Source: Candidatus Rifleibacteriota bacterium
GTDB taxonomy: Bacteria > Muiribacteriota > Ozemobacteria > Ozemobacterales > Ozemobacteraceae
Reading direction: 5' to 3'
NCBI GenBank assembly: GCA_028689875.1
Contig: JAQVCG010000003.1
Coordinates: 3,662-67,661, forward strand
Length of the DNA: 64,000 nt
Part shown: positions 1 to 64,000 of the stretch, piece by piece
Layout of the letters: every line of letters starts with the position of its first letter
Numbering within the stretch: the first letter of the stretch is position 1
The notes under the pieces: generated by a model
Told to the model about the DNA's origin: nothing
Database searches by the model: none
What the model saw: the letters and a program-made list of their open reading frames with translations, nothing else
Made by a program: the position numbers and the translations under genes

Positions 1-11
1 ATATAGCAGTT

Positions 12-287
12 ATGGCAATCGTAACATATATAATAAGGGCTTTACCTCTGACGCTTATTCGTCGCGAGATAAAAAGCCCTTACATACGATCTTTTTTATA
101 TTACGTGCCTTATGCAACACTTTCTGCGATGACTTTTCCGGCAATACTACACTCTGCCAGAAGCCCATGGGCCGGCGGTGTAGCCTTATTTACAGCGTTA
201 ATGCTTGCATACTACGGCAAGAGCCTTTTAACAGTTGCGACAGGCGCTTGCTTGGCAGTATACATTATAGAGCTTGCGATAATTTAG
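12..287 (+). CDS. AzlD-like small membrane protein (branched-chain amino acid transport family); may be 5'-truncated by the window edge
   Basis: The 91-aa ORF is almost entirely hydrophobic helices. Its N-terminal VTYIIRALPL segment and its size fit the AzlD family. The frame stays open back to position 3, so the true start may lie upstream of the window. Confidence 0.5.
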   Translation: MAIVTYIIRALPLTLIRREIKSPYIRSFLYYVPYATLSAMTFPAILHSARSPWAGGVALFTALMLAYYGKSLLTVATGACLAVYIIELAII

Positions 288-290
288 TTT

Positions 291-743
291 TCATTCCTCA
301 ACGTGGTTAAAAATATGTTCTAATTTGTCTTCACTCAACTTAGAAAGACTTCTGCCCAACCCGTAAAAGGTTTCAGAACAATCAAACATTTTTACGAGTG
401 TTTCTACAACGTTTTGGCCTTCTTCTGAAATACCGTTGTTGCAGTAGCCGATAAGGAATGAATCGATCAGAAATGGCAAGCGCACTTTATTACTTTTTAG
501 AATGTTTTTAACTTCTTCGATTTCTGCTTTGTTATTTGAATATCTAAACTTCAAGCATTCATCAAGAAAATCACTCTCTAAATTTAAGGTATTAATAAGT
601 ACCTTTAAAATCAGCAAATCATTTTCTTCAGATACCTTTTCGGGTAGAACAACCATAGTTAAGCCCTTTAAGTAGGACTTGCGAAATTTGAGATCAGAAT
701 CTCTCAGAGGATGCGCCCTCATTTTATAATTTGTTTTTTGCAT
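291..743 (-). CDS. hypothetical protein (150 aa)
   Basis: This is a long ORF convergent with the AzlD-like gene, with a 3-nt gap. It has no catalytic motif. FLIDSFLIGYCNNGISEEGQ weakly resembles a TerB-type helical repeat; this is unverified. Confidence 0.4.
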   Translation of the reverse strand: MQKTNYKMRAHPLRDSDLKFRKSYLKGLTMVVLPEKVSEENDLLILKVLINTLNLESDFLDECLKFRYSNNKAEIEEVKNILKSNKVRLPFLIDSFLIGYCNNGISEEGQNVVETLVKMFDCSETFYGLGRSLSKLSEDKLEHIFNHVEE

Positions 744-1075
744 ATTTAATTTCCCTTCAATGTAAAAAGCTTCGATTTTATAAACTGTTCAAACTTTTTT
801 AATTTTGTACAATTTTATAGGATAAAGCGAATACAAAACCGGGAAATAACCTCCGCCAGGAGCTTATGATGCGAAGAACAAACAATATCGCTCATATGAC
901 TGCCAAAAGAAGTCGGGAAATCAAACCCCTCTCAATTGGTATTTAAAACCCCCACTCAAAAAATAATACGTTTAAAGATAGAGAAATGTTTTACAAAAAA
1001 ATAAAAAAAATGAAAAAAATCACATAAGGCTATAAAATAACCCCACGTGATTCTTATAATTTGGTAGAAAAGTTC

Positions 1076-1726
1076 TTAAAGAGGTTCGAATGAAGGGACT
1101 GCTGATTTGTCGCAATCAGGTGATTTCTTAATATGTAGCTTTTTGCTTTTGTAAATACAATCTTCACATACAACAAAAGTGCATCTGCTCTTGTCACTCA
1201 ACTTACCCGTGCACCTGTAAAGCTTACCGGGCTTTGCCTTCTTACATACCATGCAGACCTGCTCTTCATCTAAAAATGCTTCGGGGTCTGCATCTTTAAA
1301 CAATCTATGCAAAACTTTATAAGCGGCGAATAGAGCCATAGAACCGGGCATCCCGTTGTGAGCTTTTACCGGTGAATCTGGGCTAATGGCATAGATAGAA
1401 GGGAGAACATCAGACAAAAGTTTTTCAATACCCGCCAAGGTTCCACTTTTACCCGCCATCTTAGGAACTATTTGATTAATCAAATATTGGATTGATTCTA
1501 ATCCATCAGGTCTTTTAACAAGTTTGATGCATTCTGCGCGCATCTGTTCATTCTCTATAAGTATGTCTAACGCCATAAGTTTTTTCGAAACACTGCCTCG
1601 GGGACTTGCTTTTCCGCTTTCCCAGCGATAAACAGTTTTAGGAGAAATCTCGAATAATCTGGCAACGTACTCTTGAGTAATACCAAGAACTTTTCGCATT
1701 TCTAATATTTTTTTAGCTGTATACAT
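1076..1726 (-). CDS. XRE-family helix-turn-helix regulator with a C-terminal Cys-rich (zinc-ribbon-like) domain
   Basis: The HTH_3-type segment is LGITQEYVARLFEISPKTVYRWESGKASP. The C-terminus carries CMVCKK...YRCTG...RCTFVVCEDC. I prefer the ATG at 1726 (MYTAKKILEMRK) to the upstream ATG at 1789, which would add a 21-aa non-conserved leader. Confidence 0.7.
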   Translation of the reverse strand: MYTAKKILEMRKVLGITQEYVARLFEISPKTVYRWESGKASPRGSVSKKLMALDILIENEQMRAECIKLVKRPDGLESIQYLINQIVPKMAGKSGTLAGIEKLLSDVLPSIYAISPDSPVKAHNGMPGSMALFAAYKVLHRLFKDADPEAFLDEEQVCMVCKKAKPGKLYRCTGKLSDKSRCTFVVCEDCIYKSKKLHIKKSPDCDKSAVPSFEPL

Positions 1727-1884
1727 AATCCGTCCATAATTAAACTTTACACATAAGCAAAGTATAAACTGCTTATTCAATGCGGTCAATAGACAGACGA
1801 AAAAAATTAGGCCCGGACGTTGGTCTATTTTTATTTTATTTCTTTTTTCTTTCTACGTCCCCAAACGGACATTTTCAAAAAGTT

Positions 1885-3093
1885 TTATAAAATGCACAAG
1901 AGCTCTGACAGCTCTTTAAAAGGTGCTACAGATCTTTTTAGTATGCCATTCATGTATGCTATCAAGACACCATAATTTGTAATTGGAACATTTTGATCTT
2001 CGGCACACTGCAATCTGTATTTCATTTCGCGCTCGTTTAACATGCAACCGCCACAATGCACTACCAAAGCATATTTAGAGAGATCATCAGGAAAACCCGT
2101 TCCGCCGGTAAATTCAAAATTAATCTTTTTTTTCGTATATTTATTAATCCAACCGGGAAGTTTAACGGTTCCAATGTCTTCGCATTGTCTGTGATGAGTA
2201 CAACCTTCAGAAATTAATACATAATCATTGTCATTAATCTTTTCGAGAGCTGTTGCTCCTTTAATTTGCAAATCAAGTTTTCCTTTATATCTGCTGAACA
2301 GAATTGAAAAAGATGTAAGCATAATATCATTCGGGGTGTCTTTGTTAACTCTTGCAAAAGCCTGACTGTCTGTAATCACCAATCGAGGTTTTTGTCCGAG
2401 CTTGGCTAGCGTATCTTTAAGCGTAGTATCTTTAGTAACAATTGCCGTGGAATCAGAGTCAAGAATGTCTCTGATCGTCTGTTGCTGGGGCAAAATCAAG
2501 CGTCCTTTAGGCGCAGAAGAATCTATGGGAACCACAAGCACAACTAAGTCGTTTGGTTCTAAGATGTCTCCGACAATTCTTTTATTGTTTGTTTCTTTTG
2601 AGGAAAGTTTTGCAATTTCTTCTTTAAGAAGCTCAATATTTTGGTTAGTTAAGGCACTTACCAAGATAGACCCCGGAAACAGATCAGGTTTACAGTCAGG
2701 CAAATCGGCTCTATTAAAAGCCACAATATAGGGTATATTTTTATCTTTTATACGGCTTAAAATTTTATTATCTTCGTCGCTCATTCCGGTTACGCCATCA
2801 ACGACCAAAACTGCAATATCAGTCTTGTTCAAAACCTGATAAGTTCTTTGAATCCTCAATTTGCCAAGTTCGCCTTCATCGTCAAGGCCCGGGGTATCTA
2901 TTATCATAACCGGGCCAAGCGGCAAAAGTTCCATTGTCTTGTAAACCGGGTCTGTTGTAGTGCCCTTAACTTGAGAGACAATAGCAATATTCTGAGCTGT
3001 AACTGCATTTATAATGCTCGATTTTCCGGCATTAATCCGCCCGAATATGCCAATATGCAATCTTTCAGCAGCCGGAGTATTGGATAAACTCAT
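1885..3093 (-). CDS. hydF: [FeFe]-hydrogenase H-cluster maturation GTPase HydF
   Basis: G1 motif GRINAGKSS, G3 motif DTPG and an NRAD-type G4 are present. The C-terminal cluster-binding signature is CTH...(45 aa)...HCGGC. The gene lies directly downstream of hydE and hydG. Confidence 0.88.
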   Translation of the reverse strand: MSLSNTPAAERLHIGIFGRINAGKSSIINAVTAQNIAIVSQVKGTTTDPVYKTMELLPLGPVMIIDTPGLDDEGELGKLRIQRTYQVLNKTDIAVLVVDGVTGMSDEDNKILSRIKDKNIPYIVAFNRADLPDCKPDLFPGSILVSALTNQNIELLKEEIAKLSSKETNNKRIVGDILEPNDLVVLVVPIDSSAPKGRLILPQQQTIRDILDSDSTAIVTKDTTLKDTLAKLGQKPRLVITDSQAFARVNKDTPNDIMLTSFSILFSRYKGKLDLQIKGATALEKINDNDYVLISEGCTHHRQCEDIGTVKLPGWINKYTKKKINFEFTGGTGFPDDLSKYALVVHCGGCMLNEREMKYRLQCAEDQNVPITNYGVLIAYMNGILKRSVAPFKELSELLCIL

Positions 3094-3114
3094 AAAAAGC
3101 TCCTTGTTGGGTTA

Positions 3115-4539
3115 TCAGAATCTAAAGTCTCTTTTTCCTGCATCAATTTCTTTTAAATAATTAATCGCAATTACTTTAACCTTTTGACTTTTGACTTTTT
3201 CGATTTCTTTTTCGATAAGTTTTAAACCCAATTCTTTTGTTTCCGGCGAAGCATAGTCTGTCAGATACTCTTTTAAAGTCATCAATGCATTTGGATGGCA
3301 GCAATTTAAAATTTGTCCGCTCTTGCAAAGACTCATAAATCTGTCTCCGGTTCTGCCTTCTCGGTAGCACGCAGTGCAGAAACTTGGTATATAGCCCATT
3401 TCCATAAGCCATTTAACAATTTCGTCTAAGGTTCTTGTGTCGCTGACATCGAACTGTTCAGACTTATCGTATTCAGGCTCAGGAACTGCGTATCCACCAA
3501 CACTGGTCTTTGAGCCGCCGCTAATTTGTGAAATTCCTAGGTGTAAAACTCTTTCGCGGCATTGCTGGCTTTCTCTGGTAGAAATAATCATTCCAGTATA
3601 AGGAACAGCGATTCTAATACAAGCTACTATTTTTGCGAACACATCGTCGTCGATACCGTTATCGAAGCTTGAAGCATCTATATCGTTTGCATGACGTATT
3701 CTGGGAACGCTTATAGTGTGTGGTCCTACTCCAAAGGTGGCTTCGAGATGTTCTGCATGCATCATAAGTCCGGCAAATTCGTATCTATAGAGTTCGAGAC
3801 CGAACAAAACACCTAACCCTACGTCATCTATTCCTCCTTCCATAGCTCTATCCATGGCTTCGGTATGGTAGGCGTAGTTATGTTTAGGTCCTGTCGGGTG
3901 AAGCTTTTCATAGCTTTCTTTATGATAGGTTTCTTGGAACAAAATATATGTTCCGATACCTGCATCTTTGAGCTTTTTGTAGTTTTCAACCGTAGTAGCG
4001 GCAATATTTACATTTACGCGCCTAATCGCGCCGTTTTTATGTTTAATTGAATATATTGTTTTAATGCTTTCCAATATATATTCTATGGGGTTGTTAACCG
4101 GGTCTTCTCCCGCTTCAAGAGCCAGGCGCTTGTGCCCCATATCTTGAAGTGCTATTACTTCTTCTTCAATTTCTTTCTGAGTCAGTTTTTTTCTTTTAAT
4201 TACCTTGTTTTTTGCATGGTAGGGGCAATACACACAACCATTGACACAGTAGTTTGACAAATATAAAGGAGCAAACATTACAATTCTGTTGCCGTAGAAA
4301 TCTTTTTTAATTTGCTCGGCTAACGCAAAAATTTCTTCATTTTTTTCTTTTATATCACAATCAAGCAAGACACTCGCTTCTCTGTAAGAGAGGCCTTTTC
4401 GGGCTTTAGCTTTTTCAATAATGCTATCTATAAGCTCAACATTGTGCTTGTTTTTCTGGGCATATTCGAGAGTTTTAAGAATTTCTTCGTGATTAATAAA
4501 TTCTTCAGCTTTTTTTGATTTTGGATCGTATACCATCAC
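3115..4539 (-). CDS. hydG: [FeFe]-hydrogenase maturase HydG (radical SAM tyrosine lyase)
   Basis: The radical SAM motif is CVNGCVYCPY. The C-terminal auxiliary-cluster motif CTAC-x22-C (CTACYREGRTGDRFMSLCKSGQILNCC) is typical of HydG. Operon context with hydE and hydF supports the call. Confidence 0.9.
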   Translation of the reverse strand: MMVYDPKSKKAEEFINHEEILKTLEYAQKNKHNVELIDSIIEKAKARKGLSYREASVLLDCDIKEKNEEIFALAEQIKKDFYGNRIVMFAPLYLSNYCVNGCVYCPYHAKNKVIKRKKLTQKEIEEEVIALQDMGHKRLALEAGEDPVNNPIEYILESIKTIYSIKHKNGAIRRVNVNIAATTVENYKKLKDAGIGTYILFQETYHKESYEKLHPTGPKHNYAYHTEAMDRAMEGGIDDVGLGVLFGLELYRYEFAGLMMHAEHLEATFGVGPHTISVPRIRHANDIDASSFDNGIDDDVFAKIVACIRIAVPYTGMIISTRESQQCRERVLHLGISQISGGSKTSVGGYAVPEPEYDKSEQFDVSDTRTLDEIVKWLMEMGYIPSFCTACYREGRTGDRFMSLCKSGQILNCCHPNALMTLKEYLTDYASPETKELGLKLIEKEIEKVKSQKVKVIAINYLKEIDAGKRDFRF

Positions 4540-4556
4540 AAACCTTCTTTCTTGGG

Positions 4557-5597
4557 CTAGAACCCTTTACAATCGCCTCTTGCCACAACAACTTGGTAGC
4601 CAATCTTTTGCATTTGCTCTTTAAGTTGTTCAAGGCCTTCAGCAGATTCAATTCCGGTGTTTATTTTATTATCATATATCAAATATTTTTTTCTAACATC
4701 AGTTGGTGAAAGATTGGGCATAATAACGTTAGCCCCGGCGAGAATTCCTTTTTCTCTGCCGTTTTCAGAGATAGTGCCTAACGCGGTAGTAGCAGGAATC
4801 AACAAATTAGGCAGCATTAGTCGCAGTAAACCGAGCATGAAAAGAGTCAGTTCAACCGAGCCATTTTGTTTGTCCGCAAACGGGGTATCGTGATGCGAAA
4901 TAAAGGGGCCGATACCAACCATGTGCGGCTTCAAGTCTGCCAAAAAGATCATATCTTCAGCCAAATTTTCTGTCGTTTGCCAGGGTGATCCGACCATAAA
5001 GCCGCTTCCAACCTGATAACCGATGTCGCGCAAATCGTACAAACATTGTTTTCTTGTCTTAAGACTTAATTCGGGCGGGTGTAATTTTGCATAATGTTCA
5101 TCAACAGCGGTTTCGTGGCGCAGTAAATACCTGTTTGCACCCGCATCATATAATCGTTTATAAGATTCGTATGATTTTTCGCCGAGCGAGAGTGTAATTG
5201 CACAATCAGGATACATTTTTCTGATTTTTTCTATTACGGAGACCAGCATGTCGTCAGTAATAGCCAAATCTTCGCCGCCTTGCATTACAAATGTTCTAAA
5301 ACCAAGTTTATATCCGGTTTCGCATGAACTTAGAATTTGTTCTTCGTTTAATCTGTATCTTTCGGCGTTTTTATTGCTTCTTCGTAAGCCGCAGTATAAG
5401 CAATCATTCTTACAATAGCTTGAAACCTCAATCAGACCTCTGATGTAGACATCTTTTCCGTAGATGGAGTGTCTTATGGCACGAGCACGTTCAAACAGGT
5501 ATTCTGCCAAATCGGGAGTTCTGCCATTTATCAAGGTCACAAACTCTTCAATAGTGAGTTTGTTTTCGGCTTCAAGTTTATTGATTAGTTTTAGCAT
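4557..5597 (-). CDS. hydE: [FeFe]-hydrogenase maturase HydE (radical SAM)
   Basis: It has the radical SAM motif CKNDCLYCGLR and a BioB-like fold length (346 aa). It is the first gene of the hydE-hydG-hydF string, with 17- and 21-nt spacers. Confidence 0.85.
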   Translation of the reverse strand: MLKLINKLEAENKLTIEEFVTLINGRTPDLAEYLFERARAIRHSIYGKDVYIRGLIEVSSYCKNDCLYCGLRRSNKNAERYRLNEEQILSSCETGYKLGFRTFVMQGGEDLAITDDMLVSVIEKIRKMYPDCAITLSLGEKSYESYKRLYDAGANRYLLRHETAVDEHYAKLHPPELSLKTRKQCLYDLRDIGYQVGSGFMVGSPWQTTENLAEDMIFLADLKPHMVGIGPFISHHDTPFADKQNGSVELTLFMLGLLRLMLPNLLIPATTALGTISENGREKGILAGANVIMPNLSPTDVRKKYLIYDNKINTGIESAEGLEQLKEQMQKIGYQVVVARGDCKGF

Positions 5598-5764
5598 AAT
5601 GCAATGATACTATTGCAGAGTTTTTTTGTCCACAAGAGAGTGTAATTTTTCACAAAGTCAATAAGAGTTTAAAACTATTCTCAAGCTAAACTTTTGCATA
5701 AACATTGCATCGCAGGAATTTGAATGCTAACCTTTAGGTAATCTATTAAATTTGGAGACTCTAT

Positions 5765-6205
5765 ATGGCTGTTAAAGTTTCAATATGGCAAACATTCAGT
5801 AAACTTAAATTAGAATTTGGACTCATCATTCTTTGCCTTTTACAATTTATTAAAATCATGTTCACGCTTATTACAGCAGGCCCCCAATTTAAAGGCATTT
5901 TTGAGGGTCTCAATGTCGAATTGCCTACTGTCAGCATAATTATATTAAGCTTTAATGACCTGTTTTATTCCTGGTGGTTTATAATTTTGCCGTTGATTAT
6001 TGTTATTCCCTTAGGCATAGCAATAGCTTGCATGAAAATCCTATTTACTAAAACAGCACAAAACCCTGATAGCGACTCAACTATTAAGCTACAATCCGTA
6101 ATTACTATTCTCTCTCTAATAACCATTGTATCGTTGGCATTTATAGGTGAAGCAATCAATAACGCAATTATGGCGCCCCTTCTGAGACTTGTTAACCCAA
6201 TGTAA
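5765..6205 (+). CDS. small 3-TM membrane protein resembling the membrane core of PilC/GspF platform proteins (no cytoplasmic T2SSF domains)
   Basis: A GGAG sits 7 nt upstream of the ATG. PQFKGIFEGLNVELPTVSIIILSFNDLFYSWWFIILPL matches the conserved TM1-loop-TM2 segment of PilC/GspF (compare P. aeruginosa PilC [37 protein letters not shown]). The C-terminal AIMAPLLRLV resembles the PilC terminal AMYLPIFQL. Confidence 0.45.
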   Translation: MAVKVSIWQTFSKLKLEFGLIILCLLQFIKIMFTLITAGPQFKGIFEGLNVELPTVSIIILSFNDLFYSWWFIILPLIIVIPLGIAIACMKILFTKTAQNPDSDSTIKLQSVITILSLITIVSLAFIGEAINNAIMAPLLRLVNPM

Positions 6206-6208
6206 CAA

Positions 6209-6886
6209 TTACTTAAGCTCGAATACTTTACCGGGCTCAAGTATAATTACTTCAGCGTTTTTGCCGACCTTATTCTTAAACTGATTTGGGTCGGCATTAA
6301 TAGCCGGAAAAGTATTATAATGTATAGGAACAACTCGTTTTGTCTGCAAATATTCAACTGCAATGGCGGCCGCGTCTACGCCCATTGTGTAAGTATCGCC
6401 AATCGGCAAAAAACTTAAATCGGGCTTAAACAGGTCACCAATCAGCTTCATTTCTAGGGTAAGTCCTGTATCGCCGGCGTGATAAACCTTTGACCCGTTC
6501 ATTTCGACTACAAACCCCGCCGGGGATCCAATATTCGCTGAATGGGCAGCAAAAACCATATTAAATACAACCCCGTCGACGACAATTTTGCCCCCGACAT
6601 TCATTCCAAGGGTCTTTAGGCCATGTTTTTCGGCTTTGTTAGCAAGCTCAGCACCACCTATGAAGGTCGCGTTATTTTCTTTGCAAATCGCGAAGGCATC
6701 GCCTATATGGTCACCATGTGCATGAGTTACGGCCACAAAGTCGACACCTGTTGATTGTTTTGCTCTCAGATTTTGCGAAGGACCTGCAAAGAATGGGTCA
6801 ATCAGTATAGTTTTATCTGCCTCAAGCTTAACGGCTGAATGGCCTAACCAAGTTATTTTCATCACAGCTCCTTTGCAATTTGTCAA
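6209..6886 (-). CDS. metal-dependent hydrolase, metallo-beta-lactamase fold (UPF0173-like)
   Basis: MKITWLGHSAVKLE...ILIDPFF and HAHGDH (HxHxDH) are present. The start is either 6886 (an ATGA overlap with the upstream fumarase stop) or the internal ATG at 6862 (MKITWLGHS). Confidence 0.75.
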   Translation of the reverse strand: MTNCKGAVMKITWLGHSAVKLEADKTILIDPFFAGPSQNLRAKQSTGVDFVAVTHAHGDHIGDAFAICKENNATFIGGAELANKAEKHGLKTLGMNVGGKIVVDGVVFNMVFAAHSANIGSPAGFVVEMNGSKVYHAGDTGLTLEMKLIGDLFKPDLSFLPIGDTYTMGVDAAAIAVEYLQTKRVVPIHYNTFPAINADPNQFKNKVGKNAEVIILEPGKVFELK

Positions 6887-8436
6887 TATAGTCGTTTTCC
6901 TGTATTGTCGTAAATAATGAACGCAGGCATATCTTTAACTGTAATTTTGTGCACAGCTTCCATACCGAATTCAGGAAAATCAAGAACTTCTGATTTTATT
7001 ATGTGTTTTTTTGCAATAAGAGCAGCAGCACCGCCAACTGTTCCCAAATAGAACCCGCCGAATTTAGAACATGCTTTCATAACGCCTTCGGCTCTGTTTC
7101 CTTTTGCTAAGGTAACCATCGAAGCATTTCTACTCATAAAAAAGTCTATGTATCCATCCATTCTTTGGGCTGTTGTAGGGCCAAAGCTACCTATTGCATA
7201 ACCCTTTGGTGTTTTTGCGGGGCCTGCGTAATAAATGGGGTGGTCTTTAAAATAAGCGGGAATTGGTTTACCTTCCAAGACCATTTCGTGAATTTTTGCG
7301 TGCGCCATGTCTCTTGCCACAATTAGGGTTCCGCTTAAAAGCACCATAGAGCCGGCATGATGTTTCGAAAGACTGCTTAGTATTTCAGACATAGGTCTGT
7401 CGAGATCGATTTTTGCAGCTTTACTTTTATCAATCATGCATTTGCTTAAAAATCTTGCCGGGTTTTTATCGAGACATTCTAAGAAAGCGCCATCTGGAGT
7501 TATTTTTGCAAGAATATTTCTGTGTGCACTGCACGAAACACCCACAGAAACGGGACATGATCCGCCGTGTCTTGCCAATCTGATTACGCGTGCTTCGAGT
7601 GCCATATGCTTGCCGCCAAACTGAGCGCCCCACCCTGTTTCTGCCGCAATTTTCATTACAAGTTCTTCGCATTTTTTATCTCTAAAGGGCGAACCGGTTT
7701 TATCGCCTTTTCGCGGCAAATCATCATACACACCGGCTGATGCGAGCTTCATAACTTTTAAATTCAGTTCGGGTGAAGTTCCGCCGACAACTACAACGAT
7801 AGTGTAAGGGGGGCAAGCAGCAACACCCAAACCGGAAATCTTTTCGCGCAAAAATTCTTCGAGCGCTTTTTCGTTCAGCAGCGCTTTATTTCCTTGATGC
7901 AGAACGGTTTTGTTAGCCGAACCGCCGCCTTTTGCCATAAATAAAAACTTGTATTCATTGCCGGGTTCGTAAGAGATATCAATTTGCGAAGGCATATTAT
8001 TGCCCGTATTTACTTCGTCAAACATTGTTAAAGGAGCAACCTGAGAATATCTCAAATTATTGTCCTTCCAACAAGCCTCAATACCGGCATTAAGCATCGC
8101 TACATCATCTGCCCCCGTCAGCACCCCTTCGCCCCTCCAGGCAAAGACTGTTGCAGTGCCCGTATCTTGACACAGTGGCAAATGCCCTTCTGCCGAAATT
8201 GCAGCATTCTCAAGCAAATTGCAGCAAACAAACTTATCGTTTTCGCTGGCTTCGGGGTCACCTGCAATGCTCGCCCAGTGCTCTAAGTGCGACGTTCGCA
8301 GATAAAACTGAGCATCATGAAAAGCCTCTTGAGCTAAAAGCGTCAAAACTTCGGGTTCTATGGTCAAAAAATTTCGGCCATTTATGGTTTCTTGTTTAAC
8401 GCCTTTGTCGGTAATTTTTCTGTATTCGCATATCAT
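6883..8436 (-). CDS. class I (Fe-S) fumarate hydratase, fused alpha/beta form
   Basis: At 517 aa it is colinear with FumA/TtdAB-type hydrolyases. It contains CQDTGTA (the cluster-ligand region), GGGSANK and a C-terminal beta-domain KGNR motif. An L-tartrate dehydratase assignment cannot be excluded by eye. Confidence 0.82.
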   Translation of the reverse strand: MICEYRKITDKGVKQETINGRNFLTIEPEVLTLLAQEAFHDAQFYLRTSHLEHWASIAGDPEASENDKFVCCNLLENAAISAEGHLPLCQDTGTATVFAWRGEGVLTGADDVAMLNAGIEACWKDNNLRYSQVAPLTMFDEVNTGNNMPSQIDISYEPGNEYKFLFMAKGGGSANKTVLHQGNKALLNEKALEEFLREKISGLGVAACPPYTIVVVVGGTSPELNLKVMKLASAGVYDDLPRKGDKTGSPFRDKKCEELVMKIAAETGWGAQFGGKHMALEARVIRLARHGGSCPVSVGVSCSAHRNILAKITPDGAFLECLDKNPARFLSKCMIDKSKAAKIDLDRPMSEILSSLSKHHAGSMVLLSGTLIVARDMAHAKIHEMVLEGKPIPAYFKDHPIYYAGPAKTPKGYAIGSFGPTTAQRMDGYIDFFMSRNASMVTLAKGNRAEGVMKACSKFGGFYLGTVGGAAALIAKKHIIKSEVLDFPEFGMEAVHKITVKDMPAFIIYDNTGKRLY

Positions 8437-8460
8437 TGTAAAAGTTATCCTTTGCTTGAA

Positions 8461-9606
8461 TTAAAGATAAGTGCTTAATTTTTTCTTGTATTCGTCCGTT
8501 TCTGTATAAAACTCAAAAACGCGAGTATCTGAGGGCCTTGAATCCAATATAACACAGGCGGCAACTTCAGCGGCTGCATCATATAAAATTGGTGCCCAGA
8601 AAAGTGATAAAAACATTTTAGCAGTTGTTTCCAGAGATTTTTTTCTCAACAGGACATTTTGTTTTTTTTCTTGTTTTGCAAAAGTAGCTTGCTCTTTTCG
8701 CCATTCTAAAATTTGAGCGCCTCTGGCTTCTGCCTCAGTTTTTAACAAAGCTTCAATTTTTTGGGGAATTAGACTAGCAGTGCGAGCAATTAAAGAGAGT
8801 TTTATGCCTTTGTCGGTTTTTCGAGGTAAATTGTCGAAAGGCCATACTGCCCTGCCTTGTGCTATAATGCAAAGTTCGCGTTCTCTGAACACATCCTCAA
8901 TTGATATTTCGAGGTCTATGAATGAAATAAATCGCTTGATTTCATCTTTTTCTCTTTGTGAAAGGGGGTCAGAATTAGATTCAAGCATTTTAATTAATTG
9001 ACGTGCTATTCGCATTCTTTCAGAGAGATATACTTCTGCAAAGAAAAATGCAGCGGAAGGCTCTGCAACGCCATATTGAACGCCGATAGCCTGATACCAG
9101 CGGTATAAATTTGCATAACATCTTATTTTAAATTCCAGAATAGATTTTACTTCGGCACCGGCTCCCAATGTATTTTGTTCAACTATGTTTTTATCCGCCA
9201 TTTTCTCGCTAAGTTTTAACCAAAAATGCGGAATAGCAAAACCGTTAACGCAAAAGGCAGTTGGATTGTCAACATGGGTTCGATAAGTATAAAGGTCGCT
9301 TTGAGGCAATTTTTTAACAAAGGATTCAAGATCGTTTAAAAAGGTAAGATAAGCGTCGGTTTTAAAATATTCAGCAATTTCTTGTTTAATTTGTTCTTCA
9401 GAAAGTGCTTCAGTCACAGGTTTTCTTTGAATCCAAGAGGGGGTAAAAGCTATCATTTCGGGTTTTTCGTTTATTGCAGCCAAATCGGCATAATTATATG
9501 CAACAGCCCCGACATATCGATCGCTGTTATAACCCGGCAAAGTATATAAAGCATAACCCCAATTTATAATGACTATAAGAACAAGCCATGCAAAAATACG
9601 TTTCAC
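8461..9606 (-). CDS. hypothetical membrane-anchored protein (381 aa)
   Basis: A long ORF with an N-terminal signal anchor (MKRIFAWLVLIVIINWGYA). I recognise no family. Confidence 0.5.
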   Translation of the reverse strand: MKRIFAWLVLIVIINWGYALYTLPGYNSDRYVGAVAYNYADLAAINEKPEMIAFTPSWIQRKPVTEALSEEQIKQEIAEYFKTDAYLTFLNDLESFVKKLPQSDLYTYRTHVDNPTAFCVNGFAIPHFWLKLSEKMADKNIVEQNTLGAGAEVKSILEFKIRCYANLYRWYQAIGVQYGVAEPSAAFFFAEVYLSERMRIARQLIKMLESNSDPLSQREKDEIKRFISFIDLEISIEDVFRERELCIIAQGRAVWPFDNLPRKTDKGIKLSLIARTASLIPQKIEALLKTEAEARGAQILEWRKEQATFAKQEKKQNVLLRKKSLETTAKMFLSLFWAPILYDAAAEVAACVILDSRPSDTRVFEFYTETDEYKKKLSTYL

Positions 9607-9776
9607 ATAAGTTTCCTTGTTTTTTGGTACAGAATAACAAGTTTTTATTCTGCGGTCAAACTAATTAAGAGTGAAGTTTGAGAGTTTTAAGGTAAATATT
9701 TCTTTTTTTTTAATATTTGACGATAGATAGATATAGATAAAGATATATTTGGGCGAATATGCAAATCGGAGGCTTT

Positions 9777-11939
9777 ATGAAACCTAACATTTATTCTCAA
9801 AACATGAAAGCTTTGAGAAAAAACCTTCCTGAGCTGGCAAAGTTGATATCGGGGGAGTTAACTGCCGACTGCGAATACATAGTTGAAGAATCTAAAAGTA
9901 AAGAACTTACTTTAGCGATTAAAAGCGTCGACAAAACCACTCAGATACACAGCAAATACGACCCTGTTCGCGAGGCAAAGCAGCAGATCGAAAAATCAGA
10001 GATTGTAAACCCGAAACTTTTGGTTATATGCGGTTTAGGGCTAGGTTATCATGTTAAAGCAGCCTTAGAAAGCTTCAAAAAAGATATTGCTTACCTTTTT
10101 ATCATTGAAAGAGATCTTTCGGCCCTTAGAATAGCTGTCGAACACGTAGATTTGAGCGATTTGTTCAAAGACAAGCGCATAAAATGGCTCATCGGGCTCA
10201 AAGAAACTGAGGCTTACGCGGCTTGTTACAGCGCAATCAACCGCGAGGGCCTTTCCATGCAACTTAATTTAAAAACCATAACAGTATTCTCGCAACCTGC
10301 GCTTACAACGCTTTACGCCGACTACTACAAAGAAATGATGCGGCATTTTAAAGAAGCGGGGCACGCGACCATCTTCAACTACGGCAATTCGTCTGACGAT
10401 TCGCTGATTGGGCTGTATAACATATTAGACAACATAAACATTATAGTCAGAAACCCCGGCATTAAAGACCTTTACAACTCTTTTAAAGGGGTGCCCGGAA
10501 TTATTGTTTCGACGGGGCCTTCGTTGAGCAAAAACATTGAAAAACTCAAGCAGGCGGTGGGCAAAAGCATTATTGTGGCGGCAGATGCGTCGCTTGCGCC
10601 GATGTATAAGAGGAACATTAAGCCCGACATGACAGTGAGTTTAGAGCGCATAACCAAGACCGGGCACATGTATGAAGAGCTGGACGAGGATTACAAGAAA
10701 GACATTTATTTAGCGGCAACGCCGGTCATTATGAATATGGCTTACGAACAGTGGAACGGGCCGAAAATCATTGTTTACAGAGATTTTGCACATTTTAAGT
10801 GGGTCGGCATTGATAGAGGGATTTTGCCTATCGGGCCGTCTTGTTCGAATCAGGCATTTCAGATTTTGAAGGCTATGGGTTGCGACCCCATAATTTTGGT
10901 GGGGCAAGACTGTGCATTCGAAAGTCTCGAAAAGACACACGCCGACGATGTTTCGGCTATGACGAAGCTTAATTTGCGTGAAACGGATTTGATTAAAGTT
11001 AAGGGCAACTACACTGATTGGGTTTATACGAACAACATTTACAACATTTTCAGAAAGAATTTTGTGACTGATATTGCGGCATACAGCGGCAAATGCATAA
11101 ACTCAACCGAAGGCGGCGCATTTATTGAAGGTACTGAGCTTATGACACTGCAAGAGGCCATAGACAAATATTGCACAAAAGAAATAGACATTAAAGAAGT
11201 GTGCAATAAAAAGCTAAAAACCCCCACAGACAGTGATGTGTCATCAAGCTGGGCAACTTTTAAGAGAGTTTTAAAAGAAACAATCAAAGAAGTTGAAGAG
11301 GTAATTTCGGGTTGCAACAAAGGGGTTGAAGAGATTACTAAATTTGAAGAACGTCTTGCCAACGAGGGCTACAATGAAATTGAAGACTTTTTAGAGCGGT
11401 TTCCGGAAAATGATTTAAACGCTGTATTTTTGATACTTAACAAGATCAGGCTTAAAATAGTTACATCGGGCAAGTATTTCAATTTGTTTCTAATGCACAT
11501 TATTCAAATGATTATAATACATTTTGAAATAGAGTTTAATGCGCTGCCAAGCATGTCGCAAGATCAAAAGCGGTGCAGATTGCAGGCCATAAGAATGCTT
11601 AAGAAATGGTTCCCACAAATTCGCGATGTCTCAAGACGTTCACTTGAACACATTAAGAGCCAAAAAGCTGAAAATTACAGAAACGAAAGAGTTTTCGAGC
11701 GGGTAATTCTTGAAGACAAGCCTTTATTTGACGTAAGCTGGGAAGAATACAAAAAAGGCGTGTTAGATCAAAACCCCACCGATGCTGACAGGCACAGTCT
11801 GCTGTTTTATTATGCAAAAGAGCAGGAAAACATGCGTAAAGAAAACCACTACATGACGAAAAGAGATTTAGAACGTCACCAACAGCGCATAGCAGAGCTG
11901 AAGCAAGCGTTAAAAGACTATTTCAACTTAGAAGTATAA
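9777..11939 (+). CDS. Maf-like (motility-associated-factor / DUF115, MptE-like) putative glycosyltransferase
   Basis: The central block GVPGIIVSTGPSLSKNIEKLKQ...IIVAADASLAPMYKRNIKPDMTVSLER is the hallmark GPSL...D..L....I.PD motif of DUF115/Maf proteins. I prefer the ATG at 9777, which has a GGAGG 4 nt upstream; the ORF track starts at 9759. Confidence 0.7.
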   Translation: MKPNIYSQNMKALRKNLPELAKLISGELTADCEYIVEESKSKELTLAIKSVDKTTQIHSKYDPVREAKQQIEKSEIVNPKLLVICGLGLGYHVKAALESFKKDIAYLFIIERDLSALRIAVEHVDLSDLFKDKRIKWLIGLKETEAYAACYSAINREGLSMQLNLKTITVFSQPALTTLYADYYKEMMRHFKEAGHATIFNYGNSSDDSLIGLYNILDNINIIVRNPGIKDLYNSFKGVPGIIVSTGPSLSKNIEKLKQAVGKSIIVAADASLAPMYKRNIKPDMTVSLERITKTGHMYEELDEDYKKDIYLAATPVIMNMAYEQWNGPKIIVYRDFAHFKWVGIDRGILPIGPSCSNQAFQILKAMGCDPIILVGQDCAFESLEKTHADDVSAMTKLNLRETDLIKVKGNYTDWVYTNNIYNIFRKNFVTDIAAYSGKCINSTEGGAFIEGTELMTLQEAIDKYCTKEIDIKEVCNKKLKTPTDSDVSSSWATFKRVLKETIKEVEEVISGCNKGVEEITKFEERLANEGYNEIEDFLERFPENDLNAVFLILNKIRLKIVTSGKYFNLFLMHIIQMIIIHFEIEFNALPSMSQDQKRCRLQAIRMLKKWFPQIRDVSRRSLEHIKSQKAENYRNERVFERVILEDKPLFDVSWEEYKKGVLDQNPTDADRHSLLFYYAKEQENMRKENHYMTKRDLERHQQRIAELKQALKDYFNLEV

Positions 11940-12311
11940 CTAGAAATCGGAGTAATTTTTACCGTCGAGGCTTTGGCCTTCGGCACCGGATTTCACATCA
12001 TAAAGATCGTTTAGGCCCTCTTCGGAGGGCACATAGACCCAAGTATCAGTGCGATTGGTAAAGGGATCTAGGGGCACAGATCGCAGATAACCCTCTTTAA
12101 CGAGAGTATTTAGTGATTCGGGCCATTTTTCGTTGTCTTTGTAGTAATCACTTATCAGAGAGCGAAAAGTCTGCAAATTCTGTTTAAGAGCAGACTCTTT
12201 AGCACGGGTTACAGATTTGCTGTACATTGGCGTGACGGCGGCGACTAGAACACCTATGATTGCAACTACCACGCTGAGTTCTATAAGAGTAAAGCCTTTT
12301 TTGCGTGTCAT
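11940..12311 (-). CDS. GspG-like type II secretion / type IV pilin-family pseudopilin
   Basis: It has a class III signal peptide and the N-methylation motif MTRKKG|FTLIELSVVVAIIGVL, with Glu at position +5. The body (LxxALxxYYxDNxxWPxSLxxLVxEGYLxxVPxDPF...Y...SGAEG..LDG) is colinear with GspG/EpsG. Confidence 0.85.
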   Translation of the reverse strand: MTRKKGFTLIELSVVVAIIGVLVAAVTPMYSKSVTRAKESALKQNLQTFRSLISDYYKDNEKWPESLNTLVKEGYLRSVPLDPFTNRTDTWVYVPSEEGLNDLYDVKSGAEGQSLDGKNYSDF

Positions 12312-12348
12312 TTGAATAACCTCTAAATCTATTTAAATTGGCGATTTA

Positions 12349-13389
12349 TCAAACTTTTGTTGATCTTAAAAGTTCAAGAAATGCGTCAGCAGAGGGTCTG
12401 TCGATGGCATTTTTCAGAATAAGGTGGTTTATATATTCTCCAAAGAGTGCACTGCCCATGGCTAGATTCATTATGTTGCCTTCCAGTTGTGAAGCTTTGC
12501 CTTTTTGAATGATTCCTGCGGCAATGCTGTTCATAATCAAGGTTTCAAAAGCAGGCACAATCTGGTTGCCATTTTTTGTTGAAATTAGTGCCTGAGAACA
12601 GACTCCAATCAGGTTGTCAGCCAGCACCTGCCACACGTAATCTCTGTGTTCTTCGGGAAAATCGAAAACAAACTTTTCGATTGCTGCGACGAAACCTAAT
12701 GAAGACATAGCAAGTATGACAAAACTGCCGCCTGCAACCAGCTCTAGTATGCTTTTAAACGGGATAGTTTGTTTTATGTCAGATATAATAAAGGTATCGA
12801 CGTCCATTTTTTTTGCAAAATTGAGTCCTTGGTTGAAGTCAAGAATGTCTTTGCCTATTTGTCTTTGTGTTATTCGAGATTTTTTAGATTCAAAGTTAAA
12901 TTCTATGGGGTCTTCGATAGTAATTATGTGTCTCGAGAATTTGTTATTAAGGTGCTCAACGATAGCCGCTATTGTTGTAGATATGCCTGATCTTGCAGGG
13001 CCGGTGATAATAAACAAACCTTTTCTTGATTCAATTAAAGGAATTAATGCATCAGGGAAGTTTATTTCTTTAAGCCCCGGTATTTTATTGCTGATTATTT
13101 TAATGATCAGCACCGGTTTTTCTTGTGCTTGAAATACTGTTAAGCGTATGTTTGCGGATAATTTTCCGAAGATATTTATTTCAAAAAAGGTTTTTTTTGC
13201 CACTTTTTTAAGTTCTTCGGGAGCCAATAACTCGTTTAACACGCCTGTCACGTCTTCTTCAACAATTATCGGCAAATCCATGCCACGAAGCTGTTTATTT
13301 TTGCGCATAAGCGGCTTTGAGCCTATTTTGAGCTGAATTTCATTGCCGCCTTCGCTGATTACTTTTTCTACCAGTTTTCCTATATCCAT
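12349..13389 (-). CDS. PilT-family ATPase paralogue, degenerate (Walker A Lys replaced by Ile; Walker B and His box altered)
   Basis: It is PilT-sized (346 aa) and colinear with PilT. The Asp box TIEDPIEF is intact. Walker A reads GPARSGIST, with the Ile codon ATA at 12982-12984 on the minus strand. Walker B reads FIISDIKQ instead of ILVGEMRD. The His-box histidines are replaced (GGSFVILAMSS). Confidence 0.8.
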   Translation of the reverse strand: MDIGKLVEKVISEGGNEIQLKIGSKPLMRKNKQLRGMDLPIIVEEDVTGVLNELLAPEELKKVAKKTFFEINIFGKLSANIRLTVFQAQEKPVLIIKIISNKIPGLKEINFPDALIPLIESRKGLFIITGPARSGISTTIAAIVEHLNNKFSRHIITIEDPIEFNFESKKSRITQRQIGKDILDFNQGLNFAKKMDVDTFIISDIKQTIPFKSILELVAGGSFVILAMSSLGFVAAIEKFVFDFPEEHRDYVWQVLADNLIGVCSQALISTKNGNQIVPAFETLIMNSIAAGIIQKGKASQLEGNIMNLAMGSALFGEYINHLILKNAIDRPSADAFLELLRSTKV

Positions 13390-13400
13390 TTTTCACTCTC

Positions 13401-14441
13401 CTAGTTGCTGAACCGCTTTTTGTCGATAGAGAATTCGGCTGCCGCCTTTTTGGTAATATAGCCGGTTCTAAGAAGTTCAGCCAGTTGCGAATCGAAGGTT
13501 TTCATTCCTGCTATCTCGCCTTGCGACTGCAAAGTTCTGAACATTGTGAAGTTGTTGTTTCTGATTAAAGAGCGCAGTTGGGGAGTGTTGACCATAACGT
13601 CAAAAATAGCTTTGCGCCCGCTTTGGTCTGTTTTTGGCACCAAACGCTGACTTATAATCATAGTCAGCTGAGATGCCAACTTAGAGCGCAACATTTCACG
13701 TTCAGAAGGGCTTCTTAAATTTATAATTCTTTCTAATATTTGCAGACAATCGCCGCCTTCGGTTCCGCCTATTACTGTGGTTCCGCTTTCACAAAGGCTT
13801 AGAGCTTTATCCATTGCATCGGGATAATTGAGTGAGTCAGAAACAACCACATCGGGGTTAACTCTGCCCATTTCACACAGACCGGCATAGAAATTACTTA
13901 TATCCAGAGGAATACTTCTTTGAATAATGGCAGATTTATTATCTTTGAACACGTATTCAACGGGGTTTTCAATAGTAATTATATTTTTTTCAAAATAGCT
14001 GTTATAAAAATTTATAATCGAAGCAATAGTGCTTGTTTTGCCCTCGCCTGAAGAGCTTCCGACCAAAATTAGGCCGGCATGTTGCGCCAGAACCTTTTTA
14101 ATGGCTTCAGAGAATCCCAATTCTTGAAAACCATAAATTTTGTCACTTATAAAGCGCACCGACATGGCAAAACGCCCTCTATCAAAAAAAACAGAGAAGC
14201 GCAGTCTGCCCACAGTTTCGACATCTGCCGCATAAGTTACTTGCCTATATTTACCGAGTATCTCACGGGCTTTTGGGGAGCTTGTTTCTAGTATTATTTT
14301 TTTAATATGCTCTTCAGCGACTGTTAACGAATCTAAGGTTTGTATTGTGCCGTTAACCCGATAATATACCGGACAATCTGGGTAAAGATGCATATCAGAT
14401 GCACCTTTAACTTTTACAAGCTGACAAACTTTTAAAAGCAT
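13401..14441 (-). CDS. PilT-family ATPase paralogue, degenerate (P-loop Lys retained; Walker B and His box altered)
   Basis: The 346-aa protein is colinear with PilT (ASDMHL..., RFSVF...). Walker A reads GSSSGEGKTST. The Asp box reads TIENPVEY. Walker B reads VVVSDSLNY instead of ILVGEMRD. The His box reads ESGTTVIGGTEGG instead of ETGHLVFGTLHT. Confidence 0.8.
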   Translation of the reverse strand: MLLKVCQLVKVKGASDMHLYPDCPVYYRVNGTIQTLDSLTVAEEHIKKIILETSSPKAREILGKYRQVTYAADVETVGRLRFSVFFDRGRFAMSVRFISDKIYGFQELGFSEAIKKVLAQHAGLILVGSSSGEGKTSTIASIINFYNSYFEKNIITIENPVEYVFKDNKSAIIQRSIPLDISNFYAGLCEMGRVNPDVVVSDSLNYPDAMDKALSLCESGTTVIGGTEGGDCLQILERIINLRSPSEREMLRSKLASQLTMIISQRLVPKTDQSGRKAIFDVMVNTPQLRSLIRNNNFTMFRTLQSQGEIAGMKTFDSQLAELLRTGYITKKAAAEFSIDKKRFSN

Positions 14442-14460
14442 TTTTGTATCCTACCTTCTT

Positions 14461-16605
14461 TTACATTCTCTGCAGCAATTCTAACACATTTTTAAGAACT
14501 TGGCTGTCAGGCGGAAGCGTTTTTCTTAAGCCCTCAAGTATGATTCGGGCTTTATCAGTTTCGCCGATAGCAAAATGGCAGAGCGCCAAGTGATAAGTCG
14601 ACGACAAATCGCGAGCATTAGCCTTTAACCCCACATTTAAAGCCGCAATAGCTTCAGCATATTTTCTTTGGTTGTAATAAGCCAGTCCTAAGGCCCCGAA
14701 TACTTTGATAATATTCTTTTTGTCGTCGCTTTTAAGATATTTTTTAAGTATTTGGTAACATTTTGCAAGATTTGCCCAATCTTTGTTTCTAAAATAAACT
14801 TGCCCCAGTAAAATACCGGAATTTATTCTTTCGGGGTTCAGTTCAAACACCTTTGATAGAGCGCTCTCAGCGCCTGCCATATCGCCCAGTTTATATAGAG
14901 TGCTGCCCAAAAAGTAGCCTGCATCGGCATTTTCCGGTTGAATTGCCAAAAATTCAGTAAACACATCGCGTGCACGAGCAAAATCTTCGTTAAGATAATA
15001 TTCGCGGCCTTTTGCCATAAGTTCTTCAGGGGTCATTGCGGGCACATCAAAGTTAGCTACACCCGCCATATCGGCTTTAACTTCTTTTTCAAAGGCTTTT
15101 AGAAGCACCGTCGAATAGGCATCAACATTTTGCACAAAAGCCCCTACCTCGCCTGCAATACGCACGAACACGGTTTTTTCTTGTTCTCTCTTTTTATCTG
15201 CCAGTCCCTGCGCAACCTCTTCAAAGACCGGTAATTCACCGTTTAAAAGCAAGGCGCGATAGTATTCTGCAAAAACTCCGGCTCTTACCGGACCCAAAAA
15301 CTTTTTGGCTTTAACAAGACATTCACGGGCGCCCAAATGCCCTAACGCGGCTATAAGCCACTCAATTTCTTCTTCTTTTTCCAGTTTGATTCTGTTGAGT
15401 ATTTTTTCTGAAGTCACGCTCAGCTGGTGCTTTACGATATATTTCAATATTACTTCGATAACCGGAGATGAGTTTTCTTTGTCTAATAATTCAACTATTT
15501 TTTCATCAGGGAAATCGTTGATGAAAGTTGCGCATTCAACCGCTTCTCTTCTGACCCATTCGCTTTCATCATTTAGCAAAGGCAGAATTTCGCGCAGTCC
15601 GACAGCGCTTGTTAGTGACAAAGCTGCTTTTAATGCCATTTTTCGCACACCAGGATTACTATCGCCTAAAAGCTTATGAATATACTCTTCGCGTTTGGGA
15701 TTTTCGATAACCGACAAAACATATGCGGCCGAACGTCTTGTTGGAGCATCGGCGCTTACTATCATAGCATCAAGTTCATCACTCACAGCTTTTGGGTCTG
15801 CCTTTGCAAGCGCCAAACACACATTGGCTCTGACACGATTATTCGGGTGACCGTAAAAGTTTTTGAGTTTGCGTTTCATTTCCAGAGCGGGAATTTTTAG
15901 CATGGAAATAGCTTCGACGGCATTAGCTTGAATACGCGGGTCAAATGATTCTAAGCCGCTTTCAAAGGTCTTAAGCAGCCGCCCTTCTGCAAAGGTTGAA
16001 AGTGACGATATAATTATTGCTTTAAGACGAGCATCGCGAGAGGTTTCGAACTGTCCTACCAGCGCCGGCACAGCTTCGGGATCCTGCATTTTAGATAAAA
16101 TTTCTAATACGTTAATAACTATCCATTCGTCAGGGTCGCTGAGCAAGCTGCAAAGCGCATGCACAACATCGCGGCCGCCCATTTTAAAAAGGGCACGTGC
16201 AGAATAATATCTGACCATCCTGTCTTCGTCGTGCAAAAGCTCCATTAAGGATTTGGTGGCCATTGGGTCGCCAATTTCGCCCAGCACGCGCACTATTTCG
16301 TCTTTATAAAGGGCATCGGGGTCTTGCAGTCTGTCTATGAGCTTTGATACGGGCGAGCTGTTTTTGAAATACCCTAATGCGGTTATAGGCTCAACATAGT
16401 CGTAAAAATGATCGAATGCGCGCGTTAACACAGACAAGGATTCGGGGTCACCTATTTTTCCTAACGCCAAAAGCGATTCAAGTCTTAATGTGTCGGATGA
16501 ATCATCATCGGCGGCGATCTTTTCGAGTGTCTGGGTCGCAGGTTTCAGCAGTCTGCGTGCCGCTTTAACATATCTAAACGATTCAATTTCAAAAGTAGCA
16601 GTCAT
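14461..16605 (-). CDS. HEAT-repeat (PBS-lyase-type) plus C-terminal TPR protein
   Basis: The N-terminal two thirds carry repeated DP..VR..A..AL..IGDP.A...L motifs (for example HDEDRMVRYYSARALFKMGGRDVVHALCSLLSDPDEWIV). The C-terminal third carries TPR units (YFLGSTLYKLGDMAGAESALSKVFELNP...). The start codon overlaps the stop of the upstream pilT as ATGA at 16602-16605. Confidence 0.8.
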   Translation of the reverse strand: MTATFEIESFRYVKAARRLLKPATQTLEKIAADDDSSDTLRLESLLALGKIGDPESLSVLTRAFDHFYDYVEPITALGYFKNSSPVSKLIDRLQDPDALYKDEIVRVLGEIGDPMATKSLMELLHDEDRMVRYYSARALFKMGGRDVVHALCSLLSDPDEWIVINVLEILSKMQDPEAVPALVGQFETSRDARLKAIIISSLSTFAEGRLLKTFESGLESFDPRIQANAVEAISMLKIPALEMKRKLKNFYGHPNNRVRANVCLALAKADPKAVSDELDAMIVSADAPTRRSAAYVLSVIENPKREEYIHKLLGDSNPGVRKMALKAALSLTSAVGLREILPLLNDESEWVRREAVECATFINDFPDEKIVELLDKENSSPVIEVILKYIVKHQLSVTSEKILNRIKLEKEEEIEWLIAALGHLGARECLVKAKKFLGPVRAGVFAEYYRALLLNGELPVFEEVAQGLADKKREQEKTVFVRIAGEVGAFVQNVDAYSTVLLKAFEKEVKADMAGVANFDVPAMTPEELMAKGREYYLNEDFARARDVFTEFLAIQPENADAGYFLGSTLYKLGDMAGAESALSKVFELNPERINSGILLGQVYFRNKDWANLAKCYQILKKYLKSDDKKNIIKVFGALGLAYYNQRKYAEAIAALNVGLKANARDLSSTYHLALCHFAIGETDKARIILEGLRKTLPPDSQVLKNVLELLQRM

Positions 16606-17639
16606 TCAACTATCTCTTTCATTATGTTACTAATCAGCTTAGGGTCAACTCTTTCGTCTTTTAGAATTTCCCCGAGTGAATCTTTGAGTGTCTTACACCC
16701 CTCTTTTCTGGCAAGCATCAAGGCTGATTTAAGCTGATTTGATTTTCTTTCGCGTATCATGTTTCTCATGGCCGAGTTTAGTATCATGAGCTCGTAAGCC
16801 ATGGCGCGTTCTTTTTTATGAATACAAGGCAAAAGGATTTGTGAAATAAGCCCTATAAGTGACATTGAAAGCTGGGTTCTGATTTCATCGTGTCTGTGGC
16901 CGGGAAACATATTGATTATGCGGTCAATTGTTTGCACTGCCCCGACTGTGTGAAGGGTCGAAAAGACAAGGTGTCCTGTTTCAGCGGCTGTAAGCACCAT
17001 TTCAATAGTTTCTACATCGCGCATTTCGCCTACCAGAATTACATCGGGGTCTTCTCTGAGAGCGTTCATTAAAGCACTCTGATAAGACGATGATGTTACG
17101 CCGATTTCACGTTGTGTAAAAATTGATTTTTTTTCTTTATAAACAAATTCTATGGGGTCTTCGATTGTAACAACATGCCTTGATGAGCTGCGGTTTATTT
17201 CGTTGACAATCGAGGCAAGAGTATGTGTTTTACCGGAGTTTGCGGGGCCGGTTACTAAGAACAGCCCGCGTGGCTTAAGAGCAATTTCTTTTAAAATTGG
17301 GGGCAATCCAAGATTGTCGACAGACGGAATGTCAAGGGGAATAAATCGAAAAGCGCCCGACAGACAACCTCTTTGCATATAAATACAAACGCGCACGCGC
17401 CAACGGTTTTTATATTTAGCCATAAAGTTGGCCTCAAAGGTTTGCTTAAGATCTGTTTGCGACTTTACGTCCATTAGGGGCAAAAACAAATTTGGCATTT
17501 CTTGGTAGGCCAAAGGTTGTTCTGCAAGAGGAATAAGCCTGCCGCCGACTCTTATAATTGGCGGCGAACCGGCTTTAAGATGCAAATCTGAGGCTTTTCG
17601 TTCAATTGCGATTTCAAAATATTTATATATTTTCAGCAT
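16602..17639 (-). CDS. pilT: PilT-type (retraction-type) type IV pilus ATPase, catalytic motifs intact
   Basis: All four catalytic boxes are intact: Walker A GPANSGKT, Asp box TIEDPIEF, Walker B DPDVILVGEMRD and His box ETGHLVFSTLHT. At 345 aa it lacks a PilB/GspE N-terminal extension. Confidence 0.85.
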   Translation of the reverse strand: MLKIYKYFEIAIERKASDLHLKAGSPPIIRVGGRLIPLAEQPLAYQEMPNLFLPLMDVKSQTDLKQTFEANFMAKYKNRWRVRVCIYMQRGCLSGAFRFIPLDIPSVDNLGLPPILKEIALKPRGLFLVTGPANSGKTHTLASIVNEINRSSSRHVVTIEDPIEFVYKEKKSIFTQREIGVTSSSYQSALMNALREDPDVILVGEMRDVETIEMVLTAAETGHLVFSTLHTVGAVQTIDRIINMFPGHRHDEIRTQLSMSLIGLISQILLPCIHKKERAMAYELMILNSAMRNMIRERKSNQLKSALMLARKEGCKTLKDSLGEILKDERVDPKLISNIMKEIVE

Positions 17640-17641
17640 AA

Positions 17642-18757
17642 TCAGACCCTTTGCCCGACGACTTCGTTAAGCAGTTTATGAAGAGAAGCAGGGTGCGGTG
17701 CAACTGAGAAAGCGTCTTCTTTAGATACAACGCGATCTTTAACAAGTCGGGCGAGCGACATTTCCATTGTGCACATACCCTGCTCAACGCCTGTTTCGAG
17801 ATAAGAGGGCAGCATATGTATTTTGCCTTCGGCGATTAGAGAGCGGACTGCCGATGTGTTCAGCAATATTTCGAATGCTGCGACACGGCCGCCATCGATT
17901 TTTGGAACTAAGACCTGTGAAACCACGCCGCGCAGAACCATAGAAAGCTGTAAAAGTATTTGCTGATGCTTTGATTCAGGAAATACATTGACGATTCTCT
18001 CTGCAGTTGCAACAGCCGATGTTGTATGCAGAGTTGCCAAAACAAGTTTTCCGGTTTCAGCGGCATTTAGGGTCAAAGAAATTGTAGAAGGCTCGCGCAT
18101 TTCGCCTACAACGACTATATCCGGGTCTTGGCGCAATACGGTCAAGAGACCGTCATAGAAGCTCAGGCAGTCAGAGCCGACCTGGCGTTGGTTAAAATAG
18201 CTTTTTTTGTCTTCGAATTGGTATTCGATGGGGTCTTCGAGGCTTACTACATGGCGGGCGGCTTCGTTGTTAACGTAGTTTAGGTAGCTTGCCATGGTTG
18301 AAGTTTTACCGGCACCGGTGGGGCCTGTTATTAAAATAAGTCCGTTAGGCTGCTCAATGAGCCTTCTTGCGGCCTGTGGCAAACCGATTTCGTCGAAAGT
18401 CATGATGCGGTATGGAATAACGCGAAAAACAGCGCCGAAGCCGTTAAGGTCGGTATAAAGATTAACTCTGAAACGGCATATTCCCTCGAGAGCATATGAA
18501 AAGTCAAGTTCGTGCTTTTCTCTGAATATGCGCTCTTGCTCTTGATTCAGCAAAACTTCGATAATTTTTTCGAAATCATATTTGTTGAATTTATATTCTT
18601 TGAGCTGCTTGATTACACCATCAATTCTGATAGCGGGAGGTTTTCCGACTTTAAGATGCAAGTCAGAAGCGTTTTGTTCGAAAGTAAGCTTAAGCAATTT
18701 AAATAAACTTCGTTCGTCTGCCATAGTTTTAGAGTATACCTGCTTATTGATGTACAT
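17642..18757 (-). CDS. pilT: PilT-type type IV pilus ATPase, catalytic motifs intact
   Basis: All four catalytic boxes are intact: Walker A GPTGAGKT, Asp box LEDPIEY, Walker B DPDIVVVGEMRE and His box ETGKLVLATLHT. The alternative start at 18724 (MADERSL) cannot be excluded. Confidence 0.85.
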   Translation of the reverse strand: MYINKQVYSKTMADERSLFKLLKLTFEQNASDLHLKVGKPPAIRIDGVIKQLKEYKFNKYDFEKIIEVLLNQEQERIFREKHELDFSYALEGICRFRVNLYTDLNGFGAVFRVIPYRIMTFDEIGLPQAARRLIEQPNGLILITGPTGAGKTSTMASYLNYVNNEAARHVVSLEDPIEYQFEDKKSYFNQRQVGSDCLSFYDGLLTVLRQDPDIVVVGEMREPSTISLTLNAAETGKLVLATLHTTSAVATAERIVNVFPESKHQQILLQLSMVLRGVVSQVLVPKIDGGRVAAFEILLNTSAVRSLIAEGKIHMLPSYLETGVEQGMCTMEMSLARLVKDRVVSKEDAFSVAPHPASLHKLLNEVVGQRV

Positions 18758-18806
18758 TCAAGAATAAACTATTCATAGGGGGGATGTAAATATATAAAAC
18801 TTTGCT

Positions 18807-18835
18807 TTGAAAAAATTACTTAAGTTTGGTATATT
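18807..18835 (+). promoter_or_regulatory. putative sigma70-type promoter with extended -10 for the HEAT/TPR gene
   Basis: TTGAAA (18807-18812), then a 17-nt spacer ending in TGg, then TATATT (18830-18835). It lies 36 nt upstream of the ATG at 18871. Confidence 0.4.
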
Positions 18836-18870
18836 ATCACTACTTCTTATTTTTACAGGGAACTCTTACA

Positions 18871-21291
18871 ATGACTAAAACAGCGGTTCTGATGAACATA
18901 CAACCTCTTATTGCGAGACTTATCAACAATTTTTTGATTGGAGAGTATGATTTAAGACGCGAATCAGCTATAGCACTATCAAAGTTCAAAGGTGAAAAAG
19001 CCACAGACTTTTTACTTGAAACCTATGAAAGCGACAACATTCAAGACTTTATGGCGCTTGCGCTAGGCAACATAGACAGCTCAAAGTCGGTGGGTTTGCT
19101 AATAAATGCACTGAATGATTCCCAACAAGAAGTAAGATTTAATGCTGCTCGCGCACTTGGCATGCTCGAAAACCCCGAAGCATTCGACATTTTAATGGAA
19201 GCTTTGAACACATACATTGAAACAGGCGCAGGCACATCGTTGCCGACAGAGGGCGAAGGGATAGAAGAACATTCTTCCCAGCTGTTTTTTGAAGAAGATG
19301 CGATTATCGGCGCAATAATAGCAGTTGGAAAAATCAAGAACTGGCGCGCAATTTCGCTGCTAAAAAAACTGTTAGGGCAAGAAAAAAGCCCGCGAATAAG
19401 GGCATCGATAATTATGGCTCTTGGTATGATGGCATCAGACAAGCTTATGCCTGTATTTCAGTCAGCTTTGCGCGATGAAGACCCCCGCGTAAGAGCAAAT
19501 GCCATTGAAGCAATCGAAGTTCTGAAGTCTAGTTCGATTGTGGGAATTTTGCAGCCCTACCTCGAAGACCCAAGCAACCGTGTACGTGCGAACGTTGCTA
19601 AGGCAATTTGGAAATACGGCGACTTCGAAGTAAGTGAAACTTTGCAGCAAATGCTTTCTCACAAAGATAAATGGTACAGAGCATCGGCAGCTTATGCTAT
19701 TGGCGAAACCGGCGATGCAAAGTTTCTGCGGCAGCTTTCCCAATCATTAAAAGACGAAGACCCTGATGTGCGTAGAAATGCGACAAACGCTATCAGAAAA
19801 CTGGAACTTAAAACTGCCCTGCCCCACGTTCGGCCCATGCTAAACGATCCAAATTTTGATGTGCGTGTCGAAGCAGTTCTGGCAATCACCAGATGCGCTC
19901 CCGATGATGCATTGGAAATTTTAAAAGAAAAATTGCCAAAAGAAGAAAACTTTATTGTTCAGGCAACTTTAATCTCTTGTTTGGGGCAATTAGGCAACGC
20001 CGAAATAATTGATTTGATTACGCCATATCTTGAATCAGAAGACCCGCGCGTGGTTTCTAACACAATAGAAGCCATATCTAAGATGACACGAGAACCTCAA
20101 TTAGAGCTCGTGCAGGGCATTAACAACCTTTTAAGCCATGACGATAACCGGGTTAAGAGCACAGCCATAAGAAATCTTTGGAGCTGGGGCAAATACGACG
20201 TATTAGACAATTTAAACTCCCTGTTTGCCTCTGACGAGAAAAAAATGGTTTTGTCGGCAACCTTTGTGTTAGGCGAAATCGGTAAAGAAATCAGCTTAAA
20301 CGATGAAATGGCAAAATCGGTCAACGAAATATTATCAAATCTTCTCGAAGACCCCGATGCCATAAGACAAGCAATTGGCAGCGCACCCAAATCAGATATA
20401 GCCTCACCTGCAACTGCAAAAGCCTCCGAACCGGAACAAACAAATGTCATTGAACAACCTAAGGCAGCAGAAAAGAGCAAACCCGAAGTGGCAAAATTCA
20501 GAGACAAGCTTGAAAAAGTCTCTGAAAACGCGGCGCAACCTATTGAGCCGCCACAGGAACCCGTAGTTACACCGCAAATAATCGCTGACACTCGTTTTGC
20601 CGACGATATTGAGCTTGCAAATGAATATGTAACAAGCAGAAACTTTGATTCTGCCGAAAAAATATACAAAAGCATATATACTGCAGAACCTAAACACTTG
20701 AAAAATCTGTTGGCTTATGCAAACCTGTGCTTTATGCAAAAACGCTACAACGAAGCAGCAGACCTGTATAACCGAGCCCTTGAAATCAACCCGAATATAG
20801 TTAAGGCTCTATTTAACTTAGGTACGATTTGTTTTTATACCCGAAAATATGAAAATGCAGTTAATTACTTGGCAAAAGCATTACAGCTTTATCCAAAGAT
20901 TTTAGGTGCATACTTAATTCTGGCGCAAATTTATCAAATTGCGGGAAAATACAGCGAAAGCATAAAGCTTTTATCTCATGCTGTCACTCTATCGCCGCGC
21001 AATCCGGTAATTTACCAAAAGCTTTCTGCACTGCACATTCAACTTAAACAGTATGATGATGCTATTAAAGTGCTTAAGCGCGCTGTAGAAATTTCACCGG
21101 CCGATGTTGAATCAAGGCTGATATTAGGTTATTGTCTCGAATACTGCAACAAACATCAAGATGCATTTATAATGATTGATTCAGCTATAAAAGCGGCCGC
21201 AAATTCGGCTAATACAGAGGTTTCGTTTAAGCAGCTTCATAAAGCATACGTCTTTTTGAATCAAATTCTCGAAGAACAAAAAATAATCTGA
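18871..21291 (+). CDS. HEAT-repeat plus TPR protein (paralogous architecture to 14461-16605)
   Basis: The N-terminal half carries HEAT units (EDPRVRANAIEAIEVL, EDPSNRVRANVAKAIW, EDPDVRRNATNAIRKL, DPNFDVRVEAVLAI). A Pro/Glu/Ala-rich low-complexity linker follows, then C-terminal TPR units (YNRALEINPNIVKALFNLGTICF...). I prefer the ATG at 18871 because the TTG at 18826 lies inside the predicted promoter. Confidence 0.8.
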   Translation: MTKTAVLMNIQPLIARLINNFLIGEYDLRRESAIALSKFKGEKATDFLLETYESDNIQDFMALALGNIDSSKSVGLLINALNDSQQEVRFNAARALGMLENPEAFDILMEALNTYIETGAGTSLPTEGEGIEEHSSQLFFEEDAIIGAIIAVGKIKNWRAISLLKKLLGQEKSPRIRASIIMALGMMASDKLMPVFQSALRDEDPRVRANAIEAIEVLKSSSIVGILQPYLEDPSNRVRANVAKAIWKYGDFEVSETLQQMLSHKDKWYRASAAYAIGETGDAKFLRQLSQSLKDEDPDVRRNATNAIRKLELKTALPHVRPMLNDPNFDVRVEAVLAITRCAPDDALEILKEKLPKEENFIVQATLISCLGQLGNAEIIDLITPYLESEDPRVVSNTIEAISKMTREPQLELVQGINNLLSHDDNRVKSTAIRNLWSWGKYDVLDNLNSLFASDEKKMVLSATFVLGEIGKEISLNDEMAKSVNEILSNLLEDPDAIRQAIGSAPKSDIASPATAKASEPEQTNVIEQPKAAEKSKPEVAKFRDKLEKVSENAAQPIEPPQEPVVTPQIIADTRFADDIELANEYVTSRNFDSAEKIYKSIYTAEPKHLKNLLAYANLCFMQKRYNEAADLYNRALEINPNIVKALFNLGTICFYTRKYENAVNYLAKALQLYPKILGAYLILAQIYQIAGKYSESIKLLSHAVTLSPRNPVIYQKLSALHIQLKQYDDAIKVLKRAVEISPADVESRLILGYCLEYCNKHQDAFIMIDSAIKAAANSANTEVSFKQLHKAYVFLNQILEEQKII

Positions 21292-21301
21292 TTATTAAAT
21301 A

Positions 21302-22069
21302 TCACGCCGGCATCAGGTCTGCGTTGTTTTCAACGCAAATTTTAAACATTCCGTAAAATTTTTCGAAATCTATGTTTGTGAATTTGAGAAAGACCTCATT
21401 AGCTGGGCTATCAGGCATCATGCGCATTGTGTTCGCGTAGTTTTCAAAGAAACAATCGCCGCATGTAACAATTAAAAGACGAACCATAAAATATGCCTGA
21501 AATAACGCAAAATATCGTCTAGTTGGGTTTGGAATATAGTTTATGTCTTTTTCCATGACAGAAAGAGGTATGAGCTTGCCATCTTTGCAAATGTTTTGTA
21601 ATTCGATCCAACCGGTTTTAAGCCAATCTTCTCGGTCACTTCGTGCGGCATAAGACAGTTGCAGAGCGAACCCTTCTCGTAGCCAAGAAGGGCTTCGCCA
21701 CTGTCTCACAGCGTTTTCACGTTCATCAACCATATTATTAAAAATAAGGTGCCCAAGTTCTTTTAAGGCAGCTTCACCGATATTCTCGCTTCTGATTCTG
21801 TCCATGTAAAATAGGATGGTGCTGCTTCGATAATCAACTCGATGTTTTTCGCCAATTTTCGGGGTAACCCCCATAATGCTTTCTAGCTCTTCAGCTGATT
21901 CGAGCAAAAAGAAAGTGCAAATATAAGGCACTTTAAGACAAAAAATGCCACATATATTTTTTTCAGCGGCATCAAGACACTGCAAGAGGTCAGATGCCAC
22001 CGTTTCATCTTTCTTGTTGAAATAGACAGTGTAAGCGCCCTTTTCAATTTTGCTCAAATCAACATTCAT
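21302..22069 (-). CDS. peptidase-MA-like protein with non-canonical zinc motif (KELGH instead of HExxH)
   Basis: ALKELGHLIFNN...(24 aa)...SWLREGFALQLSY parallels the HExxH...W(L)xEGxA signature of the Peptidase_MA_2 family, with the first His replaced by Lys. A 4-nt overlap joins it to the upstream ATP-grasp gene. Confidence 0.45.
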   Translation of the reverse strand: MNVDLSKIEKGAYTVYFNKKDETVASDLLQCLDAAEKNICGIFCLKVPYICTFFLLESAEELESIMGVTPKIGEKHRVDYRSSTILFYMDRIRSENIGEAALKELGHLIFNNMVDERENAVRQWRSPSWLREGFALQLSYAARSDREDWLKTGWIELQNICKDGKLIPLSVMEKDINYIPNPTRRYFALFQAYFMVRLLIVTCGDCFFENYANTMRMMPDSPANEVFLKFTNIDFEKFYGMFKICVENNADLMPA

Positions 22070-23229
22070 TTTAACGCCTGAATGAAATGAATCATTTCTT
22101 TAATGTCATCTTCTATCGGCGACCTTACAAGAAATGCTTCGTTGCCCATTACATCGGCAAATATTGGCGGCACCGGTGCATAAGACGCAATTTTTTCTCC
22201 ATATTTTTGGAAAATTTCGTCGTGTGTATACAGGTAGTTCTTGCCTTCTCTGCGTGCAATGTGTGCAGCATAATATTTACGTTCAAAATCGGCCTTAAAT
22301 TCGTTGAAAGCTACTATATTAGCCCATTCACGATAAACACTAATGTCGTCTGCAAAGTTTATCAAGTCGAGTGTATAACCGCCGGGTGCACGACAGTTCA
22401 TTTCGAGTGTAAAGAGTTTATTGTCGGATTTGCGGCGCAAAAACTCTAAATGGAAGAACTTCGCTCTGATATCAAAGCCTTTAAGCACTTTTCGACCGAC
22501 TTCTTCAGCGTCTTTGGGAATCTCTCTGACAATATAAAAGCTTAAATCTTCATCGTTCTCTATAACATCTGAGGCACTGTTGGTAGAACGAAGCGATGAA
22601 GTAAACGCAATTTCACCGTTTTGGTCGGCAATCCCGTCGAAAGTCATCAGAATACCATCTATAAAAGGTTCAACAAAATAATCCACATCGGGTTTATATT
22701 TCCAAAAAGTTTCAACATCTTCTTCATTAGAAATTGTAAAAGTTCTTGTACCGCCTACTCCGATGTCCGGCTTGGTGAATACGGGGTAGCCATGCTTTTT
22801 TATAAATTTTTGCAAAGATTTTTGGTCTTTAACGAGTTCACCTTCCACAACAGGAGCGCCTGCTTCTTTAAAAATCTTTTTCATCTCGGATTTGCGTTTA
22901 ATTTTTGTAGTTTGCGCTATATCCGGGCCGACTATATTGAAATCTTCTCTTAAGCGGGCTTCATGCATCATCCAATATTCGTTGTGTGATTCAACTCTGT
23001 CGATGCGACCGTGCTTATGTATAAAACAAGCGCAGGCTCTGTAAACCTGCTCGTAGTCGTCCATATTTTCTACTCTGTAATAGTCTGTAAGTGCCGCCTT
23101 TAATGCATCGTCAAGATGTTCATAAGGGGTATCAGCTATTCCAAGAACATTAACGCCGTTTTTTGCAAGTTCGATAGAAAAGTTAATAAAATTAGGCGGA
23201 AAGTGTGGTGAGATGTAGATTAGATTCAT
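22066..23229 (-). CDS. ATP-grasp domain protein (carboxylate-amine ligase type)
   Basis: The layout is a pre-ATP-grasp region followed by an ATP-grasp region: KRKSEMKKIFKEAGAPVVEG, GYPVFTKPDIGVGGTRTF, FFHLEFLR...LFTLEMNCRAPGG. Confidence 0.7.
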   Translation of the reverse strand: MNLIYISPHFPPNFINFSIELAKNGVNVLGIADTPYEHLDDALKAALTDYYRVENMDDYEQVYRACACFIHKHGRIDRVESHNEYWMMHEARLREDFNIVGPDIAQTTKIKRKSEMKKIFKEAGAPVVEGELVKDQKSLQKFIKKHGYPVFTKPDIGVGGTRTFTISNEEDVETFWKYKPDVDYFVEPFIDGILMTFDGIADQNGEIAFTSSLRSTNSASDVIENDEDLSFYIVREIPKDAEEVGRKVLKGFDIRAKFFHLEFLRRKSDNKLFTLEMNCRAPGGYTLDLINFADDISVYREWANIVAFNEFKADFERKYYAAHIARREGKNYLYTHDEIFQKYGEKIASYAPVPPIFADVMGNEAFLVRSPIEDDIKEMIHFIQALK

Positions 23230-23397
23230 TTAAATACCTTAAATTGTTAATTTGTCTGACAATTTTAATAGATTTTTAAACAAAGAGCAAGATTTTAAAA
23301 CCACAGGTTTCATCAAAAAGTAACAAAATAGTTAAAAAATTATGCTTAATATGTTACTATTGAACGCAAAGCTTATCTTTGTGGAAGGATTTAAAGT

Positions 23398-25437
23398 ATG
23401 CGCAACCGTGCCAGCACACCATTAGAGAACATGAAGGCTCAGCTTAAAGAGCTCTCTCAGAACAAGTTCAAGCAAAAATATTATGTACCCTCACTCTGGA
23501 CAGAAGCAGGAAAACCCTTAGATGACGGAAAAGAAGCCGTAGAAGTTAATCCGGGCGAATTCTATATAAAACATATAGAAGCCATAGAAAAACACAGGGA
23601 CGATAATATTAACCCGCTGAAATCGCTTAATTCACAGATTAAGGGCGGCAAAGGCGGAAGCTGGATAAACGATGAAGCGATATATAACATGTTTGTGCGC
23701 CTTACTGCTGCATTTGACCACAACCAAGACGGAAAACTCGGCGGAGATACCAAAGACGTTACCCTATGCAATGGAGTCAGAGAAGCAGGCACATTTTTAA
23801 AAGCCATAGCAATGCTTGGCTACATCAAAAGTTTGGGCTGCTCGGTTATACACCTGCTGCCTATTACTTCAATCGGTCACGATGGTAACAAAGGCGAATT
23901 AGGCTCTCCTTATGCGATAAAGAATCCTTATAAAATCGAAGAAACTTTGGCTGACCCGTTAATTGAAATGAGCGCCGAAGAACAATTTAAAGCCTTTATT
24001 GAAGCCTGCCACATTATGGGCATTCGCGTAATTTGCGAGTTTGTTTTCAGAACAGCAAGCAAAGACTCTGACATTATCGCCGAACACCCTGATTGGGTCT
24101 ATTGGTTAGACGAAAAAGTTCAAGACAGAAAAATTGGCGAAACTGACCCCGAAAAAATCGCAACAACATACGGAAATCCGGTTTTTGATGGCCAAGACCT
24201 GCATGTTATAAATTCAAAAGTAGCCGCTTATGATTTTAACGATCTGCCCGCTCCATCAAGCATTTATAAAAACTTTTTTAAACTTGCACCCGAGAAAAAG
24301 AGCGTCAAACTCACAAAAGAAGGCAAATACACTGCAAAAGGCAAAGACCCGGTCACCAAAAAAATGTGTGACGTGAGAATTCCCGGAGCCTTTGCAGATT
24401 GGCCGCCTGACGATAACCAACCACCCTGGGGCGATGTTACATATTTAAAAATGTACAAAGACGAAAACCCTGAAAACCCCGAGTTTAACTACATTGCATA
24501 CAACACAATCAGAATGTATGACAATAAGCTTGCTCAATTAGAGCTGGCAAACACAGAATTATGGGAATACATAATTGAGCTTATTCCGACATACCAAACC
24601 AAATACGGCATTGACGGCGTAATGGTTGACATGGGACATGCTGTGCCCGTAGAGCTCATGAGACGCTTAATCGAAAAAGCGCGCAATATTGACCCCAATT
24701 TCTGCTTTTTGTCAGAAAACTTTGAAATCACTCAAAGCAGCGTAGACGCCGGGTATAACGCGGTTGTAGGCTATTCTTGGTGGGTTGAATACAGACGCGA
24801 AGGTATGTATGACATGCTTGAGCACTTAGGTTCTCAGGGTGTGCCGCTGGCGTTTTTTGGCGCTGTCGAAAACCACAACACCCCACGCGCAGCCGCTAGA
24901 GCCGGAAAAGAGCTTTATTCCAAGTATGCGTTTTTGGTAAACACAATGTTGCCGCATAGTATCGTGTTTATACATTCCGGTCAAGAGCTGGGTGAAACCA
25001 TGCCGGTAAATACCGGTTTAGACTTTTCTAACGACGACTTAAAGTCATTAAATGGCAAAAAACTTGCATTATTCGATTTGTGCGCGTATAACTGGAACGG
25101 CAATCACGAAATGCTCGGCTTTATGCAAAAGGTAATCAAGCTGCGCAAAGAGTTTGGCGGCGCCATTATGCAAAAGAGCCCCGAATCTTTCTGCAAACTG
25201 CTTACAGGGCATTCTGACGTAATTGCGTTTATAAGACGCGGCGAAGGCATGCACGTAATGGTTCTTTTCAACCGAGACTTTGAAAATGAGCTTGGCTCTG
25301 AAATAGACTTAAGCTGGTGTTTGCCGGTCGATTGCAAAGAGCTCAAAGACCAAATCGAAGGCAAAACTTTTGAAGTAAAATATCAAAAGCTAAAATATAA
25401 TCTGATGCCGGGCGAAGCGGTGCTGCTGGCCTGGTAA
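23398..25437 (+). CDS. divergent alpha-amylase-family (GH13-like) protein
   Basis: Region II-like GIDGVMVDMGHAVP, region III-like CFLSENFE and region IV-like VENHNTPRAAAR are present, along with a TIM-barrel start GCSVIHLLPI. Confidence 0.6.
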   Translation: MRNRASTPLENMKAQLKELSQNKFKQKYYVPSLWTEAGKPLDDGKEAVEVNPGEFYIKHIEAIEKHRDDNINPLKSLNSQIKGGKGGSWINDEAIYNMFVRLTAAFDHNQDGKLGGDTKDVTLCNGVREAGTFLKAIAMLGYIKSLGCSVIHLLPITSIGHDGNKGELGSPYAIKNPYKIEETLADPLIEMSAEEQFKAFIEACHIMGIRVICEFVFRTASKDSDIIAEHPDWVYWLDEKVQDRKIGETDPEKIATTYGNPVFDGQDLHVINSKVAAYDFNDLPAPSSIYKNFFKLAPEKKSVKLTKEGKYTAKGKDPVTKKMCDVRIPGAFADWPPDDNQPPWGDVTYLKMYKDENPENPEFNYIAYNTIRMYDNKLAQLELANTELWEYIIELIPTYQTKYGIDGVMVDMGHAVPVELMRRLIEKARNIDPNFCFLSENFEITQSSVDAGYNAVVGYSWWVEYRREGMYDMLEHLGSQGVPLAFFGAVENHNTPRAAARAGKELYSKYAFLVNTMLPHSIVFIHSGQELGETMPVNTGLDFSNDDLKSLNGKKLALFDLCAYNWNGNHEMLGFMQKVIKLRKEFGGAIMQKSPESFCKLLTGHSDVIAFIRRGEGMHVMVLFNRDFENELGSEIDLSWCLPVDCKELKDQIEGKTFEVKYQKLKYNLMPGEAVLLAW

Positions 25438-25447
25438 AGGAATAAAC

Positions 25448-26800
25448 ATGAAGAAAAACAAAGCGGGTGAAGTCGACATTCTGACGCTTGAAGTCGGAAG
25501 CACCATTACCAAAGCAAACGGCTTTGTGATCGAAGATAATAAGCTTAAACACGTTGCGCAGGGCTTTGCTCCAACCAGCGTCGGCGAAGGAAACGTCGGT
25601 ATAGGCTTGCTTGCGGCCATCGAAGAACTAGAAAAAACCAGCAAATACTGCACTGATCAGGCAGAGGTTTTTGCCAACAGCTCTGCTGCAGGCGGTTTGC
25701 GTGTAACGGTTCATGGATTAACTTACAACATGACAGCGCGGGCAGCTAAAGAAGCAAGCTTAGGCGCAGGCGCCATAATAAAAATGATTACGGCGGGCGA
25801 AATCAGCGAATACGACTTAGAAGAAATCGAAGAAATCACTCCAAATATGGTTATACTAGCCGGCGGAGTCGAGTTCGGGGCCCGTGACGTCATAATTACC
25901 AATGCAATAAAGCTTAGCAGCGCCGATTTGGGCGTTCCCGTCGTTTATGCGGGCAACTCGGCTTTAAAGCGCGGTATCGAAAAGGTTTTCAGTAAATCGG
26001 GCACCGAATTTATTGTTGCACCTAATGTTTTTCCTGATGTAGACGTGCTCAACGTTGAACCATTGCGAAAAATAATGCAGGATTTGTTCTCGAAACACAT
26101 TATTCACGCACCGGGCATGGAGCGCCTCGAAAGCATAACGAGCAAACCTATTATACCCACTCCGGCAGCAGTATTAAAAGCGACCGAAATGTTTTACGAA
26201 GTAGCCGGCGACGTTGTAGTAGTCGATGTCGGCGGCGCAACCACCGATGTGCATTCGGTAACCGAAGGTAGCCTTGAATATGCAGAAAAACTTACGGCGC
26301 CCGAACCTTTCGCAAAGCGAACTGTAGAGGGCGACTTAGGGGTTTTCGTAAATGCGGGCAATATCCTCGAACAATCAGACGATTGGCTTAAACAAAGAGC
26401 ATCTGATGTTAAGGCTATGCCTGAAACGACCTCAGAAAAAGAAATGACCCGCAAGCTTTGCGCGAAAGCGGTAGAAAAAGGTGTTAAGCGCCACGCGGCC
26501 GTTATTTCAGACCTCTTTACCCCGTCAGGCAAAAAGCAAGTTGTGTCAGGGAAAGATTTATCGGCGGTTAAGTGGTTAATCGGAACCGGAGGTGCGTTAA
26601 CGAAAGTCGAAGGCGGAAGAGAAATTCTGAAAAGCATGTGCACCGGTGTTGGCAAGCATTTATTGCCTTCAAAAGACACAAAAATATTATTAGACAAAAA
26701 CTATTTGTTCTCTGCTTTGGGCACGGTGTGCACAACCCACCCCGAACTTGTAAAAAATACATTCAAAAGTTGGATAGAAGAAAATGGTCGATTACAGTGA
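25448..26800 (+). CDS. GlmL/MutL-like (glutamate mutase L family) ASKHA-fold protein
   Basis: The N-terminal VDILTLEVGSTITKANGF and the later VVVVDVGGATTDVHSV are the two phosphate-binding motifs of the sugar-kinase/actin fold, as arranged in GlmL-family proteins. The length is 450 aa. Confidence 0.55.
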   Translation: MKKNKAGEVDILTLEVGSTITKANGFVIEDNKLKHVAQGFAPTSVGEGNVGIGLLAAIEELEKTSKYCTDQAEVFANSSAAGGLRVTVHGLTYNMTARAAKEASLGAGAIIKMITAGEISEYDLEEIEEITPNMVILAGGVEFGARDVIITNAIKLSSADLGVPVVYAGNSALKRGIEKVFSKSGTEFIVAPNVFPDVDVLNVEPLRKIMQDLFSKHIIHAPGMERLESITSKPIIPTPAAVLKATEMFYEVAGDVVVVDVGGATTDVHSVTEGSLEYAEKLTAPEPFAKRTVEGDLGVFVNAGNILEQSDDWLKQRASDVKAMPETTSEKEMTRKLCAKAVEKGVKRHAAVISDLFTPSGKKQVVSGKDLSAVKWLIGTGGALTKVEGGREILKSMCTGVGKHLLPSKDTKILLDKNYLFSALGTVCTTHPELVKNTFKSWIEENGRLQ

Positions 26801-27887
26801 AATAGCTTCTGAAAAATTCAGAACTCCACGATTAGAGATTTATCCCGGGCGCATAGCCGAAAACGCTAAGAGCATTATATCGAAATGCCATCAAAGCGGC
26901 ATTGCAGTAGCGTGTGTAACAAAAGTTGTCTCTGCACACCCTGCAGTGGCTTTTGCCCTCGAAGAATCCGGAGCTGACATAATTGCAGACTCAAGAACCG
27001 AAAATCTCAAAAAACTCAGAGCTGCCGGTCTAAAGGGGCCTTTTTTGCTTTTGCGCCTGCCAACAAAGTCTTTGGCAGCAGAAGTTGTAGACGTCGCCGA
27101 CATAAGTCTTAACTCAAACATCGAAACCATTAAAGCTCTCGGGGCAGCTGCAGTTGCGGCAGGCAAAGTTCATCGTGTAATCATTATGGTTGATGTTGGC
27201 GATTTACGCGAAGGAGTTTGGCCTGACAAAGCACCAGAATTAGTTTGCAACGCTGCCTCAGTAAAGGGAATCGAAGTTATCGGCATTGGCTGCAATCTGG
27301 CCTGTTACGGCGGTGTTATTCCGTCACCCGAAAACATGCGTTTGCTCGTAAATACAGCCGAAAAATGCAGGAGTGCAAGCAAATTGCCTCTGCAAACTAT
27401 CTGCGGCGGTAATAGCTCGGGCCTACCGATAATGTCAGAAGGGCGCCTTCCCAACGGAATTAATCTTTACAGAATCGGCGAAGCCATAATTTTGGGAAGA
27501 AACGTAATAGACCGTTCGCCTTGGCCCGGAACTCGGCAAGACACCGTGATCGCGGTGGCGGAAGTCATAGAATCAGAAGTTAAGCCTTCGATGCCAATCG
27601 GCGAGCGCGGGCAAGACGCTTTCGGCGAAGTTCAAGAGTTTGAAGACAAGGGCTTGAGACAAAGAGTTATATGTAATTTGGGCAGGCAAGATGTCGTAGT
27701 AGACGGCATTACTCCCCTAGAAGAAGGAATTACGGTTTTGGGCGGTTCTAGCGACCATTTGATATTGGACGTTACCGATTGCGGACGAAAAATCAAAGTT
27801 GGCGATGAAATCGCGTTTTACCCGGGGTATGGCGCTTTGCTTGCGCTTTCTACCTCAGATTATGTTCAAAAAGTAGTTAAATACTGA
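26784..27887 (+). CDS. alanine/ornithine racemase-family PLP-dependent enzyme (YhfX/Orr-like)
   Basis: IAVACVTKVVSAHPAVAFAL fits a PLP-lysine context, and the layout is a TIM barrel followed by a C-terminal beta domain. The annotated start overlaps the upstream gene by 17 nt, so the true start may be later. Confidence 0.6.
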   Translation: MVDYSEIASEKFRTPRLEIYPGRIAENAKSIISKCHQSGIAVACVTKVVSAHPAVAFALEESGADIIADSRTENLKKLRAAGLKGPFLLLRLPTKSLAAEVVDVADISLNSNIETIKALGAAAVAAGKVHRVIIMVDVGDLREGVWPDKAPELVCNAASVKGIEVIGIGCNLACYGGVIPSPENMRLLVNTAEKCRSASKLPLQTICGGNSSGLPIMSEGRLPNGINLYRIGEAIILGRNVIDRSPWPGTRQDTVIAVAEVIESEVKPSMPIGERGQDAFGEVQEFEDKGLRQRVICNLGRQDVVVDGITPLEEGITVLGGSSDHLILDVTDCGRKIKVGDEIAFYPGYGALLALSTSDYVQKVVKY

Positions 27888-27911
27888 AAAATCAGTAGCA
27901 GAAGGTTTAAA

Positions 27912-29036
27912 ATGCTTTATCAGACACATGCAGAAGTTAATCTTAAAAACATCAGCGACAACATAACTAATATTCGCAAGGCAATCGGATCTGAGCCTAA
28001 AATTTTAATTGCAGTTAAGGCCGACGCATACGGACACGGCGCTGTTGAGGTTTCAAAAATGGCACAAGAAATTGGCGTCGACTGGCTCGGAATAGCCACT
28101 GTGCCCGAAGCTATCGAATTGCGCGAAGCAGGTATAACACTGCCTATTTTGAAATTATCGCATTTGTTTGAGGAAGAAGCCGAAGCAGCAATAAACTACG
28201 ATGTTACAACTGCTGTTTCTAGCATTGAAAACGCCGAAATGCTGAATAGAATTGCAAAAAGCCTTAACAAAACCTGCAGTGTTCATTTAAAAATCGATAC
28301 AGGAATGGGCCGAATAGGCGTGTCAGTAGATGAAGCAAGTAAACTTGCGGACACAGTTTTGCACGGATGCTCAAATTTATCGTTGACAGGCATTTTTACG
28401 CATCTTCCCGTAAGCGATGACACAAACAAAACATTTACCCAAAGACAAATTGCAAAATTTAAGAAATGCGTTACCGAAATTGAAGAAAAAATGCAATTTA
28501 AGTTTCCACTTGTGCACTGTGCCAATAGCGGCGGAGTGCTTGCACACCCTGAAAGCACATTCTCTATGGTGCGCCCGGGCATTATGATTTACGGGTTCTA
28601 CCCCTCTTCTGATATTGAGCACAGCATAAATCTAAAACCTGCGCTAAGTTTCAAAACAAGAGTATCTTTTGTTAAGTTTGTCACAAAAGGTTGTTCTATC
28701 GGATACGGGCGCACTTGGATAGCACCAGAAGATTCTTGGGTGGCAACTTTTCCGGCAGGATACGCTGACGGATTCAATCGATTATTCTCAAACAAAGGCA
28801 GAGTGCTTATAAACGGTAATTCTTACCCTGTAATTGGCAGAGTTTGTATGGATCAAAGCATGTGCTTATTAGGCTCCTCGACAGACGTAAAAGTGGGAGA
28901 CGAAGTAGTTTTGATAGGCAAATCAGAAAAAGAAGAAATAACAGCTTATGAATGGGCTGACAAGCTCGACACAATAACATATGAAGTGACTTGCCAAATC
29001 AACAAGCGCGTTAAAAGATATTATATCAAACAATAA
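27912..29036 (+). CDS. alr: alanine racemase
   Basis: The PLP-lysine motif is AVKADAYGHGA. Also present are the catalytic Tyr region SIGYGRTW, FPAGYADG and RVCMDQSM. The length is 374 aa. Confidence 0.88.
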   Translation: MLYQTHAEVNLKNISDNITNIRKAIGSEPKILIAVKADAYGHGAVEVSKMAQEIGVDWLGIATVPEAIELREAGITLPILKLSHLFEEEAEAAINYDVTTAVSSIENAEMLNRIAKSLNKTCSVHLKIDTGMGRIGVSVDEASKLADTVLHGCSNLSLTGIFTHLPVSDDTNKTFTQRQIAKFKKCVTEIEEKMQFKFPLVHCANSGGVLAHPESTFSMVRPGIMIYGFYPSSDIEHSINLKPALSFKTRVSFVKFVTKGCSIGYGRTWIAPEDSWVATFPAGYADGFNRLFSNKGRVLINGNSYPVIGRVCMDQSMCLLGSSTDVKVGDEVVLIGKSEKEEITAYEWADKLDTITYEVTCQINKRVKRYYIKQ

Positions 29037-29041
29037 ATTTC

Positions 29042-29503
29042 TTGAATTTGCCGAAAGTTGCATATATTATACATCCCATGGCACTTAAAATAGTAGACAG
29101 ACAACAAATTGAAGAGATACTCGCCGAATTAAATATTAATTCCTTTTCGCGGCCTTTTGCGGGCCTAATTGATCAAGGTGACTTCGGCACAGTTGCAACT
29201 TACATTCCTTTATACGCGCAAGAATATAAAAAACTTTCGCCGCGCTTACAAAGCCATGTTTACTTAATTGCACCGGGCAGATATGGACTAATTTGTTTTC
29301 TACCCCGAATATTTGAAGCCCCCGACGGTGGAAAACCAATTAGCATTGAAAAACAATTTAACAGTTGGGGAAAAATGATAAAATTGTCTTATAAGACCGA
29401 TAAAGACGGTGAGTTCGAAATTTGTCATACCATAAGACAAGATAAATTATTGGCTTACGCAAAAAAGAAAAAACTCCCCGAAAAGTTATCTTATAAATTA
29501 TAA
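29042..29503 (+). CDS. hypothetical protein
   Basis: The ORF has a TTG start at 29042 or an ATG at 29078 (MALKIVDRQ). I recognise no family. Confidence 0.4.
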   Translation: MNLPKVAYIIHPMALKIVDRQQIEEILAELNINSFSRPFAGLIDQGDFGTVATYIPLYAQEYKKLSPRLQSHVYLIAPGRYGLICFLPRIFEAPDGGKPISIEKQFNSWGKMIKLSYKTDKDGEFEICHTIRQDKLLAYAKKKKLPEKLSYKL

Positions 29504-29527
29504 GATAAACAAAACAAGGAAACATAA

Positions 29528-31117
29528 ATGAAAATAACCTTTTATGGCGCAGCCGGCTGTGTAACAGGCTCTAATTATCTTATAGAAACAGAAAGCTACA
29601 AGTTCTTAGTTGATTGTGGCATGTTTCAAGGGAACAAAACCTTAAAAGAAAACAATTACAAAAAGTTTGCTTACAATCCGGCAGACATTGATTTTGTAAT
29701 AATCACGCACGCTCACATAGACCACACAGGTTTGTTACCAAAATTGGTAAAACAGGGCTTCAATGGGCCCATTTATGCTACAAAACCTACTGTAGACATG
29801 CTAAAGTCGCTTTTACCTGATTCTGCGAGAATTCAAGAAGTTGAAGTTCTGCAAAAAAACAGAAGAAACGAAAGAAAAGGGTTGCCGCCATTAGAGCCAA
29901 TATACGATGAATTGGATGCAGATAAAGCAATTTCATTATTGAAAGGCGTCGACCGCTATAAAGATTTTTCGCCTATAAAGGGCTGTAATGTAGTGTTTCA
30001 CAATGCAGGACACATCCTGGGTTCTGCCGTTGTTGAAATCGAAGTCACTGACAAAAATGAAACAAGAAAAATTGTGTTTACGGGCGATTTGGGCGAAGAT
30101 GACCACCCCATAGTAAACGACCCCGATCGAATAAAATCCACTGACTTTTTGCTTGTTGAATCAACATATGGAAACCGCATCAGAAAAGAAGTAACAAAAG
30201 AAGAACGATTAGCTGCCATTGCTAAAGTTTTTAAAGAAGCCGAAAAACGCGGCGGCAAAATTCTGATTCCGGCTTTCTCTCTCGAACGAACACAGGACTT
30301 ACTGCATGATATTTTAATACTAAAAGAACGAAAAGAAATATCAGGCATTAAGGTTGTCGTAGATTCTCCTTTATCAAAAGAACTTACAAAAGTTTTCGTG
30401 AAATACCCCGAACTTTATGATGAAGATGCAACATCCCTAAATCATAAAATGGGTGGATTGTTCGATCACCCTGACTTCAGTTTCACCGAAAGCGTAGAAG
30501 AATCTAAGGCGCTAAACCCGTTAAATAACATTGTAATTATGTCTGCAAGCGGAATGTGTGATGCCGGAAGAATTAAACACCACCTGAAGCACAACCTCTG
30601 GAACCCCGCAAACACAGTAATATTTGTGGGCTATCAAGCAGAAGGAACCTTAGGCAGACTAATTTTAGACGGAGCAAAAAAAGTAAGAATACACGGCGAA
30701 GAAGTAACTGTTGGCGCCGTAATTGATCAGATTCCCGGTTATAGCGGGCATGCCGACCAGAATGGGCTGTTAAAATGGATGAAAACCATTGAAAATAGTC
30801 CGCGACAAATTTTTGTTGTGCACGGAGAACCTGAATCGGCCAGGGAATTTGCTTCTTTAATCAAAAATAACTTTGGCTTTAAAGCCACTATTCCGGCAAT
30901 GAACGACAGTTTTGACTTGCTAAGCTACGCTGAAATCACCGAAACTGGCGCAAAAGCCGAAAAAGTTGCAGAAAAACCAATTATTAAGCCATTAAGACGC
31001 GACTCTCACAATCTATATGCCGACTTTATGCTGCGTTTAGCCGACTATATGCGTTATGAAAAGGAAGAAGATAAACGCCGCCAAAAACTAGAAGAATTAC
31101 TAGCACAATTGAAGTAA
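29528..31117 (+). CDS. beta-CASP family metallo-beta-lactamase-fold ribonuclease-like protein
   Basis: It has the HAHIDHTG (HxHxDH) motif and a beta-CASP-type layout, with a late GYSGHAD and a final VHGE motif. Confidence 0.75.
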   Translation: MKITFYGAAGCVTGSNYLIETESYKFLVDCGMFQGNKTLKENNYKKFAYNPADIDFVIITHAHIDHTGLLPKLVKQGFNGPIYATKPTVDMLKSLLPDSARIQEVEVLQKNRRNERKGLPPLEPIYDELDADKAISLLKGVDRYKDFSPIKGCNVVFHNAGHILGSAVVEIEVTDKNETRKIVFTGDLGEDDHPIVNDPDRIKSTDFLLVESTYGNRIRKEVTKEERLAAIAKVFKEAEKRGGKILIPAFSLERTQDLLHDILILKERKEISGIKVVVDSPLSKELTKVFVKYPELYDEDATSLNHKMGGLFDHPDFSFTESVEESKALNPLNNIVIMSASGMCDAGRIKHHLKHNLWNPANTVIFVGYQAEGTLGRLILDGAKKVRIHGEEVTVGAVIDQIPGYSGHADQNGLLKWMKTIENSPRQIFVVHGEPESAREFASLIKNNFGFKATIPAMNDSFDLLSYAEITETGAKAEKVAEKPIIKPLRRDSHNLYADFMLRLADYMRYEKEEDKRRQKLEELLAQLK

Positions 31118-31155
31118 TTTGAATATAAACTTTTAATAAAATTTCGGAGCAAATT

Positions 31156-31341
31156 ATGTTAAACCCCACAAGATTGACTGACGAACAAGTAGTTGAGTTA
31201 AGAAGCGAAAAGATTGAACTTAATCGCAAATCAAGAAGACTCACAGGGATGAAGATCGCCTGCGTAGGCAAAACCCAAGGACTACTCGAATGCGAAACAG
31301 CTGAAGGCGTATGTCCCGACTACGAAATCTGCCACAAATAA
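31156..31341 (+). CDS. small Cys-containing protein (61 aa)
   Basis: A GGAG sits 6 nt upstream of the ATG, and a strong intrinsic terminator follows immediately downstream. The C-terminal half carries four Cys: CVGKTQGLLECETAEGVCPDYEIC. Confidence 0.5.
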   Translation: MLNPTRLTDEQVVELRSEKIELNRKSRRLTGMKIACVGKTQGLLECETAEGVCPDYEICHK

Positions 31342-31348
31342 GCACACT

Positions 31349-31382
31349 TCCGTCATTCATCAAAGAATGACGGATTTTTTTT
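31349..31382. terminator. bidirectional rho-independent terminator
   Basis: A perfect 10-bp stem TCCGTCATTC/GAATGACGGA with a 6-nt loop is followed by T8. It sits between convergent genes ending at 31341 (+) and 31381 (-). Confidence 0.75.
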
Positions 31383-31851
31383 ACGGCAATAGCTTTAATA
31401 TTGAGTCGAAATCTTTGGTTATATCATAATCATCATCATTTTGTGATTTATCGGCGCATAGTTCAGCGAGTTTTTCTGCCCTCTTATTTAACCAGTTTTT
31501 GAGAGGCCTATATCTTTCTTTTGCTTCTTCGGTTTTAAGAGCTTTTAACGCCACTTCAAACTGTTTTTTTTCTCGTGACAATGCATAGATTGCCAAATTA
31601 AAATAATCTTCTTTCATTAATTGCGGATTTATGCCTATTATGGCTAATTCAAGACGTAAAGCCGCTTGAGCTTCAAAATTAGTGTTATGTTTTTCAGGGA
31701 AAGATTCTTCTAAGTTTTCGCTGACTTCAAAACCAAAAGAGGCGATTTTTACGGCTCTCAAAAGGTCTTTGATTTGCCCCTTAAAATCGTTTGCAAAAAG
31801 GGAGCAAGAAATTAAAACCATTATAAGAGTTATAAAAATATAGTTTTTCAT
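31381..31851 (-). CDS. secreted hypothetical protein (156 aa)
   Basis: It has an N-terminal signal peptide (MKNYIFITLIMVLISCSLFA) and a helical remainder. I recognise no family. Confidence 0.5.
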   Translation of the reverse strand: MKNYIFITLIMVLISCSLFANDFKGQIKDLLRAVKIASFGFEVSENLEESFPEKHNTNFEAQAALRLELAIIGINPQLMKEDYFNLAIYALSREKKQFEVALKALKTEEAKERYRPLKNWLNKRAEKLAELCADKSQNDDDYDITKDFDSILKLLP

Positions 31852-31980
31852 ATTAATAAAACTATTATATACATGTTTTTCAAGAATTTAAACCGCAAAA
31901 AAAGGCATTAAACCCTTTTGCTTTACAAGGCCTTAATGCTTGTTATATACTTAACCGAAATTTTCAAACGCAGGTAGAAT

Positions 31981-32763
31981 ATGGACAATAACATTACAAT
32001 GATTATTATAGGCGTCGTAGCCATATTAGTGCTTTATGCGGCCATTAGATTTTTCAAATTTTGGTTTGGACCAATCGGCGGAAACGCAGGTTTTTGCGCC
32101 GCTGCAAAACCTTCTTTCACTTGGTATAACATTTCTCAATTTCTCAGCAGATGTATCTTCAAAGTGTATAACCGCATGAAAATTCACGGCACAGAGCAAA
32201 TTCCTGTTGGCCGCCAATTTGTTACCGTAGCAAATCATGCGTCAATTCTTGATGGCTTTATAATGGGCGGTTCTGTCAGGCTGCCGCTTTTTATTATGGT
32301 AAAAAAAGAAGCATTCGAAAACCCCATTAAAGGCTTTTACCTCAGAAAAGTAATGTGTTTTCCTGTTGACCGATCAATCGTAGACGCCACAGCAATAAAA
32401 ACCGCAATGAAAGTATTAAACGACGGCTACAACTTGGGTTTGTTCCCCGAAGGCACCAGAAACCGCGACGGCTACGTTGGCGAATTTAAGTCCGGAGCCA
32501 TAAAATTCGCACTTAAAAAGAAATTACCTATTTTGCCCGCATATATTCACAACTCTCACCTTCTGACGCCACCCGGCAAAATCTTTCCGCGCCCCGCAAA
32601 AATGTCTGTCCATTTTTTACCTTTAATCGACACTAAAGCAATGCTGGAAGAAGGAAAAACAGAAGAAGACATTCTTAAACTGCTTCACGACCAGATATGT
32701 ACGAAAGGAAGCGAAGTAGCAGGTTATGATGTCAGAGTTTCTATTGCAAACCAAGAATCTTAA
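31981..32763 (+). CDS. plsC: 1-acyl-sn-glycerol-3-phosphate acyltransferase
   Basis: It has an N-terminal TM helix, the HX4D motif ANHASILDG and the FPEGTRN motif. Confidence 0.82.
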   Translation: MDNNITMIIIGVVAILVLYAAIRFFKFWFGPIGGNAGFCAAAKPSFTWYNISQFLSRCIFKVYNRMKIHGTEQIPVGRQFVTVANHASILDGFIMGGSVRLPLFIMVKKEAFENPIKGFYLRKVMCFPVDRSIVDATAIKTAMKVLNDGYNLGLFPEGTRNRDGYVGEFKSGAIKFALKKKLPILPAYIHNSHLLTPPGKIFPRPAKMSVHFLPLIDTKAMLEEGKTEEDILKLLHDQICTKGSEVAGYDVRVSIANQES

Positions 32764-33688
32764 TTTTAAAATCGATAAAACTGCCATACTCGAAAACATA
32801 CGTCGGCACTGCGACAAAGCACCAATGATAAATCTTTTTGGGCCTTTCCTGTGCAAAATATGGAAAAGCATTGAAGACGATCTTTTGAGGTTTGGCATAA
32901 AAGGCATTTTATGCTCTAATTCATCGGTATTAAGCCAAATTGATGCTAAAATCACAAAGATTCTTTTACCGGGCTTTTCTATCGATGAACTAGGCTGTGC
33001 ACAAAGCGGAATTTTACCGGTCATTGATTCAATGAGCGCTCTATGTGCCTTGTCAAATATTGCACAAATGTATGACAAGCGACTTTATTTTTTGTTCAGG
33101 ATTCGCAGTCTTCACAATATGCTTTATTGTGACCAGCACTACTGCGAATCGCTCTTTAACGGTGCTAATGTATTACCCATGATTTCTGCCGCAGGTGTTT
33201 ATTCCGACTTTGGCATTTCAAACACCGACCTGCCCCTTTTACGGCGCATGCTCTATGAATGCGAAAATTCTGCAGACTTGCCGATTTATACATCTCTATC
33301 AGCATATGACCCGCAGGTCGCCCAAATAACACCTTTCATAAACTACGAATCTGTTGCTCTATGCACAAACATTACAGGCGCTTTCCCTTGCGAAATAAGC
33401 TTCACAGCGCACCTTATAGGCGAGAAATACGGGCACCAGTTATTTAGAGCCGACATAGGATTAAAAGACGGGCTGCCGCCGGTGTTTCCAATTCGCGTAG
33501 ACAATAATGAAGCCAAAGTAGTAACCGTTGAACCCGATCATTTTATTTTCAAAATCGCCGACCACTACGAAGGCCCCCAACCTATCACCGGGTACTTAAC
33601 CGGAGGCAGTCCCTTAAACCCCGTAGACTTATCGCAGTGGGACACCAAAGATTTAATAACAATTCTCAGTCAGGGATTTAGCCGCTAA
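32726..33688 (+). CDS. hypothetical protein (about 290-320 aa)
   Basis: A long ORF with no recognisable family. The annotated start overlaps plsC by 38 nt. An internal ATG at 32825 is an alternative start. Confidence 0.45.
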   Translation: MMSEFLLQTKNLNFKIDKTAILENIRRHCDKAPMINLFGPFLCKIWKSIEDDLLRFGIKGILCSNSSVLSQIDAKITKILLPGFSIDELGCAQSGILPVIDSMSALCALSNIAQMYDKRLYFLFRIRSLHNMLYCDQHYCESLFNGANVLPMISAAGVYSDFGISNTDLPLLRRMLYECENSADLPIYTSLSAYDPQVAQITPFINYESVALCTNITGAFPCEISFTAHLIGEKYGHQLFRADIGLKDGLPPVFPIRVDNNEAKVVTVEPDHFIFKIADHYEGPQPITGYLTGGSPLNPVDLSQWDTKDLITILSQGFSR

Positions 33689-33727
33689 TCTGTTCCAACA
33701 AAGGTCTTAGAGGCAACAAAAATTTAC

Positions 33728-33756
33728 TTTACAAATGTACAGTTTTCGATTATCAT
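33728..33756 (+). promoter_or_regulatory. putative sigma70-type promoter of the ferredoxin gene
   Basis: TTTACA (33728-33733), a 17-nt spacer, then TATCAT (33751-33756), about 50 nt upstream of the ATG at 33805. Confidence 0.4.
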
Positions 33757-33804
33757 CACATTTGAATAAATCAGCACGCCTTGCTGAAATCTAAGGAGAT
33801 TAAA

Positions 33805-33975
33805 ATGGCAATTAAAGTTGATACCGAAAAATGTATTGGTTGCGGTGCTTGCACTGGCACATGCCCCGTAGAAGCTCTTGAAATGAAAGACGGCAAAGCC
33901 TGCTATAAAAACGAAGGTTGCATCGAATGCGGCGCTTGCGTAGGCGTTTGCCCCGTAGAAGCTCTCAGCCTCTGA
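33805..33975 (+). CDS. 2x[4Fe-4S] clostridial-type ferredoxin (56 aa)
   Basis: There are two CxxCxxCxxxCP motifs: CIGCGACTGTCP and CIECGACVGVCP. An AGGAG sits 7 nt upstream of the ATG at 33805; the ORF-track TTG start at 33781 is less likely. Confidence 0.9.
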   Translation: MAIKVDTEKCIGCGACTGTCPVEALEMKDGKACYKNEGCIECGACVGVCPVEALSL

Positions 33976-33999
33976 TTTTTATAATCTGAAAAAGAGCAT

Positions 34000-34061
34000 C
34001 ACCCCCTGCTAACGGCTTTTGTTATTTTCAAAAATACGAACCTATAGCAGGGTGTTTTTTT
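34000..34061. terminator. probable bidirectional terminator hairpin
   Basis: CCCTGCTA (34004-34011) pairs with TAGCAGGG (34045-34052) and is followed by T7. The loop is unusually large (about 33 nt). It lies between the convergent ferredoxin gene and the 34073-35101 gene. Confidence 0.45.
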
Positions 34062-34072
34062 ATTAAAGATAA

Positions 34073-35101
34073 TTAAAGATTATCAATCAAATCGCCCAAA
34101 TCGGGTGCTGATGTATCTTCAGTGTCATCGGTGTCTTCAGTATTTGCTACAGGTTCTTCAGTTTCATTGGAAGGGGCCTGCGCTGCATCGTTCGCATACG
34201 AAGCGTCGTTAAGCACCGGTTCTTCGTGGTTTTCTTCATTATCAGAAGGCGTATCATAGCTTCTGAATGGAGTTTCCTCTTCTTTTGCTTTGTCTTTTTC
34301 AGCAAGTGCTTCTAGGGAAGCAGATTCTGACTCTGCTCTCTGCAGACGGCTTTTAGCGCTTGCCACTTCTTGTTCTTTTTCTGCTATTTGATCTTTTAAT
34401 CTGCGGCGCCGTCTTTCGTAGAGTTCATCGTTTAATGCAAACCAAAGCCTATTTGCTTTATCATAAGCATCTTGAAGTTCTTTTAATTCTTCTTCGAGCT
34501 GAGGTACAACGTTTTGTAATTCTTCTTTATCTTTGTATGCTTGTTCAAGTCTGGACGCACGTTGTTCTTTTTCTGCCTGATCTTCGGCAAATTTTTCGCT
34601 TTTTTCTAATTCGCTCCATGACTTAAGCCGTTCATCTCTGAGCTGAGAAGTTACTTCGGTTTTATAAGAAGCAAGTATTTCTTCGGTTTCTCTCAAGCGA
34701 TCAATCAAAGCTCGGGTGCGCTCTTTCACATTTTCGTCTGTAACAAGAGTTACCACCTTTTCATAACTTTCAATGGCGCTTTTATTGTCTGAGTAGCATA
34801 CCGCCTGGATAAAGCCCATGGTTTCCCAGAGTTTAACGTTTTCGGGTTCTTTTTCGAGACGAGTCTTAACACTGTCTCTCAGCATTTCTACCAAGCCGTC
34901 GTCATTAAAAGCGAGGACGGCTCTGTCTGCTCTGAGGGCTTTTTCATATGTTTCTACCGCTTTTTCGTTATTATTTTGCTGCTTATAATTCATGGCTTCT
35001 TCATATAAAATCTGTGCCTCATCTTTTATGTTTTGTGAAAAAGAAGGCATGCAGGCAAATATCATAAAAAACCCTAGAAGGGCTATAAAAGTTTTTTTCA
35101 T
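34073..35101 (-). CDS. secreted TPR-like / coiled-coil protein with acidic C-terminal tail
   Basis: It has a signal peptide (MKKTFIALLGFFMIFACMPSFS), then TPR-like helices, then a long Glu/Lys/Arg coiled coil and an Asp/Glu/Thr-rich tail. Confidence 0.6.
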   Translation of the reverse strand: MKKTFIALLGFFMIFACMPSFSQNIKDEAQILYEEAMNYKQQNNNEKAVETYEKALRADRAVLAFNDDGLVEMLRDSVKTRLEKEPENVKLWETMGFIQAVCYSDNKSAIESYEKVVTLVTDENVKERTRALIDRLRETEEILASYKTEVTSQLRDERLKSWSELEKSEKFAEDQAEKEQRASRLEQAYKDKEELQNVVPQLEEELKELQDAYDKANRLWFALNDELYERRRRRLKDQIAEKEQEVASAKSRLQRAESESASLEALAEKDKAKEEETPFRSYDTPSDNEENHEEPVLNDASYANDAAQAPSNETEEPVANTEDTDDTEDTSAPDLGDLIDNL

Positions 35102-35213
35102 AAAAACCTCTCAATTAAATTCGAAGTCAGATCATTCTAACACTGCCAAATTCAATAAACAATAGTTTTTAGCGTTTAAATGTGTTATTCTGTATCATTC
35201 TAAGGAGCCTATA

Positions 35214-35744
35214 ATGATACCCCAAATCACTGAGTTTGCCGCAATAGATTTTGAAACGGCAAACCAACACAGAACAAGCGTTTGTAGCGTTGGAATCGTA
35301 ATAGTTAAAGGGCTAGAAGTTGTCGACACATTTTATAGCCTGATTAAACCGCTGCCCGATTTTTACACTTCTTTTACCACAGCAATACACGGCTTAACCT
35401 CAAAAGATACAAAATACGCCCCATCTTTTCCTGCTGTATGGCAAAAAATTGCCCACAAACTAACAAACCTGCCGTTGATCGCACACAATAAATCATTCGA
35501 CGAAGGCTGTTTAAAATCTGTATTTAACGAATACAACATGACTTATGAAAACCCTAAATTTTACTGCACCTGCCAAACTTCTAAAAAATTATTCAAAGAT
35601 TTACCGAATCATCAGCTTCAAACGGTAGCACAATATTGCGGACACAGATTAGACCACCATCATAATGCACTTGAAGATGCCATGGCTTGTGCATCAATAG
35701 CCATTCACATAATTAAGAATTCATCTCATACCACACTCAAATAA
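35214..35744 (+). CDS. DEDDh 3'-5' exonuclease (DnaQ/epsilon-like domain)
   Basis: Exo I is AAIDFETAN, Exo II is AHNKSFDEGCL and Exo III is HHNALEDAMA. Confidence 0.82.
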   Translation: MIPQITEFAAIDFETANQHRTSVCSVGIVIVKGLEVVDTFYSLIKPLPDFYTSFTTAIHGLTSKDTKYAPSFPAVWQKIAHKLTNLPLIAHNKSFDEGCLKSVFNEYNMTYENPKFYCTCQTSKKLFKDLPNHQLQTVAQYCGHRLDHHHNALEDAMACASIAIHIIKNSSHTTLK

Positions 35745-35764
35745 CGCTTTTGCTGTTCTGACAT

Positions 35765-37057
35765 ATGCTTAAAATCTGGCTGATATTACGGACGTTTTCA
35801 CCCGCCATCAAAAGCCTTTTGATAGCCCAAAGTCTGTATGGCATCGGATTAGGCATGTTCACCGTTTTGCTTAATCTTTACTTACGCGAAATCGGGTTTT
35901 CAGAAGCAACCATAGGAAAAATACTTGCAGTACAATCTCTTTGTGCAGCTTTGTTTTCAATGCCTATGGGTTGGCTTGCAGATAAATCATCAAGAAAAGC
36001 TACTTACATTCTCGGCCTTTTACTCTCTGTTTCAGGCTACACAATCGTATCTTTTTCTAACACATTATCAATTATTACAATTGGCGCTGTTGTTTCAGGC
36101 TCCGGAAACGGTGCACTGCTCGTTTCTGTCGTGCCCTATCTGCAAGAAAACTGCTTTAACCGGCAAAGACCTTACATTTTTAGCTTAAACTCAGCACTAA
36201 CTTGGACAACCAGCATATTATCAGGCTTTATGGCAGGCTGGCTGCCCAAAATAATGAAACTGTCAAGCTCTTTACCCGGCTCAAACGACGAACAAAGGCT
36301 TAAATACTCACTCTGGATAGGGATATGCTTTATTCTTTTCTCTTTTATTCCTGCAATTAAAATGACAAAAAACGCCAATTTGAACAGAATAATAGACCTG
36401 AGCAAGTATCCGCAAAGCACAAAACAACCTATAAAAGATGCGGAAAATCCAATTAAACTAATGACAATGTTCGCTTTTGTCAATATGTTAATCGGATTCG
36501 GCGCGGGTATGATCGTGCCCTATTTCAATCTTTACTTTAAGGACTGGGTTGGTGCAAGCATTCTTCAAATCGGTACGGTTTTTGCGCTCGGACAATTTGG
36601 AACAGCAATAGGTTCGCTGATTTCACCATTCATTTCACTCAGATTCGGCTTAGTAAAAGGTGTAGTCTATTCACAGATTTTATCTTTGCCATTTATGATA
36701 TTAATGGCAATAACTCATAACTTCACACTTTGTGCACTGTGCTTTATTTTCAGAAATGCTTTTATGAACATGTGCACACCAATGTCTCAAGAAATACTTA
36801 TGAAAATAATCCCGCAAAAGCTCAGAGCAAGGGCATCGGCAACAAACAGCATGTCATGGAACCTTTCTTGGGCTTTTGCGATGTTCTTTTCCGGAAGTAT
36901 AATCAAAACATTGGGCTATGATTTTGCGCTTATCTTAGCTTCTGCTTGCTACCTGGCTGCTTCGATATTCTATAACAAATTTTTCGCACCCTTAGAGTAC
37001 AAAAAGGGTTATTTTGATCCGAATATTACTCTGCAAAATTTGAAACAACAGCTTTAA
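35765..37057 (+). CDS. MFS transporter
   Basis: About 12 TM helices are present, with the MFS loop motif GWLADKSSRK between TM2 and TM3. Confidence 0.75.
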   Translation: MLKIWLILRTFSPAIKSLLIAQSLYGIGLGMFTVLLNLYLREIGFSEATIGKILAVQSLCAALFSMPMGWLADKSSRKATYILGLLLSVSGYTIVSFSNTLSIITIGAVVSGSGNGALLVSVVPYLQENCFNRQRPYIFSLNSALTWTTSILSGFMAGWLPKIMKLSSSLPGSNDEQRLKYSLWIGICFILFSFIPAIKMTKNANLNRIIDLSKYPQSTKQPIKDAENPIKLMTMFAFVNMLIGFGAGMIVPYFNLYFKDWVGASILQIGTVFALGQFGTAIGSLISPFISLRFGLVKGVVYSQILSLPFMILMAITHNFTLCALCFIFRNAFMNMCTPMSQEILMKIIPQKLRARASATNSMSWNLSWAFAMFFSGSIIKTLGYDFALILASACYLAASIFYNKFFAPLEYKKGYFDPNITLQNLKQQL

Positions 37058-37916
37058 ACAGTTCTTCTAACGACAAAGCGCTCATTTCAATATTCTTAGG
37101 TTTATACTCTTTAAGCAGATTGTTTCTGATTTCATCTTCTGAAAGCCCTTTTACCACAAGCTCTACTTCTGAGCCTTTCAATCTTGATGACAAAACAGAT
37201 TTATCTCTTAAATTAAACCCGATATAGTTATCTAACACAGAGTTTACTCTTACTATGCTTCTATTTAATTCTTCCCGGTCACCGTCGACAGCAAAACGGC
37301 CTCGATCAAGAATAATCACGTGATCGCATATTCCTGCAATATCATGCAATTCATGAGACGAAAGAAGAATCGTTACACCTTTTTCTGCAAGAGATTCGAT
37401 AAGACTACACAAAATTTCATCGCGTGCTATGGCATCCACGCCCCCAACCGGCTCATCTAAAAGCAGGACCTCAGGTTGTGCACCAAGTGCAAACGCTAAC
37501 TGAAGCTTGCGACACATGCCTCTGCTGAATGTGGATATTTTTTTGTCCGCAGGCACATTAAGCTTTGCAACGTATTCTTCGAATAGATCTCTGTTCCAGC
37601 TCTTGTAAATGGGCCCGAAGACGTCTGCAACATTATCTTTGGTCATGTTTCGATATAGATGGCAGTTTTCGGTTACCATTATGCATTTTTGCCTAAGTTC
37701 TTCAAGATTTTTAAACGGGTTCAAGCCAAGCACTGAAATAAGCCCCGATTTTGGATTTAATTGTCCGCTTAATATTTTAAGCAATGTTGTTTTGCCGGCT
37801 CCGTTTCTTCCCAATAAAGCGGTTACGCTGCCTTTTTTTATAGAGGTTGTAAGCCCTGAAAACACTGGTTGGTTGTCATATTTCATAGTAAGGTTTGTAA
37901 TGCTTATTGCTTCCAT
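37026..37916 (-). CDS. ABC transporter ATP-binding protein
   Basis: Walker A is GRNGAGKTT, the signature-like motif is FSRGMCRKL and Walker B is LLLDEPVGGVD, followed by an H-loop SSHEL. Its 3' end overlaps the convergent MFS gene by 32 nt. Confidence 0.85.
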   Translation of the reverse strand: MEAISITNLTMKYDNQPVFSGLTTSIKKGSVTALLGRNGAGKTTLLKILSGQLNPKSGLISVLGLNPFKNLEELRQKCIMVTENCHLYRNMTKDNVADVFGPIYKSWNRDLFEEYVAKLNVPADKKISTFSRGMCRKLQLAFALGAQPEVLLLDEPVGGVDAIARDEILCSLIESLAEKGVTILLSSHELHDIAGICDHVIILDRGRFAVDGDREELNRSIVRVNSVLDNYIGFNLRDKSVLSSRLKGSEVELVVKGLSEDEIRNNLLKEYKPKNIEMSALSLEELFKAVVSNFAE

Positions 37917-38296
37917 TATTTTACCTCCTGCTTTTCTAATACGGTTTCAAAAATATTTTTTAGATGTGCACGCGATAAGCCCATAGTAACGCTATTTTTA
38001 ACAATTTCTTCTACTTTTCGTGTAATCTCAATTATTATCTGTTTAAGCACCTTATCTTCGTTTTGAGGAGTAACAAAGGCTCCTTGCCCACGCTTGAAGT
38101 ATATAAGATTATCGCTTTCTAATTCTTGAAAAGCCTTTGAAATAGTAGCCGGGTTAACCTTTAATTCCGCAGAAAGTTCTCGAATAGATGGGAATCTTGA
38201 ATCGGGTTCATACACTCCGGAGAATATTTCGCGCCTAAGTGCATCAACAATTTGACGGTAAATAGGGATTGGAGATCTGTCATTAATAATTATCAT
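37916..38296 (-). CDS. GntR-family transcriptional regulator, YtrA-like (short effector domain)
   Basis: PIYRQIVDALRREIFSGVYEPDSRFPSIRELSAELKVNPATISKAFQELESDNLIYFKRGQGAFV is a canonical GntR winged helix. The total length is only 126 aa. Its ends overlap both neighbouring genes. Confidence 0.85.
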   Translation of the reverse strand: MIIINDRSPIPIYRQIVDALRREIFSGVYEPDSRFPSIRELSAELKVNPATISKAFQELESDNLIYFKRGQGAFVTPQNEDKVLKQIIIEITRKVEEIVKNSVTMGLSRAHLKNIFETVLEKQEVK

Positions 38297-40308
38297 TTAA
38301 GCAGCCCTCCTTTTCTCAATGCAGTTGTAATTTGTGTATATTCAAGCTTGCATTTGGCTGTACCTGAAACAGCATCATACTCAAATATACCGCCGTTGTC
38401 GTTTTTATCATAGTTTTCAGCTAAGAAACCGTCATCGCCGACTGCGTAAAATTTTCCTTTAGTATACATGCCATTCAAGTTTTCGATCATTTTGACCTCA
38501 TCTGTTTGTAGGTTAATAAAGGAATAATTAATCATTCTTGTATTGGCTTCACCCGAATAAAATCGTCTGTAAACTACTGCTGAATTACCGGATTTGCTTA
38601 ATGCCACGCTTGCATAACACGGCTTGTCAAACACTAATAGATCTTTTGCCAAACCTGTTGCAGAATCTATTTTTATGATTTTATTTATTTCGTATTCATA
38701 CCCCGTATCTTCATCCGAAACTAGGGCAATAATTGCACCTTGTGCACTAACGCCTATCGGCATTACGTTTTTCCCATAGTCACCAAGCTGCATAATTGTG
38801 CCGTCAAATTTTGCAATTACAAGCTTTTGTTGGCGATTTCCCGTATTTTTGTCCCAGCGCCCTTCATCAAAAAGAATAAAATCTGCACCACAAAGCTCCA
38901 TTTTAGCAAAAGGCTTAATATCTAAGACTTTCCGCGTTCGGTCTTTTGCAGAGATCAAAATAGTTTTGCCCATAAACCGATCAGAAACGCCTACAGCATA
39001 CACATCAGGAGATTCATTCTTTTTATAGGAATTTGCTATAGCGAAGCTTGCAAAACCAAAGTCGCCGTCAGAGCTATAGAAAGTTTTTAAACCATTTTCT
39101 GAATCATACAAATATAAATGAGTGTTCGTTCCGGTAGTGGTTTTTATCTCTTCAACATAAGCGAACTGATTTTCACTGACAAAGCTGAAATCGTCACTGA
39201 AAATGAATAATTCGTCGGGCAGAGTCAGTAACTTTTTACCGGAATTATCAATGATTGCAAGATTTAACCCTCTGTAAAAGCCAAAACGATTTATGCCTGA
39301 AAAAATTCTTGCAAAATTGCCACCATTATCGCTTTTTGAAGGAGCTAATAAACTGAAACGGTCACCGAGCACTTTTACTCCGTTTGTTTCCAAGTCGTGC
39401 ATAACTAAATGACTGTTATTGCTTGGTTTATAAAAGATTTTGCGCAGGCTAGACAAAGATAAATCTTGTTTAGTTGTTTCAGTATAATTTGTTTTTCTTT
39501 GAATGACATCCCAAGAATTTACTTCGCTTTCAAGCTCCCACAAAATTTTCTTACCGTCTTCTAATGGAACCCAGGAATAATCTCCTTTAATATTTACCGC
39601 AATATTGCTATCTGCCGCATAATCAACCATTCCCCACACAAAACACGCAAACACAATTCCCAAAAAAAGAACAACTAATGATTTAACACCTCTTAGCGAC
39701 GAATTCATGGCAATATCAGTCTTGAATACGATAAATGAAGAGGTTAACAAAACCAAAGTTAACAGAACCGTTGCAAAACCGTAGTTTATAGAAACCAAAG
39801 TTAAGTCATTGCTGAATATACCCCATAAAACAGGTATTAAAACCACAAGTACAGCCATGGTAAAACCTTGAGGCATCATAGTTGTAAAAAAGCCAAGAGA
39901 CAAAATCACAACCGGAATCCCAACGGCAACACCCAAATTTTGCCAAACAAAGCTAAGTAAATCTGATAACTCTACCCCTGTAATCAGTGCTAATAATATA
40001 TAAACAGCATATAGCACCGTGCAATAAATAAGCGTAAATAAAAACTTCGAAACCCACAACTTAAACGGTGAAATGGGCAGAGAAGAAATAAATTGCCAGG
40101 TGTTAGCATTAACCTCACTGCTGATTTGGTGGTTTGCTGTAAGAAATACAAACAATGGCCCTTCAAGCACGAACAGAATGAGCAAGGCAATACCGGAATC
40201 AAGATTTTTGAAGTAAGCCGCTGTAAGAAGAGAAATGACAGCAACACACACGAGTATCAACAGATACATCCTTTGTTCGAGAAAGTCCTTGGTCAGAATT
40301 GTTCTCAT
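38293..40308 (-). CDS. membrane protein: N-terminal multi-TM (ABC-2 permease-like) domain fused to a large extracytoplasmic beta-rich (propeller-like) domain
   Basis: About 6 TM helices occupy the first roughly 230 aa. The remaining roughly 440 aa are beta-strand-rich with repeated G-x-F/Y...D motifs. The gene is coupled by an ATGA overlap to the GntR gene. Confidence 0.6.
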   Translation of the reverse strand: MRTILTKDFLEQRMYLLILVCVAVISLLTAAYFKNLDSGIALLILFVLEGPLFVFLTANHQISSEVNANTWQFISSLPISPFKLWVSKFLFTLIYCTVLYAVYILLALITGVELSDLLSFVWQNLGVAVGIPVVILSLGFFTTMMPQGFTMAVLVVLIPVLWGIFSNDLTLVSINYGFATVLLTLVLLTSSFIVFKTDIAMNSSLRGVKSLVVLFLGIVFACFVWGMVDYAADSNIAVNIKGDYSWVPLEDGKKILWELESEVNSWDVIQRKTNYTETTKQDLSLSSLRKIFYKPSNNSHLVMHDLETNGVKVLGDRFSLLAPSKSDNGGNFARIFSGINRFGFYRGLNLAIIDNSGKKLLTLPDELFIFSDDFSFVSENQFAYVEEIKTTTGTNTHLYLYDSENGLKTFYSSDGDFGFASFAIANSYKKNESPDVYAVGVSDRFMGKTILISAKDRTRKVLDIKPFAKMELCGADFILFDEGRWDKNTGNRQQKLVIAKFDGTIMQLGDYGKNVMPIGVSAQGAIIALVSDEDTGYEYEINKIIKIDSATGLAKDLLVFDKPCYASVALSKSGNSAVVYRRFYSGEANTRMINYSFINLQTDEVKMIENLNGMYTKGKFYAVGDDGFLAENYDKNDNGGIFEYDAVSGTAKCKLEYTQITTALRKGGLLK

Positions 40309-40403
40309 AAAAATCTCCTTTACAAGTGTTTTAATGTTTTAGTGTCCTGCTCTACTAATACACTAACACAAAAAACACTTTATCGTCAAGCTATTTAAAA
40401 TTT

Positions 40404-42824
40404 TTATTTTTTAGCTTTTTTGTTTTCTTCGAACCTGAGTCTCTCAGCCTTTCTTATGCGTATCAAAATGTCTTGTTCAATAAAGCCGATCTTCTTTCCG
40501 AAATCTTTCAGCATCTCTAATTCTTTATCACAAACTTTACCGTCGGCAAGTGCCATTTTCACGGCTGCATCGAATAACTCAGATATTTCCTTAGTGTTTT
40601 TACCTTCAAAATCAACCTTTAACTCACCGCTTTTAACTGCTTCAATAACGCCTAACACTTTTGCTTCGTTCATTTCGTATGCTGCGCCTATTTTATATAG
40701 CAACGCTACTTCGTTTTCATCAATTACTCCATCTGCCAATAGCATTGTTGCCGAAATAGTCACCAAATCTCTGCCGGAACATATTTCTCGTTCTTCTTTT
40801 AGCTTTCTTTCGTTAGATTTTTCAAGTGACGAAAGTTTTTTAACCAATTCTCTTTTTTTATTCAAGAGTTCGAGGTATTCTCTGCTATCTTCTTTGATCA
40901 TCTTTTCAAGTATCCAATCAGAGCCATCGTTTAGGATAGTATTACAATAGCCGCATTTAACGTCGTAATCCGATGTTAATGGAGCACCGCAATTGTAACA
41001 ATGCGCGCTTAGTAAAGTATTATCTCGTTTTGTAACTTGACTAATTTTTCTTGTTAAAACGATAACATCTCTGTAGGGTTTTACAATTCTATGCACCGAA
41101 AAAACACGCCCGTTTTCATCGAAGCGCACGGGAATTCCGCTCCACACAACAAGTAAATATATACTCGCGCAATGGTTTCTAAAATCAATTGCTTTCAATG
41201 AAACTGATGCTAGAGAGATGCTTTCGTTAAATGAAAATCTTTTATCTGAAGCTAAATAAATTCGTGAGAGAAACTCATAACACTCTTTGCTCGCAAACCT
41301 TAAAAGAGGTTCGGAGTTTCTGGTTTGTTCGATTCTTTTTAGTATCCAAAATATGACTGCACCTTTATCTTCAATTTGCTGAATACAAAGATTTTTATCA
41401 TGTTCTTCTAATTGCTGCCAATTCGGCACCAAAAGGGGGTTTGAGTATTCCCATTCACAAGATTGGGTAATTTTAGACAAAACCCAGTCATAATTTCCTG
41501 ATCTTATGTATGAACCACAAACCGAACAAACCGTTGCTTGCCCGATTACTATCGGGTTACCGCAATTTGGACAGCTGCACTCAAGTAATCCCGGCTTTGT
41601 TAGGGTTTTTGCTGAAGGACGTCGAATAAATGTCCAAAATTCAGAGGCAACACTTGAAGACTCAGTATCAGAGCTTAGCGGAACATTTGTTAGTATATCA
41701 ACGGCAGTTTCGACTATATCAGCTACAACATAAACGTGCATTTCTTCAAAATCTTCGCTGATAGTTAATCTTGCAATTTTTTTGGTCATAAGAACTACTT
41801 TTTTGCAATTAAACTTTATTCCGGCTGCCTTTTGTTCATCTACGCGGCGTTTAAATTGCTCGTAAAGGGAATCAGAAACCATGTGTTGAATTTTTTCGAT
41901 ATTTTGGTCTGCACAAGCTCTAATGACATTATGATAAGTCTTTTCAAATCGGGTTAAAAAAGCTTTTACCGAAAAATTCAGGTCTCTGTCTTGCACTTTT
42001 GTGATTGTAAAATTTAGTTCTGTCGGAGTCTGAATTGAAATTAACGACTTTTGGGGGCTTGCAAAAGCCGGCACAGGGGCATCTTCCAGAGAATTATCTT
42101 CACCTACCAGCGGAATCTTACCCCAACTTTTAAGCAACTCATCTAATTCAGGTTCAACTATTTCCCACCAGTCAAATTTCGTTTTAAAAATGCTGCCTTT
42201 TATCTGACCTTTTTGCGTACTGCTTAGCTTGGTATAAACTCTTTGCGCATTAGCCGAATATCTGCTTTTAAGCGAATTATTCGCCCTTATAGCTATTAAA
42301 TGCATAGTTGGAAGTAACAATACATACATCGCGATCATTTTTGTGGCTAAATAGCTTATAAAAGCCAAAACAATAGCAATCAACACAAATACAGGGGTTC
42401 CAATTTTTTTCTGATGCCACATCAAAACCGGTATAAAATAAATTAACAAAGCTAATAAAGCCTTAATCGGGCTTATAAAAAACATAAAAATCGAGAAAAA
42501 AACAGAAGCACTATAAGCAAAATACACGAGAACAGAAGGCGGTATAATACCGTTTCTTCCACCAATGCCATCTGTGAATCTCAGGATCAATAAAAATATC
42601 ATCGTACACAAAACCAAAAATGCCTCATCAGGCGACTCTGTAAAACCCTGTGAAATTCTGTTCAAAGCTTCCGGAGACTTTTCTTTTAGAAAACTTGCCC
42701 AAAGAGGTGCAATAAACCCATGCGCAAATTTTTCCCAATTCAGCGCCAGTCCTATAGCCGACGACAACAACAATCCAAACACAATACAAAATGTCTGTTT
42801 TTTCCCTGAGCTTTCATTCGCCAT
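40404..42824 (-). CDS. large membrane protein: multi-TM N-terminus, two Tim44-like + zinc-ribbon modules, two C-terminal TerB-like repeats
   Basis: About 6 N-terminal TM helices are present. There are two modules ending EFWTFIRR...CPNCGNPI...CSVCGSYIRSGNYDWVLSKI and ...CYNCGAPL...CGYCNTILNDGSDWILEKM. The C-terminal LLADGVIDENEVALL and ALADGKVCDKELEML are TerB/DjlA-N-type repeats. Confidence 0.6.
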   Translation of the reverse strand: MANESSGKKQTFCIVFGLLLSSAIGLALNWEKFAHGFIAPLWASFLKEKSPEALNRISQGFTESPDEAFLVLCTMIFLLILRFTDGIGGRNGIIPPSVLVYFAYSASVFFSIFMFFISPIKALLALLIYFIPVLMWHQKKIGTPVFVLIAIVLAFISYLATKMIAMYVLLLPTMHLIAIRANNSLKSRYSANAQRVYTKLSSTQKGQIKGSIFKTKFDWWEIVEPELDELLKSWGKIPLVGEDNSLEDAPVPAFASPQKSLISIQTPTELNFTITKVQDRDLNFSVKAFLTRFEKTYHNVIRACADQNIEKIQHMVSDSLYEQFKRRVDEQKAAGIKFNCKKVVLMTKKIARLTISEDFEEMHVYVVADIVETAVDILTNVPLSSDTESSSVASEFWTFIRRPSAKTLTKPGLLECSCPNCGNPIVIGQATVCSVCGSYIRSGNYDWVLSKITQSCEWEYSNPLLVPNWQQLEEHDKNLCIQQIEDKGAVIFWILKRIEQTRNSEPLLRFASKECYEFLSRIYLASDKRFSFNESISLASVSLKAIDFRNHCASIYLLVVWSGIPVRFDENGRVFSVHRIVKPYRDVIVLTRKISQVTKRDNTLLSAHCYNCGAPLTSDYDVKCGYCNTILNDGSDWILEKMIKEDSREYLELLNKKRELVKKLSSLEKSNERKLKEEREICSGRDLVTISATMLLADGVIDENEVALLYKIGAAYEMNEAKVLGVIEAVKSGELKVDFEGKNTKEISELFDAAVKMALADGKVCDKELEMLKDFGKKIGFIEQDILIRIRKAERLRFEENKKAKK

Positions 42825-42889
42825 GAATCACACCTCCACAAACTACCACTCTAACACACATAAAAACCCAAGAGCAATTTAATATATAC

Positions 42890-42922
42890 AAAAAAAGAAC
42901 ACCCTCGACAGAAGGGTGTTCT
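42890..42922 (-). terminator. rho-independent terminator downstream of tRNA-Ala
   Basis: On the minus strand a perfect 10-bp stem AGAACACCCT/AGGGTGTTCT (42896-42922) with a 7-nt loop is followed by a T6 tract (42890-42895). Confidence 0.75.
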
Positions 42923-42946
42923 ACAAAAGATTTATTGTTTAACGAG

Positions 42947-43019
42947 TGGAGCTGATCGGGATCGAACCGACGGCCTCGACAATGCGAATGTCGCGCTCTC
43001 CCAACTGAGCTACAGCCCC
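42947..43019 (-). tRNA. tRNA-Ala (anticodon CGC)
   Basis: The reverse complement is GGGGCTGTAGCTCAGTTGGGAGAGCGCGACATTCGCATTGTCGAGGCCGTCGGTTCGATCCCGATCAGCTCCA. It folds as a cloverleaf with the G3:U70 alanine identity pair, anticodon loop TTCGCAT and T-loop GGTTCGATCC. The 3' CCA is not encoded. Confidence 0.92.
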
Positions 43020-43077
43020 ATTATGAGGTGATAGTAACTCTGAATCAGAAAAAAATCAACAAAAATTGTGAGACTAT

Positions 43078-43998
43078 TTAACTTAAAACAAACTGCTCGC
43101 CAGGCATATATATGCTTGTTTGAGTGCCTAAGTTTTCAATCAATTTTATGGCGTGGTCATAGCTTGCCCCAAAACCCTTATAGATGTGGTCAAACTCACC
43201 GTAATGCTCTAAAACAATTCTTTTGGGCTTAAACATGTTTGTCATCAGTTTTATGGCGTCAAAAGTATTGCCAACTTGATCAGGACTTTGATCTTCGTAT
43301 TTAGAATTCGGATTCCGCCAGGTGATAAAGACTGTATCAGCGGCTTCTGAATAATCTCGTGTAACCTTAGTATAATCAGCGTCTCCGAAAAACACAAAAT
43401 TAGAGCCATTTGTAGAAACTACCCTAAAATAGCACAAATTTACATCTGATATATCATCTCGCCACACATGACACGCCTTACAAGAACTAATAGTAAAAGA
43501 ATCGAAATTTATAATTGAATTGTTGCCTAACGGAAAAACCCCGGCAAAATCTGAGGCAGATTTTTCATGCATATAAACGGGTATGGAACGTTCACAACAA
43601 GCTTTAATAAGTAAAGGGTCGCAATGATCTCTGTGGTCATGGGTAATAAAAAGAGAATCAATATTTGAAGCAATTAGCTCAGTAAAACCTTTTTCATCAG
43701 GCCAACCGTAATACCTTGGCACAGGTAAAATGTCAAAACCTATAATTTTGTTGCCAAACTTTACGAAAACACCGGAATTATACCACTGTAAAACTAAGAA
43801 TTTATCGTTTGGTGCGGGTGTTTCAAGGAACTTCAAAAAGCCCGAATACATATTTTTCTCATACAATTTCCAAATTTCATTGGGCCATTTGATAAAATCG
43901 TTTTCATTTCCACTTCGCGAAGTGTTTTCAATAAACTCGCCGAATTTTAACAAATCGCTAAAATATGATTTTGACTCAGAGCTTGGAAATGTAACCAT
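43078..43998 (-). CDS. metallo-beta-lactamase-fold hydrolase
   Basis: It has the HxHxDH motif ITHDHRDHCD. I prefer the ATG at 43998 (AGGAG 9 nt upstream). The ORF-track start at 44118 would overlap the 3' end of oadB. Confidence 0.65.
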   Translation of the reverse strand: MVTFPSSESKSYFSDLLKFGEFIENTSRSGNENDFIKWPNEIWKLYEKNMYSGFLKFLETPAPNDKFLVLQWYNSGVFVKFGNKIIGFDILPVPRYYGWPDEKGFTELIASNIDSLFITHDHRDHCDPLLIKACCERSIPVYMHEKSASDFAGVFPLGNNSIINFDSFTISSCKACHVWRDDISDVNLCYFRVVSTNGSNFVFFGDADYTKVTRDYSEAADTVFITWRNPNSKYEDQSPDQVGNTFDAIKLMTNMFKPKRIVLEHYGEFDHIYKGFGASYDHAIKLIENLGTQTSIYMPGEQFVLS

Positions 43999-44080
43999 AA
44001 TAATAAACTCCTGTAAATCAATAAAAAAGCTCCGCTCAAGATTTGAACGAAGCTTTAGTGGATAATCAAAATAGATGTAA

Positions 44081-45286
44081 TCAACCGCCCAGGATAGAAA
44101 GAAGAACCCCTGCAGCAACTGCTGAACCGATTACACCTGAAACGTTAGGCCCCATAGCGTGCATAAGTAAAAAGTTTTGGTTGTTGTATTCTAAACCAAC
44201 CTTATTAGCAACTCTCGCGGCCATAGGAACAGCTGAAACACCGGCAGAACCAATAAGAGGATTAATCTTCTCTTTAGAGAAGAAATTCATAATTTTTGCC
44301 ATTATAAGACCCGTAGCTGAACCTACACAGAAAGCTAGCAATCCAAGAACGACGATTCCAAGTGTTTTTGGGGTCAAAAATTGAGCTGCAGACAACTTTG
44401 AACCGACCGAAAGCCCAAGCAAAATGGTCACAATATTAACAAGCTCATTTTGAAGAGTTTTAGAAAGTCGTTCGGTTACACCGCTTTCTTTTATAAGGTT
44501 ACCAAACATCAGAGCACCAATAAGTGGAGTGGCATCAGGTAACAAAACTGCGCAAAGCAATAAAACCGAAATAGGGAATATGATTTTTTCGCGTTTGCTT
44601 ACAATACGCAGTTGCTGCATCTGAATTTTTCTTTCATCTTCAGTTGTAAGCGCACGCATAATCGGAGGCTGAATAATTGGAACCAATGCCATGTAAGAAT
44701 ATGCAGCCACGGCAATTGCTCCAAGCAAAGCAGGCGATAATCTAGATGCCAAGAAAATTGCGGTAGGACCATCGGCACCTCCTATGATAGCAATAGCACC
44801 GGCATCCTTAAGAGTAAAACCGAGGTTTGCAACATCAGACAGAACTACAGCTCCAAGCAAAGTTCCAAAAATACCAAACTGAGCAGCAGCACCCAATAAT
44901 GCAGTTTTAGGATTTGCAATTAAAGGACCGAAGTCTGTCATGGCACCAACACCCATAAAAATGAGTATGGGGAACAAACCAGATTCAATACCGAATCCGT
45001 AGATTATACCTAAAAAGCCATCTGGACCGGCAATATTTGCAACGGGAATGTTTGACAAAATACCACCAAAACCAATAGGCAAAAGTAATAAAGGCTCAAA
45101 TTCTTTGCTAATTGCTAAATAAAGCAATACTAATCCGACCATTATCATAATCACTTGGCCAATTTCAAAATTATACATCCCAGTGGACTGCCATAATTTG
45201 ACCATAGACTCTGATAAGTTCATTGTCTCAGTGGCTACTGTGGGGACAGCTGCAACAGCTCCCGCCGCCACGACAGGAATACTCAT
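44081..45286 (-). CDS. oadB: Na+-translocating oxaloacetate decarboxylase, beta subunit
   Basis: This 401-aa polytopic protein is typical of the sodium-ion-translocating decarboxylase beta family ([17 protein letters not shown]-like [25 protein letters not shown]). It lies directly downstream of oadA. Confidence 0.85.
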
Positions 45287-45304
45287 ATTTTTCTCCTAAC
45301 GTTA

Positions 45305-47110
45305 TCAAGAAACTGTTAACACAGTCTGTCCAGCTACTACTTGATCTCCTTGAGGTATGGCAATTTTCATAATTTTGCCTGAAACCGGTGATTTAATTTC
45401 TGTTTCCATTTTCATTGCTTCCAGAATAAACAGAACGGTTTCTTTACTTACGGGATCGCCCTCTTTAACATTCATCTTTACAAGCACTCCCGGCATTGGT
45501 GCCACCACATCGGTAGTTTTACCGGTTGATTGAGGCTGCAAATTAGGCGTAGCAGATGAAGCTGTAAGTTCAGAGACATTAAAATCGTAAGTTTTGCCAT
45601 TAACTATAGCTTTATTACCATCAATAGTAACCGCAAAGTTTTTACCATTAAGTGCAACATTTACGCCGGCACTCTTTGTGATAATTTCTTTTGCTTTTTC
45701 AGGTTCATTTTTTCTGACCATAAGTTTTGCTTCACCTTTAAGGAAGGTTATACCCTTATCTTGGCAGGTTGCAGCAATAAACAGATTTTCATCTGTAACG
45801 GGCAGTTTATTTTCTTCTAATTTTTGTCTTGCTACTTTGAGGCCTTTTTTGGGATCAGCATCATTAATTTCCAGAACAGTTTTTGTTGTTGGTTCTAACT
45901 TCAGCTGTTCAGCAGAAATTTTGATTACTTCTGCATCCGGTTCTACCGGGGTTTTTCCAAAATACCCAAGAACCATTTTTCCGTAACCTTCTGCAATTTT
46001 TTTCCAAGGCCCGAACATAACGTTATTAAAAGCCTGCTGGAAATAGAATTGAGAAACAGGAGTAACTGAAGTACCGAAACCGCCTTTTCTAACGACTTCG
46101 CTCATTGCGTCAATTACCAAGGGGAACTTATCTAATATTCCGTTATCCCTCATCATTTGGGTATTTGCAGTTAATGCTCCGCCCGGCATGGGTGAGAATA
46201 TAATTGTAGGATCAACAGCTCTTGATTCGGGAGGCATGAAATAATCTTTCATGCATTCCTGGAATACTTTTTCGGCTTCATAAATCTTATTTATATCAAC
46301 TCCGAGATCGAATTCTGTTCCACGTAAAACATGCCACATTGTCATAATATCGGGCTGACAAGTGCCGCCTGACACCGGCGACATGGCCAAGTCGAGACCG
46401 CTAGCTCCGGCTTCAAGAGCAGCCTTATAAGATACCACACCGTTACCGGCAGTTTCATGGCTATGGAATACGATATGCATATCTTCGCCGAGCATCTTAC
46501 GAGCAGATTTAATGGTTTCAAATACTTTGCTTGGGCAAGAAGTTCCTGAAGCATCTTTAAAGCAAATTGAATCAAATTTGATATTTGCGTCAAGAATCTT
46601 CTTTAATACGCTCATATAGAATTCAGCAGTATGAGCACCTTCGCACCCCGGAGGAAGTTCCATCATTGAAACAACAATTTGATGATGCAAACCTGCGTCT
46701 ACGATGCATTTTCCGCTATAGATAAGATTGTTAACATCGTTTAAAGCATCGAAATTTCTGATTGTGCTTACACCGTGTTTTTTGAATAGACGGGCATGTA
46801 AAGCAATAACATCGCTGCTCTGAGAATCAAGACCAACCACGTTAACACCTCTTGCCAAAGTCTGTAATTCGACATCGGGGCCAACAGTAGCTCTAAAAGT
46901 ATCCATCATTTCAAAAGCGTCTTCGTTGCAATAAAAATACAAAGACTGGAATCTGGCTCCGCCGCCGGACTCAAAATATCTAACTCCTGCTGCTCTTGCT
47001 GCTTCAACAGCAGGCAAAAAATCTTTTGTTAATACACGTGCTCCAAACACTGACTGAAAACCATCTCTAAAGGACGTGTCCATTACTTTAATAAGTTTTT
47101 TCTTTGGCAT
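45305..47110 (-). CDS. oadA: oxaloacetate decarboxylase alpha subunit (carboxyltransferase + biotin carboxyl carrier domain)
   Basis: The N-terminus has MDTSFRDGFQS (a HMGL-like carboxyltransferase TIM barrel). The C-terminal biotinyl-lysine motif is LEAMKMETEI. Confidence 0.88.
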   Translation of the reverse strand: MPKKKLIKVMDTSFRDGFQSVFGARVLTKDFLPAVEAARAAGVRYFESGGGARFQSLYFYCNEDAFEMMDTFRATVGPDVELQTLARGVNVVGLDSQSSDVIALHARLFKKHGVSTIRNFDALNDVNNLIYSGKCIVDAGLHHQIVVSMMELPPGCEGAHTAEFYMSVLKKILDANIKFDSICFKDASGTSCPSKVFETIKSARKMLGEDMHIVFHSHETAGNGVVSYKAALEAGASGLDLAMSPVSGGTCQPDIMTMWHVLRGTEFDLGVDINKIYEAEKVFQECMKDYFMPPESRAVDPTIIFSPMPGGALTANTQMMRDNGILDKFPLVIDAMSEVVRKGGFGTSVTPVSQFYFQQAFNNVMFGPWKKIAEGYGKMVLGYFGKTPVEPDAEVIKISAEQLKLEPTTKTVLEINDADPKKGLKVARQKLEENKLPVTDENLFIAATCQDKGITFLKGEAKLMVRKNEPEKAKEIITKSAGVNVALNGKNFAVTIDGNKAIVNGKTYDFNVSELTASSATPNLQPQSTGKTTDVVAPMPGVLVKMNVKEGDPVSKETVLFILEAMKMETEIKSPVSGKIMKIAIPQGDQVVAGQTVLTVS

Positions 47111-47122
47111 AATTCTATCACC

Positions 47123-47323
47123 TCATACTTTTTTCTTTGCAATAGCTATTGCTGCCGCAATTTCTTCTAATTCAGAAGAACCGCCATCAGCTACCGCCAG
47201 TTTTTTTTCGGGAAAGTAACTCAAAACAAATGAAATTAAATTCATCAGACCAATCATGATAAATAGGAAAAGATACACTATTATCATTCCAATGATCATG
47301 ACTATTGTTGCATTCGTGAGCAT
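47123..47323 (-). CDS. oadG: oxaloacetate decarboxylase gamma subunit (OadG family)
   Basis: A 66-aa single-TM protein encoded immediately upstream of oadA, with a GGAGG 7 nt upstream of the ATG. Confidence 0.7.
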   Translation of the reverse strand: MLTNATIVMIIGMIIVYLFLFIMIGLMNLISFVLSYFPEKKLAVADGGSSELEEIAAAIAIAKKKV

Positions 47324-47372
47324 TTAAGCCTCCTATTCTATTAGGGTTACGCATGATAGCACATTTATCGCT

Positions 47373-47405
47373 AAAAAACAAAACAAGCCCCTCTCTCAAG
47401 GGGCT
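47373..47405 (-). terminator. rho-independent terminator after the 47425-48510 gene
   Basis: On the minus strand the stem AGCCCCT/AGGGGCT (47386-47405) with a 6-nt loop is followed by TGTTTTGTTTTTT. Confidence 0.7.
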
Positions 47406-47424
47406 CGTTCTTTAATCTTTATCT

Positions 47425-48510
47425 TTAATTCTTTCCAAAAATCTTGTCTTTTCTCTCATTTACCAACTCGTTAATCCTGGGGCTGTATTCACTTCCAAGG
47501 CCCCTATAGAGAGTCTCTATTTTTTCGGGCTTTTTTGGAGCGTATCTGTTGTAGCCCTGAACTTTCTTTCTCACAGGCTCAACAACTTTTACAACACCGG
47601 CGGGAGGCGGAGCGCTATCAATTGCAACCATATCATCAATTGCAATGATTTCATTGAGATCCATTGGCGGGATAATTTCTGCTGCAAAAGACATTTGATC
47701 ATCAGAAAGAATCGGCTTGCTATCGTCAACATTCTTAGCACAGAATGGCATATCTCTTGGGGGAGCAATCACTGCAGGAACCGCAGGCACCACAGAAGGG
47801 GCAACAGGAACGGGTGCTGCCACAACAACGCAATCAACATTTATATCACTTGAAACGCCGGCGGCCTGACTATCAATTTTCTGACAGATTTCTCTGATTT
47901 TCTTTCTCATCAGAACCATGCTTGATGGCTTATCTTGAACCCCAAGATTAGCTACTATTTTTTTATCTTTTTCTGTTCTTTGGTTTTTCAATTTGTTCAT
48001 CTTTGCGAAAGCCAAATCGAAGGAGGCATTTGTGCGTTTTTTAGCAGTTTTATCAACCCGAACAGCACTATCAGAGATTTGATTCAGTTCAGTTATAGCA
48101 CTCGAAGCTTTTTTTTGAGCAACAGTTTTTCTAGCCTTTACAGGAGCAGAAGGCACCTTTACTTCAGAAGCCGGCACCAGTTCGGCACGGCCTGATTCGT
48201 AACTAACTTTCAGGGGCACTGAGAACCAGTTCCATTCGGGAGGAATTTCGTCTCTGACTACAGTCTTATCATTTTTTTGATAATTAGAACTTTTTTTAGA
48301 TACACTCTTCCTTTTAAGAGATTTTGATTCACCAGAAACAGACCTTGAACTTACATAAACTGACGAAGCAGAAGAAGCAGCAAACAAAGCTCCGCCGCAT
48401 TTCCCTGCAACATCGCAAATAGAAGTATTTAGAAAATTTGACGCAAAAAGCATCAATGTTCCAAGAGCAAGCATAGAAGGTAGCCCTTTTATTTTTCTGG
48501 TAAATCTCAT
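47425..48510 (-). CDS. secreted/anchored hypothetical protein with Ser/Lys-rich and Pro/Val/Ala-rich segments
   Basis: It has an N-terminal signal or anchor (LALGTLMLFASNFL) and low-complexity stretches (VAAPVPVAPSVVPAVPAVIAPP). I recognise no family. Confidence 0.5.
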   Translation of the reverse strand: MRFTRKIKGLPSMLALGTLMLFASNFLNTSICDVAGKCGGALFAASSASSVYVSSRSVSGESKSLKRKSVSKKSSNYQKNDKTVVRDEIPPEWNWFSVPLKVSYESGRAELVPASEVKVPSAPVKARKTVAQKKASSAITELNQISDSAVRVDKTAKKRTNASFDLAFAKMNKLKNQRTEKDKKIVANLGVQDKPSSMVLMRKKIREICQKIDSQAAGVSSDINVDCVVVAAPVPVAPSVVPAVPAVIAPPRDMPFCAKNVDDSKPILSDDQMSFAAEIIPPMDLNEIIAIDDMVAIDSAPPPAGVVKVVEPVRKKVQGYNRYAPKKPEKIETLYRGLGSEYSPRINELVNERKDKIFGKN

Positions 48511-48626
48511 TATATTAAGTTCCTTTAGTTTCTAGTGAATATTAGTCATCTATTTTAAATACAATATAAACTGATTAGTATATCTATAAACGCACAAATT
48601 GTCAAGGTCGTAATAGTAGAACGAAC

Positions 48627-49193
48627 TTACTTTTTAACTCTTTCGAGATAATCACCGGTTCTGGTATCGACTCTTATCATTTCGCCTGCCTCTATAAACA
48701 TGGGAACGTTTACTACGTGACCACCTGCACAAGTTACAGGCTTAGTGCTGCTGCTTGCAGAGTTTCCCTTTACGTTAGGCGGAGCTTCGATAACTTCAAG
48801 TTCAACAGACGGCGGAAGTTCTGCGCCTATTGCACGACCATCGTGAAGCTTAACATAAATTTCCATTTGCTCTTTCAGAAATTTAGTCTGATCACCAAGC
48901 AAATCTAATTCCATTTCCATTTGCTCGTAAGTATTTGTGTCCATAAAGTGCAGAAAGTTATCCGATGCATACAAATACTGCATTAATTTCGTTTCTACAG
49001 ACGCTTCATCAACTTTTTCGGTGGTCTGATAACGCTGCATAAAGATTGAGCCGGTTTTAAGATTCTTTAGCTTTGCTTGTGCCATTGCGCGCCAGTTTCC
49101 GGGTCGCACAAACTCGATATCAACAATCTGACACAGTTCGCCCTCGTAAATTATAACCATGCCTTTTCTTAAATCGTTTGCAGTAATAGCCAT
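48627..49193 (-). CDS. efp: elongation factor P
   Basis: The 188-aa protein is colinear with EF-P: DLRKGMVIIYEGEL, EFVRPGNWRAMAQAKLKNLKTG, VPMFIEAGEMIRVDTRTGDYLERV. Confidence 0.9.
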   Translation of the reverse strand: MAITANDLRKGMVIIYEGELCQIVDIEFVRPGNWRAMAQAKLKNLKTGSIFMQRYQTTEKVDEASVETKLMQYLYASDNFLHFMDTNTYEQMEMELDLLGDQTKFLKEQMEIYVKLHDGRAIGAELPPSVELEVIEAPPNVKGNSASSSTKPVTCAGGHVVNVPMFIEAGEMIRVDTRTGDYLERVKK

Positions 49194-49351
49194 TTAAATT
49201 CTCCTAAAATAGTATCGGCAGGATTATATCATAATTATCCCTATAGCAAAGTTTTTTTTATTTAATTTGCATATTTTTTTTCTTTTTGCACAATGCAAAC
49301 ATTTTTAAAATAATATTATCATAAAATTCTTAATAGATATTAAAATATATG

Positions 49352-49365
49352 TGATAATATTATCA
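49352..49365. promoter_or_regulatory. perfect 14-bp palindrome TGATAATATTATCA (Fur/PerR-box-like operator candidate)
   Basis: It lies in the divergent efp/uppP intergenic region. The identical 16-mer GTGATAATATTATCAT recurs at 62680-62695. Related GATAAT/ATTATC hexamer elements sit at 49222-49239, 49308-49321 and 49448-49461. Confidence 0.45.
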
Positions 49366-49485
49366 TCACAGAAACAATTGATTGGGGACTTGTATTATTT
49401 TCCAAGATTTTCTAACATAATGAGCTTTGTCAGTCGATGTTCCCTATAGATAATATTATTCTGACAAAGCTATTGGAGGCATATT

Positions 49486-50298
49486 TTGCTTATCAACATC
49501 ATTCAGGGCATAATTCAAGGCCTAACGGAGTTTTTGCCCGTCTCAAGCTCGGGACATTTAACATTGTTTCAGCATTTTACAGGCAGACACGACCTTGAAG
49601 CCAACATTTTTACAGATATAGCGCTTCATTTCGGCACTTTGCTGGCTGTTATATTTTATTTTAGAGCCGATTTATTGCCTTTTTTTACTATCTCCGGACT
49701 TAAAGACTCAAAAGTGCGCCGTCTTGGCTTGTTAATAATCACAGCTAGCGTTCCAACAGCCTTAATCGGACTTTTTTTCGAAAAAAAATTTGAAGCTGTT
49801 TTTTCATCGCCTTCGCTAGTAGCTATTGCTCTTTTCGTAACCGGTCTGCTGCTTTTAATTGCTGAAAAAATTAAAACCAAGCAAAGCACAAATAGACTAG
49901 AAAACATAACAGAGCTGAGTTACACAAAAGCTGCAATAGTCGGAATTGCACAAGGATTAGCGGTAACACCAGGCATTTCAAGATCGGGCACAACTATTTC
50001 TGCAGGCCTTTTATCAAATTTGAAAGGTGAAGATGCGGCTCGTTTTTCATTTTTACTTATGATACCTGCGGTCGGCGGTGCTACCTTGTTGCACATACTA
50101 AAGGCTTTTAAAGCCGGAATTCCGGCTTCAGTTGAAGTATCCGCTCTTTTTCTCGGAATGATTGTTGCTGCAGTTACCGGTTTTCTATCTTTACGCTTTT
50201 TGTCTTACATCATAAAAAAACAAAAACTTTCTTATTTTGCATACTATCTTTTCGCGGTTTCGCTTGCCGCACTTTTCTTTATTAATTTTGCGGGGTAA
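49486..50298 (+). CDS. uppP: undecaprenyl-diphosphate phosphatase
   Basis: The N-terminal hallmark is GIIQGLTEFLPVSSSGHL, with a later PGISRSGTTI motif. The start is a TTG with a GGAGG 6 nt upstream. Confidence 0.9.
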   Translation: MLINIIQGIIQGLTEFLPVSSSGHLTLFQHFTGRHDLEANIFTDIALHFGTLLAVIFYFRADLLPFFTISGLKDSKVRRLGLLIITASVPTALIGLFFEKKFEAVFSSPSLVAIALFVTGLLLLIAEKIKTKQSTNRLENITELSYTKAAIVGIAQGLAVTPGISRSGTTISAGLLSNLKGEDAARFSFLLMIPAVGGATLLHILKAFKAGIPASVEVSALFLGMIVAAVTGFLSLRFLSYIIKKQKLSYFAYYLFAVSLAALFFINFAG

Positions 50299-50302
50299 TA
50301 AA

Positions 50303-53107
50303 ATGAGCACTAAAAGGATATTACTGCCTGAACCTCCTGTCAGAGAACGAGTTAAATCAGGCAAGAGAAGTAAAAATGAACCCACCTACGCCTCCCCAAA
50401 AACAAGGGCAGGTAAAAGGCAAAGGGACAGCAAATGTGTAGTGTTGGTAACAGACAACCGACAAAGAAACGAAGCAATCGGTCTGATAATGATCGGGTGC
50501 AGCGCTTTTTCTTTGTCGCTTTTGCATTATGTAAGCTCTTCTCAAGGGTCTGCAATTGTTCAAGCAGCTATGATAAACCTTGGAATGGGAGTTTATATAA
50601 TTCCCTGTCTTGTTGGGATGCTTGGAATACAGAAATTTATGGAGCGCCCCTTCAAAAACTTAGGCTGGCGCATAGCCGGCTGTATAGGTGCCGTTATTTC
50701 GGGGCTTGGTTTGTTAGGTGTTGAAGGAGGCAAACTTGGTGGTTACACATTTAGCGCTCTTGCCTCACACTTCGGAAACGTTCCGACTAATTTATTGCTT
50801 TTTACAGCACTTGCCTCGTCTTTAATTTTTGCACTAGACATTCTTTACAAAGACATTCTCGCAGGCACATTAATTGTTGCCAGCTTAGCCACACGTTTTG
50901 TTATGTTTGTTTGGGAAGTGTTACTTTCACTTATTGCAATGACCATCGGTGCGGTCAAAACCACCGGCGATTTTTTTGGTGCAATTATAAACAGAATCGC
51001 ACAAACCTACAAAAACAGGATTTCTGAAACAGATGGCACTGAAAAAAGCGAACCAAGCGTATTATCTAATCTTTTGTCATTTAAATTAAGAAAATACGGC
51101 AGTAAAGAAGAGCCTGAGTTAAATGAAGAAGCTGAAGAAGAAATAGTTGCTCCGCCTGCAAATTCGCCACAAAATGACATCCCTTCTGTTATTGAAAAAG
51201 TTGAGGCTGAAGAGGCAACAATAATACCTGTTCCTGAAAAACCTGTATCTGTTGCCATAGCACCGGTTGCCGAAGTGAGCGTTTCCGGAGTTTCTATTCA
51301 AGTAAACCAGTTTACAGCTATGACAAATTTAGAAACTTCAATAAAATCTGAAATCGAAACGACCACTCCCCCACCCCACCCTGTGGAATCAAATAACGAA
51401 GAAGAAAGCAATAACTATAAGATTGAAGTTAATTTTGATGACGAATGCGAAGATGACGATGATGATTTAGAAATTATTGAAACTTCGCAAGACGAAACCG
51501 GAACCGTTACAAACAAAATGCCTGCAGTGAATCTAAATGTTGTTAAGACAGGAAAACCCACAGAGGCAGTTTACCTTGAAGACAATCCAATCGACAGAGA
51601 AATAAAAATTCAAGAATTAAATAATAGCAGCGACAATCAAGCTAAGGAAAAGTTTATAGCAAAACTTCCAAACCCGGCGGATATACTTAATCTTTCAAAG
51701 CCCAAAAATAACACAGACATAAAAGCCGACTTGGAAAACAGATCAAAAGAACTTTTAAAAACTCTTGGTGATTTTGGTCTTAAAGCTTCTATAACAGATG
51801 TTGTATATGGGCCGGCAATTTCTCGATTCGAATTAAAACCCGCACCCGGCGTAAAGGTAAGTAAAATAACAGGCCTCTCAGACGACATTGCGCTGGCACT
51901 TTCGGCTCAGTCTATAAGAATCGAAGCACCTATTCCGGGAAAACCGGCAATAGGAATTGAAATTCCGAACAAAGAACCAACACCTGTTTATTTTTATGAT
52001 TTAGTTCACAACGAAAAATTTAGTAACTCGCCTGTAATGTTAAACATTGCGCTAGGGCAAACCATTAACGGGCAGGCAGTATATGCTGATTTGGCCGACA
52101 TGCCCCATCTTTTAATAGCAGGTTCGACCGGCTCAGGAAAATCTGTTTGCGTTAATACCATAATTGCGAGTATCTTGTTCAAGGCAAGAGCCGACCAAGT
52201 TAAATTTATTATGATAGATCCAAAAATGGTTGAATTATCTTCTTATAATGGAATCCCCCATTTGATTTCTCCTGTTGTTACAGACCCTCAAAAAGCAGGC
52301 GATGCTTTGCTTTGGGCACAAGAAGAAATGACAAGAAGATACACGCTTTTGGCTGAATGCGGATGCAAAAAACTACAAACATACAACGAAAGCCTTGAAA
52401 GCCTTAGAGAAGAAATTGACCCGAACTTAGAGCCCATGCCGTTGATCGTAGTAGTAATCGACGAGCTTGCAGATTTGATGATGACTGCAAAAGACAAAGT
52501 AGAAACAACAATATGCAGACTGGCGCAAATGGCTCGAGCAGTGGGCATACACCTTATTATAGCTACTCAGAGACCTTCTGTCGATGTACTCACAGGATTA
52601 ATTAAAGCAAATTTACCGACAAGAATTGCATTTTCGGTAGCATCTGCGGTAGACTCTAAAACTATTCTTGATAGTAAGGGGGCAGAAAAATTAATTGGCA
52701 AAGGAGACATGCTCTTTATTCCTAAAGGCAGAAACAAGCCTTTAAGAGTTCAAGGAGCCTTTGTTTCTGACTCAGAACTCAAAAAACTGGTAGACTTTGT
52801 TAAACAGCAAGGTTCGCCTGAATATGTTGACATTGCCCCAATGCAAACCGACGATGAAGAAGATGATAGTGACGACTTCAGAGAAGACTCAGTTGCTGAT
52901 TCTGATTCAGAATTAATCAACAGAATAGTAAATTATCTTGAAGCACAGGAAAAAACATCAACAAGTATGCTACAAAGAAAATTCAGAATAGGTTATAATA
53001 GAGCCGCAAGAATTATGGATCAGCTTGAGGAAAAAGGTATGGTTACACCAACAGACGGATCAAACAAACGTAGAGTGCTTATCGGAAGGAGTATCGCTCA
53101 GCTATGA
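50303..53107 (+). CDS. ftsK: DNA translocase FtsK/SpoIIIE
   Basis: The N-terminus has TM helices, followed by a long acidic/Pro-rich linker. The motor carries Walker A AGSTGSGKS and Walker B VVVIDELADLM. The C-terminal gamma winged helix is MLQRKFRIGYNRAARIMDQLEEKGMV. I prefer the ATG at 50303, 4 nt after the uppP stop. Confidence 0.9.
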   Translation: MSTKRILLPEPPVRERVKSGKRSKNEPTYASPKTRAGKRQRDSKCVVLVTDNRQRNEAIGLIMIGCSAFSLSLLHYVSSSQGSAIVQAAMINLGMGVYIIPCLVGMLGIQKFMERPFKNLGWRIAGCIGAVISGLGLLGVEGGKLGGYTFSALASHFGNVPTNLLLFTALASSLIFALDILYKDILAGTLIVASLATRFVMFVWEVLLSLIAMTIGAVKTTGDFFGAIINRIAQTYKNRISETDGTEKSEPSVLSNLLSFKLRKYGSKEEPELNEEAEEEIVAPPANSPQNDIPSVIEKVEAEEATIIPVPEKPVSVAIAPVAEVSVSGVSIQVNQFTAMTNLETSIKSEIETTTPPPHPVESNNEEESNNYKIEVNFDDECEDDDDDLEIIETSQDETGTVTNKMPAVNLNVVKTGKPTEAVYLEDNPIDREIKIQELNNSSDNQAKEKFIAKLPNPADILNLSKPKNNTDIKADLENRSKELLKTLGDFGLKASITDVVYGPAISRFELKPAPGVKVSKITGLSDDIALALSAQSIRIEAPIPGKPAIGIEIPNKEPTPVYFYDLVHNEKFSNSPVMLNIALGQTINGQAVYADLADMPHLLIAGSTGSGKSVCVNTIIASILFKARADQVKFIMIDPKMVELSSYNGIPHLISPVVTDPQKAGDALLWAQEEMTRRYTLLAECGCKKLQTYNESLESLREEIDPNLEPMPLIVVVIDELADLMMTAKDKVETTICRLAQMARAVGIHLIIATQRPSVDVLTGLIKANLPTRIAFSVASAVDSKTILDSKGAEKLIGKGDMLFIPKGRNKPLRVQGAFVSDSELKKLVDFVKQQGSPEYVDIAPMQTDDEEDDSDDFREDSVADSDSELINRIVNYLEAQEKTSTSMLQRKFRIGYNRAARIMDQLEEKGMVTPTDGSNKRRVLIGRSIAQL

Positions 53108-56100
53108 CCAAAGAAATATGCCCTTTTCTGGGAAAACTGAGAGAAGACAACAATTTATCGGGCAGCTGTATTCAAGAACAATGCATGTTTTACAGCAGTC
53201 AAAAATCAAGATGTATTTTTCTTGAAATCGGAACCGCTTCCGATGAGTATCTTGAATCACTGAAAAGAATTGCCGAACAAAACGAGCTCACAGTAATGCG
53301 AGAGCGCGCCAACGACTTTTCTGAATCTGAGAAAGCCGAAAGAATAAGCTTTTACATCAATCAGGCTAATATATTTAAGAATAAAGGCGACTTTACAAAA
53401 GCGCTTCTCGAATACAAGAAGTCTATGATACTTGCGCCTAATGATCCTTCTATTCATAAAGCGTTAGGCGACATTTATTCTATTCAGGGCATTTTAGAAG
53501 AAGCCATATCAGCTTACAGACAAGCGCTGAAGCAAGAACCTGACGACGGCGAGACATGGATAAGACTGATTCTTCAGTATCGCGCTTTTTGTGCGAACAT
53601 GCCCGACCGCGAAAAGAAAACAAGCGAAATTCTTGAAAAACTCACTTCTGAATTAAAAGCATTAAAGAACGAATCTATGGGCAGCTGCATAACGGGTAAC
53701 GCTAACCTTATTTTGCACCCCACAGATCCTGAAAGTTACGCATTGCAACGCGATAAAGCGGCAGTTTTAATGGAAAAAGCCCTCGAAATTGACCCTAGCA
53801 ATATTTGGGCACATCTTGGCGTAAAAGATGTAAAAATATACGCGAACGACTACGAAGGAGCGGTAAACCAGCTATTAGACGGGATTTCACACAATCCTGA
53901 CAACAGCCGTCTTACATTTGAACTGGCAGAATGCTATTTGTTGGCCCAAGCCGAACATGCCATGCCCACCGAGGATGCTCTTTCAAAAGCTCAAGAAAAC
54001 TATAAAAAAGTACTCAAACAAGACCCCGGTTATGCTCCCGCTTGTTTCCGTCTTGGCTACATTGCCGAAAACCGTGCTTTTTATGACCAAGCTATTGAAT
54101 ACTACCAGCAAGGCCTGAACATAAATCCCACAAACGTATTTGCCCACTTCAGAATGGGTAAAATTCATTTACTCATGGGCATGTATGAAATGGCCATAAA
54201 TAGATTTAAGGAAGTTATTGAGCTATCGAAAAACAGAGTTCAAGAAATTTACCAAGAAGGTTATCGATTTAATAAATTACGCTTCTTCAACGAAGCCAGC
54301 CCTCTCGGTGCCTGGATAGAACTGGGCAAGATTTATGTAAAACGAAGATATTATGATGAAGCTTTTGAAGCATTCCAAAAAGCCCTTGAAATTGACCCTT
54401 CAAGTCCTTTGGCCATAATGAACCAAATCGACCTTTACAAAATAAGAACCGACGACTTAAAAGACAAAGACACTCTTTACAGCAAGTACATTGAGCAGTA
54501 TAAAAATGCCGCAATGGTTAATTTCCAGAATCCGGTTGCTCACTTTGCTTTGGCTTATGCGTGTCAAATATTGCCTGCAAATTTGGCTGAAAAGCAAGAA
54601 GAAAGACTCGAAGAAGCTCTTAATGGCTATCAAATGGCCATAAATCTTACACCCGATTTCAAATGGGCGTATTGGGGCTTAAAAGACTCTTATCTCACTG
54701 CTTTGCCGGATTCTACTCCGCTATATGAGCAGGCCCTTGAAGCTTGTCAGCTTGTAACTGAGCTTGACAATGAAGACCCGCGTGCTTACTTTGAAACAGG
54801 CGATGTTTACCGAAAAATGGGCAACAAAGAGCTTGCATCAGAGCATTTTGAAAAAGCGGTTGAAAAAGACAAAGCCTATATTCCGGCATATTTGAATATG
54901 GCTGAAATCCAATTTGAAGAAAGCAATTACGAAGAAGCGGTAAAGCTTTATCAAAAAGTGATCAGAATAAACCCGAACTTTGCTCAGGGTTACTTCGAAT
55001 TGGGACGCGTTTGCTACGAAATGAAAGAAAATGAAAAAGCCATAGCCAACTTGAGAAAAGCCATTGAACTCGATATAGATTATACCGAAGCCCATTATCT
55101 TATTGGTCAAATCAGCTATGAAGAAATGCAAAACGATGTAGCGAAAATTAGATTCAGCCGTGTAATAGAGCTTGAACCAAACAACGCAAAAGCTTACTAT
55201 TACCTTGGCATGATAAATCATCGCAAAGGGCACTTCACACAAGCAATCGACGAACTTTCGAAAGCAATTTCCCTTGCCGATGACCCAACAACAATGCAGT
55301 TCGACTTGGCACGATTGTATTACGACTCAAGCAACTGGAGCGAAGCCAAAGCTATACTTGAGGTTATTATCGGCTTGGCGCCTGCCTACGTTGATGCAAT
55401 TATCTTGTATGCACAAACCCTTGAACGCTTAGACCAGACGCGCGAAGCAGAAAATGAGTATTTGAAAGCCATTGAATTGTCTGAAAGCAACATTTTGGCT
55501 CACGAAAGCCTTGCAAATCTGTATGAAATCACCGACCAAATCTACAAGGCCGAAGATGAATATCTTAAAGTGGTTGAAATCAATCCGCAACACATTGAAG
55601 CTCAGATGTCGCTCGCCAAGATTTACATCATAAGAGATTTAAAAGACAAGGCTCTGATGGCTCTCAATACTGTTGTAGAAATTGAACCCGAAATTTTTGA
55701 AGCACATCTCGAGCTTGCCAGAATTTATCATGGCAACAACAGCCTTGACGAAGCCGCTGAAAGCTACAACAAAGCCATTTCGATTAAACCGAATGCGCCT
55801 CAGGCACACGTAGAGCTTGCAGACGTTTACCTTGATCTAAACAAGACCAGCAAGGCAATTGATGAATATAACAAAGCACTTGAAATAGATCCGTCGTTGT
55901 CAGACGCTCTAATCAACCTCGGCGACCTCTATAATTTGGGCGAGCATTATGACTTGGCAAGCAATTGCTATCGTCGTCTAGTCGAGTTAGACCCACAAAA
56001 TCACAGTGCAAGATTCAAACTCGCAGAAACCTACTACCACCTCGGACAGCTTGAAAAAGCTCTGGACGAATATTTGAAGGTAGCAGAAATCAACGACGAG

Positions 56101-57942
56101 AGAATCGATGCTCTTATTCGCCTTGGCAAAATCTACGCATCACTAGAAAAATGGGAAGATGCCGCACGTTTCTATGTGCGCGTATTCGACACCGACCCGG
56201 GCAATTCGATAATTCATTTCGAATTAGGGAAAGTGTATGATCATCTTAACAGATTAACCGATGCCTTGAACGAGTTTGAGGCTGCCCTCGTCAATGAACC
56301 CAATAACTCGGGCATCTTGACACATATCGGTCTTATTCACAGGAAACAGGGCAATCTTGACCAGGCAATAAATCGTTTTACTCGTGCTATACAGATTGAT
56401 GGCGATAATCCTGTGCCTCATCGTGAGCTTGCAATGGCCTATATCAACAAAGGCAGAGTAGACAAAGCTATCGGAGAGTTCAAAGAAGCGTTGAAACTCG
56501 AGCCCGACAATATTCTTGTGAACATAGAGCTTGCCAAAGCCTATGCCAGCCAGGGGATATCAGATGAAGCAATTGATGCTTACAAAAAGATTATCACCCT
56601 TGATCCAAGAAACTCTTCGGCACACTTCGAGCTGGGAGTCATCTATTCAGCTCAAGGCAACAGTGAAAGCGCAATTTCTGAGTTTAAAACAGTTGTCGGT
56701 TTGTCTCCCACACACAAAAGAGTACATCTTGAGCTTGCAAGACAGCTGAAAATAACTGAAAGAGACGATGAAGCGATAGATGAATATCTTAAAGCGATCG
56801 AATTAGAAAAAGAAAACGCAATTGTTTATTATGAGCTCGGAGACCTTTATTACCAAAAAGGCAAAAATTCCGAAGCGCTCAATATGTTCGAAGAAGCCTT
56901 AAAACGCCAGCAAGACTATGTTGATGTATACCAAAAACTGGGTATGATCAGAATGTCTTTCGATGAATGGCAAAAAGCAAAAGAACTTTTCGAAAAAGCA
57001 ATCGAACTCGAAGCAGATAACTACAGTCTTTACAAAGAACTTGGCGAAGCCTGTGAAAAACTTGGCGAAACCACATGTGCCGTAGAATCATTCGAAAAGG
57101 CTCTTGAATTCAAGCCGGGCGATTTGAATATCATTTATCGCTTAGGTGCACAATATAAACAAAGCGCCAACTTTGAAGCGATGATAAATCTTTATTCTAA
57201 GGCAGTAGAAGCAGCTCCCAAGAATGCCTTGTTCTTCTTTGAACTTGGTGAAGCATATAAAGGCAGCAGCCACATAGAAAAGGCTGCCGAAAACTACGAA
57301 ATGGCCTTAAGCCTCAACGAAAACCTTATAGAATGCATATATTCACTAGGAAACATATTCTGGGAAAGCGAAAACTACGACAAAATGGTCAAACTGTATA
57401 AAAAGGCCATCAATAGGTATCCAACGAATAGTAAGGCGCACTTTGAACTTGGGAAAGCTTATTATAAGCAACTAAAAGTCGGTGATGCAATTGCCGAATT
57501 TAAAAAAGTCATAAATCTTGACTCAAATCATAGAGAAGTGTACTTTGAACTCGGCAAACTCTATCTAGACAATGGTATGCTTGAAGAATCGGCACAAACA
57601 CTTGAAAAGGCCGTTAAGATAACTCCCGAAATGGGCGAAGCCCACTTCCTTCTCGGCAAAGCTTATGAAGGAATGAACGAAAAAGAGAAATCGACACAGG
57701 CGTTTAAAAAGGCAAAAGGCCAAATGGAAGAAAACTATGAAATTCTTTTAAAGGTCGGCGCCGATTATCTTGAAAAAGAAGCCTATGAAGATGCTTTAAG
57801 AGAACTTGAGAAAGCATCAAGTTTTGCTGAAGCAGGTTCTACGGTGTATTTCTTACTTGGAAAAACATACCGCGGTTTAGGCAGGAACGAAGATGCAATC
57901 AAAGCACTTGAAAAAGCCGACGAAATGATGGAAAAAGAATAA
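53104..57942 (+). CDS. giant TPR-repeat protein (1612 aa) with a short N-terminal 4-Cys segment
   Basis: TPR-like 34-residue units (A..Y.KAL.L.P....A...LG..Y...) run essentially wall to wall. The start ATG overlaps the ftsK stop (ATGA at 53104-53107). Confidence 0.85.
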   Translation: MTKEICPFLGKLREDNNLSGSCIQEQCMFYSSQKSRCIFLEIGTASDEYLESLKRIAEQNELTVMRERANDFSESEKAERISFYINQANIFKNKGDFTKALLEYKKSMILAPNDPSIHKALGDIYSIQGILEEAISAYRQALKQEPDDGETWIRLILQYRAFCANMPDREKKTSEILEKLTSELKALKNESMGSCITGNANLILHPTDPESYALQRDKAAVLMEKALEIDPSNIWAHLGVKDVKIYANDYEGAVNQLLDGISHNPDNSRLTFELAECYLLAQAEHAMPTEDALSKAQENYKKVLKQDPGYAPACFRLGYIAENRAFYDQAIEYYQQGLNINPTNVFAHFRMGKIHLLMGMYEMAINRFKEVIELSKNRVQEIYQEGYRFNKLRFFNEASPLGAWIELGKIYVKRRYYDEAFEAFQKALEIDPSSPLAIMNQIDLYKIRTDDLKDKDTLYSKYIEQYKNAAMVNFQNPVAHFALAYACQILPANLAEKQEERLEEALNGYQMAINLTPDFKWAYWGLKDSYLTALPDSTPLYEQALEACQLVTELDNEDPRAYFETGDVYRKMGNKELASEHFEKAVEKDKAYIPAYLNMAEIQFEESNYEEAVKLYQKVIRINPNFAQGYFELGRVCYEMKENEKAIANLRKAIELDIDYTEAHYLIGQISYEEMQNDVAKIRFSRVIELEPNNAKAYYYLGMINHRKGHFTQAIDELSKAISLADDPTTMQFDLARLYYDSSNWSEAKAILEVIIGLAPAYVDAIILYAQTLERLDQTREAENEYLKAIELSESNILAHESLANLYEITDQIYKAEDEYLKVVEINPQHIEAQMSLAKIYIIRDLKDKALMALNTVVEIEPEIFEAHLELARIYHGNNSLDEAAESYNKAISIKPNAPQAHVELADVYLDLNKTSKAIDEYNKALEIDPSLSDALINLGDLYNLGEHYDLASNCYRRLVELDPQNHSARFKLAETYYHLGQLEKALDEYLKVAEINDERIDALIRLGKIYASLEKWEDAARFYVRVFDTDPGNSIIHFELGKVYDHLNRLTDALNEFEAALVNEPNNSGILTHIGLIHRKQGNLDQAINRFTRAIQIDGDNPVPHRELAMAYINKGRVDKAIGEFKEALKLEPDNILVNIELAKAYASQGISDEAIDAYKKIITLDPRNSSAHFELGVIYSAQGNSESAISEFKTVVGLSPTHKRVHLELARQLKITERDDEAIDEYLKAIELEKENAIVYYELGDLYYQKGKNSEALNMFEEALKRQQDYVDVYQKLGMIRMSFDEWQKAKELFEKAIELEADNYSLYKELGEACEKLGETTCAVESFEKALEFKPGDLNIIYRLGAQYKQSANFEAMINLYSKAVEAAPKNALFFFELGEAYKGSSHIEKAAENYEMALSLNENLIECIYSLGNIFWESENYDKMVKLYKKAINRYPTNSKAHFELGKAYYKQLKVGDAIAEFKKVINLDSNHREVYFELGKLYLDNGMLEESAQTLEKAVKITPEMGEAHFLLGKAYEGMNEKEKSTQAFKKAKGQMEENYEILLKVGADYLEKEAYEDALRELEKASSFAEAGSTVYFLLGKTYRGLGRNEDAIKALEKADEMMEKE

Positions 57943-57991
57943 TGACCAAAGCAAACATAGATTTAGTCACAGTATGCAAGGAGACAGGCAA

Positions 57992-60900
57992 ATGATTAAT
58001 CGTTGGGAAATCCTTTTAGAAAAAGGACAAACCTATTTCGAGCTTGAAAACTACGAAAAGGCGGCAGATACCTTTAAAAAGGTAATTGCCGAAAAGCCCG
58101 ATCTGGTTAAGGCTATGAGATACTTAGCCGAATGCAACGGTAAACTTGGAAACAAAAAAGAAGCCATAAATGCTTATGAGCAAATAATCGCGTTTGATCC
58201 TAACGATAGCGAAACATTAAGCAAACTTGGAAGCCTGTTACTTGAAACTGCTCAGCCCGAAAAAGCTATTAATGTATTTAACAAAGCTGCAGCTTTAGCT
58301 CCTGAGGACAAGAAGCTTCAGTTTGATTTAGGTCTTTTAAACACGAGACAAAATCATTTTGAAGCCGCCGAAAGACACTTTATTAAAGCCCTTGCTGTTG
58401 ACGAAAACTATATTGAAGCTTTAACCGAGTTAGCACGATTAAAAGTTGCCACCAATGACATCGAAACTGGGATAGATTACTATTTAAAAGCCATAGAAAT
58501 TGAGCCTAACAATGCAAAGTTGCACTCAGAACTGGGCGAAGCTTATGAATTTAACGGCCAATACAATGACTCTATAATGGAATATAAAAAAGCCGAGTAT
58601 CTGGACCCCAATGATCCCAAAATTCATTTCAAAATAGGTAAAGATCTTGAATCAAAAGGTAAACTGGAAGAAGCACTTGAAAAATATCAAGCTGTAAAAG
58701 AGCTAGACCCTCAGAATATAGAATTGTATTACAGGTGTGGCAAGCTTTATCAGAGACTTGAACAAACTCAAGCTGCGCGAGAAGAATTTGAAAAAATAGC
58801 GAAAATGAAGCCTGACTGGCTTGAAATAAGATATGAGTTAGCGAACCTCTATGGAGACATGGGTGACTACGAGCTCCAGATAAAAGAATATGAGGCAATT
58901 GCCCAACACGACACTTCATCAACAGAAGTAATGAAAAACTTAGGTGCCTCTTACGCTGCCAATGGCGAGCTAGACAAAGCACTTCAATATTACGACCAAG
59001 CTCTTGAATCTGATCCCTCTGACTATGAGATCCCCGAAAGAATGTATGAAATTGTATTAGCCGGCGGGGATCCGTCTTTATGTCTTGAAGTGCTTGAAGC
59101 ATTGTTTGAGACACGACCCGACGACTCAGATTTGGCACTTATATTGGCAAGAGCATTTGCTGCCCAGGGTTTAATGGACGAAGCAAATAATTTCTATATG
59201 AAAGTATTAGAAATTTCACCTGACCGAAATGATATAAAAGGTGAATTGCGAACCATCTACAGAAGCAAGGGAATGGTTAATGAAGAAATAGAAGCAGTTG
59301 AAACGCTGTTAGAAAATGACCCGAACAACTTTGAGCTTTTAAACGACCTTCAGATGCTTCAAATTGCCGCCGGCAAAGACAGAGAAGCAGTAACTACAAT
59401 TTCAAAATTAAATCAAATTCAGCCTTCTTCTCAATGGATGGTCATACTTGGGCAAATTTATATGCGCTTAGGTTTTACGGGTGAAGCAATAGCCGCGCTA
59501 CAACAGGCCTTGCAAATAAATCCCGAAGATACGTCACCACATATAACGCTTGCCGAAATTTACAAACAGCGCGATATGACCGAAGAAGCGGTTAACTCCT
59601 ACAACGTAATTATTGAGCAGAACCCGCACGATATTACTGCTCATATGGCATTAAGCGATCTTTACAAGAATCTTGGCAGAACGCACGATCAAATTAATTC
59701 ACTAAAACAGGCTGTAAATCTTGGTGCAAATGACTCACGCCTTTTCCTTGAACTTGGCAGTCTCATTTTGCAAGAAGGCAGTGAAGAAGGTCTTTCATAC
59801 CTTGTTAAAGCCAAAGAAACAGCGAACGGTTCGATAGCTGTTTTGAATCAGCTTATTGATGTTTATTTGGTAAGAAATCGCCATCAAGAAGCCCTGAATG
59901 AAATAGAAGAGCTCAGAAAACAAACACCTGAAGATATTTCGCTCTATCTTAAAATGTCGCGAATTTATCAGAGCAGACAAATGTATTCCGAAGCTCTTGA
60001 AGTATTGAATCAAGCCTGCATGGTTGCTCCACAAGACACTGACATAACTCTTGAAATTGCCAGAATATATATGGCAAATCAGCAATTTGCACAGGTCGTT
60101 GAAATTCTGCAAAATCTCAGACAAACTCAGCCGAACAACGCTGATATTTGTTCAATTATTGCTGAGGCCTATGCCAGATCCGGAGACGCAGAAATGGCAA
60201 TTATGGAACTCAAGAACCTGATAACGCAGAATCCGAGCAATTTCGATGCGCGAGTCCAGCTTGGCAGAATATACGGTATAAGCAATATGATAGACCAGGC
60301 CACAATGACATTTAAAGATATTATTGCCGAACAAAATAATATACCGATTGCACACGTTGAGCTTGGTCGAATATACCTGAATATGGGCAAGGCATATAAT
60401 GATCACAACATGATTGAAGCAGGTGTTGCAGAGTTGAACATTGCCCTTGAAATTGACCCCGAAAGCACTTTAGCTCACTTTGAACTTGGTGTTGCCTATA
60501 ACGACGCTTCAAAAATTGATGCTGCTCTTGCAGAATTCAGTAAAGTTCTTCAACTTGACCCGCTGCATGTTCAAGCTAAGGAATACCATAAGAATCTTAC
60601 AAACATTAAGGTTGCCGCGAGAGCCGAAGAAGGAATTAAACAAGCACGTCTGTTCTCTGAGCGCGGAATGTTTAAAAATGCGGTTATGGAATACGAAAAT
60701 GTTATAGGAATGCAGCCACAAAACCAAATTGCCTGGTATGAATTAGGAAATTTGCAATTACATTTAGGAGCACATGAAAAGGCTCTTGAAATTTTACAAA
60801 ATGCAAAAGAAATAAATCCCGAAACTACCGAAGTATATGTTTCTCTTGCTCATGCCTACCTAAGAACAAATCAACCCGACGAAGCTTCAATCGAAATTCA

Positions 60901-62602
60901 AGAGCTCTTAGGCATTGCACCCGAGCATTACAACGGTTTATTTATGCTCGGCAAAATATTCCAAGACAAGGGCTGGATAGATGAAGCTATCGAAAAATAT
61001 CAAGCTGCTCATCAAGTTGTCCCCAGTGAGCTTGAACCCATTCTGCAGTTGGGTATAATGTTCAGAGACAAAGGCGAAAATGATTCTGCCAAAATTTGGT
61101 TCCAGAAAGTCATTGAAATTGATGCAGGCAATATGACTGCCAGTGAGTTCTTTGCAAACCTGACTGCGACGCAGAAAAATGCCGAAATAGAAGAAGCCTT
61201 TGCAAAAGCTGCCGAAGCAGAAAAAGAAGGGGACGTTGACTCTGCAATTATCTTCTATGACAGCATTATAGACATCGACAATCATAATCTTGAAGCCAGA
61301 TTCAAACTCGGTTCACTCTATGAGTCAAAAAGTATGTTTGACGAAGCCACATTTGAATACGAACAGGCCATAAACTTAGATAAAAACCTAAAATATAAAG
61401 AACTCCCGCTTCGACTGGCAAATCTGCACATAAGAAAAGGTAAAATAGTTGAGGCAGTAGATTTACTTATTGTTTCGAAAAAGATATTCCCGGACAACCC
61501 GCAAATTAGAATAGACCTTGTTACACAACTTAAATTTAAAGTTTTAAATGGGTTTAGTAACGACGAAGAACTCGTAGAGATCAATGAGTCAATACGAAAA
61601 TCTATCGAAAATAGCTCTAACTACTGCGACTGGCTTGAAATGGGATTATTTGCATCTAAAGGCTTAGACAAGTCTATCGATGAAGAAAGTGCTATAACTC
61701 AATCAATCGAATACTTCGAAAAAGTTTTAGAGCTCCAACCCGGCAATCTTTTTGCTATGGCCGAACTTGCAAAAGTTTACCAAAGAAGAAATATGCTTGC
61801 TGATGTTGAAAATATTTTCAAACAAATTCTCGAAAAAGACCCCGAAAATGTCACGGTGCACAAAAAACTCGCCGAGCTTTACCAGTCTCAGGGCAGGTTT
61901 GATGAATCTATTTCTGAATACAAACAGTTAATTGAACTTGAGCACGGCAATGGCGAATACTATATGAAAATCATCGACATAATCAAAGAAATGTATTCTA
62001 AAGCCCCGAATAAAGGTCAGCTTCATACCACGATACTCAAAGAATATCAAACAAATGCAGAAGCGACCCCCAAAGATTCGATGCTAAACTTCAGTCTTGG
62101 ATACGCATACATCACCCTTGGATCAGGACTTACGCCTACACCAAGCGAAGAAGAACAGCAAAAGGCTATTTACTACTTGAAATTAGCAAACAGTAATGAT
62201 CCAAATAATCTGTGGCCCTATTGGGGATTAAAAATTGTTTACAGCAAACAATCTATAATGGGCAAGCATATGTATGATGAGGCAATAGCAATTTGCAGAA
62301 AAGCACTTAAAATTGATGAAAACAACGCAAAAGCGCACTATGAGCTCGGCGAAGCTTATAATGAAAACTACGACGTCAATATGAAAAATGAAGCAATGCA
62401 AGAATACAGAAAAGCGGTGCAACTTGACCCCAATTACATAGAAGCCCACTTTAGGCTTGGAAGCATATACAGAGTTAAAAACATGTATGAAAGAGCAACC
62501 GAAGAATACAATAAGGTAATTGAACTAGACCCGACCGGCCCTCTGGCAAATGATGCCAAACGTTCGCTAATTCATATCGAAAGGTCAAAAGGCGAACTAT
62601 AA
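57992..62602 (+). CDS. giant TPR-repeat protein (about 1536 aa)
   Basis: It has the same repeat architecture as the upstream gene. I prefer the ATG at 57992 (AGGAG 8 nt upstream) to the ORF-track start at 57974. Confidence 0.85.
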   Translation: MINRWEILLEKGQTYFELENYEKAADTFKKVIAEKPDLVKAMRYLAECNGKLGNKKEAINAYEQIIAFDPNDSETLSKLGSLLLETAQPEKAINVFNKAAALAPEDKKLQFDLGLLNTRQNHFEAAERHFIKALAVDENYIEALTELARLKVATNDIETGIDYYLKAIEIEPNNAKLHSELGEAYEFNGQYNDSIMEYKKAEYLDPNDPKIHFKIGKDLESKGKLEEALEKYQAVKELDPQNIELYYRCGKLYQRLEQTQAAREEFEKIAKMKPDWLEIRYELANLYGDMGDYELQIKEYEAIAQHDTSSTEVMKNLGASYAANGELDKALQYYDQALESDPSDYEIPERMYEIVLAGGDPSLCLEVLEALFETRPDDSDLALILARAFAAQGLMDEANNFYMKVLEISPDRNDIKGELRTIYRSKGMVNEEIEAVETLLENDPNNFELLNDLQMLQIAAGKDREAVTTISKLNQIQPSSQWMVILGQIYMRLGFTGEAIAALQQALQINPEDTSPHITLAEIYKQRDMTEEAVNSYNVIIEQNPHDITAHMALSDLYKNLGRTHDQINSLKQAVNLGANDSRLFLELGSLILQEGSEEGLSYLVKAKETANGSIAVLNQLIDVYLVRNRHQEALNEIEELRKQTPEDISLYLKMSRIYQSRQMYSEALEVLNQACMVAPQDTDITLEIARIYMANQQFAQVVEILQNLRQTQPNNADICSIIAEAYARSGDAEMAIMELKNLITQNPSNFDARVQLGRIYGISNMIDQATMTFKDIIAEQNNIPIAHVELGRIYLNMGKAYNDHNMIEAGVAELNIALEIDPESTLAHFELGVAYNDASKIDAALAEFSKVLQLDPLHVQAKEYHKNLTNIKVAARAEEGIKQARLFSERGMFKNAVMEYENVIGMQPQNQIAWYELGNLQLHLGAHEKALEILQNAKEINPETTEVYVSLAHAYLRTNQPDEASIEIQELLGIAPEHYNGLFMLGKIFQDKGWIDEAIEKYQAAHQVVPSELEPILQLGIMFRDKGENDSAKIWFQKVIEIDAGNMTASEFFANLTATQKNAEIEEAFAKAAEAEKEGDVDSAIIFYDSIIDIDNHNLEARFKLGSLYESKSMFDEATFEYEQAINLDKNLKYKELPLRLANLHIRKGKIVEAVDLLIVSKKIFPDNPQIRIDLVTQLKFKVLNGFSNDEELVEINESIRKSIENSSNYCDWLEMGLFASKGLDKSIDEESAITQSIEYFEKVLELQPGNLFAMAELAKVYQRRNMLADVENIFKQILEKDPENVTVHKKLAELYQSQGRFDESISEYKQLIELEHGNGEYYMKIIDIIKEMYSKAPNKGQLHTTILKEYQTNAEATPKDSMLNFSLGYAYITLGSGLTPTPSEEEQQKAIYYLKLANSNDPNNLWPYWGLKIVYSKQSIMGKHMYDEAIAICRKALKIDENNAKAHYELGEAYNENYDVNMKNEAMQEYRKAVQLDPNYIEAHFRLGSIYRVKNMYERATEEYNKVIELDPTGPLANDAKRSLIHIERSKGEL

Positions 62603-62620
62603 CGCCCAAGATTAGAAAAA

Positions 62621-62660
62621 AATAGCGACACTATATAACGTGCCGCTATTTTTATTTTTC
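62621..62660 (+). terminator. rho-independent terminator after the TPR genes
   Basis: The stem AATAGCG(a)CAC / GTG(c)CGCTATT (62621-62650) is followed by TTTATTTTT. Confidence 0.6.
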
Positions 62661-62680
62661 AAACAATATTATCGCGTAGG

Positions 62681-62694
62681 TGATAATATTATCA
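62681..62694. promoter_or_regulatory. second copy of the perfect palindrome TGATAATATTATCA
   Basis: It lies in the intergenic region between the TPR-operon terminator and rimO. A degenerate copy AAACAATATTATCG sits 20 nt upstream (62661-62674). Confidence 0.45.
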
Positions 62695-62790
62695 TTAAAG
62701 CGATTGAATTTGTTAAAAATAGAGTTTTGCCTTGTCGCCACTAGCACGATATTACTTGCCTTTTAGCCTTATTCGCGCTATTCTTGAACC

Positions 62791-64000
62791 ATGAAATTTC
62801 ACATCATATCATTAGGATGCACTAAAAACACGGCCGATTCTGAAAAGATAGCCAATATCTTTGCACAATCAGGTTTTACTTGGGTAAACAATCCACAAGA
62901 AAGTGACCTATTACTTATAAACACTTGTGGTTTTATCAACGACGCCAAAGAACAGTCTCTCAGCGTTATAATGGAATCCGTGTCATTAAAAGATAATTTG
63001 CCGTCGGGCAAAGCATTAAAAATAGCCGTATTTGGTTGCCTTGTAAAACGTTATTACAACGAAATAAAATCACAAATACCTGAGATAGACTACCTTTTCG
63101 ACTTTTTTAACGAAAAAAACCTTAAAGAGCTTATAAGCTTAAATAAACAAAATGATGCATCTTGTTTTAATCCTGCGCGCTTTTTCACGCCGCCCCATAT
63201 CGGCATTCTCAAAATAGCAGAAGGATGTGACAACAGATGCTCTTACTGTGCTATACCTAACATAAGAGGCCCGTTCGTTTCGTTAGATGAAAAATCTATC
63301 CTAGACAACGCTCAGGAACTTGCCGAATCGGGAGCCAAAGAACTTTCGGTCGTTGCGCAAGACATAACAAGATATGGCACTGACAAAGGGAAAGAGTGTT
63401 CCCTGCCCTCTTTGGTAAAAAAACTCTCAAAAATCAAGGGCATAGAGTGGATACGACTTCACTACATGCACCCGCGAGGGTTAACCGTAAAGCTTATCAA
63501 TGAGCTATACTCAATCGACAAAGTTGTGCCGTATTTTGACATACCGCTTCAGCACGTTTCTCCGAAATTAATCGAAGCTATGAACAGACACACGACTCTT
63601 GAACACATGATCGAAATATTGTCACATATTCGATCAGCCTACCCAAGCGGCGCAATAAGAACAACATTCATTGTAGGCTTCCCTTCTGAAACTCCATCAG
63701 ACTTTAACAAGCTCATAAACTTTATTGAAGAGTATCCCCTTGATAGAGTCGGCGCATTTATGTATTCACCGGAAGAAGGCACCCCCGCCTTTAATTTTTC
63801 GCGCAAAGTCAGCCCAAAAGTCAAACAATCGCGTCTCGACCGTCTAATGACTTTACAGCAGCTAATAATCGAAGAACAAAATAAAAAGCTAATAGGACAG
63901 ACGCTTGATGTTATAGTTGATTCGGTCGAGAACGGCAGCGCAAAATGCAGAACAAAGTTTGATGCTTATGAAGTCGACAATTCCACAACAATTCACAAGT
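62791..64000 (+). CDS. rimO: ribosomal protein S12 methylthiotransferase RimO (3' end beyond the window)
   Basis: Manual translation gives MKFHIISLGCTKNTADSEK...NTCGFINDAKEQS...EGCDNRCSYCAIPNIRG...DIPLQHVSPKLIEAMNR...GAFMYSPEEGTPA. These are the MTTase N-domain, the radical SAM CxxxCxxC and RimO-type downstream motifs. The frame stays open to position 64000. It is absent from the ORF track because no stop codon lies in the window. Confidence 0.8.
   Translation, partial: MKFHIISLGCTKNTADSEKIANIFAQSGFTWVNNPQESDLLLINTCGFINDAKEQSLSVIMESVSLKDNLPSGKALKIAVFGCLVKRYYNEIKSQIPEIDYLFDFFNEKNLKELISLNKQNDASCFNPARFFTPPHIGILKIAEGCDNRCSYCAIPNIRGPFVSLDEKSILDNAQELAESGAKELSVVAQDITRYGTDKGKECSLPSLVKKLSKIKGIEWIRLHYMHPRGLTVKLINELYSIDKVVPYFDIPLQHVSPKLIEAMNRHTTLEHMIEILSHIRSAYPSGAIRTTFIVGFPSETPSDFNKLINFIEEYPLDRVGAFMYSPEEGTPAFNFSRKVSPKVKQSRLDRLMTLQQLIIEEQNKKLIGQTLDVIVDSVENGSAKCRTKFDAYEVDNSTTIHK

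Follow-up and report, generated by a model that had tools for sequence, protein, structure and literature searches.

A family of short membrane proteins homologous to the PilC/GspF platform protein and lacking its T2SSF domains in Candidatus Riflebacteria

The open reading frame (ORF) at positions 5765-6205 of the 64,000-nucleotide stretch analysed here (the window), which comes from a Candidatus Rifleibacteriota MAG, encodes a 146-aa membrane protein, referred to below as the mini. The mini belongs to a family that is homologous to PilC/GspF, the platform protein of type IV filament machines. The family is previously undescribed and comes from an uncultured phylum, within which it is patchily distributed, and no core-only PilC-like protein was found in literature searches on truncated PilC/GspF or on this phylum. 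In the following we describe the gene and its conservation, the evidence for homology, the spread of the family, and the roles that it may play.

The gene, its product and its conservation

The ORF runs on the + strand from an ATG at 5765 to a TAA at 6203-6205. An earlier reading of this DNA from its sequence alone (the sequence-only reading) had reported a 146-aa ORF with a GGAG Shine-Dalgarno sequence at -7; its coordinates and the Shine-Dalgarno sequence are confirmed, and the latter is kept in the orthologue. The gene is stand-alone. Upstream, a gap of 167 nt separates it from the divergent hydE, part of a hydE-hydG-hydF operon, and downstream a convergent gene for an MBL-fold hydrolase ends 3 nt past the mini stop (stop codons at 6203-6205 and 6209-6211, respectively). 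No terminator-like hairpin was found in 5560-6300. The DNA runs listed are all metagenomes of landfill, sludge or wastewater. Between hydE and the mini, a block of ~42 nt at 5620-5662 (TTTTTTGTCCAC-AAGAGAGTGTAATTTTTCACAAAGTCAAT) is nearly identical in the genus-mate “bacterium ADurb.Bin157”, in contrast to a synonymous-site divergence from this genus-mate of 0.6-0.95. The block contains a promoter-like TGGACA...TATCAT on the minus strand, for hydE, and may additionally contain an operator or the mini's own promoter.

In a Kyte-Doolittle plot, the hydrophobicity of the mini peaks around residues 27, 81 and 120, and the charge distribution is compatible with the topology of PilC, the N-terminus inside and the C-terminus outside, in agreement with the three transmembrane (TM) helices predicted earlier. 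AlphaFold2 places helices at residues 15-49, 55-69, 71-99 and 104-143, with a mean pLDDT of 85 and a pTM of 0.72. The parts of the protein, with their coordinates, are listed in Table 1. The cytoplasmic loop of residues 91-110 stands in place of the ~110-aa Cyto2 T2SSF domain of PilC, and its FTKTA stretch resembles the start of PilC helix alpha-9. The column of its final residue, Q110, holds Q in 23 of 42 minis and R in a further 9, while P138 in the C-tail is invariant in the family alignment A2.

Table 1. Coordinates in the window of the mini gene, its ribosome-binding signal and the parts of its product
Feature	Residues	Position	Strand	Basis
Shine-Dalgarno GGAG		5754..5757	+	Read from the sequence, 7 nt 5' of the ATG; also in the orthologous locus L006
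Gene for core-only PilC-like protein, 146 aa	1-146	5765..6205	+	Stop included; syntenic orthologue, dN/dS, relatives of ~145 aa
Cytoplasmic N-tail with K/R-x-E/D motif (K15, E17)	1-17	5765..5815	+	Family column table
TM1	~18-38	5816..5878	+	Hydropathy peak at ~27; positional equivalent of PilC TMS1 without Tyr-Pro
Periplasmic loop motif PQFKGIFEGLNVELPTVS	39-57	5879..5935	+	hhalign, GspF model match, column conservation
Periplasmic amphipathic helix, W70/W71 kink and TM2	58-90	5936..6034	+	AlphaFold2; shared S-D and W-W columns
Cytoplasmic loop ending in conserved Q110	91-110	6035..6094	+	Alignment with cut PilC
TM3	~111-131	6095..6157	+	Hydropathy peak at ~120; equivalent of PilC TMS3 without Glu-Pro
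Periplasmic C-tail NNAIMAPLLRLVNPM	132-146	6158..6202	+	Matches PilC C-terminal motif A..PMLKLVN

The genus-mate carries an orthologue of the same length (146 aa), 70% identical and in the same gene order. Differences between the two genes fall on codon positions 1, 2 and 3 as 37/16/48, and dN/dS is 0.32, versus 0.05 for the adjacent hydE. Two stretches stand out in the orthologue pair, the N-terminal WQTFSKLKLEFGLII and NPDSDSTIKLQSVIT in the cytoplasmic loop: residues 8-22 are invariant and residues 96-114 almost so. Judged by these substitution patterns, the ORF is a real gene under purifying selection. The sequence-only reading had made its idea depend on conservation in relatives, which was found both as this syntenic orthologue and as the family described below; since the protein is conserved, chance hydrophobicity does not account for its resemblance to PilC/GspF. 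It is accordingly very improbable that the ORF is what is left of a decaying PilC gene, or an unexpressed ORF that arose by chance. Its shortness, the missing Pfam family, the bare annotation “hypothetical” and a dN/dS above that of the neighbouring genes are what such a reading would draw on. Against it stand the codon-position pattern and the dN/dS value themselves, an intact frame with a near-constant length of ~145 aa across dozens of divergent lineages, conserved motifs of the minis' own that are missing in PilC, the Shine-Dalgarno sequence conserved in the orthologue, and flanks that hold no T2SSF fragments and leave intergenic gaps of just 167 nt upstream and 3 nt downstream. We thus reject the option of a remnant, one of three that the sequence-only reading had offered, on the grounds of purifying selection, constant length and own motifs.

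Homology to the PilC/GspF membrane core

Used as a single sequence, the mini matches the NCBIfam GspF model (TIGR02120) with an E-value of 1.1e-5, its residues 22-87 corresponding to model positions 173-238, i.e., the TMS1-loop-TMS2 region, and 19 of 27 family members also match GspF, the best with an E-value of 1.4e-11. The scores lie below the curated family cut-offs: 24.8 bits versus 424 on TIGR02120, and 16-21 bits versus 401-700 on the PilC, HofC and XpsF models. The profile-profile comparison with PilC/GspF that the sequence-only reading had called for is significant. In hhalign, the family profile aligns with a profile of Riflebacteria PilC with a probability of 98.9% and an E-value of 1.9e-17, mini residues 35-86 corresponding to PilC residues 184-235. 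The C-terminal 36 residues, comprising TM3 and the tail, align end to end with the PilC C-terminus (E 5.9e-6, probability 85%), which bears out the parallel drawn earlier for this part. The N-terminal third of the mini, containing TM1, shows no detectable similarity to the PilC profile; similarity begins at the periplasmic end of TM1. The other parallel drawn earlier, over TM1-loop-TM2, hence stands for the end of TM1, the loop and TM2, but not for TM1 itself, which has neither profile similarity nor the Tyr-Pro pair.

Among PDB sequences, the family profile matches Myxococcus PilC (3jc8) with an E-value of 4.5e-5, and in related genomes it matches one particular full-length PilC per genome, with E-values of 1e-11 to 1e-21. 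The motifs of these closest full-length proteins are nearly mini-like, reading VLPQFKEIFxGMNVELPxxT...SDFMxxWWFIIIP...AVFMPMLKLVNA. The loop motif PQFKGIFEGLNVELPTVS is the best-conserved block common to minis and PilC/GspF. Minis and full-length PilC have in common the columns P, F, I, F, N, E, L, P and T of the periplasmic loop, as well as the columns A..P-M/L-L-x-L-V-N of the C-tail.

AlphaFold2 models of the mini and of a full-length PilC from the genus-mate (pLDDT 77) were also compared, and the predicted helix boundaries of the two coincide at constant offsets. At an offset of +172, the helix end at mini residue 49 corresponds to PilC residue 221, the loop 50-54 to 222-226, the helix 55-69 to 227-241, the kink at 70 to 242, and the helix start at 71 to 243 (helices 71-99 in the mini and 243-262 in PilC); at an offset of +276, the last helix of the mini, 104-143, corresponds to that of PilC, 366-420. 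A Foldseek search of the mini model against the PDB gave no match, which we attribute to there being no solved platform membrane core; in the PDB copy searched, no experimental structure of a PilC/GspF membrane core was found, the available model being EM-based.

The Pfam T2SSF model (PF00482) matches neither the mini nor any of 27 family members at E-values up to 1-10. The same model does detect both T2SSF domains in full-length PilC from the mini's own genome and from the genus-mate, and the null result is consistent with both cytoplasmic T2SSF domains (Cyto1 and Cyto2) being missing from the mini, which is too short to contain them. The minis also lack the N-domain of PilC. The earlier description of the protein as a platform membrane core without both T2SSF domains therefore holds, PF00482 being absent and the PilC-like membrane blocks homologous.

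The loss extends to residues within the membrane. In the PulF trimer model, which is experimentally supported, TMS1 and TMS3 form a six-helix bundle, and Y168-P169 of TMS1 and E370-P371 of TMS3 define the constriction of a central ion channel; the Tyr-Pro and Glu-Pro pairs are described as conserved across all GspF/PilC homologues (PMC10790770). We aligned 42 minis with the matching segments of 70 full-length proteins. The TMS1 Tyr and Pro are present in 70/70 full-length proteins each, the TMS3 Glu likewise in 70/70 and the TMS3 Pro in 68/70, versus 0/42 minis for all four residues, with mostly Leu in place of the Tyr and of the Glu. The conserved columns that minis and PilC do have in common are all periplasmic, comprising the end of TMS1, the loop, the amphipathic helix with its S-D and W-W, and the C-tail. 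Gained in the minis, at the cytoplasmic start of TM1, is an E/D (32/42) where PilC has an invariant Ala (70/70), preceded by a K/R (38/42), and the minis have Q/R at the start of TM3. Since the mini lacks the T2SSF domains and the channel pairs and stays below the score cut-offs, we regard it as a member of a PilC-derived family and not as a platform protein.

Distribution, origin and genomic context of the family

A profile built from two sequences was searched against 1.84 billion representative proteins. About 30 clusters of 125-159 aa match it over the full length and share a set of hallmarks: K/R-x-E/D before TM1, PQFKxIFxxMNVELPxxT, S-D, W-W, a short loop to Q, and a C-terminal PMLxLVN. 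The mini of the window has every hallmark of this class of ~125-160 aa and scores 157 bits against the family profile. No Pfam family was found for the single mini or the 27 members, and none in PHROGs; among the family members returned, the sole source name is “hypothetical protein”, that of the orthologue. The organisms that bear minis are Candidatus Riflebacteria/Rifleibacteriota, including Ozemobacteraceae and relatives of Rifleibacterium. Counting matches with full-length coverage in short frames, we found minis in at least 14 of 87 Riflebacteria genomes, in 9 genera and 5 families. One further protein in the search output, P0003 (1782 aa), matches profile residues 98-127 in 29 separate stretches (E 4e-31) and is probably a repeat or low-complexity protein.

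Full-length PilC/GspF paralogues number 2-10 in each of the 87 genomes, those with minis included, an unusually rich platform set for genomes of 3-8 Mb. In the present MAG, which is 71% complete, the search for a full-length pilC elsewhere in the genome that had been suggested earlier found two, both of other types; the type closest to the minis was not seen in this 71%-complete assembly. In the genus-mate, the closest-type PilC is an orphan, flanked by a topoisomerase gene and a gene for a PLP-enzyme of Cys/Met metabolism. This type of PilC (L126 9029-10294, genus-mate G001:C19; L014-L031) is very strongly conserved, with at least 67% identity between genera from several families of the phylum.

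Some genomes carry several minis. One locus (L122, G075:C302; 1697-2589 and 5052-6480) has five mini paralogues in two tandem groups, each group combining a canonical copy, with a PMLKLVNSVG tail, and a divergent copy whose tail ends in SGIS or NQGIS. This pairing suggests that minis form hetero-oligomers with each other. A similar pair of canonical and divergent copies precedes the mini P0034. Directly 5' of P0034 lies the gene for a 139-aa protein with three TM helices (L127 3600-4019). Its sequence VPDF...PPPPTQTLSD...W faintly recalls the loop motif, and the protein may represent a degenerate partner copy of the mini.

In a tree of minis and PilC built on 127 shared columns, 42 of 42 minis fall into one clade (SH-aLRT 93), the sister group of the Riflebacteria PilC clade within a larger set of PilC from other phyla. 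Branches of the minis are ~10 times longer than those of PilC. On these alignments, the tree fits a single origin of the minis by loss of the cytoplasmic part, followed by fast evolution and many losses; with so short an alignment and such long branches, long-branch attraction may contribute to the grouping.

The sequence-only reading had further tied the mini to a PilT operon ~6 kb away that lacks a normal platform gene. The operon is indeed without a full-length platform gene. This array occupies 11940-18757 of the minus strand and is made up of four PilT-like genes together with one gene for a HEAT/TPR protein and one for a GspG-like pseudopilin (11940-12311). The proposed tie does not extend beyond the genus. 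Mini and array are 5.7 kb apart, lie on opposite strands and are separated by four unrelated genes, and this neighbourhood is common to the genus-mate only. Orthologues of the array's Walker-A-dead PilT (12349-13389) were observed at full length and 39-57% identity in ~49 of 51 genomes of the family, and PilT-like matches in the remaining Riflebacteria families are just 27-29% identical to it; at an orthologue-level threshold, the array looks family-wide and not phylum-wide. Most array-bearing genomes of the family are without a mini, minis occurring in some of its genera only, and minis occur in four further families that are without the array. In other genera that have both, mini and array are always on different contigs.

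Nor did the surroundings of other minis point to pilus genes. Across the flanks retrieved for 18 further mini loci (~220 kb), no PilT/PilB-like or full-length PilC genes were found, and an all-against-all gene comparison of 11 loci revealed nothing in common with the window except the mini. The neighbours are unrelated housekeeping or signalling genes that vary by genus. Matches to a prepilin motif within 10 kb of a mini occur in two genera only, this genus and one other, g4, in which two prepilin-like genes lie ~6 kb from the mini; as a pattern they were rejected, two genera being judged consistent with chance. Radical-SAM genes beside three minis were likewise rejected as a pattern, as they belong to unrelated subfamilies. 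The missing linkage to pilus genes weighs little against a pilus role, as the full-length PilC most similar to the minis is an orphan too.

These distributions bear directly on another option of the sequence-only reading, that the mini is a truly minimised platform serving the four-gene PilT array and its pseudopilin. The 5.7 kb proximity in this genus and its genus-mate, the want of a full-length platform gene in the array operon, and the prepilin-like genes of g4 all speak for it, yet we consider it decidedly improbable. Strand and intervening genes separate the mini from the array; the array occurs in mostly mini-free genomes of its family, and minis in four array-free families; the two sit on different contigs wherever both occur in other genera; the 18 other flanks are without a PilT/PilB-like gene; and the mini lacks the cytoplasmic domains that contact the ATPase hexamer. 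Missing co-distribution and missing ATPase-docking domains thus make a minimised platform for the array unlikely.

Possible roles and comparison with known systems

Our preferred reading, put forward tentatively from sequence comparison, is that the mini binds the partners of the PilC face without being coupled to a motor, and in type IV filament assembly plays the part of a mimic, placeholder or modulator. As judged from its domain content, the mini would neither dock onto a PilB/PilT hexamer nor be powered by one, and the shared motifs suggest that it presents the same periplasmic face as PilC. With motor docking absent and this face kept, the mini would most likely bind the partners of that face, for which pilin transmembrane stems, the fibre base and alignment proteins are candidates. 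In pilus or pseudopilus assembly it could then act as a competitor, a placeholder or a modulator, whether on its own or as a subunit within PilC oligomers. Expression would be from its own promoter, as a stand-alone gene and not as part of the PilT array. The patchy distribution, the tandem expansions and the fast evolution fit an accessory or modulatory role over that of a core machine part, and among the three options of the sequence-only reading, a candidate inhibitor or decoy gives the best fit to the sequence data. Apart from the missing linkage to pilus genes, two points count against this reading: the loss of TMS1/TMS3 interface residues may block the mixing of minis into PilC trimers, and the conservation of the periplasmic-face motifs could stem from constraints on folding or membrane insertion and not from a shared partner. 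A phage-derived inhibitor was considered and rejected, as PHROGs and BFVD fold searches gave no match.

In a more specific and less probable form, suggested by the same comparisons, the minis would be self-encoded “platform decoys”, fast-evolving paralogues left with just the periplasmic face of PilC. Through this face, and with no ATPase involved, they would cap, park or poison machines of the type IV filament class. If so, this would be the first pilus machine regulated via a truncated copy of its own membrane core, and the minis would be a natural separation-of-function allele revealing what the periplasmic face of PilC binds.

Alternatively, and with less probability than the preferred reading, the minis could be neofunctionalised small membrane proteins with no tie to pili left, in which the PilC membrane core now serves another process as a scaffold, a small homo- or hetero-oligomeric channel or a membrane organiser. 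Gene neighbourhoods that are non-pilus and differ among genera, fast evolution of the family, a possible new polar site formed by the acidic residue gained at the start of TM1 and the Q/R at the start of TM3, and canonical/divergent tandem pairs suggestive of mini-only hetero-oligomers are all in line with this. However, the most conserved positions are exactly those that minis have in common with the PilC periplasmic face, which is unexpected if its partners are irrelevant; the neighbourhoods reveal no recurrent alternative pathway, the radical-SAM neighbours being of unrelated subfamilies; and the channel pairs Tyr-Pro and Glu-Pro of the PulF model are lost (PMC10790770). This loss also weakens the case for a self-sufficient, ATPase-free trimeric ion channel resembling the PulF/GspF transmembrane core, which we regard as improbable. 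Both helices of the six-helix bundle in the PulF model, TMS1 and TMS3, are represented in the mini (PMC10790770), the AlphaFold2 monomer fold is confident and TM1 carries a conserved acidic residue; yet the Tyr-Pro and Glu-Pro constriction is replaced by hydrophobic residues in 42 of 42 minis, and TM1 is without profile similarity to PilC TMS1.

How the motion of the ATPase, perhaps together with a flow of ions, is converted by PilC/GspF into the insertion of pilins is an open question in the field. The mini is in effect a natural construct with the periplasmic face and three helices in place, but with the proposed channel constriction and the domains for ATPase docking gone. Should it bind pilins or machine parts, it would reveal the function of the periplasmic face and give structural work a small, expressible handle; should it regulate pili, it would represent a new mode of control.

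Of known systems, GspF/PilC itself, as represented by Klebsiella PulF and Myxococcus PilC (3jc8), is the closest. It shares with the mini the TM1-end/loop/TM2 and TM3/C-tail blocks, the predicted helix boundaries and kink, and the three-TM topology with the N-terminus in and the C-terminus out, and the nearest relatives of the minis within GspF/PilC are the organism's own lineage-specific PilC. The two differ in size (~400 aa in GspF/PilC versus 146 aa in the mini), and the mini is without the N-domain, Cyto1, Cyto2 and the channel pairs, carries its own K/R-x-E/D motif and evolves ~10 times faster. Natural size variants of the platform family are also found in TadB/TadC (CpaG/CpaH) of Tad pili and in archaeal ArlJ/FlaJ, which show that the two-domain platform architecture can be split or reduced. 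These variants, however, keep at least one T2SSF bundle that meets the ATPase and are encoded in pilus operons, neither of which applies to the mini. From a different direction, the phage-encoded Tip and Aqs1 are small proteins that shut down type IV pili via PilB. Proteins of this kind resemble the mini in being small, patchily distributed and fast-evolving, the mini being like them a candidate post-translational modulator of pili; yet Tip and Aqs1 target the ATPase and are not derived from the machine, whereas the mini is a chromosomal paralogue of the platform protein.

Follow-up and report, generated by a model that had tools for sequence, protein, structure and literature searches.

One operon of Candidatus Rifleibacteriota combines two live copies of PilT with two ancient, preserved and catalytically dead ones, an arrangement for which we found no precedent in pilus or secretion systems. 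Our preferred reading, to which we give about an even chance, is that the operon belongs to a vertically inherited, Rifleibacteriota-specific module that serves a type IV filament machine, encoded elsewhere, as its accessory motor and regulator.

Organization of the locus

The window, that is, the whole stretch of DNA analysed, spans 64,000 nt of a Candidatus Rifleibacteriota genome (GCA_028689875.1, contig JAQVCG010000003.1, forward positions 3,662-67,661). According to the ORF calls, six genes lie on its minus strand within 11940-18757, in the order T1, T2, B, T3, T4 and G. The conserved module also includes a divergent second HEAT/TPR gene, A, absent from an earlier sequence-only reading of this DNA. 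The features are:

A, 18871..21291, plus strand: HEAT and TPR protein of 806 aa, divergent from the operon
T1-A intergenic region, 18725..18870, no strand: between the divergent T1 and A
T1, 17642..18757, minus strand: PilT-type ATPase, canonical and intact, 371 aa when read from the first ATG
T2, 16602..17639, minus strand: second intact PilT-family ATPase, 345 aa
B, 14461..16605, minus strand: HEAT (N-terminal) and TPR (C-terminal) protein of 714 aa
T3, 13401..14441, minus strand: PilT-fold paralogue, partly degenerate, 346 aa
T4, 12349..13389, minus strand: PilT-fold pseudo-ATPase, 346 aa
G, 11940..12311, minus strand: small type IV pilin or pseudopilin, 123 aa

The ORF coordinates reproduce the gene positions and the intergenic gaps of the sequence-only reading (2, -4, 19, 11 and 37 nt from T1 to G), and the tight packing agrees with its single compact unit; the spacing alone suggests that the six genes are co-transcribed. 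Orthologues of T1 begin at an internal ATG (18724), the probable start, which gives a product of 360 aa. Likewise, the mechanical ORF start of A is a TTG at 18826, and the ATG at 18871 is the start in its orthologues. The region between T1 and A is presumably the site of the promoters for both transcription units. It contains promoter-like sites on the plus (18807-18835, TTGAAA-17-TATATT with TG) and minus (18790-18761) strands, which are consensus matches only and do not exceed in number the expectation from shuffled sequence; promoter and terminator scans of the locus were not above background.

Two intact and two degenerate PilT paralogues

All four paralogues match the Pfam T2SSE family (E = 1e-41 for T1, 2e-43 for T2, 2e-19 for T3 and 7e-12 for T4), and PDB PilT matches together with the family models uphold their original assignment to the PilT class and not to that of PilB/GspE. 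Judging from their motifs (GPTGAGKT / EDPIE / VGEMRE / TLHT in T1; GPANSGKT / EDPIE / VGEMRD / TLHT in T2), T1 and T2 are PilT-family ATPases whose catalytic residues are intact, with the full set of boxes previously attributed to them. They score 413.6 and 391.1 bits, respectively, with the TIGR01420 pilT_fam model, above its cut-off of 319.1 bits. No T1 motif is altered in the window protein, at four related loci or among the T1 orthologue clusters that were scanned. T1 clusters with canonical PilT in a neighbour-joining tree and aligns over its full length with Aquifex aeolicus PilT (2ewv; E = 3e-94), a closeness similar to that between genuine PilTs from different phyla. T2 is closer to Geobacter PilT4 (5zfq; E = 1.5e-86) than to PilU (9n32; E = 7e-66). 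Of all proteins of the module it is the most conserved, with 81-85% identity across lineages; its C-terminus carries the PilT-type motif AMRNMIRE, which is looser (AVRSLIAE) in T1. B comes after T2 without exception in the loci compared, and the 4-nt overlap of the T2 stop with the B start is retained in nearly all lineages (the window, L001, L002, L088, L089, L172 and L173).

Walker A and B, the catalytic Glu, the Asp-box Glu and the arginine fingers are reported to be invariant among PilT-like ATPases (PMC5424180). T4, called degenerate in the sequence-only reading, has lost the P-loop Lys, the catalytic Glu and the His: its motifs are GPARSGIST (Lys to Ile), EDPIE and IISDIKQ (Glu to Asp), and the His is absent; the first arginine finger is kept, and the second position is Lys or Arg. 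T3, also called degenerate, is so only in part, as it retains the Lys/Thr of Walker A. Its motifs are GSSSGEGKT, ENPVE (without the Asp-box Asp) and VVSDSLNY (catalytic Glu to Ser), again with no His. With its P-loop Lys/Thr and both arginine fingers, but with neither the catalytic Glu nor the His, T3 probably binds nucleotide without hydrolysing it. T4 would not bind nucleotide in the usual way and would still offer a trans-acting finger. Both score under the TIGR01420 cut-off (272.9 bits for T3, 217.1 for T4). T3 nonetheless aligns over its full length with Thermus thermophilus PilT2 (5fl3; E = 5e-53) and T4 matches PDB PilT with E = 3e-39. A complete PilT fold is confidently predicted for T4 (AF2 model with pLDDT 87.4; best Foldseek match Geobacter PilT4 5zfq, TM 0.91).

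These substitutions recur in every T3 and T4 cluster compared, with the catalytic Glu and His absent from both proteins. In 116/116 T3 clusters we found GK[ST], the Asp box [ED]NPVE, no Glu after Walker B and no His, and GP[AT]RSGIST is present in 40/40 T4 clusters (39 GPARSGIST, one GPTRSGIST); the Lys-to-Ile change is also invariant in the more distant T4 orthologues of L005 and L066 (GPCRSGIST). T4 directly follows T3 in 14/14 loci extending far enough. Together, these comparisons show T3 and T4 as an obligate, always-adjacent pair that had its catalytic residues substituted before the diversification of the phylum and has been under strong purifying selection since. The idea that they are decaying duplicates without a function of their own, or pseudogenes in the making, which would reduce the operon to pilT, a second pilT paralogue and leftovers, could appeal to the lost catalytic residues and to the scores under the PilT-family cut-off. 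However, it is refuted to the point of being virtually impossible, because the substitutions are uniform, the predicted fold of T4 is whole and dN/dS is 0.03-0.05, in the range of a housekeeping gene (0.028 for T3 and 0.046 for T4, next to 0.035 for fumarase, the comparison gene). The reading frames are also intact at every locus, with 42-68% identity across lineages whose genomes have 38-65% GC.

HEAT/TPR proteins and pilin

A and B are by all sequence indications soluble cytoplasmic HEAT and TPR repeat proteins, with no signal peptide and no hydrophobic or transmembrane segment. HEAT_2 matches A with E = 5e-68 in seven stretches, besides TPR families, and B with E = 1e-44 in six stretches, besides C-terminal TPR_16/19/2; the only PDB sequence matches of B are designed HEAT and TPR repeat proteins. 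The two are paralogues (28% identity across 404 aa of the HEAT part; E = 1e-29). The N-terminal peptide of B is conserved as IE[SP]FR[YL][VI]KAxRRL[LI][KR]P, and the divergent placement of A recurs in L001, L002, L005, L066, L067, L088, L089, L090, and L092. An analogy with the pilotins PilF/PilW/Tgl had been proposed and fails: lacking a lipoprotein or any other signal peptide, A and B cannot be pilotins, and what similarity they show to the PilW and Tgl models is far below threshold (PilW 30.3 and 55.1 bits versus a cut-off of 154).

G has a canonical class III signal (KKG/FTLIE), matches Pfam N_methyl (33.7 bits) and passes TIGR02532. Its description as GspG-like holds only loosely: it passes T2SSG, at a borderline 21.7 bits versus a cut-off of 21, but not GspG proper, since the equivalog TIGR01710 gives 51.4 bits versus 88.85 and the N-terminal helix is nearest to those of Geobacter, Neisseria and Myxococcus type IVa pilins. 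Because its signal is canonical and prepilin-peptidase-dependent, G would need machinery encoded elsewhere. Orthologues occur in L001, L002, L005, L066, L087, L089, L091, L092, and L093, and in L001, L002, L005, L066, L091, and L092 G is followed by a paralogue, S (28-31% identity, no Glu5), which is not present in this window. G, or the pair of G and S, lies directly behind T4 in most lineages, among them a basal one, with gaps of 2-37 nt. The link of G to the module is not obligatory, because L088 and L094 keep T3-T4 without it.

Distribution and inheritance

Neither T3 nor T4 has an orthologue beyond Candidatus Rifleibacteriota: T3 identity falls steeply beyond the phylum, from 47% to 34%, and the T4 family makes up a single 50% cluster, with one representative, in a library of 1.84 billion proteins. 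The organism-specific source names within the orthologue range are Riflebacteria, Rifleibacteriota, Rifleibacterium and Ozemobacteraceae, with four exceptions, Erysipelotrichia (P0040, P0134, P0237) and Clostridiales (P0174), that are probably mis-binned. Across genomes of 38-65% GC both the gene order and the divergent A are conserved. In basal lineages the module is divided into T1-T2-B and T3-T4(-G), inside one assembly in GCA_015232575.1 and also in L094 and L173, with T3-T4 as its invariant pair; the module is a composite of these two older sub-modules.

Inheritance looks vertical, because the paralogue trees share lineage pairs (L066 with L005 and L001 with L002, in all four clades of a crude neighbour-joining tree whose deep placement of T3/T4 may be a long-branch effect) and because RecG, SMC-like and SpoIID neighbours recur (L001, L002, L088).

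When every window ORF of 150 aa or more was scanned against Pfam, none matched PilB/GspE, T2SSF, a secretin, PilM/N/O or a prepilin peptidase, in agreement with the sequence-only reading. The only related feature of the window is a 146-aa ORF (5765-6205) weakly similar to the PilC transmembrane hairpin. Likewise, no T2SSF platform, peptidase A24 or secretin is encoded at any of some 20 related loci or within 10 kb on either side of them, and neither the window nor any flank examined contains an extension ATPase. All T1 orthologues that we found lie within this module, none of them next to pilB/pilC. The arrangement is not described in the literature searched or in curated protein-family libraries, as the sequence-only reading had anticipated, and that literature contains no description of Rifleibacteriota pili.

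Proposed role and alternatives

In the role that we favour, the platform protein, peptidase and extension ATPase of the pilus or pseudopilus machine served would be encoded elsewhere in the genome. T3 and T4 would form a non-catalytic PilT-like ring, or be intercalated into T1/T2 rings, and act as an adaptor, clutch or brake that determines at what point the active motors couple to the platform protein, in the manner of PilT bridging PilU to PilC or of FlaH beneath FlaI in the archaellum. The ATPases would be scaffolded or localised by B and probably by A, and G, plus S where present, would be a specialised pilin of the same machine. It is plausible by analogy that a HEAT/TPR protein scaffolds mixed hexamers or a regulatory stack, and the stacked PilT-PilU model is a precedent for stacked PilT-family motors (bioRxiv 10.1101/2025.10.30.685630).

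The sequence-only reading had instead seen a self-contained module. As a PilT-only machine, the four paralogues, the HEAT/TPR scaffold and the pseudopilin would extend and retract a filament without any PilB/GspE-class ATPase. The lack of an extension ATPase or other machinery in the window and flanks, and the confinement of T1 orthologues to the module, agree with such a machine, and bifunctional motors exist: CpaF is a single ATPase that performs both extension and retraction in Tad pili. We nevertheless find it quite improbable, and unsupported because the machinery is absent from window and flanks and the pilin is lost in some lineages: nothing in the module spans the membrane or processes prepilin, and the unit is divided in basal lineages. 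Moreover, it is normal for well-studied bacteria to encode pilT-pilU apart from pilB/pilC. An unlikely alternative, if less so, is a cytoplasmic signalling or remodelling complex of ATPases and pseudo-ATPases detached from pili, with T3/T4 as nucleotide sensors, the HEAT/TPR proteins as client adaptors and the pilin gene as passenger or regulated target. Here the loss of the pilin from lineages that retain T3-T4, the cNMP-binding protein genes that flank T1 in basal lineages and the generic adaptor character of HEAT/TPR proteins would fit, and the co-transcription of Geobacter PilT1 with recA shows that non-pilus contexts can harbour PilT paralogues (PMC5065972). The closeness of T1 to studied PilTs, its score above the family cut-off, the PilT-type C-terminal motifs of T1 and T2 and the pilin genes right behind T4 all speak against detachment from pili. 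A role in anti-phage defence or as mobile-element cargo, suggested by ATPases together with HEAT/TPR proteins, is highly improbable: the PADLOC matches of A and B to HEAT-ARM candidate families are weak and reflect generic HEAT repeats, and PADLOC gives no match for T3, T4 or G. In addition, the GC content of the locus is that of its surroundings, the module has no repeats, integrase genes or adjacent tRNA, and its inheritance looks vertical.

Comparison with known systems

The preferred reading, an accessory motor and regulator, finds its closest parallel in PilT-PilU of the type IVa pili of Vibrio, Pseudomonas, Acinetobacter and Myxococcus, which are also tandem PilT-family paralogues away from pilB/pilC; the scores of T1 and T2 exceed the cut-off of the PilT/PilU family model. 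To our knowledge, HEAT/TPR genes do not accompany pilT-pilU. Unlike in the module, with its four paralogues of which two are non-catalytic, PilU is an active enzyme whose ATPase activity is required; T2, besides matching PilT better, lacks the PilU-type C-terminal extension. In that system one paralogue reaches the machine via the other, PilT bridging PilU to PilC (PMC6762196, PMC13584747, bioRxiv 10.1101/2025.10.30.685630). Several PilTs per genome are also found in Geobacter sulfurreducens (PilT1-4) and Myxococcus xanthus (PilT and four paralogues), some of them auxiliary or without an assigned role, although all have Walker A, Walker B, Asp box and His box (PMC5065972; PMC13584747). Unlike the module, these are dispersed or paired, not in a single operon with repeat-protein scaffolds.

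The archaellum FlaI-FlaH(-FlaX) likewise joins an active motor, a secretion-superfamily hexameric ATPase, to a hydrolysis-deficient, nucleotide-binding P-loop ring and a scaffold; the analogy is functional only, because FlaH is RecA/KaiC-like and not a motor paralogue, and the system is archaeal. TPR proteins are known to aid type IV pilus machines, either as outer-membrane pilotins, from which A and B differ as described above, or as the cytoplasmic regulator SgmX, which acts on the extension side and, as far as we know, has no large HEAT array such as A and B carry. Finally, metagenomic tandem PilT-PilT fusions of 660-1024 aa force two PilT modules into one complex; they are single, uncharacterised polypeptides not specifically related to T3 or T4. 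In some of them (P0249, P0261) the motifs of one half are degenerate, which supports the idea that active and degenerate PilT modules can function in pairs.

Organization of the operon

An earlier reading, made from the sequence alone, had described a six-gene operon at 11940-18757, and the six minus-strand ORFs have exactly the coordinates and intergenic gaps that it gave, which are, from T1 to G, 2, -4 (ATGA overlap), 19, 11 and 37 nt. Its gene list, however, left out A, a divergent plus-strand gene that is part of the conserved module.

Genes of the module in the window
18871-21291, plus: A, second HEAT+TPR protein (806 aa), divergent neighbour of T1
17642-18757, minus: T1, PilT-family ATPase
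16602-17639, minus: T2, PilT-family ATPase
14461-16605, minus: B, HEAT/TPR protein (714 aa) with six HEAT_2 stretches and a C-terminal TPR (Pfam)
13401-14441, minus: T3, degenerate PilT paralogue
12349-13389, minus: T4, degenerate PilT paralogue
11940-12311, minus: G, pilin or pseudopilin (123 aa), N_methyl and borderline T2SSG (Pfam)

Orthologues of T1 use an internal ATG at 18724, resulting in a product of 360 aa. Counts in a promoter and terminator scan were not above the shuffled expectation and were, therefore, not taken as evidence. Rfam searches over the whole window retrieved only a tRNA-Ala, and repeat analysis only the paralogy among the four ATPase genes; neither changes the reading.

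Catalytic state of the four ATPases

The T2SSE domain was recognized by Pfam in T1 to T4 (E = 1e-41, 2e-43, 2e-19 and 7e-12, respectively), and all four matched PilT structures (3e-94, 1.5e-86, 5e-53 and 3e-39) far better than PilB/GspE (1e-25 or worse for PilB-class chains), in agreement with their previous assignment to the PilT class. The curated whole-protein cut-off of NCBIfam model TIGR01420 (PilT/PilU family type 4a pilus ATPase; 319.1 bits) was passed by T1 (413.6 bits) and T2 (391.1 bits) and failed by T3 (272.9 bits) and T4 (217.1 bits). T3 and T4 are PilT-derived, yet they lie outside the PilT/PilU family as curated. T2 is not a PilU, as judged by a PilT-contacting C-terminal extension and closer similarity to PilU than to PilT: it has 345 aa, lacks the extension, matches PilT better than PilU in the PDB (1.5e-86 vs 7e-66) and did not group with the putative PilU-type proteins (about 400 aa) of locus L036 in a neighbour-joining tree.

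Catalytic competence was evaluated from three residues, namely the Lys of Walker A, the catalytic Glu that follows the atypical Walker B, and the His of the His box. T1 and T2 conserve all three, T3 only the Lys and T4 none, so that the earlier division into two intact and two degenerate ATPases stands, except that the P-loop Lys is still present in T3.

Catalytic motifs of the four ATPases
T1: Walker A GPTGAGKT; Asp box EDPIE; Walker B region VGEMRE; His box TLHT
T2: Walker A GPANSGKT; Asp box EDPIE; Walker B region VGEMRD; His box TLHT
T3: Walker A (V)GSSSGEGKT, Lys/Thr kept; Asp box ENPVE; Walker B region VVSDSLNY, catalytic Glu to Ser; no His
T4: Walker A GPARSGIST, Lys to Ile; Asp box EDPIE; Walker B region IISDIKQ, Glu to Asp; no His

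In PilT-like ATPases, the Walker A Lys and the catalytic Glu are reported to be completely conserved and the His highly conserved (PMC5424180); T3 and T4 are real exceptions to this conservation rule of McCallum et al. T3 conserves both trans-acting arginine fingers. In T4 the first is retained, and the residue at the second is either Lys or Arg. The AIRNLIRE-type C-terminal motif is close in T2 (AMRNMIRE), looser in T1 (AVRSLIAE) and T3 (QLRSLIRN), and degenerate in T4. T3 aligns to PilT over its full length, and the AlphaFold2 model of T4 (pLDDT 87.4) shows TM-scores of 0.86-0.91 with PilT structures, reaching 0.91 when superposed on Geobacter PilT4. T3 and T4 present the PilT-like two-domain N2D + CTD fold with trans-acting arginine fingers, and would share the ring architecture of PilT-like ATPases.

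T3 and T4 are conserved across the family

The T4 family comprises 40 clusters at 48–93% identity, followed by a fall to ordinary PilTs at about 30%. All 40 clusters contain GP[AT]RSGIST (39 GPARSGIST and 1 GPTRSGIST) and EDPIE; in all of them the catalytic Glu is replaced by Asp and the His is missing. Likewise, the T3 family comprises about 118 clusters at 47–97% identity before a fall to 34%, and the full-length ones (116/116) keep GK[ST] and an [ED]NPVE Asp box, with no catalytic Glu and no His. Values of dN/dS against the close relative L089 (dS about 0.6-0.8) were 0.028 for T3 and 0.046 for T4, with 0.020 for T1, 0.015 for T2 and 0.035 for a nearby fumarase. The invariant motifs, the low dN/dS and the predicted fold of T4 indicate that T3 and T4 are functional, conserved PilT-fold proteins, which from their motifs appear non-catalytic. 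That they are decaying duplicates is effectively excluded, being contradicted by both dN/dS and the cluster-wide motif conservation.

In an exhaustive HMMER search of 1.84 billion representatives with the T4 profile, the T4 family formed a single 50% cluster, and no related pseudo-ATPase family was found outside it. The next-best scores corresponded to tandem PilT-PilT fusions, whose high score is the sum of two domains. These metagenomic proteins (P0241-P0252 and P0261; 660-1024 aa) mostly contain two intact modules, although one or both halves of P0249 and P0261 show degenerate Walker A and His-box motifs. An exact-sequence look-up gave no database record for T4.

Distribution and history of the module

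The conserved order, A (divergent) followed by T1-T2-B-T3-T4-G, recurs in a complete 5.2-Mb genome (L001), in loci L002, L088 (which lacks both G and its pilin-like paralogue S), L089, L090 and L092, and in the high-GC Ozemobacteraceae loci L005 and L066 (63–65% GC). Contig-truncated loci carry part of it: L067 (A, T1, T2), L091 (T2 to S, with the contig cut upstream of T2) and L093 (B to G). T4 follows T3 in 14/14 loci extending far enough, and seven lineages retain the 4-nt overlap of T2 with B.

In basal lineages, the unit is split into two trios. In GCA_015232575.1, T1-T2-B are on one contig (L172) and T3-T4-G on another (L087); L173 contains T1-T2-B alone, and L094 contains T3-T4 alone. 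The T1 of L171 is only 51% identical and is still found in the order T1-T2-B, an arrangement shared by the most divergent T1 orthologues examined, beside which pilB or pilC was never found.

In L087 (12586-13368) and L094 (12127-12975), the two basal lineages with T3-T4 apart from T1-T2-B, a radical-SAM gene directly follows T3-T4(-G); PqqD-like genes and an asparagine-synthase-like gene are also near in L087, which suggests a RiPP-type cluster. Additionally, a gene for a cNMP-binding protein (L172, 9342-9989) lies 11 nt upstream of T1 in basal Riflebacteria, and one for a cNMP-binding Ser/Thr kinase (L171, 25-1428) is divergent from T1, hinting at cyclic-nucleotide control of the T1-T2-B sub-module.

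In a neighbour-joining tree, a rough method, the four paralogues formed monophyletic clades, with the lineage pairs L066+L005 and L001+L002 common to all four; T1 was placed among canonical PilTs, and T3 and T4 on long branches. Identity among lineages ranked T2 (81–85%), T1 (75–80%), B and T3 (about 58–68%), A (59–63%), and G and T4 (about 42–65%). Homologue searches place the window in Candidatus Rifleibacteriota (Riflebacteria/Ozemobacteraceae), and the module is restricted to this one candidate phylum. Among the matches listed, a T4-profile scan of 185,579 species genomes contained at least two true orthologous loci, and a T3-profile scan of JGI metagenomes at least seven; in each scan, one of the automatically derived peptide patterns (EDPIE-type, QRSIP-type) is generic to PilT. 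Our literature searches on Riflebacteria, Rifleibacteriota or Ozemobacter pili and on PilT pseudo-ATPases retrieved no description of the module, nor any paper describing pili in Rifleibacteriota.

The HEAT/TPR proteins

A and B are paralogues that share 28% identity along 404 aa of their HEAT parts. Neither has a signal peptide or a hydrophobic segment, indicating that they are cytoplasmic, and this excludes the analogy with TPR pilotins drawn in the sequence-only reading. A pilotin of the PilF/PilW/Tgl type should carry the signal peptide of a lipoprotein and exceed the cut-off of its family model; A and B have no hydrophobic N-terminus and scored below the cut-offs (PilW TIGR02521, 30.3 bits for B and 55.1 for A vs 154; Tgl model, 35.5 vs 225).

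The most conserved part of B is its HEAT region (100-260), and its N-terminal peptide, IE[SP]FR[YL][VI]KAxRRL[LI][KR]P, is also conserved; its gene is translationally coupled to T2. Sequence searches of the PDB with B retrieved only designed HEAT/TPR repeat proteins, and no functional lead. PADLOC produced only generic HEAT and P-loop partial matches in the module, with none for T3, T4 or G and no set of matches to the models of one known anti-phage system; a role in defence is, thus, effectively excluded.

Large TPR proteins also occur outside the module. Two consecutive giant ones, of 1612 and 1542 aa, are encoded in the window (53104-57942 and 57974-62602, plus), after an FtsK/SpoIIIE gene (50237-53107), the stop of which overlaps with the start of the first giant gene. 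Since L172, L173 and L087 likewise have large TPR proteins next to the module, the phylum seems rich in them.

The pilin G and its neighbours

G contains a class III signal, KKG/FTLIELSVVVAIIGVL (KKG/FTLIE), which is conserved in its orthologues, and displays the Gly-1, Phe+1, Glu+5 and hydrophobic N-terminal helix (residues 4-34) of type IV pilins and pseudopilins (N_methyl, 33.7 bits; TIGR02532, 34.8 vs 16.3). This canonical prepilin signal implies that a prepilin peptidase must exist somewhere. G was not identifiable as the T2SS major pseudopilin GspG (TIGR01710, 51.4 vs 88.85): it was a borderline pass for Pfam T2SSG (21.7 vs a cut-off of 21) and matched the GspG globular domain in the PDB with an E of only 0.007.

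In L001 (11417-11827), L002 (11411-11791), L066 (11357-11797), L005, L091 and L092, G is followed by S (126-146 aa), which overlaps the G stop. S is a paralogue of G (28–31% identity, E about 1e-10) with no Pfam or NCBIfam match, and its lack of Glu at +5 recalls GspK, the Glu5-less minor pseudopilin. S is absent from the window lineage, where a Maf gene converges on G with no gap. This gene (9759-11939, plus) encodes a 726-aa Maf/MptE-like protein, a motility accessory factor of the flagellin glycosyltransferase type, and its stop codon abuts that of G; as a neighbour of G it occurs only in the window lineage, which includes L089 and L090, and it lies outside the conserved module.

Filament machinery around the module

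When all ORFs of 150 aa or more in the 64-kb window were scanned with Pfam, no extension ATPase (PilB/GspE), T2SSF, peptidase A24, secretin or PilM/N/O was detected, as anticipated from the sequence, and no filament machinery genes were found in the 10-kb flanks of related loci. We considered as a complete T4aP, T2SS, Com or Tad cluster one with an extension ATPase, a polytopic T2SSF platform, a prepilin peptidase, alignment proteins and a secretin nearby, and none appeared in the window or the flanks. The window instead contains [FeFe]-hydrogenase maturases, fumarase, the Maf-type glycosyltransferase, alanine racemases, oxaloacetate decarboxylase, EF-P, FtsK and the giant TPR proteins. It also encodes an 806-aa protein with a Tim44-like domain (40404-42824, minus; PF04280, E = 2.5e-14), adjoined by a 671-aa protein without family match (38293-40308).

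A 146-aa membrane ORF (5765-6205, plus, within about 5660-6209) has no Pfam match, and its residues 40-84 (PQFKGIFEGLNVELPTVS...WWFIILPLIIV) are similar to the TM1-loop-TM2 hairpin found in platform proteins of the PilC/GspF type. It matched a PilC by BLASTP (E = 2e-4), and its sole PDB match was Myxococcus xanthus PilC at the homologous position (E = 1.2). It also gave about 35 weak tblastn matches in unrelated loci, mostly 0.6-0.9 kb downstream of the matched pilT-like gene, the same distance at which pilC is found in L085. The close relatives L089 and L090 lack the stretch of about 550 nt in which it lies; the ORF is probably a PilC-derived fragment or mini-protein peculiar to this strain.

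Possible roles of the module

The observation behind the sequence-only reading is confirmed and extended, and its interpretation is partly supported. We give an even chance to the module being an accessory motor and regulator unit that serves a type IV filament machine with its genes elsewhere in the genome. A cytoplasmic complex that has lost its connection to pili, which would agree with the loss of G in some lineages and with the cNMP-binding neighbours in basal lineages, seems unlikely. Less plausible is that Rifleibacteriota have no PilB/GspE-class ATPase and that the module is a new type IV filament engine, in which a hetero-ring of catalytically dead T3/T4 would sit on the platform as a fixed stator or adaptor and active T1/T2, on HEAT/TPR scaffolds, would drive assembly and disassembly of a G+S filament. 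In a weaker form of this proposal, T3/T4 may represent the first pseudo-enzyme ring to occur naturally in the PilT/VirB11 superfamily, where it would sense nucleotide and act as a clutch for retraction motors. The autonomous PilT-only machine originally envisaged appears improbable.

T2 and B may form a stoichiometric complex, which fits the conserved N-terminal peptide of B, the conservation of its HEAT region and T2-B translational coupling. A hetero-oligomer would be the simplest reading for T3/T4, because of their constant adjacency, parallel evolution, retained ring-interface residues and retained fold; nucleotide would be bound but not hydrolysed by T3, and T4 would supply trans elements only.

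The motors of the PilT family rank with the strongest molecular motors known, and the way in which several PilT paralogues work together on one machine is under active study, with PilT-PilU coordination modelled only in 2025-26. Here, two paralogues became conserved, non-catalytic subunits more than the phylum's depth ago, and both, T3 apparently nucleotide-binding and T4 not, were kept beside two active motors and two repeat-protein partners. If T3/T4 formed rings with or under the active motors, this would provide a natural system for studying the asymmetric, sequential firing of these hexamers, an instance of regulation by pseudo-enzymes within the secretion-ATPase superfamily, and candidate HEAT/TPR docking motifs, such as the N-terminal peptide of B. 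The module is unusual and experimentally tractable: all its proteins are soluble and of ordinary size, so that heterologous expression and cryo-EM should be feasible for an uncultured phylum. Both its tie to a filament machine and the assembly outlined above are hypothetical.

Comparison with known systems

The degenerate PilT-like protein P0050, from another lineage, is not an analogue of T3 or T4, because it belongs to an ordinary pilM-pilB-pilT-pilC-pilA-pilD cluster. A precedent for stacked PilT-family hexamers is the PilC-PilT-PilU model of Teipen et al., where one hexamer docks another to the platform (bioRxiv 10.1101/2025.10.30.685630). All paralogues keep their motifs in every multi-PilT system checked in the literature, including the well-studied ones of Geobacter (PMC5065972) and Myxococcus (PMC13584747), from which the module is set apart by the conserved dead pair T3/T4. 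What is new here is, in all, a set of PilT-family motors accompanied by a conserved pair of pseudo-ATPases and by HEAT/TPR partners of their own, found in one candidate phylum.

Follow-up and report, generated by a model that had tools for sequence, protein, structure and literature searches.

A PilT paralogue of Rifleibacteriota with a conserved loss of the Walker A lysine: a probable non-motor partner subunit beside active PilT motors

PilT-family motors are thought to be homohexamers of identical active subunits, and the cooperation of PilU-type paralogues with PilT is only recently starting to be worked out, by way of engineered Walker A mutants. The locus described here, in a 64-kb stretch of DNA from Candidatus Rifleibacteriota (the window), raises the question of what a PilT paralogue does when nature itself has removed the Walker A lysine. 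An initial annotation read this protein, which we call PilT-D, as a pseudo-ATPase that is conserved and not a pseudogene in decay, likely to be a structural or regulatory protomer. A search of the literature for natural PilT paralogues that are Walker-A-less, degenerate or pseudo-ATPases, and for pili in Rifleibacteria, turned up no such account.

The gene begins behind a GGAG Shine-Dalgarno sequence (13398–13401, spacing 8 nt) that overlaps the stop codon of the upstream gene, and residue numbers of its product match those of Pseudomonas aeruginosa PilT, with which it is collinear across residues 1–335. The gene and its motifs are as follows:

12349–13389, minus strand: PilT-D, a 346-aa PilT-fold pseudo-ATPase (intact reading frame; Pfam T2SSE; AlphaFold AF2 model; Foldseek)
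12976–13002, minus strand: degenerate P-loop GPARSGIST, residues 130–138 (read from the sequence and by its invariance in orthologues)
12898–12918, minus strand: Asp box ITIEDPIEF, intact, IEDPIEF being residues 158–164 (shared with canonical PilT)
12769–12792, minus strand: Walker B position FIISDIKQ, residues 200–207 (by alignment)
12700–12729, minus strand: former His box GSFVILAMSS, residues 221–230 (by alignment)
13099–13152, minus strand: region of the N-terminal-domain arginines (by alignment)

As the initial annotation had it, the reading frame is intact and the Asp box preserved, and the residue at the position of PilT Lys136 is an isoleucine encoded by ATA (12982–12984, minus strand), one transversion from AAA; Arg133 of the same loop is AGA (12991–12993, minus strand). 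At the Walker B position Ser203 and Asp204 replace Gly203 and Glu204 of PilT and Lys206 replaces Arg206, both His-box histidines (His222 and His229) are serine, and in the N-terminal domain Arg80 has become Asn (13150–13152) and Arg97 Lys (13099–13101), Arg82 being kept (13144–13146). Set against PilT itself, the ATPase that retracts type IVa pili, in the known structures from P. aeruginosa (3JVU/3JVV), Aquifex (2EWV) and Geobacter metallireducens (PilT4, 6OJX), PilT-D has the same length and two-domain fold, and besides Lys136 to Ile it carries, at residues of nucleotide handling or of the interface, the replacements R80N, R97K, T132A, G133R, E204D, T220G and H229Q/S. The AIRNLIRE-type motif of the C-terminal region is also lost, IAAGIIQK or TAMSIIQK standing where two canonical paralogues encoded nearby have AVRSLIAE (PilT-A) and AMRNMIRE (PilT-B).

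The fold itself is well preserved in the model. The AF2 prediction (pLDDT 90.3, pTM 0.84), like that of the neighbouring paralogue PilT-C a model of the monomer, contains the N-terminal PAS-like and RecA-like C-terminal domains of PilT, and matches PilT2, PilT4 and PilT structures with TM scores of 0.86–0.91 over 330–350 columns (Foldseek, E 1.8e-32 to 5e-30), superposing on subunits of PilT hexamers. Profile searches give a match to Pfam T2SSE (PF00437; 45.2 bits, E 6.6e-12, cut-off 24.9) that aligns only residues 115–206, and one to the NCBIfam family TIGR01420, PilT/PilU of type IVa pili, that is the best full-length match (residues 3–334), its score of 217.1 lying under the curated 319.1-bit cut-off. 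Of the features by which PilT and PilU are recognised, PilT-D thus has the Asp box and the fold, and lacks the Walker A lysine, the Walker B glutamate, the His box, the AIRNLIRE motif and a TIGR01420 score above the cut-off. A defence-system reading of PilT-D and PilT-C was considered and dropped, as neither matched any PADLOC protein model; the HEAT-repeat proteins encoded beside them matched generic HEAT/ARM models only.

A change of one base, from AAA to ATA, could by itself reflect a sequencing error, a strain-specific mutation or the beginning of pseudogene decay, and the orthologues refute this explanation. The P-loop GP[AT]RSGIST is invariant in all 37 aligned D proteins (47–93% identity) and in 32/32 orthologous genes (31 loci and the window), a GKS/T P-loop occurs in none of about 60 D orthologue sequences, and Ile136 is encoded by all three isoleucine codons (ATT in 19 genes, ATC in 7, ATA in 6), just as Arg133 is encoded by all six arginine codons. 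The identical ATA codon recurs on contigs of independent metagenome runs, from landfill and elsewhere, and the strain variants found in metagenomes around it differ synonymously only. The dN/dS of PilT-D, taken only from the pair with its 93%-identical closest relative, is 0.04–0.05 (synonymous sites are saturated in nearly all more distant pairs), and for the same genome pair PilT-C gives 0.033, the prepilin-type gene P downstream 0.056 and a neighbouring fumarase gene 0.037. There is no frameshift or stop in D in any locus examined. The isoleucine, the purifying selection and the freedom from frameshifts are therefore as the initial annotation anticipated, and with an invariant motif, a low dN/dS and no disrupted copies its main claim is upheld: the gene encodes a conserved pseudo-ATPase and is not decaying.

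One part of that annotation applies more narrowly. The Ser-Asp Walker B and the double-Ser His box, correctly read in the window, are peculiar to its sub-clade (the window, P0001–P0004 and L003), and the expected conservation of Ser-Asp across orthologues is not found: Asp204 and Lys206 are invariant, residue 203 is Gly elsewhere, and most D orthologues have GD at 203–204 and GHFVILSMQT at the His box, with His222 kept and Gln at 229. Every D sequence has the Asp box residues E159, D160, P161, I162 and E163, and N80 and K97 occur in at least 95% of them, at positions where 95–99% of canonical PilT sequences have Arg. In all, 25 D-specific replacements are fixed, mostly at residues of the nucleotide site and the interface, while 28 scaffold residues, Asp box included, are common to D and canonical PilT. 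The D family is found in Rifleibacteriota alone, on a long stem branch (1.47 substitutions per site), and the sequences indicate that the ATP-binding lysine was lost long ago, early in Rifleibacteriota, with strong selection since.

The same analysis recovered a family of degenerate PilT paralogues in Candidatus Sumerlaeota (BRC1; P0270–P0282 and P0158), which the tree places as sister to D with 98/98 support, a grouping that may be due to long-branch attraction. Both families have the PilT fold and a replaced Walker A lysine, mostly by Arg in Sumerlaeota and by Leu in P0158 (GAARSGLST), and the Sumerlaeota proteins likewise lack the Walker B glutamate and the His box; unlike D they keep the N-domain arginines, and their genes lie two places downstream of a single other T2SSE gene, in a neighbourhood that lacks HEAT/TPR genes. 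P0158 lies on a 2.4-kb contig.

The gene neighbourhood of PilT-D in the window comprises the following:

13401–14441, minus strand: PilT-C, a second degenerate paralogue (motifs; TIGR01420 272.9; AF2 model)
14461–16605, minus strand: H, a 714-aa HEAT-repeat and TPR protein (Pfam HEAT_2 1.2e-44, plus TPR families)
16602–17639, minus strand: PilT-B, a canonical PilT paralogue (GPANSGKTH, VGEMRD, STLHT, AMRNMIRE; TIGR01420 391.1)
17642–18757, minus strand: PilT-A, a canonical PilT paralogue (GPTGAGKTS, VVVGEMRE, ATLHT; TIGR01420 413.4)
11940–12311, minus strand: P, a 123-aa prepilin-type (GspG-like) protein (Pfam N_methyl and T2SSG; TIGR02532)
18826–21291, plus strand: H', a second HEAT and TPR protein, divergent from the operon

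PilT-A and PilT-B score above the TIGR01420 cut-off and PilT-C below it. Among solved structures PilT-B is nearer PilT than PilU, and PilT-A probably starts at an internal ATG at 18724, since its orthologues begin at MADE. PilT-C is degenerate in a different way from PilT-D: its Walker A, SSSGEGKT, keeps the lysine, the Walker B position reads VVSDSLNY without the glutamate, the His box is missing, and its AF2 model (pLDDT 83.1) has the PilU/PilT fold. Wherever a Rifleibacteriota locus has enough flanking sequence, the genes come in the order A-B-H-C-D, with H at the same position in all loci and D always directly after C. Most loci have a prepilin-type gene after D, and often two, and a rumen/gut clade has none there; a divergent HEAT/TPR gene lies upstream of A in most loci that reach so far. 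In the window the successive spacings are 2, -4, 19, 11 and 37 nt, the start of H overlapping the PilT-B stop by 4 nt, D following C after 11 nt and P starting 37 nt downstream of D. It is on these spacings that we base the operon, because promoter and terminator scans of 11800–19000 were uninformative, with counts no higher than in shuffled sequence and terminator-like hits that were all intragenic. A hint of transcription comes from the metatranscriptome of an anaerobic digester, in which contigs of a relative (about 87% identical) span P, D, C, H, B and A, though some of this could be carried-over DNA. At the outgroup relatives P0201 and P0150, outside Rifleibacteriota, the five-gene module was not found: P0201, which is sister to C, has unrelated genes next to it on a contig of 4.9 kb, and P0150 adjoins one other T2SSE gene. 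Databases name these PilT-like proteins 'twitching motility protein PilT', a name that mis-states their likely activity.

No PilB, PilC, PilM or PilQ gene occurs within the 64-kb window, so what ties the module to a working pilus machine is the pilin gene next to it and the family to which its ATPases belong. The missing machinery would also suit a different origin for the module, in which A-B-H-C-D form a HEAT/TPR-scaffolded ATPase machine descended from PilT genes and working outside type IV filaments; the two large HEAT/TPR proteins, integral to the module and co-evolving with it, and the rumen/gut clade without a downstream pilin point the same way. We regard this as very unlikely: PilT-A and PilT-B score above the PilT/PilU cut-off and find their nearest solved structures among PilT proteins, most loci have a prepilin-type gene behind D, and no defence-system model matches C or D.

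Evidence on which products of the operon belong together comes from their rates of evolution. The distance matrices of C and D are correlated with r=0.935, and the partial correlation is still 0.77 (p about 0.0005) when A, B and H are removed. A, B and H form a second covarying module, with which neither D nor C covaries, and this argues against a tight contact of D or C with the active motors. The covariation of C and D could also mean that constraint on both pseudo-enzymes was relaxed together in particular lineages, with no physical contact. Tandem PilT-PilT fusions lead a search of 1.84 billion proteins, but only because the scores of their two domains add up; we considered whether they point, as a Rosetta stone would, to a complex of C and D, and dropped the idea, as the halves resemble canonical A or B more than C or D. 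All they show is that PilT domains can occur in pairs, in some of which one half is degenerate.

Taken together, we consider it probable, at roughly 0.65, that PilT-D is a non-catalytic subunit of PilT fold that works with PilT-C as a non-motor partner beside active motors. With K136, E204, H229, R80 and R97 lost, and T132 and T220 besides (K136I, E204D, H229Q/S, R80N, R97K, T132A, T220G), PilT-D cannot act as a motor and is most probably empty of nucleotide, and T132A together with T220G would remove ATP-dependent open and closed contacts between the units of a hexamer; interface roles are described for the residues T221, H230, T133 and R81 in G. metallireducens numbering (10.1101/672212). 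PilT-C, which keeps its lysine and the arginines, probably binds ATP without splitting it. One operon encodes PilT-D together with the motors A and B, the HEAT/TPR scaffold H, the dead paralogue C and usually a pilin. PilT-D and PilT-C may then assemble into a static ring or stack of rings that docks on the pilus platform, on active PilT rings or on both, as an adaptor, bridge or brake, much as the engineered PilT K136A does in connecting PilU with the machine. In Vibrio cholerae this mutant still assembles into rings, keeps its binding to PilC and PilU and allows PilU to power retraction, and when overexpressed it inhibits the native motor (PMC6821130); more generally, motors with a dead Walker A stay stably docked, and PilT and PilU form stacks (10.1101/2025.10.30.685630). 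The structural or regulatory protomer of the initial annotation, still an inference, gains strength from this published behaviour (PMC6821130), from the fixed operon partnership with C and from the C-D covariation.

That a Walker-A-dead PilT can dock and inhibit is equally the starting point for another proposal, that PilT-D, with its full-length PilT fold, forms a homohexamer of its own and acts as a competitive brake, replacing PilT-A or PilT-B rings on the platform so that the filament is held extended, with PilT-C serving separately. We think this quite unlikely: the AIRNLIRE-type motif kept in A and B is lost in D, the inter-unit contact residues of D are replaced, D covaries specifically with C, and its gene sits with the motors in a fixed, stoichiometric-looking operon and is not regulated apart from them. 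Somewhat less improbable, and still unlikely in our judgement, is a ligand sensor, which would bind ATP or ADP, or for example a cyclic dinucleotide, and signal its occupancy to the motors without hydrolysis, Arg133 taking over part of the role of the lysine. Binding of phosphate or another ligand is possible with the P-loop glycines, Ser137, Thr138, the Asp box and Arg133 all invariant, and the invariance of G130, G135, S137, T138, E159, D160, E163 and D204, as well as the new R133, would not obviously be needed in an empty pocket. Several points speak against a sensor: in every orthologue it is a hydrophobic Ile that replaces the lysine, D has lost two N-domain arginines and His229, residues that touch the gamma-phosphate in PilT-like ATPases, and profile searches (Pfam, NCBIfam) found no known second-messenger-binding domain or motif.

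Returning to the static partnership of PilT-C and PilT-D, a more specific form of it, which we hold tentatively and consider rather doubtful, is a permanently asymmetric, hydrolysis-dead ring that serves as stator or bridge for the two live motors on the HEAT/TPR scaffold. C and D might alternate in it as a C3D3 hexamer, imitating the C3 open-closed-open-closed state of PilT, or there might be two dead rings stacked in the manner of PilT-PilU, with C as a natural 'ATP-locked' (E204-type) protomer and D as a natural 'empty' (K136-type) one. F1 alpha and V1 B are non-catalytic ring paralogues of a catalytic subunit, retained under selection with a disabled or pseudo-active site, and offer an analogy, from another ATPase superfamily, for a ring in which C and D, or D and an active subunit, might alternate.

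Among motors of the pilus itself, close counterparts are the V. cholerae mutants PilT K136A and PilU K134A, which like PilT-D have no Walker A lysine; these are single laboratory changes in an otherwise intact motor, whereas PilT-D is natural and anciently fixed, has many further replacements and is encoded beside two intact PilTs and PilT-C. PilU, the four PilTs of Geobacter and the five paralogues of Myxococcus are likewise accessory to a main motor, some needing PilT for access to the machine. [quoted passage not shown]

In Rifleibacteriota, then, a Walker-A-less PilT has been fixed by nature beside a Walker-B-less PilT, two live motors and dedicated HEAT/TPR proteins, and both D and C have been under strong selection throughout the history of the phylum. 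If D and C are static ring subunits, they would provide a natural system in which to follow the docking of dead and live PilT rings, on each other and on the platform, with defined conformations that could be trapped for structural work, and a way to ask why a pilus machine needs copies of its motor that are not motors. The dead C/D ring, if true, would give the secretion/pilus ATPase superfamily its first case of the specialisation into catalytic and non-catalytic subunits seen in F1 and V1, and the Sumerlaeota family together with D may be a sign that pseudo-ATPases are recurrent in this superfamily.

PilT-D, the PilT paralogue whose Walker A lysine is replaced by isoleucine, is encoded by an intact ORF of 346 residues, with a GGAG 8 nt ahead of its ATG that shares bases with the stop codon of the gene before it. 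It comes fifth in a closely packed array of minus-strand genes (successive gaps of 2, -4, 19, 11 and 37 nt), which lies among its neighbours as follows.

PilT-D and neighbouring features (window coordinates)
18826-21291, plus strand: H', second HEAT/TPR gene of the module, divergent and upstream of the array, kept in most loci
17642-18757, minus strand: PilT-A, canonical by its motifs, passes the TIGR01420 cut-off
16602-17639, minus strand: PilT-B, canonical by its motifs, passes the TIGR01420 cut-off
14461-16605, minus strand: H, HEAT plus TPR protein of 714 residues, 4-nt overlap with the PilT-B stop
13401-14441, minus strand: PilT-C, degenerate paralogue, Walker A SSSGEGKT, lysine kept
12349-13389, minus strand: PilT-D
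12976-13002, minus strand: P-loop of PilT-D, G130-P-A-R-S-G-I136-S-T138, read from the sequence
11940-12311, minus strand: P, prepilin-type protein, the array gene after PilT-D
9759-11939, plus strand: Maf/MptE-like gene (L001:2137-4299 and L003:11462-13624 in two relatives)

Residues are numbered as in P. aeruginosa PilT, which is directly usable because the profile of the D family, the orthologues of PilT-D (alignment A1), aligns over residues 1-335 with no offset. Ile136 is encoded by ATA at 12982-12984, exactly as read in the initial annotation; the Walker B position is FIISDIKQ, with S203 and D204 for the G203 and E204 of PilT, His-box positions 222 and 229 are both serine, and the Asp box, ITIEDPIEF, is intact. 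The Pfam T2SSE match is partial (45.2 bits, residues 115-206), and the NCBIfam PilT/PilU model TIGR01420, aligned over residues 3-334, scores 217.1, under its curated cut-off of 319.1; the defining catalytic features of PilT are also lacking. An AlphaFold2 model built on a 37-sequence alignment (pLDDT 90.3, pTM 0.84) matches in Foldseek Thermus PilT2 and Geobacter PilT4 (E = 1e-32 to 1e-30), Pseudomonas and Aquifex PilT and PilU, with TM-scores to PilT structures of 0.86-0.91 over 330-350 columns; DotB, PilB and GspE rank far lower. PilT-D is a T2SSE superfamily member of PilT descent and is best classified as a putative PilT-derived pseudo-ATPase.

The initial annotation favoured a conserved subunit over a decaying pseudogene, and the orthologues agree, with Ile136 in 37/37 aligned proteins and 32/32 genes. 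Among 5.8 billion proteins searched, about 40 are close relatives (E of 1e-74 or better, 48-93% identity), and the matches after them fall sharply to ordinary PilTs at about 30%. Across the 37 full-length members G130, P131, R133, S134, G135, I136, S137 and T138 are invariant, and all 32 genes (31 loci and the window) encode GP[AT]RSGIST. The Ile136 codons are ATT in 19, ATC in 7 and ATA in 6, and all six arginine codons are used at Arg133; such synonymous drift indicates that selection has held these amino acids. Against a 93%-identical relative (L001) dN/dS is far below 1, at 0.048 (NG86) or 0.041 (YN00), compared, in the same genome pair, with 0.033 for the 3' portion of the paralogue just upstream, 0.037 for fumarase, 0.056 for the pilin, 0.094 for the Maf-like gene and 0.188 for a hypothetical gene; in nearly all more distant pairs synonymous sites are saturated. 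Non-synonymous distances for D exceed those of the two canonical paralogues by a factor of about 1.5-2. Identical P-loop codons recur in contigs that two studies obtained from metagenome runs, landfill among them, and in a co-occurring strain the loop codons differ only synonymously, with I127V, also present in the database protein P0001, just upstream. Conservation, codon drift, dN/dS and the independent runs together exclude sequencing error, a private mutation and pseudogene decay as sources of K136I.

The Lys position of 311 PilT-like domains is occupied by K in 250, I in 48 and R in 6, with L, V and Q once each, and every isoleucine belongs to a D-family row. A profile run against 1.84 billion cluster representatives recovered the family as one 50%-identity cluster and two fragments, followed by tandem PilT-PilT fusions and ordinary PilTs. 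In species-representative genomes orthologues occur at 26 loci (43-57% identity), the best remaining matches being at most 34% identical; the labels are Candidatus Riflebacteria/Rifleibacteriota, Rifleibacterium amylolyticum, Ozemobacter and other MAGs, with two exceptions. These are labelled Candidatus Methylomirabilis sp. (L021, with the full Rifleibacteriota gene order) and Erysipelotrichia (L030, 1.3 kb, with the C-D pair), and both are probably binning errors. Our literature searches found no description of a natural PilT without Walker A.

When 63 D sequences are set against 188 canonical PilT-like proteins, 25 positions are fixed in D to a residue other than the canonical consensus, including R80N, R97K, T132A, G133R, K136I, E204D, R206K, T220G and R239K; H229Q/S is separate from these. 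In PilT the units of the hexamer meet in closed and open interfaces formed by the contacts H230-T221, T221-T133 and D164-R81, and H230 and E164 touch ATP and magnesium (10.1101/672212; G. metallireducens numbering, PaPilT plus 1). Since the replacements hit these contact residues, D has lost the nucleotide ligands together with the residues by which ring conformation follows nucleotide state. Common to D and canonical PilT are 28 scaffold positions, among them the whole Asp box, Q175, R176, D196, D198 and L268. That the P-loop glycines, Ser137/Thr138 and the acidic Asp box are invariant, along with the new Arg133, would also fit a sensor with residual ligand binding, which D could be. Residues of the C-terminal region invariant only in D (Q301, N305, I306, S313, F316 and F337) suggest a conserved protein-protein surface.

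The Walker A of PilT-C, S-S-S-G-E-G-K-T, has serine for the first glycine and retains the lysine, its Walker B position reads VVSDSLNY (D203, S204, without the glutamate), TEGG stands in place of the His box, and the N-domain arginines are kept; all these features are shared by 30/30 orthologues. These motifs mark it as a second predicted pseudo-ATPase. Its AlphaFold2 model (pLDDT 83.1) has a confident PilT/PilU fold, with its best Foldseek E-value to PilU (9n32), and A and B are nearer to solved PilTs than to PilU. The four paralogues of the window are mutually 21-39% identical; in a maximum likelihood tree each forms a monophyletic group (100/100). C and D do not group as sisters there, and both have long stems, of 1.71 (C) and 1.47 (D) substitutions per site against 0.75 (A) and 0.44 (B).

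The order A-B-H-C-D is found in every Rifleibacteriota locus with a long enough contig, D always follows C, and one or two pilin-like genes come after D except in a rumen/gut clade (L005, L022, L023, L025), which keeps the five genes and lacks the pilin gene; in L005 a ParE-toxin gene lies there. The longest PilT-A ORF reaches 11 codons further upstream than the MADERSLF at which its orthologues begin, and translation probably starts at the ATG at 18724. Two deep-branching Rifleibacteriota MAGs have PilT-B broken into two ORFs (L028:3901-4930, L031:5627-6692), which could be a frameshift or assembly error. The Maf/MptE-like putative glycosyltransferase, convergent to the pilin gene and restricted to the window's sub-clade, may modify the pilin; a 146-residue membrane ORF (5765-6205, plus strand) matches no Pfam family below E = 1e-4. 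The window's own strain appeared in no RNA run, and in an anaerobic-digester metatranscriptome contigs of a relative (about 85-90% identity) cover P, D, C, H, B and A, one spanning the P-D junction, which hints that the whole array is transcribed.

When the pairwise distance matrices of the genes are compared across 21 complete loci, those of C and D correlate most strongly (r = 0.935; partial r = 0.77 with the other three genes regressed out, permutation p about 0.0005). The second module consists of A, B and H (partial r 0.48-0.67), and in it the rate of H covaries with A and B (0.65-0.67); cross-module values run from about +0.1 to -0.4, none of those permutation-tested being significantly positive. 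This is consistent with C and D acting as partners and is not proof, because two pseudo-enzymes could accelerate together in the same lineages; a D homohexamer acting alone as a brake is possible.

Mutant motors of Vibrio cholerae offer the closest published model for how D may work. There PilT K136A still forms rings and still binds PilC and PilU, with PilU powering retraction, and E204A appears ATP-locked and hampers PilU (PMC6821130); PilT and PilU that are Walker-A-dead attach stably to the machine, where PilT connects PilU with the platform, one ring stacked on the other (10.1101/2025.10.30.685630). D is the natural counterpart of the K136-type mutant and C of the E204-type, side by side in one operon with two live motors, and we therefore propose D as a non-hydrolysing and probably empty protomer. 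We infer that C and D would assemble into one static ring or a stack of rings, which would serve the live motors PilT-A and PilT-B of a type IV filament as an adaptor, a bridge or a brake; the HEAT/TPR proteins may organise it. The whole A-B-H-C-D module might instead serve a non-pilus role.

The studied PilT paralogues of Geobacter and Myxococcus keep all four motifs (PMC5065972; PMC13584747), whereas D keeps only the Asp box. D is not unique in kind, as Candidatus Sumerlaeota (BRC1) have a degenerate PilT family too (P0270-P0282, P0158; L089:8001-9239, two genes past another T2SSE gene), in which Walker A reads GSGRS[ST], with arginine for the lysine, Walker B reads [GS][NH]L, the glutamate being absent, and the His box is gone; its member P0158 has GAARSGLST and groups with D (98/98). 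Natural tandem PilT-PilT fusions of 650-1020 residues occur in many clusters (P0121-P0133, P0141, P0183); one half is degenerate in several, for example P0129 with GSGRS in the first, and the halves are nearer to canonical PilT than to C or D. How rings of the PilT family cooperate is a current question, on which PilT-D, known from uncultured organisms, offers a clean natural experiment that spans a phylum.
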